Shown here: positions 1 to 64,000 of the stretch, piece after piece | How positions within the stretch are numbered: position 1 is the stretch's first letter | Layout: each line of letters opens with the position of its first letter | Assembly (NCBI GenBank): GCA_040437565.1 | Contig: JBDOQK010000044.1 | Coordinates: 1-64,000, forward strand | DNA: 64,000 bases | From: Albugo candida | Lineage: Eukaryota | Reading direction: 5' to 3' | The notes under the pieces: model-generated | The model's input: only the letters and a program-made list of their open reading frames with translations | What the model was told of the DNA's origin: nothing | The model's database searches: none | Translations under genes and position numbers: made by a program

Positions 1-12029: not shown

Positions 12030-13440
12030 TACAACGATAAAATGCTAGATACATCGGATCTAGCTGAAGAAGAGTTATTGAGGCGACTTTACAATGAAGT
12101 GATTTAGATACTACAGCGTATCTACTCGACGATTCGTCTCATCACCTGGATTCAGCCAAAAACAAGTGGCCAACCGTTTTATGTGAGAGTAAAATGAAAG
12201 CACAAGAACATATCTCCCATCCATTCCACGTCGTCAACTCTCCAGAATCGTCTGAAAACCTACCGAACCAACCAGGAGTCATCCGATGTTGACACATTGG
12301 TCATCACGAGAAAGATCGTACGCAATGGTTTCAGAACGAGTTGGACAATTTATGGCTACACGTTCTCGTTTCTGTTTCTTAAAGAATATCCAGCCAGACA
12401 TTATGCTGTGCACGCATCCTTCGTGTGGGGTAGTAAAATCCGATCAACATCTCTTTCTCGAGTACAATCCCACAGCACAACTATGGAGGGAGCTTCTCCC
12501 TATTTTGGGGTCAGTTCTTTCCATCCCGACCAGGTTGGATGCATATTGCATGTAAAATTGTGCCAACACTGAGGTCGGATTCAGCAGAATATCAGCAACT
12601 CCGACATTTCCAGCACTTTCTGTAATCTACACCACGTTTCGTACGCACGTTCGATAATTTCGACGACAGTGCTACGATGAAGACGAGCGCATTCACTATG
12701 CAACGGTATTGAATCACCTCGCAAGACAAGGATCATTTGGTTGATTTGTAGAAGTCGACGATCATTGCTGCGGGTCCGACATCGGCAAGTTGGAATGCAA
12801 GTGCATCTTGGATCCTAGTCCTAGTTGGTGGCTAGGTTTAGCCTAGTATGGTGCACACCGCTTTCCATAACACGGTATTTTTGGACATTTACAGCTTTAA
12901 CTCGCATCAGATCTTTGGCACTTCGATTCCACTGATTGGATGATTTCTATAATTTACACGCTGGACACAGTCTCGTATTGTGATGTTTTTAAAGCTACCG
13001 CAATACAAGACTATTAACGAGAAGTCATATTATCATCTCTCATAGGTAGTTCCACGAAATGTTTTTTATGTGTACTTGCTATTCAAGATAGCCTAGGCAT
13101 CTAGAATGTCAAGGATTTCATTACACTGTTTATCTGGTTCTTTAACTACCTTCCTTTTCCTATCATGAGCCCCTGACCGTGAGAATATCACTTAGGTCTG
13201 ACTTCAAACCTAGGGAGGCAGATATTTTCCAAGCTTTTAGCTTGGGTGGGCTCAAACCGCTGCCCACACTGCCGGGGATCGAACCAACGACGTCCAGAAG
13301 GGGATCCGCTTGCACAACCGACTAAGCTGGGTCGGACGCCTAGATCAGTCGGACTTCTCTGGTTGTTACCCACCCGAGTACTACTCGAGCCTGCCTAGGA
13401 ATCTAGAGAAGTCAATTAGTATGATTCTAGTAATATAGAC
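12030..13440 (+). mobile_element. LINE 3' fragment (zinc-finger region of ORF2 plus 3' UTR), interrupted by a SINE
   Basis: CTHPSCGVVKSDQHLFLE...TAQLWRELL is a Cys/His motif typical of the LINE ORF2 C-terminus. The DNA is clearly homologous to 26468-27212, sharing GGATCCTAGTCCTAGTTGG, GCTGGACACAGTCTCGTATT and ATTCTAGTAATATAGAC. Confidence 0.85.
13106..13392 (-). mobile_element. SINE of 287 bp with a 5S rRNA-like head and a tRNA-like unit, flanked by a 15-bp target-site duplication
   Basis: Flanks are GCCTAGGCATCTAGA (13091-13105) and GCCTAGGAATCTAGA (13393-13407). The paralogous LINE at about 27165-27180 has a single uninterrupted site. The minus strand shows the 5S-like GCTCGAGTAGTACTCGGGTGGGTAACAACCAGAGAAGTCCGA, an A-box-like CAGCTTAGTCGGT and a B box GGTTCGATCCC. 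Confidence 0.8.
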
Positions 13441-13699
13441 GCTGCGCCAATCTTTGACCATTCAGCTTTCTCAGTACCACGAGCAAATTGTTTTGACTAT
13501 TCTGTCTAGCGTACATGCAACAGTGGAAGAATGCCTATCACCTAGTCAGAGTGGATTTCGACTCGTGAGCAGTAAAACCGAGTTAGTATGGGCTTACCGA
13601 TGTATTATAGCTTTAGCGCATCGGTCATAGACGAGCATGTACATTCTTGGAAAGCTCAGAAAGTTGTTTGTTAATATCGAACTACATAATTGTTCATAA

Positions 13700-15720
13700 T
13701 ATCATCACCATCCTTAGCCAGAATGAAGTTTCAATGGCAAGGGACTTCCCTCGTCTTTGATTCCTAATCTTTTACAGCGTTCCCGAGTCCTCATGGTGCA
13801 CCACACAAAGTGCTCCCAGATCACATTTGCTCGTGGTTTTTTGCTTGAAATAGGGACTTTTGGATTTGTTGCAACACATCCATAATCAAAGCACGAGATT
13901 AACACTTTCTTTTTTGCCGAGAATGAAAGTTTTTCTCAGGGTTAGGGCAATGCCTTGGGTCTCTTAAACGTCTCTTAATTTTGCTCATGATAAAAGAGCG
14001 CTGTGAGTAGGGCTAATCGATTTGCAGAATTTGCCATCCAATAGCAATGAGTTTAGATCTCTTCATATTCATGACCAATTCCTACTAACAATTTTTTATA
14101 TCAATTTTTATGTCACGCAACATTCAAATCAAGAGTAGGGTAAATAAGTCGATCATTTATTGCTGGTGGCCTGGTAAAGAAGCATCTGTACTTGTCTGGA
14201 ATCAGGCATAGATAAATACAATGTGGCTTACCTAGAGCTTTAGCCTGGATTGCTTGTTTTCTCTTCCCGAGGATTGCCTGCAGAAGAAATTAAATTCATA
14301 TCCAGTAACCGGACCCCTGAACTTGACAAATACTGCGAGATGGATAGAAAGTGTAGTCGCTGAAGATGTAGATTTGCAAGATGCAACTAGCACGTGTAGT
14401 GTAAATCGATGCGAAACTATTCCATCAGGATGATGCTAGGAAGTGGCGGTGCACCATGTTTCCATGGTCGATGCACTCGCACGAAAACGGTAGCTTTTGC
14501 TAACAAATGAAAACTCTCTGACTTAGTTTGTTTCATGATGAAAATGCAACCATTTTCGAGATGGAAAGCATGAGTAGATATGCTCGCTGAAACTTCTGAA
14601 TCTGCGGCTCCGAATGACTGGTAGATAACCCTACTAGTCAGTTTATTAGTCTGGCACGCTTCACATACGATAAATTGGTTCGTGGCGTGCCATACTGACT
14701 TCAATGCGCTTTGACTATGCTACTTCTTATTTCAATTCTCAGATGGTACGATGCGTTGGGCCAAGAAGGTGGACGCTATTTGCCATAAGATGTCGAGAGG
14801 GGGTCCACTACACCATGAAGCCATTAGCGAGGCGATGTAGAACATCTTGTCGTGTTTAATTTTCTGCCGCAAATGACTCGAATGCGTCCGTGTCTTTCAT
14901 TAGATACTGTATGAAAATGACTCCGTACAGCTAGCATGATATATTGGAGTTTCAAATTGATTAGATCAATTCGCGACTACCTATTTTAGTGAGGTTTGCG
15001 ACATGCTTACCAAATCGCTTTTTTCTAAGGACTTGGTTAGCATGGATACAAACCTTTAGAATGCATTTAGTTTTAGAAGGAAGGAAGAAAACGACACTTT
15101 TTCTTGTATGACTTGGCAAAATCATCGCGTTGCTCAGAGTCCAGGCTGTCAATTAACGGTTGCAGCTCTGCATGACGTCATGGTGTTACTTTTTAATCGC
15201 GCTTTGTATCAATTGAGTGATGAGATATGCTATTAAATGTTTGCCATTGTACACAATATAACGTGTAGAGAAGGCTTCTATGAGCGCTTGTTCTATATTG
15301 TGACGGACATCATCCAACGAAGAACATATGAGTCAATAATTCTGGGGGAGGATATCTTCTTGCATGCGCCCATGCGCTGATTCTTTTTTCCTAAGGATGA
15401 GAGAGGATTCGGGTAGTTTATTGTAATGGGCAGCATACTTTCATCACTTTAAATTCCGACATGTCACGTCGAATATAATAGATTTTGTACTTATAAGTTT
15501 AGAAACATAGACAGCCAAATCGCCAAAGTGAAAGTTTTCTCTCACTGCAATTCGGATGCGACAGACCAATTTTGTAGGACAAGGTTGAGATGAACAAAGA
15601 AGCCCAGCAAATTCAATGCCTAAAGAGTCTATAAAATTCTTGGTGACCTGGGCCTTGATTGCACAACAGCTTAGTCTCATGGAAGTGATCCTGTACAGCG
15701 CAAGCAATACGATTGTTGGC
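13700..15720 (-). pseudogene. Heavily decayed CCG-like secreted protein pseudogene (tentative)
   Basis: It starts with a hydrophobic stretch ending in CCA (IVLLALYRITSMRLSCCA), like the FGCCA of the intact neighbour. It also has VCEACQTNKLTSRVIY...SASIST (14654-14665) and KKKVLIS, resembling modules 3 and 5 of that neighbour. There are many stops. Confidence 0.45.
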
Positions 15721-16605
15721 TATTCAAAACGCTTTAATGTGATGAAAATACGAAACGACGGTGAATGAGTTGGTATCAATCTCAACATGCTCTCCGGTGT
15801 AATAAGTAGATAGCTTTGAGAAGACGACACGGTTCTGTCAAACAATATTGGAATGAACTTCCTTCCATTATGTTCATAAACGAATAGGTGGTACTGGTTG
15901 GCTTCATTTGGACTCAATGCAATATCAAAATGAAAATATGTTTGTTTGATTCGAGTCAGCTGTACTTAAAGTGAAGTACGAGGATATTATACGAGTACAA
16001 TAGGAGTCAGCTTTCAATTTCGTGTTGAGGTATTAACCATTTCAGAATTAATGATTATCAGTTGAGAACGCGACCTAAGAGGTGATCACGCAAATTGCAT
16101 ACTTCACAAGCATGATAACCGTGAGATTGCATTATAACCGTGACATAGTGACATCAAGGCGAAGCATAAAAAAGCATCTTATTTTGTATTGTACTAGTCC
16201 CATATATGGCTTCATCTCTAAGCACTTGGATAACTACCGGCCACTCATTCGAACTGATGATCATAATAAGTGATTGATAGGGCCTCTGTACGATTGTAAG
16301 ATTTAAATTGCCGGTAGCATTTGTGAAGTCAGACAGTGTTTATCAAATCAGTTCAACAAGAAAATGCATACAAAGTATTTCACCGGCTGTGGATATCGTG
16401 TTATCACTGCTATCTCATTGTTGTGTGTGTTTTTCTACGACCGACAAAACAAGCCTCAAAAATAACATGCACAGGTGAAACTACTCGATATGCATATTCC
16501 AATAGAAAATAGGTTCTCATTTTCTCGTTCGTTCAAGAGTTTAAAAGATCACTATAAGTAGTTAAAGAGAATTCTGGCTTTGCTCCCTCAAACCATAAGA
16601 AATAA

Positions 16606-18399
16606 TCAATCTGATAGAATCTCTGTTCTCTCACGCTTCGGTTTCAGACTCAACGTGGTTGTCGCAAATTCTGCCTGTACTTGCCGAAGGTACTGATTAT
16701 ATGAAAATTGTGGACCGTCTGTCACCTTACCATAGCATTTGTGACAGCGTGGAAAAGATTCGGAAGGGACCATCCATACATATCGCTTTATCACAGATAT
16801 GAGTACAACTTTGCGCTTGCGCGTCAGACAGATGAAGCATTCTCTGAATGCCGCTTCTCTCCCTGCGTCATCTGGATCGTTTTTATCCCACTCAACCACC
16901 ATGACCTTTGCAGACTTGACTATATTCGGTTCACTTGTACCGCCGGCTGACGAGCCTGATCCATCGTCTTCCAAATTCTGATTCAAGTCGAAATTTGTCA
17001 TCAGATCACCTGATTCATAGCGGCACATGATGTCGGGCATAAGTTGAACATCTTCGCAGGATGAATGCAGAAAAAAACATTTCAACATGTCAACAGCCAC
17101 TGCGTCTCTCTTGAGTAAGAATAAATAGGTAAATCGCGAAAGCTTCCAATTTTCTGCGCCTTGAAAACATTGAAGACAGTTTGGTCCTTTAGCGGCCGAT
17201 GAGTGCTCTACTAGAAAACAGCTAGAACCAAAGTGCGATACGTGATTGTTGTTTTGTGCCGCATCTATGCGCTCTATCCAGGTGAACACATTATTTGGAA
17301 ATGCCGAAATCATTACATGAAAGGTTTCTGACATGCATCCGCCGTCAAAATTGATATCACCACACCTATTAGAGCATATTTTCAAATTTACGTTTCCGTT
17401 TGTAAATAAAGACAGGACAAAACTTGTGCTTATTTTTGAGCTCAACCTCGCTTTGACCTTGTTCAAAACAACCATTCCTTTATAGGCTTTAAGCAAGCAT
17501 CCCCAGCAGCTACCAAGGCCTGATCCAATTGCCTTTGTCGTCAACAGGCAGGTGGGTGTCAACTTCAAATATTCAAGCTTTTCAGCTAAAGCATTCCAAT
17601 CTCTTTGTTTATTTTTTGTATAAGCTGATTTTATAAAAATGTTATCGGATATGGTTCCCACTAAGTTTGGCAACTCACTCGCTCTCGTCGACACTTGGTA
17701 CTTGAACAAATTGCATAGGTTAGGTGAAAGCGTTGCGGTTGTGCCAGAGCAGATACTTGGTTTCACACACTCGTTTTTGAGTCCATCAGGATCCGAAGAA
17801 TGTATCACATAAAGAACACTCATCTTGCGGTGACGTATACCATATATTTCCATGCTCCCCGTATCGCTCTTTGTAAGTATACATGCTTCACATAAATAGG
17901 AAAACGAGATGTCGTGTCTATACACGCATAAGTGCTTGGCTTCTCTTTTCTTATTGACGTGAAGTGGAAAATTACTTTGATGTAGAGGTGGTAAACCACG
18001 CGTGATTGCCCAATATCGCTGCTCGTTGACGAAATACTTTCGGCTTGGTCTTATTGACGCGACTGTTGCAAATGCCCCGTCGATGCCTTCAGTAGCAAAA
18101 GTTTCCAAGTCATTATTAAATGCCGGGTCTAGACACAGCTTTGTACCGAAGCAGTTAATTAGCTTTGCTCGAAGATAATTTGGTAGTCCCACAACCCAGT
18201 ACTCTTTCTTGTCGTATTCTTCATTTCCGATTTCGTTTACCTCTTCTACGTGAATAGCTCCTGCGCGCTCCAACAAGCACTTTTGACATGCTTCGTATGC
18301 TTCCATTGGCACACTGATGATTAGTGAGTCCAATCTCTCAGCACAACACCCAAAATGCCAAAAGACTACGAGGATACTGCGGAACAAATTCGCTTTCAT
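16606..18399 (-). CDS. Secreted CCG (CxxCxxxxxG)-class effector candidate, 597 aa, intronless, with five cysteine modules
   Basis: First ATG is at 18399. The N-terminus MKANLFRSILVVFWHFGCCA looks like a signal peptide. CQKCLLERAG at residues 38-47 is an exact CxxCxxxxxG. Further CxxC motifs are CEAC, CWGC, CLQC and CFIC. Confidence 0.85.
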   Translation of the reverse strand: MKANLFRSILVVFWHFGCCAERLDSLIISVPMEAYEACQKCLLERAGAIHVEEVNEIGNEEYDKKEYWVVGLPNYLRAKLINCFGTKLCLDPAFNNDLETFATEGIDGAFATVASIRPSRKYFVNEQRYWAITRGLPPLHQSNFPLHVNKKREAKHLCVYRHDISFSYLCEACILTKSDTGSMEIYGIRHRKMSVLYVIHSSDPDGLKNECVKPSICSGTTATLSPNLCNLFKYQVSTRASELPNLVGTISDNIFIKSAYTKNKQRDWNALAEKLEYLKLTPTCLLTTKAIGSGLGSCWGCLLKAYKGMVVLNKVKARLSSKISTSFVLSLFTNGNVNLKICSNRCGDINFDGGCMSETFHVMISAFPNNVFTWIERIDAAQNNNHVSHFGSSCFLVEHSSAAKGPNCLQCFQGAENWKLSRFTYLFLLKRDAVAVDMLKCFFLHSSCEDVQLMPDIMCRYESGDLMTNFDLNQNLEDDGSGSSAGGTSEPNIVKSAKVMVVEWDKNDPDDAGREAAFRECFICLTRKRKVVLISVIKRYVWMVPSESFPRCHKCYGKVTDGPQFSYNQYLRQVQAEFATTTLSLKPKRERTEILSD

Positions 18400-19299
18400 C
18401 CTGGTATCGAGCAATAGAATGTGGAAGGTCTTGCCACCTTGTGTACTTTAATGGTCAATAGAGCTCGTACCACTTTATTTGGTTTCTTAGTAGCACATTG
18501 TCCTGCTCAGCCAATCATCGTGCATTAGCGCATAGGCTTGCAACTTTGAATGCATGTGCGTGAATTTCAACCGTTGATAGTGGAAACAACACAACGCTCT
18601 GCAAATACGAATTGCGTATCGCTTTTAATAAAACATTTCAAGGCATGAATATATAAACGGATCCTATGGTAGAAATACTGGGACTTGTTTGTGCTCAGGG
18701 TAGCGGGAACACGATTCTTATCTTCTGATACATATTTGCGGCGAAAACCCGTGGTTCAAGCAGACAACTGAGAGACCACAGGAAGTCCCTATTGTATCGA
18801 TAGTCGCGGCAACAGCGAGAAATATTTGAGATATTTGACAATAATATAGACGATAAGTGCTTCTTCATATCACCAACCGTTAACAAGAGTCATGGCAATC
18901 ATGGGGAACACGCAGCTTCGGAAACAAATTTTAATTATCGTGTTTAGAATATGATGCTAGCACATTTGCTGTTTGATACATTAGAACCATTCACATTGCA
19001 CTCACTAGCATCAAGATATCTTGCCATGACTATCTATGATGTCCCAAGTGAAGATAATGGGACATGAAGTTGAAGCGATTCATAAGCGCAAATAAAGTGA
19101 AGCCATAGAGTCCCTTTATATAAATTTACCGATACAGTCGCGCGTACTGAGCAGATACAATGGAGAAAGCTCACATTTCATTTTTGGAATTTACTCGACA
19201 TAAATGACAACAAGACGTATCTGATTTGGTATACTGCTTGGCCGTGATCGGATGCAGTGTCAAACTTCAACACTGCATCCAAGCTCATTAGAATTTCCA

Positions 19300-21200
19300 T
19301 TCTACGAGCTCATGAAGCATCTTTTCGGTCCGACAAGCTGCAATGATATGATATGCCAGTTCGATTTCTGATTGTCACCAACTCTTCTGCGATCTTATAC
19401 AATGTTCATTATCCAATTCGAAGTCAGAACAAGCCATTAGCAAACGTTTTTGAGGAATCGAAAGCATATGTCGAAAGATATAATCAGGTCAAAGTCAACG
19501 AAAAGCTCGCTGAAGCTATGCAGACGTTTTATTTTCACTGCGGTCAAGATGCTGTGCACCTACCGTCCGCATTTCGTGGAAACTTTCTCAACTATCATCA
19601 TATGCAATTAGTAGGGCATCGGGATGATCGTAATGGAAGGAATCTTTGGCGTGAAGACTCGATTTTGGTATCAATCATGCGATTGTATCTGGCCGAAGGT
19701 GAATATGTTTCTGCTCTTGAACTTATGAATGAGAATATCAGGCAAAAGAACCTTTAGTAGGAAGAGACGTATCGTGAAGAAAGTAATAAAATGCATCAAA
19801 TGGTACACTTTCGCCTATTTGGGTATCTTCTTGCTTCCAAGCTCGAAATGGGCATAATTTGCATGCATACGATCAGTGGCAAGAATTCAAGCGCACTTTG
19901 GATAGCAATGGACATGTTTAATGCAAAACACTATCGTGGATTTGTTAATTTGCTGTCTCACATTCCATAATATGGACCCAAACATGCTTAAGACAGACGA
20001 CTTTGTAACACAAATGCAAAGCTTACTTCAAGATCTGAAGTATGTAACTACAGAATCCACTGTATTTAATGCTAAAAGAGTCCATCAAGAAGCCATAAAA
20101 ATCAATTCGATGTCGGCATCGTAGGAGAGAAGAGCAGCTAATGCTCTTCTCATTGCCCTCATTGCANNNNNNNNNNNNNNNNNNNNNNNNNNNNNNNNNN
20201 NNNNNNNNNNNNNNNNNNNNNNNNNNNNNNNNNNNNNNNNNNNNNNNNNNNNNNNNNNNNNNNNNNGCAAAGCTTACTTCAAGATCTGAAGTATGTAACT
20301 ACAGAATCCACTGTATTTAATGCTAAAAGAGTGCATCAAGAAGCCATAAAAATCAATTCGATGTCGGCATCGTAGGAGAGAAGAGCAGCTAATGCTCTTC
20401 TCATTGCCCTCATTGCAAGTCTATAGTGCAGAAAGAGATCATTGTTAACAAATAGTGGGATCATCTCGTAAGCTTTATATAATTAAGAAAGACTTGCCAA
20501 TCCAAAAGAGAAGCAAAACGGAGCGTTGTAGGCCGTCTCGTTAACGAGGAGTAGAGCCCTTTTCTGAACTGAAAATTGGCGAAGAACGCAGTACTCCAAC
20601 CAGGAAAATTACATTACATTCTGGATGGGCCAAATCTGGCTTATCTAAACCAGAATTTTGCACGAATCAACTTTCGTCTAGATTATGTCGATCATGTTGC
20701 CAGACTACTGGCACGTCGAGGCCATCTGGTCACCTTCACGATGCCATCTACCTACCATGAATCAACTTCTTTTTTATTGATTCAAGTGTGCACGCAGTGG
20801 GAAAAGAATATGAGTAATTAAAAATCAACAAATCTCATTCACGAACACGAGAATGAGAATAACTGGCTTTACAGCTGCGAGACAGCGACTTTTCAGACGA
20901 TTATTATTGGATTTATGCCAGTCTGATTCTCGAAAACCTATCGTCAAACCACGATGATCATTTGCATGTAATTGTTCCGCATAATGTACACGTTGTCATC
21001 AATGATAGTGGCCGTGATCACACACTCCATTTTAAGGATAATGTCACCGTGGGAATGACTACCTGGGATGTTGCGGAAGGCTCGAATAAGATATCAAATT
21101 ACCTGATCGAGCGGTGGTGGAACAAAACTGTGGAAGTATCGAATTGGTGTATGAAGAATGTGATATAATAAGACACAAGCACATATCCCCCGTGCTATCA
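19300..21200 (+). pseudogene. Protein-only RNase P (PRORP)-like pseudogene: helical N-terminal part plus NYN domain
   Basis: NYN motifs are ILDGPNLAYLNQNF (ORF 20576-20821), SDDYYWIYASL (about 20893-20925) and VVINDSGRDH (ORF 20962-21168). It has in-frame stops (TAGTAG at 19755-19760) and several frameshifts. Confidence 0.7.
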
Positions 21201-22702
21201 GTTCATTTAGAAGAATCACTCCGTATCCACGAGTTCCACATATGCACAAATAATACACTGGAGTACATTTTTATTCCGATCCAATCAAGCGATGTAAAGC
21301 CACGGTAAAAGGCGTCTTGGCTCTATATATCAAATCTTTATGATTCAAATTTCATTCAAGGCATAAGAAAGTACGTTTTTTCCAGAGGTTGCAACCCTCG
21401 TTGAGATCGAAAGAACTATAAACACTTACAAGGGTGACAAGTATCGCACATGAGAAAGAATACGTTTTGTTGAGTGTTTGTTTGCAGCCTTAGAAGAAAA
21501 AAAGCGGCTTTGCTGCTACGGAGTGCGGGAACTTCACGTAATTCTCGTGCTTGATTACTCAGAGGTGATTCTTTCTTTATTGATGTATCGCTTGGAGATA
21601 TCCAACCACAACTCACATCACACTTGACAAATGCTATAAAGCGACTTGAGAGACGTATTCATGGAGTAACACCGCAACATCCAAGTATCTTTGTAGGAAA
21701 TCCTCTTTGGCTGAAGAAGGAAGCCATCCAATAGCGTCCATGTCGGTGACAAACGTGCAAAGGGCTCCCCAACTCGTTAGGATCCAGCTGCCATCCACTA
21801 AGCGAGATATACGCACAAACGATATTCCAGCAACCAGCTTTGAGCTCGCTTGTGACAGATTTATCCGCTGTCGTCACTATAGTTTCCCCGTAGCGATCAT
21901 TCTCGTGATTAAAGTTGCCGTCCCGCTGCTTCAAATCAGAGCCCCATTGAAATGGCGACGTACTGAAGCGTCCCGAGGCTAGCTGAGCTCCTAAAAATCC
22001 GTCATATGAGAGACAACGAACACCAACATGGCCAAAAGCAACGATGCTAAAGCTGACTCGTTTCGTAAAAAGACTATCACGGCCATGAAAATGCCCAACG
22101 CTGCTCGATGAAACGATCTGGATTTATAGCTCACAGCTACTCACTGATTACCCAACCTCCTTCATTACCAGAAAAACAGCACGAGAAGCGTAGCTGCATT
22201 ATCTGGTAAAAAGCGAACTTTTCTGTTCAAGTACTTCGTATTTGAGCGAAAACTACGTGTAATTGTCATAAGATAGTCTGGCATCATAACGTACGCTGTA
22301 AAGGATACGAGGATTAAGTGCGGGTTTTGGTACTGTTGCATTCAAACTAGCCATGGTAAGAGCTGCAGCATACTTGTAGGGCTCTTTTACTTCTCAATTT
22401 GCCGGCTACTACGTAACCCGCTAATTTAGTACAAACCAACTCGAAAAACTACCTTTTTCAACTCTTTCCTCTCGAAAACAATGGTCCAAGTCGACATATC
22501 GACACAACCAAGGGTGCTGGCGTCCACTTGTAGTGCCGTGGCAACCCTCATGAGTCACCCTGTTTTGGGTGATTGCATGATTGTTGATGAGTCATCACCC
22601 CTNNNNNNNNNNNNNNNNNNNNNNNNNNNNNNNNNNNNNNNNNNNNNNNNNNNNNNNNNNNNNNNNNNNNNNNNNNNNNNNNNNNNNNNNNNNNNNNNNN
22701 NN

Positions 22703-24376
22703 TCTCAGCACTCACGGTGAATGTTAATGGAATACATAAAAATGGTCATCTTTTTATCGACCACATCCTATCACAACACTCCATTTGTTGTGTTCAAGAG
22801 ACCAAGTTTCACGATCACAACCAACCGGACTCTTTTCAGTTTTTATTATCCTCAAAAACGCAGCACCAAATTTTTGTCACTGCTCACAACAGTGCTTTTC
22901 TTCATCCGACTCAAAACCGCAGTGGCAGCGTCATGACAATCCTTCGTTCGGACTTTCCCGGTTATACAACAGCTGAAGAACTCACCGAACGAAGCATTCG
23001 AAATCGCTGTTTGGTTTTGCGTCTTATCATTCACGATGCACCGGTGTATATTCACAATGTATATGCTCCGGTCAAGGTCGAGGAACGAGTGGGTATTTAT
23101 GAGTAATTGCTCTCCAACACTTTCGAATCGAACGCAACACATATCGTATTTGGCGATTTCAACACACCCCTCGATCCAGCTATCGATGCTTCGAGTGGAA
23201 CAATCCGGCACGAACCAAGTCGATTAGCGTGTTTGGAAGGGCTCTCACAGTTGGGTGTGGTAGACGCTTGACGAATCCAACATCCGACTGAAAAAGTATT
23301 TACAGGACCATTACCGCGCAAGGATCGACTCGATTACGTCTCCATCTCGGAAGAGCTATTCAATATGGTATACAAAACCTCTGAGTATTTTCGTCCACGA
23401 GATGCGGGAGATGATCTGGCACAAAATATAACTTTTGAAAATCCAAGTCAATCTCCGGGTGGAGGATATTGGAACTGTTCATTGCGACTACTTGAATACC
23501 CTTCAATTGTAGAAGCAATCAAATTGGAAGCAAATTTGGTGCTCGAACAGTTACGGACAATTTCGAATCGGGGAAAAATGTGGGAAAGTTGAAAGACGAA
23601 AACCAAGAAACAGCGTCAAGGAATTGAAAAAACGATTGCACAAGATAGCCGACGTGATGTTGAGTCTAGCCAGCGTGTTTTGGAAGTCGCAGAAGCTCGA
23701 TTTCGCATTCAAGACATCAATGAGTCACGGTATTTTTACGAATCGAGTCTCGAACAATTCAGAATTTCCCTCGAAAACAATGCGAAATACAACCAAGATG
23801 AAAGCTTCGACCATCACGTGAAGCATTGGAATACTCTTTGAAGCATTTTTTTCGCCCTCTTGATAGTTCTTGTCGTCGCGTGTCGATCGTAATTGTCACC
23901 GTAAAATGTGGCACAGTGACATCGAACCCGAGGGAGATTATTGACGAATTTAGAGATCATGGGGATGGTGTCATGGGCTCTCTTTGTAGCTCCGAGACCG
24001 ACTCAGATGATCCATTTGAAGGAAATCAAAAAAAGTTACTCGATTCGATTCAAGTTTCTCTTACGGCCGAAGAGCAAGACCGTCTCTCAACTCGCTTAAG
24101 TACGACCGAGATGGCGGAAGAGATCAAGCACATGCGGAATAGTTATTCTCCAGATATGGATGGACCACCAGCTGCATTTTATTAGATTGATCCGGAAACG
24201 TTTTGCGAATGCCTGAAGATCGTGCTTAAATATCAGCTGGATAGAGGTATCTTACTTCGATCACAGCGTCACTTGGCAATAACATTATTGTACAAAAAAG
24301 ATCACGAGGTGATCCTGGCAACTATCGACCGATCGCACTGCTTTGCGTTCACGTGAAAGTGTTAGCAAATGCGTAG
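22703..24376 (+). mobile_element. LINE ORF2 5' part: AP endonuclease and start of RT, degenerate, cut by a copia LTR
   Basis: APE motifs NVNG, CVQETK, NVYAP, GDFN and RLDY, then GGGYWN, SPDMDG and DPGNYRPIALL...VKVLA. There are multiple stops and frameshifts. Confidence 0.9.
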
Positions 24377-26367
24377 TGTTGGTGGTGATAAAATGAATAC
24401 TGAAAATATATTTAGGTCCTTAGTTCGCAAACTCTCTTGCTACTCTTACCCTACTGCTTTCTTCGACTATACCTTGATAGTTTTTTCCATAAAGACATTT
24501 CTAGTCGTATAGTCGCGAATTAGAAGTCACCTGGCCGCGCGTCGGTAATCCTGTGCCGTTTCCAACATGCATGGTGCGATAGTGTAACTTGACAGAAACA
24601 CACCCTTCTACAACACTCCTCCTCGCGATCGCATCATCGGCACCTTAGCTAGTCTAAACCCACTAGCGGTCGCAGCTTGGTGATCTTGTGCTTGTCTACT
24701 GCCTTGGTCAATAGGTCCGCGAGCATGGGCTAGGACAGGACGAAGCGTGGCTCAAGGATGCCCCGATAAACGAAGTCCTCATGAAGCTGAGTCGCACGTC
24801 GATATGTTCAGCTCTAAGTTAAGAAGCCTCGCCTTCGATCTGACGAATAGCCCCTTGATTATCTACGTGCATCCTCATTGGTAGAATCGGCGTCAGTCCA
24901 ACTTCCATTAGAATCTCCCAGACTCCGAGGAGCTCGCGAGCCGTTTCTGACGCTGCTACAAACTCGACTTCCGTTGTTGAGAGCGAAACTCCTCCTTGTT
25001 ACTTCGCAGCCCAGATCACGGGCATTTTGTTAAGCATCAATATAGTACCAGTTAGAGACTTCCTGTCGCTCTTGTCTTCGGCGAAGTCCGCATCGCTGTA
25101 GGATTCCAATGTAACTTCACCTTTGCTCTTTGCATCAGCGCGCATCTCGGGTTTCATGTCCTTTCTCCCAGCGAGGTATCGGGCAATTATCTTTGTCAGT
25201 TTTCAAACTTGTTCCTTCCTCGCATGTGTTTGACGCGTTGCCTTGTACACTGCAAACGTGATATCAGGCCGAGTACATCGTGCGACCCACAGTAGGCTAC
25301 CAAGAAGGGACTGAAACGACTTCGTTATTGGTTTTTCGAGCTCTTCAATTTTCTTTAGAAGCACGCTGCTCGATCAAGCTTCATTGTAGCAGTCGTCGCT
25401 GATCGGTGTACATAAAGAATTATCCAACACTAGCCCGTTCTTCCTAAGCAGCTCATCAATCGCCTCCTCCTGGTCCAGAACGTACGCACATGTGTCGAGC
25501 GCCTTCACTCGAATACCAATGAATTCTGAAACTGGTCCTAGATTCTTGAGCGAAAGCGATTTCATAGCCGTAAAAAATCAATCGACGCCTTCAACCGTGG
25601 TCGCTGTGAATAGAAGGTCATCATTGTAGACACCCACTATTATCATTTCATGACCGTCGCGCTTGTAGTATAGGCACATATCAGTAATGCACTGTTTGAA
25701 TCCTGCGTCTTGAAGTTTTGTCTTCAGCAGTTGACTCCAGAGTCGTCCTGCTTGCTTAATCCCATAGAGGCTCTTCTTCAGCTCGAGCGCGACGTCGCAT
25801 TTTTGAATCACTCCAAGTCTCTTAAAATGCTCTTCGTTAATTTTCATGCTGCTTGGTACACGCAGCAATATCTTCAGGTGCTCCTGCTTGTTGACTTTAA
25901 CGTAAGCATTTGGGATATCACCATGCTTTGCCGGTACACCCCATATTGCCGCAAGGCTCCGGATCAGCTTCTTTGTTGACATGTCCATCACAGCGTCGAA
26001 GGTAAGCCAGTAGTCAACACCGAAGACTTAATTGTTCCCACATGCAACCAGTCGCGCTTTGAGGCTTTCTACTGCGCCGTTTGCATCTGTGTTGGTCTTA
26101 AACACCCACTTACTGTGTAGCATATTTTGCGTCGTCCGGTCGCTTTCCACATGTTGTTATCCTCAACAGCTTCGATTTCTTCGAGCATGGCCTTGTAACG
26201 ACCTTCAGCCTTCGACCTGCGCGTCTCTTCAACGTGTCTTCGGGTCTGGCTCATAGGCTTGTAGCACGGTGGCTACAGAATCAATCTTCATCCTTATAGC
26301 TTGCGTCGCCTTCTTTGTTGATGCGCGTGTTGCATGAGGGACACACATCCATAGCTTGCTCTTCCCC
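24377..26367 (-). mobile_element. Ty1/copia LTR retrotransposon 3' part (RT, RNase H, PPT, 3' LTR), degenerate
   Basis: The LTR at 24377-24615 has TGTTG...CAACA termini, with an adjacent polypurine tract GAGGAGGAG on minus. RT/RNase H motifs are KARLVACGN, GDIPNAY, LKKSLYGIKQAGRLW, GVYNDDLL, YSDADFA, VSLSTTEVEF and EHIDVR. Confidence 0.92.
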
Positions 26368-26467
26368 NNNNNNNNNNNNNNNNNNNNNNNNNNNNNNNNN
26401 NNNNNNNNNNNNNNNNNNNNNNNNNNNNNNNNNNNNNNNNNNNNNNNNNNNNNNNNNNNNNNNNNNN

Positions 26468-27212
26468 GAATCCGATCAACATCTCTTTTTAGAGTGCGAT
26501 CACACGGCACAATTATGGAGGGAGTTACTCCCTTGTTGGGATCAGTTTTTCTCCTCTCGACCACGTTGGCCGCATATTGCATGTGCAATCGTACCAGCAC
26601 GACGGTTGGATTGGAACAGATATCAACAAATTATTTCGGATTTATGGCTTGCATTGCAAGCGGTAACGCTGCACTTCGTCTGGACCGATCGGAATCGTCG
26701 TTGTTCGGTCAACGATCAGTAGCTCCGACAATTTGAGCACTTTCCGTGATCTACACCACGTTTAGTGCGCACGTTCGGTACTATCGAAGACAGTGTTACA
26801 ACCAAGATGAACGCATTCGGCTTGCAAAGATGTTGGATCAACCCGTAACGCAAGGATCATTGCTGCGGGTACGGCACCGACAAGTCAAAATGCAAGTGCA
26901 ACTCGGATCCTAGTCCTAGTTGGCTGGCGCTGTTCAACCTAGTGTGGCGCACATCGATTTGCAAAACACAGTAGTTTTGGACAATTTGCAGCTTTACTGC
27001 TTACAACTTAACAATTATAGCATTTTTTACAAGCTGGACACAGTCTCGTATTAAGGTGGCTGAGGCTACTGCAGTTCAGGATATTTAACGAGGTAGACAT
27101 ATTATCATCTCTCATTGGTATTTTTACGCAACGTTTTTTTTATGTATATTTGTTATTCAAGATAGCCTATGCAATTAGAGAAGTCAGTTAGTCTAATTCT
27201 AGTAATATAGAC
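26468..27212 (+). mobile_element. LINE 3' end (zinc-finger region plus 3' UTR)
   Basis: Reads ESDQHLFLECDHTAQLWRELL...HFVWTDRNRR; homologous to 12430-13440. Confidence 0.85.
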
Positions 27213-28051
27213 ACCTTCAACTGAGCATGAGATAGTATATCTCCTGTGATAATCAACACTCTCGAGCGGGACAAGAAATTAATAATACGACTGATCTTGT
27301 ATGATACTAGAATCAGATCAAACTTTAGTAACTTGTAATGCGAAGACACCTTTCTGTATTCCGCATGGAGAAGCTGTTTCTACTGAACAAGCTGTTTGTC
27401 ACTAAGAGCTCTAAAGTGTTACACTTCAGATTATTGACTATGAAGCTCATTTCTGTGCAGAGTTTTGCTTCATCAGAAGCTCAAGCCACTTTACTAGTGA
27501 CAGAAAAGGTACTCAAGATAAAGTGATCTTGTGTACACAGGCGATCCTCATGCAGAATACATTGCATCCTGATGAGAGGTAGTAACTACATGTTGTACTT
27601 GTGGCGCTTAGGCAATGAGTGGAATGCCGACAAATATCATCAATTTGTCAGTTTGAACGGTGTCTACAGCCGTCTGTTTCCAGTTGCAGTGAAGAGTAAT
27701 CGCCTAGCCGTTGACGGAGGCGAGATAGTAGCTCGACATTTGCAGATCGGGAAATATGTAGCTCGTTTCGAATGAAGACATATTTCGACCTGTAAAAGTA
27801 TGAAAAACGACAGAGCATTAAGTTATGTTTGAAATAGGACTTTTTCGTCGACAATTACCTTGAAAACGGATATGCTACACAGCGATATTATATAAACAGG
27901 CGGTGTACTCTGTTAAGGAGGTATCAAAAATTTGTCAATTTATAATAGGCGTAAAAGCCCTGAAAAAGGTTGCGCCCCATTTGGCTAGATTCCTTGGATA
28001 TAATCACGAACGCGTATTATTGATTTTGCTTATTATAGTCCAACTCATTAT

Positions 28052-28596
28052 TGTTGTAATTTTTGGTAATTTGCAGAGGGAGAATTCTTAGCAGGGGTGG
28101 TAAAAATGAGAAGTAGTATTAACCTGAATACCTAGACATGTACTTAGCTAGATAGTTCAACCGTACATAGGAGCTTCATCATCAACACTCTCCCTCGACT
28201 AATAAGTTCAAGTTTCTCGTGAACAAGTCAAGTATTGGAGTTACAAGTTTCTCGTGAACAAGTCAAGTATTGGAACTTATCAATCGAGGGGGAGTGTTGA
28301 TGATGAAGCTCCTATGTACGGTTGAACTATCTAGCTAAGTACATGTCTAGGTATTCAGGTTGATACTACTTTTCATTTTTACCACCCCTGCTAAGAATTC
28401 TCCCTCTGCAAATTACCAAAAATNNNNNNNNNNNNNNNNNNNNNNNNNNNNNNNNNNNNNNNNNNNNNNNNNNNNNNNNNNNNNNNNNNNNNNNNNNNNN
28501 NNNNNNNNNNNNNNNNNNNNNNNGGTTGATACTACTTTTCATTTTTACCACCCCTGCTAAGAATTCTCCCTCTGCAAATTACCAAAAATTACAACA
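28052..28596. mobile_element. Fold-back mini-element: two inverted 136-bp copia-like LTRs, each with a polypurine tract, flanked by the direct repeat ATTAT
   Basis: The left LTR is 28052-28187 (minus). The right LTR starts at 28295 (GAGGGGGAG|TGTTG) and ends in TTACAACA at 28596, across an overlap gap. ATTAT occurs at 28047-28051 and 28597-28601. The spacer holds two copies of CAAGTTTCTCGTGAACAAGTCAAGTATTGGA. Confidence 0.75.
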
Positions 28597-28967
28597 ATTA
28601 TATATTAGATCTTGTAGGAGCTGTTCTACCCACCTCAACGCCGATGCTCCAATCCTCTGCAAAACCTGTAAAAGGCAATACAAAACTAAGCATTAGAGGT
28701 ATGCTAGCATTCGATTCTAAATGTTTACGCAAAAAATTGACTGCGTCAACTAGACAATCGCATAAAGTTGCTGCACAGTCATTGGTCGATTATCGCTTGT
28801 ACCTAGTCCTTATCCCGTTTCGATAAAATTTAAAATACAAAAATCACTGTTTAAACTTTCCCGTTTATCTGATCTGCAGCTGCCAAAAGGTCTGTCCCAC
28901 TTGTGCTTGTGTGGTGTAGCTGAGTCGATGAAGTATGATGTCATTTTCGAATTTACCAGCTGCAAGA

Positions 28968-29858
28968 ATGCGGACCGAAGAGAAACTCGTTTGTCTTTTT
29001 TTGACATTTCATTATTCGAATGCGCTCGGAGTCCCTCTCCAAATTTTTCCAGTAGGACAACAGACAGCTTGGGGGAAAGTAATGGTACCAGAAGGAAAAG
29101 ATGATGAATCAAGAATATCTAACGAAGGCACTCAGATTTCATGGACTGAAGACGACGTAGCCGAATACCGGGCAAGTTCGAACAATAATGTATGGGATAA
29201 ATTCACGTTTCATGAGTTGAGCTTTAAAATGATTAAGGGTACCTTGGATGCAGCACTATCCACAGCACCTGTAGCTGTCACTATGAGCTGGGCCGGGAAT
29301 CCTCGCCGGCCGTTAATGGGCATCTTTGTAGAGTCTAGTGTGTCCAAACACATATAGTGCTCGCTCGAAGTGATCGTGTATGTGATCGATGATGTGATCC
29401 AGCCACACATCAGTCTAGCTGATCTCGTGACCAAAAAAGAACATGACGAAAGGGCTTACGACCTTGATAAAAGAGTCAAATTCCAGATTGCAGATGTTAA
29501 CAGCCAGTTCCCAAGTGCGGAATTTGAGCAATTGATAACGGCCATGAATGGCGAACTCGATCTATCAAGCAATTCAATCAAATATGAAGCAATCTCCAAC
29601 TTGAAGCTATCGAGTTTCACGTTTTACCATCATCTTGCTCGGGAAGTCTTCACGCTTTCAATGCCAAATTACTTTGTGTAGCAGTCCGACGATGTAAAAG
29701 AGTGCTATTTGGCCGTCACACGCAGTGTAGACAACAACTGGGTCATTGGCGCTGCACTTGCCAAGACTTACGAGATCGTGTTCCGAAAACTACACAACGC
29801 AGGAACGTACGTTCTTGGCTTCACTTATCGACCGTACCCTAATTCGATAGATATCTGA
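28968..29858 (+). pseudogene. Secreted pepsin-fold (aspartic protease-like) gene with two in-frame TAG stops and no catalytic motifs
   Basis: A single frame is interrupted only by TAG at 29355-29357 and 29679-29681. The N-terminus MRTEEKLVCLFLTFHYSNALG is signal-like. The C-terminus CYLAV...NWVIGAALAKTYEIVF...LGF fits the pepsin C-terminal pattern. No DTG or DSG motif is present. Confidence 0.55.
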
Positions 29859-32095
29859 GCTTTAATTTTTCTTTTTTTTACATGGATCCTACCATAATCT
29901 ATTTTTCGTGAGCAGCCACTTTATAGTCGAGTACTAAGAATTTATTTTGTAAAGGCTGTGTAGCCAATTTACCAATCTATGTACCATCCATGAATGTATA
30001 CATTCAGTAGAGTAAGATAAAATATTTCCGTAAGGGTATAGATATTCCGACAACTTTTTTTCTAATTACAACATGCCTATTTGAATTATTACTCTCACAA
30101 CTTTTTCTATTTTGAAAAATACATAAATAATTTTACATTGCTAACTAATTACATGCATACAGACCCTAAATTGTTGCTCCAACAACTTCAATCTTGTATT
30201 GCTTGTGATTGGTTATTACATAGAAAGTTTCAGCTGTGATAGGCTAATACATATGACAATTTTCATTTGACACATATTTCTATTTCTATACGCTACCTAC
30301 AAGATTGCATTATGCTTCCCCCACCAGTACACAGAACCTAGAACACATTTGAAGAGCTCTTCAAAGATGCTATAACAGCTTGTTGCCTTAAATAATTTGT
30401 CAGGACTCATATATATATCGGCTTTTTTATGCCAACCACACAGTTCGAAAAAGACTACGTTGATATCGAAACCAATCGAAGGACGAGCAAAATAAAGCTT
30501 CAATAATCCACACAAATCGCAACTCTTATATCGATATTTGTATATCGCGTGAACCGTTCCCCACAGATACGACCTAATGAGGGAAAGTTGTTATTCTCTG
30601 GTGTTCTTTTGATTTCCAGGAAAAGCAAAGAAAGCTATTCATAATCTTTTCATTAGATCTGCTTTTCAATCCATAGACAAGGTTAGATCAGAATGATTTG
30701 GTTTGAGCATCAGTCGTGGTCTCGCCATGAAGTCGACTATGTGTCACACACGCTTATTGTATTCAGTGAAAGCTACCATGTGATAGGCTCTTTGTGATGA
30801 CGAGCCCTTGATCGAGTTTGATTATGTAATGTTTCAGGCTCAAGTAGAGATGTATCGGAGTCGGCATCAGTCCTTCATAAAAAAGTTGGCCACGCAAATA
30901 GAACACTTTTCAGCCTTGTATTTGGCTCCAAAAATCAGTATCTAGTTCCAGGTGAATGCGTCCATGTTATTATCTACTTTCTTCTTTTAGTGCGGGTAAG
31001 CCATACACATGTGACTACTTGCTGAAAGGACGAGACGTAGAATTTAGCTCTCTTATGCGCACTCATTGATCCTTTAGAAGTGAAAAGAAAATGCTCCCTT
31101 ATTTGTCTAGTGAGTATCGAGTATCCAATATACTCCCTCTTGCTTGCATTCGGTCAATGCCTTTGACTTGTCACGTTGGAATTGCGATCATAATCTGTAA
31201 AACTCCGTCACATTTTCGTCAACCCCGCCACGTAGTCATCGCATCAGCACACTTGTCATCGGCGAACTTTCAATGCGATGATACAAATTTTCCTGCTGTC
31301 GTCGCACAACCTATAGACGGCTTTTCTTGAGGTACAATCAGCTAAATTTTGGCCTGTTCTCTGCTCTAGCTGTAGTCGCTAGAACTGGGCCGAAAAGTTC
31401 TGCTCTCCGGCCTGGCCGACAAAATCCGTAAGAGTGTGTCCTGATGTTGGCTAGCATGGCTTTGTGGTGGGAAATTTGGAGCAAGATAATCGTCTGCTCT
31501 GCAGTCACCAACAAAACGAGTGTTTTTAACCCATACATCGCTTCACCCATTCACTAATCAAGTGTGTTTTGATTACCCTCCCAAAATGCCAACTAATCTT
31601 CTTATGGGGATACAAGCGCGCTGTTTGTAAATCGCGCGACCAGTTTTGCTTGCTTAGAACATTGAAATTCACCTGATTCCTAAGCATACACATTATCATG
31701 TAGATTCCTAGCATTATTGTGATCAGCCTATGTGTTGTGTATCCAATAACAATGATAATCGAAAGGGGTGATTGAGTTGTACATTCTAGAGTGTGGACGC
31801 CAAAGAAAAACTCAGCACTTTGAATATACAGTGCATAGACGATGTATATGTCGAATTTATCAGGTTGGTGCAAAGCAACACACGAGCAATGTGAACAATT
31901 GTACACAGCGCAATTACTGAATATATAAAAGTGGAGCATTCTTTGAAGCTGTGGGATACATTATTTACGGCGCATAGAAATTCAAACATCGCCCCGATTG
32001 CGACCACGTGGGTTAGACAGTATCGGGGAGGGGTCTTGATTGAATTTGCTGGTACAAAATCTAGGAACCCTAATTTTAGATCTGTACTTGATTTG

Positions 32096-35000
32096 ATGAG
32101 AAGCAAAAAAGTTCTTGACGATATTAATCTTGTTGTGCAAATAAATCGGCATATCGTCGAGAATCCAAACAATCGTGAAGCGGTAGAAGACCTCCTCGTT
32201 CGTCCATCATCTTTTCAAGTACTAGCTAATTTAGATGAATTAGACACTCCAGTTCACCCGCGACACTTATTCCAACATCAAAGCACTAACGGGAATAGAA
32301 AGGGTCCATGTGAGCTTCCATTTCATCTTCAAGGAGATGCTACGTTTGCGATTGGCATAGCTGTACAGAAGCGCAGAGTTTTGCAGCATTCGAGTGACAT
32401 ACGCACACATATCTATTCGCTTTGGGATGTTGCTTGCAACGAAACCGTTCTCTGTGAAGCTGGTTCGATCGAATCGAAAAATGGGCAGCAGCTTTCACAA
32501 TCACAGTACATGAAATTTATGTTACTTGTCTACAAAGCCCTTCGTTTTGACTTTCAGATCAAAAGCGCTACTGAAGATATTTTGTGTGATTGGGAGATAG
32601 ATAGTAGCTCTAGCACTTTCCTCAATGTGGATCAATTCCATGCATCCATCTTCGAACTCGTCGATCTTTGGACTTGTGATATCGAGGAAGCAACGTATAC
32701 CGCATTTTTGAAGCTTTTGATCAATCGAATCACTGTCCGTGTAGTGGTATACATCAATGGTCAAAAACTCGTCTACTCCGTGACGGACAATTTCAGCAAT
32801 GAAGAGTTGATCGTCAAGGCTATTCCTCTTCAATTGATCGATTGTTTTGCGCCTGTGGTAACACTGTCAACTCGAAAAGGTGTCAATACAGTTGGTGAAC
32901 TTGCAGCTACTGATGCATCTGAGCTTGAAATTGAGCGTCAGGCTTATGTGGCTCAAATGAATTTTTCCGCGGAAAAGTTAGGAAAGGACATTTCACATTT
33001 GCTGGATATGTTTAGATGTCTCTCAAAACAGTTTCAGCCCAACGCTTACAAGGCAAAGGAGCTTTCGAGAAACTCCGAATTTGAAGCGGACAATCCAGAT
33101 TGCAATCTCAAGGAGCTTGAAAATCAAAACTCATTTTTATCGGGGGTGGAATCGCATACGTCTGCTGTAGTGAAGGGTAATAAGAAGAGTACTCCACAAA
33201 AGTCAAGTCCGATCTATGATCTTACGAGATCAGATCTGAGACTTGTCGACTCGATTCGCGCGTCATTTATCATTGAGAACAATATTTCTCTAGAGTATAA
33301 ATGCGCACCAAAAGACATCAACATTGAGCTTCGAAAGTTTGGTGTGAATCCCGATACGTTGGCACCACAAGAAGCAAGTGCACAGTATCACAATTTTTAC
33401 GAGATGCTTGTGGTGAAAAATGGGCAAGACATCAAGGCTTTAGCGAAGACTGTACTCGACCAAATTCGATTTGAACTTGCGTCGCACGGGATTTACTTGG
33501 AGGAATCACAGCTTGAGGGTGCGTACGACGAGTTCTATAGCTCGATTGTCAAGGGAAATGGTCAAAAAATGGTTCAAGATGCCAAGGATTGGATTGATAA
33601 GACCAAGCGGGACAAAACTGTTTCGAGCTATATCAAGTCTGAGTACACAACTTTGAGAAATATTGACTCTGTTGATTCGGGAGGATTCGAAAGTGAGGAT
33701 ATAGAAAAGTTTATCATGCAATCGGTACAGCCTGAACTCACTCTTCTGACTGAGGCGTCGCAAGTTGTTCGAATAAATGATACTGAGTCTTCTGTGACGG
33801 CACAGGAAGAGAATGAGGACCATGTTGAGATGTTATTCGAATCAGGTAGCGCCATTGTCGAGGCACATCACGAGGAATCATCACAGTCAGAGTCAAATAC
33901 GTTTGAAGGCATCATAGCCATAGAAGAAAGCGCATCTATCGAATTCGAAATCTTACCGGATGCTGATAAGACCATAGAAGCGAGTAATCGCTTTGAAATC
34001 GACACAGGAACGAACATATACTCTACTCTGGACAGATTCCATGCGAGCGATAGAACTCCTAGCTTGAATGTAGAAAACAGCGTTCACACCATGCAGAGAT
34101 TCGTTGCGTTTTCAACAGAGGCAGATGAAAATGAGTACAAACAAGCAGGATCTACTATTCCTATCACGTCTTTTAGAACAATGAAAAATTTAGCATCCCC
34201 ACTTCCGATTGTCGACACCAGCGATCGGAAAGATGACAAAGTGGAACTTCTCCTTCCCATAATTCAACCAACACGACCTCCACCTGAGACCAAAAATTCT
34301 GTTTTGTTAGATGATCAATCCGATAAAACCGACAACAAAATGACCAGCCAATGTATCTCCATGCCAATATTAATTTTGAAATCAGATCAGAATCTACATC
34401 CAAGTACATACGATAACGCCCTACCTATTGTATCGAATAGTACAGAGAAGGAGCCCATAACCATCCCGATCTTTCCAGTCAGCGCCCAAAGCTACCTTCC
34501 TGATGTTGATTCACCTTGCCCCACAGAGATGCCTCCCAAGATTCCTCAGATAGTGGTAGGTGGCATTGAAGGTGCCAGCAATGTCGCAACTATATCACGA
34601 TACATTCGCTTACTGGAACTAGGCACAGGTAAGTCTCTCCTAGTGGACTCACTATGGTAAGGCTTCATTATTATTGTACAGTTTTTGATGCAAAATATGA
34701 AGAAGAAATGTTTCAATTTCTGGCAACAGCTGAAGGCCAAGAAACGGACTTGGTACGGCAGTCGTCGGCTATAATTTGATATTCTGACCCGATGACCTGT
34801 TTAGGTCTTTGTTGATATTGCGAATAGGACCGAAAATGCGATAGAAATTACACTTCGCGTTCAGTCAATTATTGGAAATAAATTGATTCTCCTCGGAGGA
34901 GACGATTCTGCAAAAGCAAACGCAATTGCTCAACAATGTATACAGCATGGTGCAATTTATTTTGCTAGATTTCCATTTGACTTTTCTATACTTCGTGCTG

Positions 35001-35326
35001 AGATATTCAAGTATCTCAACTCCTGTCCCCAGAAGTATTTGATTCGACAGCGAAGACAAAGTACACAACAAGCACGGCTTACAAGTCTAGTTCTCTCTCA
35101 AGATTATACAACGTTGATGAAAGCGGATAATGTGAAAGCTCCAACAGATAGGATGAGATCTATCGAGTCGCCATCTTTAAATCGGACGATGTCAAGCTCA
35201 GGGCAAAAGTCTATCGAATTACAGTCAGCAGAGTCCGTCCCAAGACGTCCGTCAGTAAGTACGTCTCGTCACGAGGAGCGGCAGAGACGCAATCGCAATA
35301 TGCTACCAAAATGGTTCACGAAATAA
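32096..35326 (+). CDS. Hypothetical protein of about 1000 aa, probably 3 exons
   Basis: Long ORF 31931-34660 with first ATG near 32096. GT-AG introns at about 34628-34681 and 34753-34804 link it to ORF 34883-35326. It has a conserved-looking block QFHASIFELVDLWT and an acidic/Pro-rich middle. Confidence 0.7.
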
Positions 35327-36525
35327 ACAGATTACATCCAGATGTGTGAGAGCAATTACTGCACATCCCGACGGCGAATAGAAATGAAAGTCTGGTCGGA
35401 CAAAGCATACCATGCACCAGATTCTGCCAACAGCTTTATTGTAATCGTCGCACTTGTCAGTCCGCCATCTTCCGTGCTAACACTAAAACATACACCGGAT
35501 ATGTATCGTCAGCAAATCGTCTCTGTGTGAACAATATTCCGAGTGATATTTTGGACAGAAATCGCATCAATTATCACGAGATACAAGGTAGTATCGCCAT
35601 GTCACTACACAAGGTCTCAATTGGATTTCTGCGGCACGCAATCACGGTTCGCTGAGGACGTCTATAATCTCTATTAATAGAGATAGACTTGATAACGGCA
35701 TATATTTCTGTATAGAATTCTACGAGCAGTCGACGTATTCTCAGACGAGGGTATATGAATAGTATTTTCCAGTGACACTACTAGAAGCAGCTCAAAGAGA
35801 TAACTTTACAATTTTTTCAATCCTTCCTGCAAGCGATTCTACGCATCGGAAAGAACAATTACATATCAATTGGCTAACACTTTGTCGCACTATAAAATCG
35901 GATTATGCCGACGATAATGTTGAATTCGGAACAAGTATGTTGATCATCTCCCATAGAACGTGATACAAATAATGAACCTTCCCGATGTTGAGACATTCTT
36001 CACCTAATCCCCATTACTTACAGCGATACGTGACGATTACTGTCCGTCTGTTTCTGTAAACACTCGTCACTCAGTACGAAAGACCGATATGTGAACCCTA
36101 TCACTCGATCTTTGATTGGTCGAAAGAAACTTTTGAGAGGGGACGACTACTGACTAAAGACATCGATACCAAGGGGCACCGACACCTAGACCGCCACATT
36201 CCAGCCAAATATCCATGATCTCTCTGGGATTGCACGCCTTCCAACATCAGGTGCTTTTGCAGATCAGAACCATGGTGTGTAGACGAGCATTGATTGGTAG
36301 ATAAAGCATAAGCTGGGCAGGGACCATTTGCTAATGAAAAGATTACTGTGTAAAAGCTTCTCATAATCATAGCACGACTCAAAAAGTGTAATCTAGCTAT
36401 AGAATTTATATGTTAAAAGAGTATAAATACATTTTAAAAAGGATTACATCTTAAATCACGAGGTAATCCACCCAAATTTCTCTTGGGACATAACCACTCA
36501 ACATTCATTTTTACTTTTGACCTCA

Positions 36526-39500
36526 ATGGCTCCCAACAAGTCTCAAGACCAGGACGAATTGCGAGACACACTTCCGACGGCTCAGTCATATATCGATTGG
36601 GACCCGAAAGAGCGCCATAGATATGCTGCCCCACGTATCGAACGCGCCTACGGAAAGCCATTACCTCAATTACGAATCTGTGTGCGGGACCTCAACATTT
36701 CGGCTCAAGTGCAATTTGTCGACAGCAAAGACAACAACAGAGGTTTACCAACTTTATGGAATGAAATCAAGCAGTCATTCAGTGGACTAAGCGCTAGCCG
36801 GAAAGTTGCACAGAAAGAAATCTTGACAGATGTGAATTTGGTGCTGCAACCAGGAACACTAACTCTGGTTCTGGGCCAACCTTGCTCTGGAAAATCGACG
36901 CTGCTAAAATATCTAAGTGGGCGATTTCAGAAAACTAAAAATGTGAACGTGCAAGGTCAGGTTACTTATAATGGTGTCCCACAGTCAGAATTCTCAAAAA
37001 CACTGTCGCAGTTTGTTGCATATGTGACCCAGCGCGATTATCATTTTCCAACACTGACAGTCAAAGAGACTTTTCAGTTTGCTCATGATTTTTGCACCCC
37101 GGTCAGTAAGGAGGGAATTTATCAACGTCTTTCTAGTGGAACAGTTGAAGAAAATGAAAGTGCACGCGCTATTCTTGACCACGAAATGGATCTTCACCCC
37201 GATCTCGTCATTGCCAGCTTGGGCTTGAAGCATTGTGAAGACACGGTCGTCGGGGACGAAATGCTCCGTGGGGTCTCGGGTGGTGAGCGTAAGCGTGTAA
37301 CGACAGGCGAGATGCAGTTTGGATTCAAAGAAGCTGCAATGATGGATGAAATAAGCACAGGCTTGGATAGTGCGGCAACTTTCGATATTGTGCAAACACT
37401 TCAAAGTATGGCACAAACGTACAAAAAGACCATCGTTATCGCCTTACTGCAACCCCCTCCAGACGTCTTTGAGCTCTTCGATAATGTTATTCTGCTAAAT
37501 GAAGGAAAGGTGTTGTATCAGGGTCCTCGTACCGAAGTGATTCAATATTTTGATAATCTTGGCTTTCAGTGTCCGGAATATCACGACCACGCAGACTTTT
37601 TGCTGGATCTTGGAAGCAATGAGCAGTCTAATTATCATGTGGATCGTGGGGTGGTTCCACCTAGAACACCGACGCAATTTGCTAATGCGTTCCAGCAATC
37701 ATCGTACTATAAAGATACCCGGGCAGAACTTGACCAGAACCTTACTACGAGTACTTCCCCACATGAACTCCAACACATGAAATCAGTTCCTGCATTTCAA
37801 CGATCTGCTGCTCACAATTTGGCTGCCCTGATTCGACGACAATTTATGTTGATTTCCAGAGACACAAATGCCATAGTTGGTAGAGCTATTATGACAACTG
37901 TGATTGGTCTCATATATGGATCCACTTACTATGACATTGCACTCCCCAGCATCCAACTGGTTACTGGTACTTTGTTCAACGCATTAATCTTCTTAATCCT
38001 GAACCAGTCTACAGACGTTCCAAACAACATGTTTGCCCGGACAATGTTTTACAAGCAACGTGACGCGAATTTCTATCAGACCGGGTCGTTTGTAGTGTCA
38101 ACGTTCATCGGACATTACCCCATGGCTTTACTGGATACGATTGTATTCGGAACGCTTGTGTACTGGATGGGAGGCTTGGTAGCAAATGCAGGGGTCTTCA
38201 TAGTGTACCTCATACACTTGTTGCTGAACACTCTATGTATTGCGTCGTTCTTTTATTTTCTTAGTGTGAGCTCAGCTGATCTCAATGTCGCTCAACCTTT
38301 GACAATGGTATCGATCGCAATGCACGGTCTATTTGCTGGTTTCGTCATATTACAAGACCAAATTCCGTCCTGGCTCGTTTGGGTTTATTGGATCAACCCA
38401 TTGGCCTTCACTCTTCGTGGAATGCTAGTCAACCAATATCGACATTCAAGTCTGGATGTTTGTGTGTATCAAGGAATCGATTACTGTACTCGATACGGCA
38501 AGACTATGGGCGTATACTCGTTGGATTTGTTTGGCGTTCCTTCCGCCAAAATCTGGGGATATCTTTCCATTCCGTATCTAATTGGTCTTTACTTCTTATT
38601 CATGATTCTGTCCATGTTTATCCTGGAATATCGTCGACCGGTAGAGACTCACAGCTTTATCAAAACCGACTCGGAACAGCTTACAGATGTCGCTGCCGAC
38701 TCAGAGAACGTCTATTACTGTGCGTCTACTCCAAGTGCCTCTCAACGTAATCATGTCGTCATCAACGCGTCAGCTGAACGCCGAGCAATCACACCAATTA
38801 CGTTGTCATTCCACGATCTTCGATATACTATCGTGAAACCAAGCGGCGANNNNNNNNNNNNNNNNNNNNNNNNNNNNNNNNNNNNNNNNNNNNNNNNNNN
38901 NNNNNNNNNNNNNNNNNNNNNNNNNNNNNNNNNNNNNNNNNNNNNNNNNTCTGGGGATATCTTTCCATTCCGTATCTAATTGGTCTTTACTTCTTATTCA
39001 TGATTCTGTCCATGTTTATCCTGGAATATCGTCGACCGGTAGAGACTCACAGCTTTATCAAAACCGACTCGGAACAGCTTACAGATGTCGCTGCCGACTC
39101 AGAGAACGTCTATTACTGTGCGTCTACTCCAAGTGCCTCTCAACGTAATCATGTCGTCATCAACGCGTCAGCTGAACGCCGAGCAATCACACCAATTACG
39201 TTGTCATTCCACGATCTTCGATATACTATCGTGAAACCAAGCGGCGAAAAAGTTGATTTATTGAAAGGGGTATCTGGATATGCGGTCCCTGGGACAATGA
39301 CAGCTTTGATGGGGTCTTCTGGTGCTGGGAAGACAACTCTTATGGATGTTATTGCTGGAAGGAAAAAAGGGGGTCAAATACAAGGGATGATCACATTAAA
39401 TGGCCATACTGCGTCGGATATTGCGGTCAGACGACTGGCTGGCTACTGTGAGCAAATGGATTTTCACTCAGAAGCTTCAACTATACGAGAATCGCTCATG

Positions 39501-41003
39501 TTCAGTGCGAGGTTGAGACAAAGTCAAGAAGTATCAATGGAAGAAATATTGGCGAGTGTTCAAGAGAGTTTGGATCTTCTAGATCTCAACCCGATTGCAG
39601 ACGAGATCGTCCGCGGTCGTTCAGTGGAACAAATGAAGCGATTGACAATTGGAGTCGAATTAGCCGCACAGCCAAGCATTTTGTTTCTCGATGAGCCCAC
39701 AAGTGGTTTGGATGCACGTGCTGCCAAAATCATTATGGATGGTGTTCGCAAGGTGGCAGACTCTGGTCGCACGATTATTTGTACAATTCATCAGCCTTCA
39801 TATGCGGTGTTCAAGATATTCGACAATTTGTTATTACTGAAACGAGGAGGCGAAATGGTCTACTTTGGGGCACTCGGTCAAGATTGCCGTACTCTGATCA
39901 ATTATTTCGAGTCAGCTCCTGGGGTTGCCCCAATCAAGCCAGGAACAAATCCAGCCACCTGGATGCTTGAATGTATTGGTGCTGGTGTCGGTAAAGCAGA
40001 TGGTAGTGAGCAAACCGACTTTACCAGAGTTTTTTCTGCCAGTGAAGAAAAACTGCAACTGGATGATCAATTGAAAAAAGAAGGATTTGGGATTCCGTCA
40101 TCTCGCTACGCTCCACCGACCTTCACAAACAAACGTGCAAGCAGCACGTACATGCAGTTCTCTTATGTCGTCAGCCGCTTCCTTACCATGTATTGGCGCA
40201 CACCGTCATACAATCTCACACGCTTCTATGTCGCCATTACCCAAGGACTCATTTTCGGCTTTGTCTACCTTCAAATTGGCCTGCAATCATATCAAGAAAT
40301 CAACTCGGTGATGGGAATGTTATTTTTGACGACGCTTTTCTTAGGAGTTGTGTGCTTTAACAGTGTACTTCCGATTTGTTTTGACGAGCGCGCTTCTTTT
40401 TACCGAGAGCGATCCAGTCAAACATACAATGCACTTTGGTACTTTATCGGCTCAACTGTGTCTGAAATTCCATACGTATTCAGCAGCACCCTCTTGTTCA
40501 CCGCCTTGCTGTATCCTATGGTGGGTTTCCAAGGCTTCCAAGAAGCAGTTCTTTATTGGCTCGCAATATCACTCAACGTGCTCTTATCCGCGTATCTTGG
40601 TCAGTTTTTGGGCTATTGCTTCCCAACTGTGCAGATTGCCGGACTGGTTGGTGTGCTACTCAACACAATCTGCTTTTTATTCATGGGATTCGCTCCTCCA
40701 GCAGGTGATATTCCTGCAGGATATAAGTGGCTCTATCAGATCAATCCGTTCCGTTACCCTCTCTCAATTGTGGCTGCTGTGACTCTCGCCAAGTGTGAAA
40801 ATCCATCAGACGTCGGCTGTCAGATGTTGACAAATCATCCTCCGGACATTGGCGACATCACCGTGAAACAATATGTGGAAGATACGTTCAACATGAATTA
40901 CGACGACATTACTCGGAACTTTCTCGTCACCGTCGCATTTATTATTTTCTTTCGAATTATGGCACTTCTCGCATTACGATACGTAAACCATCAAAAGCGT
41001 TAA
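36526..41003 (+). CDS. Full-size ABCG/PDR transporter (NBD-TMD-NBD-TMD); one gene split by overlap gap 38850-38949
   Basis: Motifs GQPCSGKS, GVSGGERKRV and DEISTGLDS; GSSGAGKTT, SVEQMKRLTIGVEL and LFLDEPTSGLD; two transmembrane domains; C-terminus NHQKR. Confidence 0.95.
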
Positions 41004-41727
41004 CTCGCGTGTCTCTTTTTCATTCGCATCGAAAGGTGCATTTCATTCGTTAAAAAATTGAATAAACGTGAATTTTCTTCTCAATTGCATGCCTGTTTCA
41101 GTCAACTTTTGCTTTGATTCGTTGTATGCGCCGAATTGGTGCGATTCTCTACCTTTGCAGCGGGAAACTGATCTTTTTTACGATATTCGCCTGAGCAGTT
41201 CGATTATAGGTTCAGCACATGACGGGATAACAGGAGCCACATTGAGACAAAACATGGAAGGACAACGCTCATCCATTTCGAGTTTACATTGTGCTATGCG
41301 CATGCACTTTTCGATCGGACAGCATTGTATCCTCGCTATGCTGCTAAGGATTGAGAAGTCCGCAGTTGAGCTGATTAGAGCATGTACTCGCTGTAGTGTA
41401 AAGTCGTAGAAAGTTTTCGATGTAAGGCATAAGGATCCAAGCAATTAAGAAGTGCTTAAAGAAAGTTGACAAACACCTTTTGCAATGGTTTCGATGCTTC
41501 CTGCGAACAGCCGTGCATGCCTCACTTCAGTGTATTTATATGCAACCCTTTTGCTTCAAGGCGTAAGAATTTTAGTCATTCCATCCCTGAAGCGTGGTGG
41601 AACACAAAAAATCTTGTCCACAACAGCTTCCTATTTTGTATCGTATCTGCTTGACGCTGATACTAAATTATGCCCAAAGTTTGTTTGTAAGCGTCTAGAT
41701 AACTCAGTCTTTACCTTGGGATCTAGT

Positions 41728-44700
41728 ATGGAGCAGGAGGAGGGCTACAATTCATTTGAACAAGAGCACCATGAGTTACGAGGTGAGAGTGCGAATCTCA
41801 CACTCCACCGACTAGCAAATTCTCTAGCCAGTACAGAACTACATCGAAGTGATAGTGGGCGTAGTCTTCGTCTCCGACCTTCAAATGCTAGTGCCGATCA
41901 GACCATATCGAGTCACTGTTTGACTCCAAGGGCTCCTCGAGGACTCAGACCGGGCGGAAGGAGGCCGCATGGGGCGACGGTAATGGTGCCGCACCAAACG
42001 TGCTTGGCGTTCAAGCTAGACAACAATAGTAGTATCCACACAAAAAATGATCATATACTTTCTGATACTGAGGAACCCGAGTCTATCGCCTCGATGGAAC
42101 CATCCACCCGCTCAGCATCTGAAAATCAAAAAAGTCAAGAAGGTACACTCGAGAAAAGGAGAAGCAGTTTTTCTATTTCGACGCATATTCTTGCACAATT
42201 ACAAGAAGATAAAATGAGAAAAGTTGTGAAGACTACTGAGCCTCTCAGGTACACTAATACAATTCCCAAGTTTGAGCACGATGGTGCTTCCTCGTGCCCA
42301 ACAAAATTTAAGCTTGAGGTTCCTGAAAAGCCTGCGTTGTTAAGTCTGAGCTCCGATACGGAAAAAAGCACACCCAAGTCTCTATACAATTTCTCACTGT
42401 GGAGCAATGCTGTTAAACGTCCAATCTTGCCTGAAGCTGTTGGAGCAAGAAACGGTGCCGACTCAGATATGACAGAAGAATGCATGACACAAAGACCTCG
42501 ACCTCGCTGTTACTCGAGCGAAGCAATCTCGAGTGTCTGCACCGGTGAAGTTCTTTTGCCTATCGAAGAAAAAGACTTGAAAGACGCGCGTGACATGATT
42601 GCTCGTTTGAAAACCGATGACAGTAAATCCACAACTTCTCTAAAGACAATAGATCAAAAGTCGCAAAGTTCTTCCACTTCAAATCGTGAAATGAGCCTAA
42701 CTCGCTCGATGTCTCCAAAAATCAGCAAATCGTCAATCTTTAAAAGAGCCTCATCCTCTCTCCCAACATCGGCACCGAATCTTCCTCCACGCTCGACCTC
42801 TTTGGATTCCACAATCGGAAAAACAGCGGAAGCTTTCTCCAATTCACAGTCCTCCAAAGCATTCGATCAAGTGTATGGCAATCAGAAAGCGTATTATCAC
42901 TCTCAAAGCCATTCAGTAGGAACTGGTTCTATTACACAATGGAAGAGAGGAACGCTTATTGGAGAAGGAACGTTTGGAAAGGTTCGCCTCAATTCATTAA
43001 TCACACAGCTTTTTATTTCCATCCATTAGGTCTACATGGGACTCAATATTGCTACCGGAGAACTCTTTGCAATGAAAGAAGTCGAAGTTCGTGCCAGCTC
43101 ACTGAACGAGCATTCCGATCCAATAAAACAACTCTCTNNNNNNNNNNNNNNNNNNNNNNNNNNNNNNNNNNNNNNNNNNNNNNNNNNNNNNNNNNNNNNN
43201 NNNNNNNNNNNNNNNNNNNNNNNNNNNNNNNNNNNNNTGACTCCAAGGGCTCCTCGAGGACTCAGACCGGGCGGAAGGAGGCCGCATGGGGCGACGGTAA
43301 TGGTGCCGCACCAAACGTGCTTGGCGTTCAAGCTAGACAACAATAGTAGTATCCACACAAAAAATGATCATATACTTTCTGATACTGAGGAACCCGAGTC
43401 TATCGCCTCGATGGAACCATCCACCCGCTCAGCATCTGAAAATCAAAAAAGTCAAGAAGGTACACTCGAGAAAAGGAGAAGCAGTTTTTCTATTTCGACG
43501 CATATTCTTGCACAATTACAAGAAGATAAAATGAGAAAAGTTGTGAAGACTACTGAGCCTCTCAGGTACACTAATACAATTCCCAAGTTTGAGCACGATG
43601 GTGCTTCCTCGTGCCCAACAAAATTTAAGCTTGAGGTTCCTGAAAAGCCTGCGTTGTTAAGTCTGAGCTCCGATACGGAAAAAAGCACACCCAAGTCTCT
43701 ATACAATTTCTCACTGTGGAGCAATGCTGTTAAACGTCCAATCTTGCCTGAAGCTGTTGGAGCAAGAAACGGTGCCGACTCAGATATGACAGAAGAATGC
43801 ATGACACAAAGACCTCGACCTCGCTGTTACTCGAGCGAAGCAATCTCGAGTGTCTGCACCGGTGAAGTTCTTTTGCCTATCGAAGAAAAAGACTTGAAAG
43901 ACGCGCGTGACATGATTGCTCGTTTGAAAACCGATGACAGTAAATCCACAACTTCTCTAAAGACAATAGATCAAAAGTCGCAAAGTTCTTCCACTTCAAA
44001 TCGTGAAATGAGCCTAACTCGCTCGATGTCTCCAAAAATCAGCAAATCGTCAATCTTTAAAAGAGCCTCATCCTCTCTCCCAACATCGGCACCGAATCTT
44101 CCTCCACGCTCGACCTCTTTGGATTCCACAATCGGAAAAACAGCGGAAGCTTTCTCCAATTCACAGTCCTCCAAAGCATTCGATCAAGTGTATGGCAATC
44201 AGAAAGCGTATTATCACTCTCAAAGCCATTCAGTAGGAACTGGTTCTATTACACAATGGAAGAGAGGAACGCTTATTGGAGAAGGAACGTTTGGAAAGGT
44301 TCGCCTCAATTCATTAATCACACAGCTTTTTATTTCCATCCATTAGGTCTACATGGGACTCAATATTGCTACCGGAGAACTCTTTGCAATGAAAGAAGTC
44401 GAAGTTCGTGCCAGCTCACTGAACGAGCATTCCGATCCAATAAAACAACTCTCTAAGCTGGGCGAAGAGATCTCGTTAATGGAAAATCTCAATCACAGTC
44501 ACATTGTCCGGTCTGTATCACTTTTATTCGAGTCTCCCGAGCCTTATAATGTTAATAGGTACAAGGGAAGCCATCGAACCGATAATATTTTTTATATATT
44601 CATGGAATATGTTCCAGGAGGAACAATTGCAAGGTTAGAGCCTACTTTGCACTATATCGATGCCTTCTCATTTTTGTGTAGTATGCTGAAACAATTCGAC

Positions 44701-45271
44701 GCCTTCAGTGAGCCTCTGATTCGGATTTTCGTCCGGCAGATTGTCGCAGGTGTAGCGTACCTGCACCGCATGGGCATTGTCCATCGTGACATCAAAGGAG
44801 CGAACGTTCTCGTGAACGAACAAGGAGTAGCTAAGCTTGCCGATTTTGGTTGCTCCAAGCAGCTCACCGATATCCAGAGCACGAGCTTGGAAGAAAGCTT
44901 ACGTTCTATTCGCGGAAGTGTGCCATGGATGGCACCGGAAGTTGTCAAGCAAACTGGCCACGACTATAAAGCGGATATTTGGAGTATCGGCGCTACAATG
45001 ATCGAAATGGCAACTGCAAAATATCCATGGCCAGATAGCAACAATTCTTGGTCGACCATGTTAGCCATAGCGAACGCAACAGAGCCTCCTCCCTTTCCAC
45101 CCAATCTCTCTCAACAAGCAATCCAATTTCTGCAGCAATGCATGCGCATCAACCCGGCAGGTACAACGCTTTTCCAAGTCATTTTTCAATACTGAATATT
45201 TTTCTGGCGCAGAGCGCGCAACAGCGGAAATGCTCCTACTTGATCCATTTTTGGCGACTGAGCAAAAGTAA
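41728..45271 (+). CDS. STE11/MAPKKK-like Ser/Thr kinase with a long disordered N-terminus; about 1.2 kb artefactually duplicated around gap 43138-43237
   Basis: Motifs WKRGTLIGEGTFGKV, AMKEV, MEYVPGG, HRDIKGANVL, LADFG, GSVPWMAPEV and DIWSIG. There are four short GT-AG introns, and the stop is TAA at 45269-45271. Confidence 0.9.
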
Positions 45272-45439
45272 GAGAGCTGGAGCTCGACGTTTTCCTCACT
45301 TCTAGTACATTAATAACCGCGCTTCTTGGGTCTGATGCGATGGTGAACCTTAACGATCGATCTCGAGGTGTCTCAGGCAGCCTACTAGTTATATTTTTAG
45401 AGTAAATAATCCACTGAGAGAAAATCGTCTCTGGACAGT

Positions 45440-46903
45440 ATGTCGTTCCTTTCTTACCCCACGGGTGTTCGCATGACAGCACAAAACGTTGAGAAGCTAC
45501 AGGCAAGACGACGTCGTCAAGAACAGGATGCATTATCGCTTCGCAAGTTTACCAATTCAAACCAAGTTCAGGTGACAGAGCATCAGGCAGAGGCGAGTGT
45601 AGCGTATAAACGACGCTCGAACCAAGCGGCACAATTCACTGCCGAGCGAATATTGGAGCAAACTGACGAGCAAATAGCCGAGGAAAAAGCTCGACGCTTG
45701 CGAGAGACACAACAGAATGAGCTGGTGGCTCAGACCTTGGAAGCTGACAAACGAGCAAAGGAGCAAAAAGAACGAGAAATACAAAGAATTTGTGAGTCGA
45801 GTGAAGATTTGTACGAATTGCAGGCTGTCCTAAAGACAGCTTACATGAACAAGGAACGAGCGACACAACAGCTCGAGAAGGAGACACTGCATACCATTGA
45901 AAAGCAGCGACAAGTAGCGATGGAACAACAAATGGAATATGATCGACAAAAAGCTCTTATCGAGAGGGAAAATGAAGGGCTTTTGAGAAAGGTACAAGCA
46001 CAAAAAGCCAGCCAGGGACTTCAGCAGCAAATGCTCGAACGACGGGAGCTTGAAAAAGAGAGCCAACAAGTAGCCGAATTGGAGCGTCAACGAGTTGAAG
46101 AGCTCATGCGTCAAATTGAGCTCGAGGACCTCGCGGAAATCGATAAGCGCAATCATCAACGTATACAAACGCGCCAGATAATCAAGCAAACAAAGGAAGA
46201 ACGAGCTGAGGTCCTCCGATCTCAGGCCGAGAAGGATCGACAGCAGGAAGAGCGGATTCTCGAGTATCAACAGCAAGTCGCTGCACGGGAAGCTGCTGCA
46301 AAGGCGTCCACGGAACAACGTAAAGCTATTCAGGACGCAACTTTCAAGGCGATTGAGACCGAAATTAAGGCAAAAATGCGTCAAGACGAAGAAATGGAAC
46401 AGCTTCGTGACGAATTGTGGGAGGAGGAGATGTACCAGAAGAAAAAGGAACAAGACGAAGCCAAACAAGAAGCCAAACGCCAAGCCAAAGAGGTGATGAT
46501 GACCAGTAATGCCGAGCAATTGCGATATAAACAGGAGATTCAGGCTCGACAAAAAGCTGAAGAAGAAGCGTATAACGAAAGCCTTAAACAGAAGTTCAAA
46601 TCGGAAGCCAGAAGAGATATGGAATTGGCCATTTTCCGTAGAAAACAAAAGGAGGAGTTCCAGAGAGAGATTGCCGAACAAAAAGCTTACAAACAGCGGC
46701 TGGTTCTGCAACAGGTTGAGGTTGAACGTCGTGAGCGTGAGGCAGAAGAAAAAGAAGAAGCGTATCGACGACAAGTGATTGAGGAAGCCAAGCGTAGACT
46801 TTTGGAGCAACACGCAGAAGCCTTGGAGGGGTATTTACCCAAACATCTTTTACATCCGACTTCCGGCACACTTGAGGCTTCTCGCGCTCGGTCTCAGCGA
46901 TAG
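45440..46903 (+). CDS. MNS1: Meiosis-specific nuclear structural protein 1 (ciliary coiled-coil, TPH domain)
   Basis: E/Q/R/K-rich coiled coil with the MNS1-like blocks LKTAYMNKERATQ and LLEQHAEALEGYLPK; the start may be 45473. Confidence 0.8.
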   Translation: MSFLSYPTGVRMTAQNVEKLQARRRRQEQDALSLRKFTNSNQVQVTEHQAEASVAYKRRSNQAAQFTAERILEQTDEQIAEEKARRLRETQQNELVAQTLEADKRAKEQKEREIQRICESSEDLYELQAVLKTAYMNKERATQQLEKETLHTIEKQRQVAMEQQMEYDRQKALIERENEGLLRKVQAQKASQGLQQQMLERRELEKESQQVAELERQRVEELMRQIELEDLAEIDKRNHQRIQTRQIIKQTKEERAEVLRSQAEKDRQQEERILEYQQQVAAREAAAKASTEQRKAIQDATFKAIETEIKAKMRQDEEMEQLRDELWEEEMYQKKKEQDEAKQEAKRQAKEVMMTSNAEQLRYKQEIQARQKAEEEAYNESLKQKFKSEARRDMELAIFRRKQKEEFQREIAEQKAYKQRLVLQQVEVERREREAEEKEEAYRRQVIEEAKRRLLEQHAEALEGYLPKHLLHPTSGTLEASRARSQR

Positions 46904-47806
46904 TTTCTGTCTGTAGCGTCGACCAAACTTTAGCGAATCGCATAAACACTGAATCGTATATTTTTGCGTGTTTTTAGATCGATATCCTATGGCTCTTTGA
47001 ATATCTTGACGGATCGATCCATAGAAGCTGATGCTAAGAAAGTCGAGTCGGAAGCGAACTGGGCCGCCGTCACATTTGCTTTGTGATCATCAAAGCTTTT
47101 AAGCATTTTCCACTCGCTTTTGTTCAATTCCTTCGCAATCAGTACTTTGGTACCGCTAGCGAGTGCTGCAAAAGTGCCACTCGGATCAAATGAAAGCGCT
47201 TGGATATTCGCGGGTGACTCTGCATCTGAGATCGTGTTTATATCCAGCGAGTAGATGCTTTTGAGCTTTCGCAAATCCCACAAGTGAACGATCCCGTTCG
47301 AACTGCCAGACATGAGATGATAGCCGTTTTCGGAAAAGTTGATTGCCGTGACTGGAGCTGCATGATCTTCAAAAGTGACCACATTACTACACGATTTCAC
47401 GTCCCACATTTGTAATCCAGAATTGGAAGATCCAATGCCAAATATACCTCCATCGGGGTGAAATTCGATGCATAAAGCTTGCTCAGAACGTCCAACGGAA
47501 TTGTCGAGAGAGTGTTGTACCAACTTCTGACCTCGATGAAGATCGTAGAATGCCCAGTTTCCATCCAAAGAGCTTGAAATCAGGTAATCCCCAGTNNNNN
47601 NNNNNNNNNNNNNNNNNNNNNNNNNNNNNNNNNNNNNNNNNNNNNNNNNNNNNNNNNNNNNNNNNNNNNNNNNNNNNNNNNNNNNNNNNNNNNNNGGCTT
47701 CTCGCGCTCGGTCTCAGCGATAGTTTCTGTCTGTAGCGTCGACCAAACTTTAGCGAATCGCATAAACACTGAATCGTATATTTTTGCGTGTTTTTAGATC
47801 GATATC

Positions 47807-49393
47807 CTATGGCTCTTTGAATATCTTGACGGATCGATCCATAGAAGCTGATGCTAAGAAAGTCGAGTCGGAAGCGAACTGGGCCGCCGTCACATTTGCT
47901 TTGTGATCATCAAAGCTTTTAAGCATTTTCCACTCGCTTTTGTTCAATTCCTTCGCAATCAGTACTTTGGTACCGCTAGCGAGTGCTGCAAAAGTGCCAC
48001 TCGGATCAAATGAAAGCGCTTGGATATTCGCGGGTGACTCTGCATCTGAGATCGTGTTTATATCCAGCGAGTAGATGCTTTTGAGCTTTCGCAAATCCCA
48101 CAAGTGAACGATCCCGTTCGAACTGCCAGACATGAGATGATAGCCGTTTTCGGAAAAGTTGATTGCCGTGACTGGAGCTGCATGATCTTCAAAAGTGACC
48201 ACATTACTACACGATTTCACGTCCCACATTTGTAATCCAGAATTGGAAGATCCAATGCCAAATATACCTCCATCGGGGTGAAATTCGATGCATAAAGCTT
48301 GCTCAGAACGTCCAACGGAATTGTCGAGAGAGTGTTGTACCAACTTCTGACCTCGATGAAGATCGTAGAATGCCCAGTTTCCATCCAAAGAGCTTGAAAT
48401 CAGGTAATCCCCAGTTGCGTGCAAAGACGTCATTGTCACTGCATCTTGATGACCTTGTAGCGTCTGCAGACTCTCTGTCTGAACCTTGTTGTCCTCCAAT
48501 TCCCAAATTTTGATCTGTTTGTCGTAGCTGGAGCTTATCACCAACGGTGCAGTTGGATGAAAAAGAACGTGACTGACTTTCTTCTGATGCCCTTGTAGCG
48601 TGCCCACGACCTGTTGTGTGGTGATGTCGAAAATCTGCACCCGTTTGTCGACACCGCCACTTGCAATCTTCGTAGAGCTTGCATCAATCGCAAGACACAG
48701 GACACCTGGCTTCTCGGACGCATGCCAGGTATGACTTGAGGTGACATTCCATTCGGTTGCAAGATTTTGAAGCTTTTCGGCTCGTTCGGGTGCAATTTTC
48801 TTTTTGAATTCTTTTCTTTCTTTTGCGAGGATTTTTTGTGTACTATCCACTTTATTTAAGAGCTCTTCGCTCAGTTTACCTACTTTAAGGTCGCCTACGG
48901 ATTCCATTTGTACATCGCTGGTCAATTCGGTGCTTCCATTTACGGCTGTCCTGTGAGATAGATTTTCCATGGTGCTACGTAGCTCTGCATTTTCCGCATT
49001 TAATCGAGCAATAACGCGACAGGCAGCATCGTGTTGATAGAGCGCGTGTGATAGCTCTTGTCGAGTTTTTTCCAAATGCTGTCGCAAGGTGAAGGTTTCA
49101 AGCATGACTGCATCCCATTCGTTCTGAAACGTTTGCAGCAATGTCGGAATGCTGGTAGGATTCAAAATATCATTAGATAGTGAGGGAGCCGGATTTAGTG
49201 TGGAGGATTTCAAATTAGTACAAGGCTGAATGGATACGATATCGTGCGCAACATCCAATTCTTCATTAGTGACGGGGCATCGATTTTGGTTCAATTCTAA
49301 ATGTTTGAATAGTAGACGCTTCTCAAACACATGACCAGATTTCACAGATACGACAGGCTCCGTAGGAAGTAGGCCGCTTATCGCACACAGCAT
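47807..49393 (-). CDS. PRP19: Pre-mRNA-processing factor 19 (U-box, coiled coil, WD40)
   Basis: U-box MLCAISG...PVVS...GHVFEKRLL; QNEWDAVMLETFTLRQHL...RQELSHALYQHDAACRVIARL; WD40 repeats. Confidence 0.97.
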   Translation of the reverse strand: MLCAISGLLPTEPVVSVKSGHVFEKRLLFKHLELNQNRCPVTNEELDVAHDIVSIQPCTNLKSSTLNPAPSLSNDILNPTSIPTLLQTFQNEWDAVMLETFTLRQHLEKTRQELSHALYQHDAACRVIARLNAENAELRSTMENLSHRTAVNGSTELTSDVQMESVGDLKVGKLSEELLNKVDSTQKILAKERKEFKKKIAPERAEKLQNLATEWNVTSSHTWHASEKPGVLCLAIDASSTKIASGGVDKRVQIFDITTQQVVGTLQGHQKKVSHVLFHPTAPLVISSSYDKQIKIWELEDNKVQTESLQTLQGHQDAVTMTSLHATGDYLISSSLDGNWAFYDLHRGQKLVQHSLDNSVGRSEQALCIEFHPDGGIFGIGSSNSGLQMWDVKSCSNVVTFEDHAAPVTAINFSENGYHLMSGSSNGIVHLWDLRKLKSIYSLDINTISDAESPANIQALSFDPSGTFAALASGTKVLIAKELNKSEWKMLKSFDDHKANVTAAQFASDSTFLASASMDRSVKIFKEP

Positions 49394-49778
49394 GACCTCT
49401 TTCTGCTCTATATCCTTGGACGTCGGTAGTCTCCTTATCGATAAAATTTAACAAAGTGAACGAAATCGTATCGTGTATCAGTTATATGTTAGTAAATGCT
49501 TTCAAGGGCGTCCACAACGCAGGCAATTAAGAAAGCAAGCAGCTTTGCAAGCACAAGTAATCGCATAACAATCATCTTTGAGTGAGTAGGATCTCAAAGG
49601 CCGCATCATTGAATTCGACAATCGCTTTTAACAAATTGGTCGATGCAAAATTTTGACGATAAGTCAACCCTCCATAATGATCGGACAATAACGTGCGACA
49701 AACATTCTGCTCAAATAACATGTATCGATGGATGTTGAGAACTGCGGCAACAAATTTCACCTCGCTGTGTCCGTACAA

Positions 49779-50828
49779 TCACTCACGATAGTCGATCATA
49801 ATGATCATCATCTTCTTATCGACTTGATCAAACACTTTTATAGTTCCACTCTGAACAAACATTCTCAGTTTTACCAGATCAAAGTTGATCGGTGCTTTTA
49901 CAAACACGAGTTTGGTATGCCATCGCAGTTGGTCGCATATGACGCACAATGGAATGTCATCGAGATACAAATCCAGCTTTTCAACCTCTCGGTACTGTTG
50001 ACCACCCCATGGCGGATCGATAAAGACGACATCTTGCTGGAGAGTCGACATCAATTCGAGATAATTTCTATTCCAGCAAGTGACGTTATGATCGCAACGG
50101 AGAATACCTAAGTTGTGACAAAGCATTCCGTGTCGAGTTGGATCACATTCTACAGCGTGCACGTAAGCAAATGTCTCTGAAAAAGACCAGACGTTTCCTC
50201 CGACACAAGCTGTAGCGTCAGTGATTGTCGCCATCAATCGTCCATTGGAATCAACGGGTACATTGGAATACAGTTCTTCCGTTATCAGACGAGTGATCTC
50301 AATTGCCACAGTGTCTCTAGTGACGCTGTACATTGCGACTTCGTCCATTTGCAAACACTGTCGCTGTCGATATGGAATGCTACCGAAAAAATAATCGCGC
50401 TTATCAAAGCACTTTTCCAGTTGTAAAATTTGAGATGATCCCGGGGAGTGCTGTTCGGACGACTCGATCACTACTCCTTCCTCGACAAGATTTTCAGCTT
50501 TATCTTCCGTTTCAATACGCGTGTTTTCGAGCATCTGAGAGATTGCCAATACTCTACGTGGAAGAGAAGATGATGAAACAGCATCCGAATTCTTTTTCGG
50601 TGTATTTCTGTTTGTTCTTGGCACATTCTTCCGCTTCTCTTTCTTTTCATTTATCCTCGCACTACGACGCGAATTTACGCCGAGTTTCGAGTTTACTGCA
50701 GTGAGACTTAACTCGGCGGTTTTCCTTACACTACGGACTTCATCCTTACCATTCACAGCAATCTTAAGCGATGTAATTTTCGTGGAAATGCGAGTTTTAT
50801 TGTCGACTTGGTCTTCTGTTGTCTCCAT
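49779..50828 (-). CDS. TGS1-family RNA cap guanine-N2 methyltransferase
   Basis: YSVT, the SAM-binding DATACVGGN and VVFIDPPWGG; first ATG at 50828. Confidence 0.85.
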   Translation of the reverse strand: METTEDQVDNKTRISTKITSLKIAVNGKDEVRSVRKTAELSLTAVNSKLGVNSRRSARINEKKEKRKNVPRTNRNTPKKNSDAVSSSSLPRRVLAISQMLENTRIETEDKAENLVEEGVVIESSEQHSPGSSQILQLEKCFDKRDYFFGSIPYRQRQCLQMDEVAMYSVTRDTVAIEITRLITEELYSNVPVDSNGRLMATITDATACVGGNVWSFSETFAYVHAVECDPTRHGMLCHNLGILRCDHNVTCWNRNYLELMSTLQQDVVFIDPPWGGQQYREVEKLDLYLDDIPLCVICDQLRWHTKLVFVKAPINFDLVKLRMFVQSGTIKVFDQVDKKMMIIMIDYRE

Positions 50829-50915
50829 AGGGAAAAATGGCAACGTTCGACAATTTAATTTGCTGAAATATATGATTGAAGTGTTCTGATTGGATAATCG
50901 ACCTCCAAGAGCTTG

Positions 50916-53079
50916 ATGCGATTGTTACGTCATTTGATGACACACAAAACCGCTGAACCGATGGTTTCGAGGCTTTTTTCTTCGGAAACAATGCGCTCAA
51001 AAAACAAGGATTTGGTTTTACCTCTCAGTAGACCGTCTAACGCCCTAAATGCGGACGAAAAAGTAGAAGCTGCAATGCAGAAACTACTGAAAGTGAGCGC
51101 AAAGTACAAAGTTTCAATCGCGTCGTCCTCAAGCATTCCGACACGGAATGACTCTATCATGCTGATGGAACATTATCTGGAACGGCTGAATCTCTCCGTA
51201 CGAGTGCAGAAGCATCTTTCTGTAATTCACGTCGCAGGGACTAAAGGCAAAGGGTCCACATGCGCCATGACAGAACGTATCCTTCGGGAAGAAGGCTTCA
51301 AGACCGGTTTATTTACATCGCCTCACTTGATCTCACCTTGCGAACGTATTCGGATCAATGGAGCTCCTATCACGCCCGACTTATTTTTGCATCATTTTGA
51401 GAGCATTTGGAATCGACTGAATGAAACAGCGGATCAAAGTCAAGGACATCCACCCATAGCCTGGTTCTTTAGATTTCTCACGTTGCTGGCTCTTCAAGTC
51501 TTTGTCGATGAGAAAGTAGATGTGGCGATTCTAGAGGTTGGTCTTGGCGGGCGTCTAGATGCCACAAATGTGATTCAGCAACCCGTTGTCTGCGGAATCA
51601 CAACATTGGATTTCGACCATACTCAAATTTTGGGGAGCACAATAGATGCGATTGCATATGCCGTACGTACATTCCAATTATCTGCCAGCGTTACTTATCG
51701 CATGCTCTCCACTCCTTAGAAAGCCGGGATATTCAAACCAAATGTACCGGCATTCACAGTTAGGCAACAAGACCAGCTAGCGCTAGACACATTGTATACT
51801 TGTGCAAGAGATACGAAGACGCCTTTGTATATAGTTCCATCATTCGATGAATTTGATCACACGTCAGCTAGAAAAGCTGTTTTAGGATTGAAGGGATCGT
51901 ATCAACGAGTGAATGCAGCTTTGGCGGTCACACTCGCTAGCGTCTGGTTGAAGCACCACAACGGTACAAAAGTAGCCTGGACCTCAAATGAGAGCATCGA
52001 TTACCCGTCCATGTTGACGAGTAAGGTGAAAAAGGGATTGGAAGCAGCATTCTGGCCAGCCCGATCGCACACCATACATGATTCCAAAGAGCCGAATCTC
52101 ACGTATCACATCGATGGTGGACACACACTGCAAAGCTTGGTCTGTTGTGCGGAATGGTATAAGGATTCTATACAAAATGGTCCCTGTAAGTCCCCTAGAC
52201 GCATTTTAGTCTTCTCCTGTCATCATGAGCGGAATATTGCTCTCTTGATGGCTCCGTTAGTAGCTTTGCAATTCGACTCGGTCTACTTTTGCCCAACTTC
52301 CGCTTCTCGACCGAGTGATGTGGAGGTACCAACATTCTCGCAAGTATTAAAAACAAGTGGCTTTGAAAGTAGCATTCAGCATTTCACGGAAGAGGAATTA
52401 CACGTCCGCGACCGAGCGACTGGACCTCTTCGATGGCAGCACACAACTGCAGCGATTTGGAAAGAATTAGAGCGACTGCAAGGTCAAAAAGCGAGTCACA
52501 CTCGTGTTATGAACTCCANNNNNNNNNNNNNNNNNNNNNNNNNNNNNNNNNNNNNNNNNNNNNNNNNNNNNNNNNNNNNNNNNNNNNNNNNNNNNNNNNN
52601 NNNNNNNNNNNNNNNNNNAGTCCCCTAGACGCATTTTAGTCTTCTCCTGTCATCATGAGCGGAATATTGCTCTCTTGATGGCTCCGTTAGTAGCTTTGCA
52701 ATTCGACTCGGTCTACTTTTGCCCAACTTCCGCTTCTCGACCGAGTGATGTGGAGGTACCAACATTCTCGCAAGTATTAAAAACAAGTGGCTTTGAAAGT
52801 AGCATTCAGCATTTCACGGAAGAGGAATTACACGTCCGCGACCGAGCGACTGGACCTCTTCGATGGCAGCACACAACTGCAGCGATTTGGAAAGAATTAG
52901 AGCGACTGCAAGGTCAAAAAGCGAGTCACACTCGTGTTATGAACTCCACTAAAGAGTTTATGGAGCTGATTCGTTCCACGCAAAATCATGAGCTTCATAA
53001 CCATGTTTTATTCACAGGCTCTTTGTATCTTGCCGGAGAAGTTCTTCGATGTTTAGGCTGGAAAGAGGGCTATAATTGA
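50916..53079 (+). CDS. FPGS: Folylpolyglutamate synthase with a probable mitochondrial-type presequence; intron 51663-51719; overlap gap 52519-52618
   Basis: IHVAGTKGKGST, FTSPHL, EVGLGGRLDATNV, KAGIFK, DGGHT and TGSLYLAG. Confidence 0.95.
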
Positions 53080-53170
53080 AAATAAAACTAGCTTGTACTT
53101 ATTAGCATGAATTTCTGATAGTGGAACTGCTCAAATAAGTAATTTTGGTAGTAGCTGATTGGTGGGAATT

Positions 53171-53685
53171 ATGCCGCGAATTCGACGACGAAACAATGTT
53201 AAAGTGAAGCGGCGATTGAAGCCTCAGCGTAAATACAAAAACAAGTTTGTTGGTGATCAGAACATTCAAAAGCTATGGGATCATAAGAAAACAGTTAACC
53301 AGAATTATGAGAAAATCGGCCTTCTTTTGAATTCAAACGCATGCAAAGACCTCCGAGAAGCTTTTAGTAGCTCAAATGGCGACGCAAGTGCCGAAGATAC
53401 CTTATACCAAGTTCCCGATAGTGATTTCCTCAACGAAAGGAACCCAAAGCGTCAGAAAAATCACATGTCAGCAGAAGAAATACAGTATTTGAGACCGCTG
53501 ATTGCGAAACATAAGGAGAATTACAAGGTACTGAAGTGATGTTGTTGGCACTTGTCATTACTAATCAACTCGTTTTACAGGCTATGGCATTAGACGTGAA
53601 AGTGAACTGCTATCAATGGACTGAAAATAAACTCCGGCGTCGCTGCGGTCGCCTCGCATTACTTGATGCCAATATTATTCAATAG
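53171..53685 (+). CDS. NOP16: Nucleolar protein 16 (60S biogenesis); intron 53528-53580
   Basis: KLWDHKKTVNQNYEKIGL and MSAEE...LIAKHKENYK|AMALDVKVNCYQWT. Confidence 0.85.
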
Positions 53686-53905
53686 AGTTTTACTTTATTT
53701 GTGGGTCTCTGTGCTCTTCAGCGCGAAGATGAAAGGCTACTGACACTTTTATTCGATACATAAACACTTTTCTGCGTAAAAATGGGGATACCATCGCGCA
53801 ACTAAAGCTGACGCACGCCGCCAATGAGATATGTGCGCGGCTTTTTACATATTTAATGAATTTCGCGCCAAACTTTAAATTCGAATTTCGGTGCAGTGAG
53901 CTCTT

Positions 53906-55881
53906 ATGGGAATCACCGGCCTTCTACCATTGCTGAAGAGTATTTCGGAAGAAAAAACACTTGCAGAGTATCGAGGAGAGACTCTCGCTGTGGATGGCTA
54001 CTGCTGGTTACTATGCAGTTTGCACGCCTCGGAAAAGGCTCATTCTGATACATTTCTCTAGGCTCCACCAAGTCATGCACAGATGCGGCGTCGACGATTT
54101 TCTTGATCCAAAATCGGAGAGGTTTTCTTGCAGTCTCCGCTTTGCTCAATGTAGGCTGCTCTTTGAATTACGCTCTGGTAGGTACATCGACTATTTTCTA
54201 GCCCGAGTGGACAATCTCGTTCGGCAAGGAGTATCCCCTTACATAGTATTCGATGGAGGCCCGCTTCCATCAAAAGCGCACACGGAAGAAGCGAGGAGAC
54301 TGTAAGAGTCTGGTTGCTGCTTTCATTTATGAGATTGTAACATTCAGTCTATAGGACCCGGAAGAAAAACAGAGAGAAAGCAATAAAGTTTCTGAGCCAA
54401 AAAAACAAGGAACAAGCACGGAAACACTTTATCCGTTCAGTTGATATCTCTCCGTACATGGCGCATCGCGTGATTTTGGTACTGTTATTCAGAATCGAAA
54501 ATAATCTCTTCCAATCGCCTCATCTTTGAGCTACGTGTTAGAGGTTGAGACAGAAAAATATCAAATACGTTGTGGCTCCTTATGAGGCTGACGCACAATT
54601 AGCATATTTAGTCAAGCGCGGCCTCGTCAATGGAGTTATCACAGAAGATTCGGATTGTCTGATTTTCAATTGTGACAAAGTCGTAGCTGCTTACTCGTCG
54701 TATTTCAGACTTTCTCCTCAATCTTCTCTGTAGGTGCTGTTCAAGTTAAATTATCAAGGCGCAGTGCGGGAGATCAAAGTACAAAACATTTTGAAGAATA
54801 GCGAACCAGACTTGCAATTTTTCACGCACGATATGGTACCCAAACCATATAGAATTCTAGCTATTGATAAATCGCTTTGCAGTTCATTGAGATGTGCATT
54901 TTCTCGGGATGTGACTACTTGGCCAATTTACCTCGAATCGGTCTCAGGACATCGTATAATCTATTCAAAAAATACGGCTCCGTGAAAAAAGTGTTCCAAA
55001 CATTGCGACTTGAAGGAAAGGTGAACGTGCCGGAGTCCTACGAAGACGGTTTTGCAAGAGCAAAATTGACTTTCAAGCATCAACGCGTTTACGATCCTTT
55101 GGAAAAAGTAAGCTTTCACTATGCATCATCTTCGTTTCGATACTGAGTTTTTGTATAGAAACTTGTTTTTTTGTCACCGCCTTCGGACGAATTGAGGAGA
55201 CAAATCACAGACTGGAGCTTTCTTGGACTGGATATATCAGATGCGTATGCAACAGCCGTAGCGATTGGAGACATCGATCCCATCACAATGAAGTGCTTTG
55301 GAACACCTCAAAGCGATTTCCCGCTCGCTCAGATTCCATTTTCGAGCGTGAGTGACAAGACCAGTACTTTAATTGTGGAACGTGACAAAGACTCTCAATG
55401 TACCTCATCAAGCTCTCTTTTGTGCGAAACGGATCGAGAGGAATCGGATAGAGGCGCAATGTCGTCACAGTCGCAAGAAGCAAGCATCCACACAAATGAA
55501 GCAGATAGAGTGCTGGTACATCCCATGCAAAAAGCACAGGAAGAAACCGCATTTGATCGAATGATGCGTGCGGGCTCACAGCTACAAAAACGAAGCCTGA
55601 AACGAAAACGTGTGGAGAAAATATCAAAGACGGTTTCCATCACAACACTCAATGCGAAACCCCGCTTTTTCGGTCTACAACCCCTGCACTCCTCTCAAGG
55701 TCCTGAGCTATCCATATTAGCAAGTAACCAGCCATGCAATCCAATTCCTCACAAAATTGCAAAGGCAGAGCTGAATACTTGCAGGATGGAATCAGCGATT
55801 GAAAGGCCTGAGCCTTTTCAGCGATCGAATTTGAAGTTTGCGAATTTTCGGTATAGAAACACCAACGAAACAAAGCTGTAA
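53906..55881 (+). CDS. EXO1: Exonuclease 1 (XPG/FEN1 family), multi-exon
   Basis: [60 protein letters not shown] and FKHQRVYDP; about seven short GT-AG introns. Confidence 0.92.
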
Positions 55882-56725
55882 CAATGGTAACCAAACTGTA
55901 CCTTTAATGCAATTTGGTCGCAAATGTGAGGCTCATTGATACACAGAAAGAATACTGAAAGGCTGGCAGCGCTTGATCGTAATTCTTGCGTTCGGCTGCT
56001 CAAATAGTGGTTTCTCGGCACCCAACAAAGTACTAGATGATTGTCTGAGACTTTGCTGCCCGATGCAAACATCCATACGGCTTCTCTTTACGCTTCATAA
56101 AAATTCGAGCACGAGATTGGTAACAGACATGATAGATAATTCTGTCAATCCATCAACCCAATCAAAGCCACTTAGAAGCCGCTGTATCATGGATCGATCG
56201 CCATTTCCATTGTCAAAGTTTTGACTTCATTCATTTGCAGTTGATCTTCGAGCATGTCGTGCTATCACAGCAAAAGCAACGTCACCAATCCGTCGCGCTG
56301 TGAACGATCAATCTGTATGATATCATGGGCAACTAAGCTGTATAAAGCGCGTGTAATCTCTTCTGAGCTGCATACTCGATTCTTCGCATCCATAGCTTTT
56401 GTTGCTTTCTCCTTCAATTCCGCCATGTTGATTTGCCCAGAATGGAGATACAGGGAGTTGAGTATACACGATTTGATAGAGGATACTTCCTCCATATCCC
56501 AGTTTGATTCAACGATCGACCGCAAACGACTTATAAGATTGGCCAGAATCNNNNNNNNNNNNNNNNNNNNNNNNNNNNNNNNNNNNNNNNNNNNNNNNNN
56601 NNNNNNNNNNNNNNNNNNNNNNNNNNNNNNNNNNNNNNNNNNNNNNNNNNTGGATCGATCGCCATTTCCATTGTCAAAGTTTTGACTTCATTCATTTGCA
56701 GTTGATCTTCGAGCATGTCGTGCTA

Positions 56726-57877
56726 TCACAGCAAAAGCAACGTCACCAATCCGTCGCGCTGTGAACGATCAATCTGTATGATATCATGGGCAACTAAGCT
56801 GTATAAAGCGCGTGTAATCTCTTCTGAGCTGCATACTCGATTCTTCGCATCCATAGCTTTTGTTGCTTTCTCCTTCAATTCCGCCATGTTGATTTGCCCA
56901 GAATGGAGATACAGGGAGTTGAGTATACACGATTTGATAGAGGATACTTCCTCCATATCCCAGTTTGATTCAACGATCGACCGCAAACGACTTATAAGAT
57001 TGGCCAGAATCTGCTTTCCCGCAACTAGTTCAGTTCGCACAGCTCCTAATTCTGCACATTGATCAGTACTTTCGGTGCCAGAACTCTTCTTCGCTTTTTT
57101 TCTGGCGACCTCCCCAGTTTTCGTTTCGTGAGGCTTTTTCCTCGCGAGCATTAATCTCAACTCAGCGCAGAGCTTCCTCACATCTGGATGAGCTTGTTTC
57201 CTCGGTGATGATGATAATAAAGCTTCCAGGTTCTCTCGTTTCCGTTTACATTCACGTTCTGTTTCAACGGATTTGGTTGCAGCATGCAGATCTCGCAACT
57301 CTCTCTGACGGAGATTTATTGCTTCCTCCAAAACTTGAATTTCATCATCAAGATGGCTTTTTTCTAAATTTGCGGAAGGAGACACACACGGGCTTTTCGT
57401 CTCATCAGCTAAAATCGCTTTAAGTCGTTCAATCTGCTCTCCTTTCACTTTCATCTCCTTTTCCCAATCGATTTCCTGCTCCTCTAACTTTTTTTCCACA
57501 TTGTCATTGACACTCTCCGCCTCAGCTGCGAGCTTTTTTGATTTTTCTCTCAATTTTGCGATGGTGGATCGAAGCGATCGATAGCGTCTTAATATCCGAT
57601 CGGATGAATCGCGTTCTTCGATATCGTTAGCGTTCGCTTTGTGACTCAATGTATGAATCCACGGTAAATCCTCTTTGGAAGCTTGCTGAATTACTTCACA
57701 TCTCGACGAGATTAATTGATTTGCCCCTACAGCAGTAGTATGTAGGCTGAAGTCGTGATTTTCTTCGGACTTGTTGAAAATAGATTCTTGTAGATGGTTT
57801 GCAACACGAGTGAGGTCTGCTACTGCATCACTAAAGAATTGATTCTGCATTGTCCAATCAGTTGGGGAAATTGCCAT
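56726..57877 (-). CDS. Hypothetical coiled-coil protein, 383 aa
   Basis: Uninterrupted ATG-initiated ORF with a heptad-rich E/K/R middle; I recognise no family. Confidence 0.7.
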   Translation of the reverse strand: MAISPTDWTMQNQFFSDAVADLTRVANHLQESIFNKSEENHDFSLHTTAVGANQLISSRCEVIQQASKEDLPWIHTLSHKANANDIEERDSSDRILRRYRSLRSTIAKLREKSKKLAAEAESVNDNVEKKLEEQEIDWEKEMKVKGEQIERLKAILADETKSPCVSPSANLEKSHLDDEIQVLEEAINLRQRELRDLHAATKSVETERECKRKRENLEALLSSSPRKQAHPDVRKLCAELRLMLARKKPHETKTGEVARKKAKKSSGTESTDQCAELGAVRTELVAGKQILANLISRLRSIVESNWDMEEVSSIKSCILNSLYLHSGQINMAELKEKATKAMDAKNRVCSSEEITRALYSLVAHDIIQIDRSQRDGLVTLLLL

Positions 57878-57974
57878 TTCAGACGTCGGACTTAGTCGTC
57901 ACATTAAAGTATACTTACCGTCGTAGCATTTTTGCCCAATTAGACTTGATTTAGCAGACCCGAGGTATTGGAAA

Positions 57975-58321
57975 ATGCCGTCATTTACAGAATTCAACCA
58001 ATCACAATGCACGTATATCTCCGATTTCTCAAATGCTAAATATATGATCGATCGTTATGTACTCTGCGAAGAGGATGCATTCAGTAAGAAAGTAACAATA
58101 CTCTCTAAAGTACATCAGCGGGCATGGGACCGATATGGACCCACTATAAGACGGGGGATTATTTGAATTTCTTTGGTGGCTGTGAACGGCAAGTAAAAGA
58201 AATTAGACCATATAATTGGTCAAAAAGAAACGAAAGAAGAGAAAGCGTTGATGATCTCATTTTTGTCGAATCAGTTAAGAGTTATACACACAGCGTCAAT
58301 AGGCTTGTATATGAAGCGTAA
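57975..58321 (+). CDS. Possible small hypothetical gene
   Basis: ORFs 57975-58166 and 58124-58321 can be joined by a 35-nt GTAAG...CAG intron (58084-58118); no recognisable motif. Confidence 0.2.
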
Positions 58322-58533
58322 AATAAAAACTGGTGAAATCCATTCGACTTTTGAGACAACTTTGTCAGAGCTTGTGACGATGATCTTACCTCAAGCAGTC
58401 TCGCGCCAAATAATAATCATAAAATACAAATCTTTCATGCTAACACGACTCCTTCAGACCCTCTCCTTCATACGCAACATAGTATTCTGCGAGCTGTCGC
58501 CAAGTGAGCTTCTATTAAAGCCATACATCGTCA

Positions 58534-59761
58534 ATGATGACTGGACAGAAGCGAACATTTGACTTTGCGTCGAATTTGATCGCTTGGCATTCCAATTTCA
58601 ATGCTGAAACCTCTCGTTATAGAAACATCGTTGAAAACCATCCCATCAATCAGCAAATTGAAATTGTGCTCGCTGGAAAAAAAGGAATTGAAATCGCAAA
58701 AACTTTGCAATGGGAAGGAGCCTTTTACTATAAAATTACAGCGAATCCCGCCATGTTTTTGGACAAAGATTTTAGAGAAAAGTATGTGACGAAAGGATCC
58801 GTCTCCATGCTCACAAAGAATGTACCAATTGACGCCAGTAACACAGCCTGTCTCCTTCCAACAGGTAACACAACATCCGAAATCGGAGCTGCTTTCTTGA
58901 CCGCTGCCTTTAGGGGAGCTGATTCTTGTTGTCAGCAAGGACACGTACGAGAAAATTGGCATCACTGGGAAGAAATATGGAGGCTTTGGCAAGAAGAAAC
59001 GCAAACTCTGTCAAACATTGCGGAAGAATCAGACCCGTAACGTGAAGATAGGCCAGCGGTACATTATCGTCCTCGACTTAAAGTCAAAATCTCTCGCGGA
59101 TGGGGAATTAACACGAAAAATGGTGCTGTTAAACACTCATTTTCCTGACGTGTGTATGCTAATCAGTGCGACGAATGAAAACGGAAAGCCGCAGACAATT
59201 GTGTTTGATGAGAATTTCGTCAAAGCGCGAGAACGTATCGATAGCAGTTGTCAATGTACGACATATACCGACGTGTATGTGCCGCGTGTAAGCACACTTG
59301 CAACGGATGTGACGGAATCGTCCACAAATGTGTCGGAAATGTGTCAAAAGTTGAATGATGTGAGGCAATGGCTTGGGTTTGTATCGTGTCGCTTGGAGTC
59401 CTTACTTAAACAGGAAAAGCCCGACGGGTACGCTTGTTCATATTCCGGGGAGCTCGAATTACCATCTGAAAGGGATACGATCACAATACTCCGATGGAGA
59501 GGATTCTTATCGTCTAGCATGTGCACTCGTTTACTCGATACATTGCGTTCTCATCTTCAGAGTGAAGCGATTGAATGGGCGAGCTTCTCATCTTGGGGTT
59601 TTCAAGACGCTCCAGTGTCGTGGGTACTCGACAAGACGAATGCTTACGACACGGAGCACGGAGTTATGTTCCACGGAAGCAATACGTATACGTTTATCAT
59701 GCTTCCGCGTGAGGAGTACTACTCGATTCAATCTATAGGTCCTCACGATACAACGGCTTGA
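58534..59761 (+). CDS. RPP40: Ribonuclease P/MRP subunit p40-like; intron at about 58865-58912
   Basis: The C-terminal RWRGFLSS...WASFSSWGFQDAPVSW...EHG...GSNTY fits the RPP40 pattern. The N-terminal NHPINQQIE also fits. Confidence 0.75.
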
Positions 59762-59895
59762 TTAAAAGCTCAATAAGCGAGTCCCCGCGCGATCTCAAGG
59801 ATCACTAAAGGACGCGGCTGGAAAGAACGCAGGCACTGTGTGATATTGTATCGACGCAGACCCTCAATCTGTCATATATTATCAAGGCATTACTC

Positions 59896-61391
59896 CTAAA
59901 TCTCTTTGCATCGCATGTCTTGTACGTTAAATCCCGGCATTTCAAAAGAAGTGGCGAGCGCATTGACATCTTTGCGAAGTAGTGCGACACCTTGATGCAT
60001 TTCGGCGGCTTTGATAAAATCAACAAGTTTTTTACCACTCGTTTGCTGAATCTCAATGCAGAGTTTGACCGCACGATCGAGAAATTCGGCTACTTGAACG
60101 AAATCCTTCTCCACAAATCCTCGACTCGTCAACGCTGGTGTACCAATTCGAACTCCTCCGGGTGAGAGAGCACTTCGATCGCCCAAGACCGCGTTCTTAT
60201 TCAGCGTGATGCACACTAAATCACAGAGTTTTTCAAGCTTGGAGCCCGTGATACCAACAGGTCGAAGATCCCATAAAACCAAATGGTTTTCTGTTCCACC
60301 GGTGCACATGGAGTAACCTTTGGAGATCAGCGTCTCAGCCACAACTTTGGAATTCTTTATCACCTGTTGTGCGTATTTCTTGAATTCAGGTGTCATTACT
60401 TCCTTGAGCTGGGTAGCCACCCCTGCAATCTGGTGTTCATGAGGACCGCCTTGGAGTGCAGGAAACACTGCATTATTGATCCGAGACTCGAATTCGCGTT
60501 CGTCTTTCCGGTAAAATATCATTCCGGCTCGTGGTCCACGCAAGCTTTTGTGTGTCGTTGTTGTGACCACATCACAAAATTCAAAGGGTGAACGATGCTC
60601 TCCAGCCGCAACCAGTCCGCTGTAATGGGCCATATCACACATTAATAGCGCGCCGTTCTCATCGGCTATGGTGCGAAATCGATCATAATCCCAATCTCTA
60701 GGATATGCGCTACCACCACAGATGATCATTGCTGGTTTAAAGAGAGAAGCTTGGTCTGACAAAGCTTGAAAGTCAATCAGTCCAGTCTCTGAGCTGACTC
60801 GATACGGAAGACTTTCAAAGTAGACAGATGTTGCCGATACTGCTTTTCTCGTCTTCTCGGCTTTTGAGTACGTGTAGAATCCATGCGTCAAATGACCCCC
60901 GCTTGGAAGATCCAGACCCATAATTCGGTCATGTGGCTTGAGGAGCGCAGTGTAGACAGCAAAATTAGCTGGACTTCCTGAATATGGCTGCACATTCACA
61001 CCCCATTTCTCTGGATCCAACCCGTACGCTTGAAGAGCTCGTTCCTGACACAAAATCTCAATCTTATCGATCACTTCATTGCCGCCATAATAACGCTGAT
61101 GAGGGACTCCTTCGGCGTATTTATTAGTCAGACACGAGCCCAAGCATTCCATCACAGCCTGTGATGTGAAATTCTATAGAAAACGAGTCAATCACGGTCG
61201 AGTCTATTACTGGACGGTGAGTCTCACCTCGGAAGCGATGAGCTCCAGGCATTTCCATTGTCTATTCTTCTCTTGTTCAATCAGTTTGAATAGCTCGTTA
61301 TCATGTTGCTCAAGTGGCACATTTCCCGGCTAAAATCAGCGTGAGATCGCTTATCATTCACAAGCATTCGAGTGCTACTTACCAGTGGCAT
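59896..61391 (-). CDS. SHMT: Serine hydroxymethyltransferase, 3 exons, no obvious presequence
   Basis: [46 protein letters not shown] (PLP lysine) and FPALQGGPH. Confidence 0.97.
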
Positions 61392-61535
61392 GTTGTCGAC
61401 TAAACGGCTGGCTCGTATTTACTCGTGCTGAACAGGCGTATAAACGATACTATACGGTAATACATACTATAATAGCGTGCTGCACACTAATGCAATACCA
61501 AATGTCTCGTTGTATCTCCTTGTCCATGCCGCGAC

Positions 61536-63140
61536 ATGTCTTGTCGTACTAAATTCCCCGTTGTGTTTATTCACGGTACGTTGACGTCTTCTTATGAGTA
61601 TACATTGATGTGGCTATGCAGGAGTCTTTGGTTATGGTAAAACGCATCCACTTTGGAACTGGTGGCTCCCGTATTGGCCCGAGAGAGTTTTGGAACATCT
61701 CAATCCGAATCATGTGATCACTGAAGTCGGTATCTTGTCATCCGACCATGATCGAGCGTGTGAGGTTTTCTTCCAAGTATACGGAGGAACAGTCGATTAC
61801 GGAGAAGAACACGCTCTACGCGTTGGACATGAGCGATTTGGAAGAGTATACGCTCAGGGAGCATTTCCGCAATGGAATCAAGAAAATCCGGTGCATTTGG
61901 TGGGTCATAGTTTTGGAGCTACGACGGCGATTGAATTGTACCAATTACTTTGTAAAGATGCTTTCCACGTCGGAAGTAATTACAAGTGGGTACGGAGCAT
62001 CACTTGTATTGCGGGTCCGCTGAGTGGCACCACACTTACGCACGCGCTCGGAGTGCGGGAGGATTCTGTGACACGCTATGGAATCGCACATATGCTTTCG
62101 ATTGCAATCAATATTTGGTTTAAATTAGCACACGATTACCCAATTTTGAACAATGTTTGGGATATCCGAATGGACCAATGGAAAAGTCAAACCGCTAGTT
62201 TTTCTTCCGCTTTTTCTCATGCGAATCCGGTTCTCCGATCTCTTGATTTAGCTGTATTCTCAGCGGTTCCAGCGATCCGAGTGAGGTTGAATGGGACGTT
62301 GGAAAACATGGACAAGTTGCATCTGTTGAGCATAGCAACTTCAGCTGGTAATATGGCGATTCCGTTCAAAGAGATCACACTAGTTGTTGGGTTACTTTTT
62401 CTATTCATGGTTTCTCGGGCAAACCAAAGCGCGAATCGGCTACAATGCATTCTTTCGTGTGTCAGGCAATATCGACGAGGACGCACTTTGACCGCTGGGA
62501 TATTGTTGTTATTATTGGGTGGTCGAGTATCTATGTTTAATTATGCGAAATCGCCGACAATGTACTGGCTGTCCTGGCTAATACGTCGAGCGTCACGAAA
62601 GCTCCACGAGCTCTCTTCCAAAGGTACTGCATCGCGATCGTCATTACAAATCTCACGAGCACTTTAGGGCTTGATTTCGATACGTGGAATCACAACGATG
62701 GAGCTGTCAACATTCATTCCATGCTCTATCCACGAATGGCCAAGCCAGCAGCTGCGTTAGAAGAAAGCCTTTTATCTTCCCAGAAAAGCAAAGACATCCG
62801 GGAATCAACAAGTGAAAGTACGGATGCAGGCACGGACGACCCAGAAGTGATCGATGACACCGAGCAAAGTCTCGACGCTTCAGCACTATTGAGTCGATGC
62901 GCATCTCATCTTTCTTTAGACTCTCTCACGTGCAATTCAGAAATATCGTCAGCTCGAGACAATTCGACTGTGACGCAATTCATGTCGGAAACCTCTAAAG
63001 CTCGACTCCAAAAGGGTCACTGGTACGTTTACCGCGTGGACAGCAATCATTTGACGGGAATGTTTTGGGATGGTGAAGCTGTCAGCTTGTATCAGAATCT
63101 GTTTCGGCTGATTGCACACCACTACGAAGCTTCCAATTGA
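61536..63140 (+). CDS. Alpha/beta-hydrolase lipase with an internal hydrophobic insert, 3 exons
   Basis: PVVFIH|GVFGYG, SDHDRACE, VDYGEEH, the nucleophile elbow GHSFG, NDGAVN (Asp) and SNHL (His). Introns are at about 61576-61621 and 62623-62667. Confidence 0.85.
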
Positions 63141-63303
63141 GTATTTATCGGCATGTGTGATGACTCCAATTTCCACATTTCACCGTTTGTGTTTTTAAAG
63201 AAAGCGAAAATACCATTCAAAACGAATTCTGCCGCCAATCACAAAATCCTTTGTATTCGTTTGGGAACGTGTTATCTGAAAATGCATTGGAGTTTGATAC
63301 GTC

Positions 63304-64000
63304 TCAGGAGCCAAACACTTTGTCATTTGCGGATATTTTTTTGAAGGTGCAGTCTCCGTGGCCATCAAACTAAACGCACAGCGATATTGTGAATCATTCA
63401 ATGAAAATCGTTTGAGCAATCACTGAACCTGCAAGACGTATTGGTGATATTTCCATAGAGATTTACGATGCGATACAGTGAATAGCGTGATATTCTGCGA
63501 GCAACAATGTGTGTACATAGCACCTTCGACGTCGACGCTGACTGCAGAAGTACACTCGTCGAGGATCGCGAATTGGGGCTTGTGGTAGAACAGTCTGGCC
63601 ATTGCCACACGTTGTTTCTCACCACCCGATAAGACATCTGTCCATTCTTGCTCGCTATCTAATCCGGCTTCACGCTCTGCAACATACTTGAGCTGAACCT
63701 GATCCAAAAACTCGACCAATTGTTCATCCGTACGACCGTTTTCTTCCATTTCTTGAACAGAATGTGGGTAGATAATCTGATCTCGTAATGTGCCGATGCT
63801 CAAGTACGGACGTTGAGGAATGTAAAACAGATCGCTGCGTTTTGGTTTTGTGATTTTGCCACCAAAAATCGGCCATAGCTCACCCAATACGCGGAATAAA
63901 GAGCTCTTCCCACAGCCATTGGGCCCAACCACAATCACATTCATTCCGGATTCTACCTTTACATTCAGAGAGCGTATTAAAACATCACCGACCGGAGTGA
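63304..64000 (-). CDS. Peroxisomal ABCD (PMP70-like) half transporter, 3' end only
   Basis: [42 protein letters not shown] and [11 protein letters not shown]; the last exon FDGHG... ends at a TGA at 63304. Confidence 0.93.

Follow-up and report, generated by a model that had tools for sequence, protein, structure and literature searches.

Retrocopies that join two unrelated RNAs within a single insertion are known from mammals and from the fungus Magnaporthe, where LINE-made chimeras carry target-site duplications (TSDs; excerpted text of PMC2104539). In the excerpts that we cite, these chimeras (U6/L1 and 5S/L1 in mammals; WEIRD/Mg-SINE/MGL in Magnaporthe) consist of two unrelated RNA copies, joined directly and in the same orientation within one direct repeat of 14-15 bp, and one partner is an abundant small RNA, with 5S fragments and SINEs both among the documented partners. 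For the primate 5S/L1 chimeras, the cited part of a preprint reports truncated 5S fragments and TSDs of 7-15 bp in six of eight cases (bioRxiv 10.1101/2025.02.02.635956). The Albugo candida insert described here shares this organization. It differs, as far as those excerpts go, in that its 3′ partner is a seemingly complete SINE rather than a 5′-truncated LINE, and in that its 5S piece is a sense-oriented internal fragment from the 3′ half, whereas those of primates come mostly from the 5′ part and are often antisense.

Among oomycetes, the closest known counterparts of the insert's larger part are the tRNA-related SINEs of Phytophthora infestans (infSINE) and the SINE-like clusters of Peronospora effusa. 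Likened by description, and within the excerpted accounts, all are short non-coding repeats with an internal Pol III promoter made of A and B boxes. The infSINEm group is given there as 32 copies and, on the same descriptive basis, the Albugo SINE family looks far more abundant; the P. effusa clusters are confined to single chromosomal sites, whereas the Albugo SINE is dispersed. A 2024 paper (PMC11540230) states, in the part cited, that SINEs are uncharacterized in oomycete assemblies apart from Whisson 2005. For A. candida itself, 274 "SINEs" (0.28%) are tabulated in PMC13585763, the excerpt of which gives no description of them, and the repeat library of that study may already contain the Albugo SINE family. 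Our literature search brought up no account of any Albugo SINE, or of a 5S-containing SINE or chimeric retrocopy from an oomycete.

Composite heads made of 5S plus tRNA sequence are known from animal SINEs, as in the AmnSINE1 group. In SINE3 and AmnSINE1, a 5S head containing A box, intermediate element and C box is common to the members of a family; the arrangement here is known from a single copy without the A-box half, and ordinary members of its SINE family have no such head. The resemblance to SINE3 of zebrafish and Aspergillus, judged from excerpts, lies in the placement of 5S-derived sequence on the 5′ side of a short retroposed element. An earlier reading of this DNA, made from the sequence only, had treated 5S-derived SINEs as an animal matter, a view that is incomplete, since the cited part of PMC5063351 describes the 5S-related SINE3 in Aspergillus.

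The locus lies in a 64-kb window of A. candida (the window being the whole stretch of 64,000 nucleotides that was analysed). The window has a G+C content of about 42%, and its long unbroken open reading frames are eukaryotic, among them PDR-type ABC transporters, Prp19 and SHMT. The features discussed below are as follows.

12437-13440, plus strand: 3′ end of a degraded LINE copy, the host, interrupted by the insert and delimited by alignment to its sister copy
13091-13105: left TSD copy, plus-strand letters GCCTAGGCATCTAGA, equivalent to the single copy at 27165-27179 in the sister LINE
13106-13392, minus strand: whole insert, 287 bp, reading 5′ to 3′ on the minus strand as 5S fragment, short junction and tRNA-related SINE
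13107-~13342, minus strand: member of a dispersed, high-copy tRNA-related SINE family, recognized from contigs of four runs
13275-13285, minus strand: B box GGTTCGATCCC, an exact match to GGTTCGANNCC
13318-13329, minus strand: A-box-like motif CAGCTTAGTCGG, with one mismatch to TRGCNNAGTNGG
13343-13349, minus strand: junction letters, between the limit of the 5S contigs at 13350 and the end of the longest listed SINE family piece at 13342
13350-13392, minus strand: 5S rRNA-derived fragment, about positions 65-106 of the 120-position RF00001 model
13393-13407: right TSD copy, plus-strand letters GCCTAGGAATCTAGA
26468-27212, plus strand: sister LINE copy, from the ORF2 C-terminus to its stop at 26720-26722, and the 3′ UTR with the empty site at 27165-27179

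The sequence-only reading had proposed a 287-bp insert bounded by a 15-bp duplication with one mismatch, and the two TSD copies, identical at 14 of 15 positions with a single mismatch, do enclose exactly 13106-13392. It had also pointed to a sister LINE copy at about 27165 that lacks the insert. A BLAST search of 12501-14200 against the 64-kb window gave four non-self matches, all within 26536-27212; the alignments of the left (12760-13111) and right (13393-13440) flanks to this sister copy share 27165-27186, an overlap characteristic of a TSD over an empty site. A three-way alignment confirms that the sister is uninterrupted at 27165-27179. Contigs of four public runs (X2, X3, X4 and X20) were aligned to 12950-13549 at 80% likeness. 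LINE sequence abuts 13393 directly in 7, 5 and 3 contigs of X2, X4 and X20, respectively, and these represent further uninterrupted paralogues. The filled locus is covered as well: in each of the four runs, the pieces across the left junction (12950-13136) have 0-1 differences, and pieces on the right side (13262-13549), which span the joint between 5S and SINE, show 0-1 differences and are listed for X2, X3 and X4. Because the filled locus is seen in independent runs, the insert is not an assembly artefact. Together these observations support the insert as a retroposed element with a TSD. Neither BLAST nor a self-comparison of the window revealed a second copy of the insert within the 64 kb, its tail has no other match there, and its sense strand contains no T4 run.

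One X3 contig joins 13105 to 13416 with four letters between them, its shorter side being 21 letters long and its depth 34 as against 58. We do not claim a present/absent polymorphism from it, as it may derive from a paralogous LINE copy rather than from an empty allele.

The host and sister LINE copies align from 12437-13105 to 26469-27179 with 70-79% identity and from 13393-13440 to 27165-27212 with 88% identity. An open reading frame in the sister (26468-26719, plus strand) encodes an 84-residue ORF2 tail with 71% identity to a 422-residue Albugo laibachii protein (E = 3.7e-30), and the nearest named relatives of this frame are A. laibachii and A. candida proteins. An exhaustive search with the 422-residue protein found 193 relatives at E ≤0.001; all eight of the longer relatives that were scanned contain RVT_1, and two of the eight also contain Exo_endo_phos, in both cases upstream of the matched region. 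By this two-step chain, from the A. laibachii protein to the domains of its long relatives, the host is classed as an endonuclease/reverse-transcriptase LINE. Direct Pfam searches gave no match for the 17 window ORFs around both LINE copies, for the 84-residue tail or for the short Albugo relatives, and a PDB sequence search with the host LINE gave none either; Atlas yielded a weak lead (zf-RVT at rank 12, score 0.84, 14% of members). With the ORF2 stop at 26720-26722, the insertion site about 445 nt downstream of it and the insert on the opposite strand, the element sits antisense in the LINE 3′ UTR, in agreement with the sequence-only reading.

The outer end of the host copy has a peculiarity of its own. 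It matches the LINE family only as far as 13440, while 11 and 13 contigs (X2 and X4) extend further with about 12 shared letters, and the sister copy likewise extends from 27213 onward. The absence of these last family letters from the host copy is unusual for a LINE insertion.

Read along the minus strand, the insert begins with 5S sequence. The alignment to RF00001 is good over 13350-13392, yet the whole hit scores 18.8 bits (E = 1.4) against a gathering threshold of 38; at gathering thresholds the whole window has no 5S hit, and an insert-only Rfam search at E ≤10 returned no matches. The segment 13350-13390 matches very deep contigs with no listed difference, and its summed word depth is 160-1200 times that of the flank. 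A 5S contig overhang before 13350 reads "...AAAAAGTAGACAGCAC" on the plus strand, corresponding on the minus strand to a 5S 3′ end with a T-run, and a 5S contig of X20 has a 30-nt overhang behind 13390; we take both to be canonical 5S, the former as the 3′ end with its T-run and the latter as the helix III/loop C region. Since 13350-13390 matches without a listed difference and the overhangs supply the rest of a 5S gene, the head is truly 5S-derived: as judged from these alignments, it derives from present-day 5S rRNA as an internal fragment of about model positions 65-106. No locus was returned by a metagenome scan for a 26-mer from the 5S part.

The remainder of the insert belongs, as proposed earlier, to a tRNA-promoter-type SINE, and the contigs of the four runs establish that the family is real, dispersed and of high copy number. 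Matches end exactly at 13107 in 39, 43, 44 and 17 contigs (X2, X3, X4 and X20, respectively), and the overhangs beyond this point agree with one another only at 0.40-0.46, so the contigs must come from different loci. Hundreds of pieces match 13107-~13308; those that are listed reach 13330-13342 and differ from our copy by 4-18%. The summed word depth of the SINE is 150-1200 times that of the single-copy flank, a value that, by the tool's own warning, is not a copy number. Relative to the family, the copy at 13107-13342 has lost about 7 nt from the interval that separates the A box from the B box, where the family overhang behind 13308 has extra letters and a closer A box, and its tRNA-like head carries a further 10 majority differences. 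The other copies share 4-6 letters (...TACTT, plus strand) just outside 13107; these are missing here, which makes the 3′ end of our copy atypical.

The exact B box at 13275-13285 stands as the sequence-only reading gave it, and the A-box-like motif is retained with one mismatch, its lower coordinate moved from the proposed 13317 so that it occupies 13318-13329. The pattern GGTTCGANNCC has no other exact match in the 64 kb, against 0.29 expected, but at least one B box occurred in 26 of 100 shuffles, so that the B-box count alone is not significant across the whole window; the same holds for the A-box count, reached in 12 of 100 shuffles. The A-box-like motif starts 44 nt before the B box, a distance that we take to be the spacing in tRNA genes, just as we take TRGCNNAGTNGG and GGTTCGANNCC to be the consensus patterns. 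ARAGORN found no tRNA gene in the window, and one in the insert only when its threshold was lowered to 80%; Rfam gave no tRNA match at E ≤10, the insert-only search included. Covariance models, which the sequence-only reading had put forward as a check, thus support neither the 5S nor the tRNA call. The SINE has no poly(A) tail, and the comparison of its tail with LINE 3′ ends, suggested at the same time, brought no convincing likeness to the 3′ end of the host LINE family as seen in contig overhangs. We describe it, on its motifs and family alignments, as a SINE of tRNA-promoter type, about 240 nt long, which has no poly(A) and no covariance or cloverleaf support for a tRNA. A metagenome scan with a 22-mer of the SINE core found 0 loci. 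In X2, X4 and X20, one contig apiece contains a tandem pair of incomplete SINE copies separated by 113 letters (13107-13244; a "goes back 138" joint), so SINE-next-to-SINE loci exist elsewhere in the genome.

Between the two parts lie the junction letters 13343-13349, which could be a 5′ leader belonging to the SINE or else untemplated filler. Compared with the genuine 5S 3′ end, the 10-11 nt past 13350 show 4-5 differences over 11 positions, as opposed to 1 over 43 upstream (Fisher p 0.0008-0.005), and this abrupt loss of likeness indicates that the 5S sequence does not run to its end before the tRNA-like unit; we rejected a decayed 5S 3′ end as an explanation of these 10 nt on the same figures. 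Of the 50-nt string that had been quoted as 5S (13392-13341), the 5S origin is thus borne out, with its start at 13390 instead of 13392, and the last 9-10 nt lack support as 5S, the likeness ending at 13350. The picture of a 5S sequence complete to its 3′ end and passing directly into a tRNA unit gives way to one of an internal piece.

Nor does 5S plus tRNA emerge as the architecture of the SINE family, as had been suggested. Three listed family copies (X2 record 7, reaching 13342; X4 record 28, reaching 13337; X4 record 29, reaching 13330) continue past the tRNA-like head into at least 179 letters unlike the 5S part, and all contigs listed as bridging the junction belong to this locus. None from any other locus was found among the 32 of 1579 pieces that are listed, which are presence data and weak as evidence of absence, and none of the 14 joints listed connects the SINE core with the 5S part, an absence that likewise weighs little. 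Cover over 13310-13349 is low, at 0.5-8 times flank depth in the first bin, with the X3 bins, at about 8 times flank depth, not fully accounted for. Low cover and the missing core-5S joint fit a unique junction, although we do not count contig absences as evidence.

The 7-mer GTCCGAC occurs twice on the minus strand around this joint, 17 nt apart: the copy at 13348-13354 straddles the point where the 5S part ends, and the second, at 13331-13337, lies in the first letters of the SINE. The repeat may be a trace of the joining of the two RNAs, or chance.

We favour, with a probability of roughly one half, the reading that the insert is a single chimeric retrocopy, formed probably when reverse transcriptase switched templates from SINE RNA to 5S rRNA. 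One TSD around two co-oriented RNA copies, with an empty sister site, points to a single event of target-primed reverse transcription. In such an event, a LINE endonuclease would have nicked the 3′ UTR of the older LINE copy, and reverse transcriptase, working on an RNA of the abundant tRNA-related Albugo SINE, would have reached the 5′ end of that RNA or its vicinity; it would then have switched to 5S rRNA, copied about 43 nt (model positions ~65-106) and stopped, and integration would have left the 15-bp TSD. Unlike the TSD, the empty site, the 5S origin, the family membership and the existence of family members with no 5S head, all of which are shown, the template switch, the order of copying and the restriction of the junction to this locus are things we infer. 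The switch may have been aided by a partial likeness between the first 10 nt of the SINE and the last 11 nt of 5S rRNA: annealing of the SINE start to the 5S 3′ end would account for a 5S identity that ends 11 nt short of that end. This likeness is a post hoc observation and amounts to 7 matches in 10-11 nt, with gaps.

Several features sit less easily with a template switch. Such chimeras have five published hallmarks, two of which are lacking: the 5′ partner is a 43-nt internal 5S fragment instead of full-length, and the 3′ partner is not 5′-truncated, as the SINE part reaches 13342, as far as the longest listed family pieces. Direct joining in the same orientation within short direct repeats is present, with at most 7 unassigned letters at the joint. 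The atypical 3′ end at 13107 and the unexplained part of the X3 depth over 13310-13349 also weigh against the switch. The junction moreover falls inside 5S, at about position 106, and not at its 3′ end, unless the annealing is accepted. A junction inside 5S needs no special pleading if the insert is instead a one-off retrocopy of a read-through RNA, whereby one of the many 5S genes had received a SINE around position 106, Pol III transcribed from the intact 5S promoter into the SINE, and the product was retroposed by a LINE through the SINE tail and truncated at its 5′ end. All known 5S promoter elements lie upstream of such a junction, and 5S genes and SINE copies are both so deep in the contigs that a SINE within a 5S gene seems plausible. 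No such source locus is seen in the contig data, and the likeness of the junction letters to the 5S 3′ end would be left as a coincidence. The present data fit read-through RNA and a template switch alike; we nevertheless regard the read-through origin as the unlikely one of the pair.

A 5′-truncated member of a small, young composite SINE subfamily would look much the same, and its structure is as expected for such a copy. Full-length members would have a 5S head, with a 5S-type Pol III promoter, in front of the tRNA-related SINE; our copy has no A-box half, perhaps as a result of truncation, and only about model positions 65-106 remain, an interval (alignment ~65-106) that presumably covers the intermediate element and C box region as these are placed within 5S genes. 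The deletion of about 7 nt and the 10 majority differences in the tRNA-like head could mark a distinct subfamily, and the excess in the X3 junction bins would suit one too. Yet the three listed family copies have no 5S head, the window holds no second copy, and the last 11 nt of 5S are missing from the 5S part; that the listed contigs offer neither a second locus bridging the junction nor a core-5S joint among 14 adds little to this. We consider the subfamily doubtful. Two separate insertions (a 5S retropseudogene followed by a SINE), a DNA-level rearrangement or a mis-assembly are very improbable. Exact duplications flanking 100-N gaps show that the scaffold is flawed elsewhere, which lends mis-assembly some colour, but contigs of three independent runs bridge 13262-13549 with 0-1 differences. 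As to two insertions, there is one TSD pair only, with neither a second duplication around the SINE nor a 5S remainder after it.

Taken alone, the insert is a single dead insertion, and an effect on the organism is unlikely. It brings to light a tRNA-type SINE, dispersed and very abundant in Albugo, for which we found no description in the literature. A template-switch origin would also make it direct evidence that the LINE machinery of an oomycete is able to link two RNAs within a single insertion, the process thought to give rise to composite SINEs. Should the same junction recur in further copies, these would represent a newborn 5S-headed SINE outside animals and fungi. If the insert is, as seems unlikely, a 5′-truncated copy of a young, low-copy SINE with a 5S head placed before an existing tRNA-type SINE, then no oomycete, and no stramenopile of any kind, would have yielded a 5S-headed or dual-promoter SINE before, and this one would have been caught near its birth.

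Other parts of the window deserve brief mention. Three open frames of 519-921 residues (16606-18447, minus strand; 31895-34660, plus strand; 41470-43029, plus strand) match no Pfam family at E ≤0.001. Several 100-N gaps are flanked on both sides by the same sequence. The copies are 100% identical, over up to 1217 bp, at 41921-43137 and 43238-44454, at 46876-47595 and 47696-48415, at 38552-38849 and 38950-39247, at 52189-52518 and 52619-52948, and at 56190-56550 and 56651-57011; at a further 100-N gap, 20016-20166 and 20267-20417 are 99.3% identical. These duplications look like an artefact of gap closing or scaffolding that has doubled parts of genes (the ABC transporter, the Prp19 region and others). 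Beside another N gap, a 365-bp stretch (28059-28423) is its own reverse complement at 88% identity, with inverted copies across the gap at 28524-28601, and may be either a palindromic repeat or an assembly fold-back.
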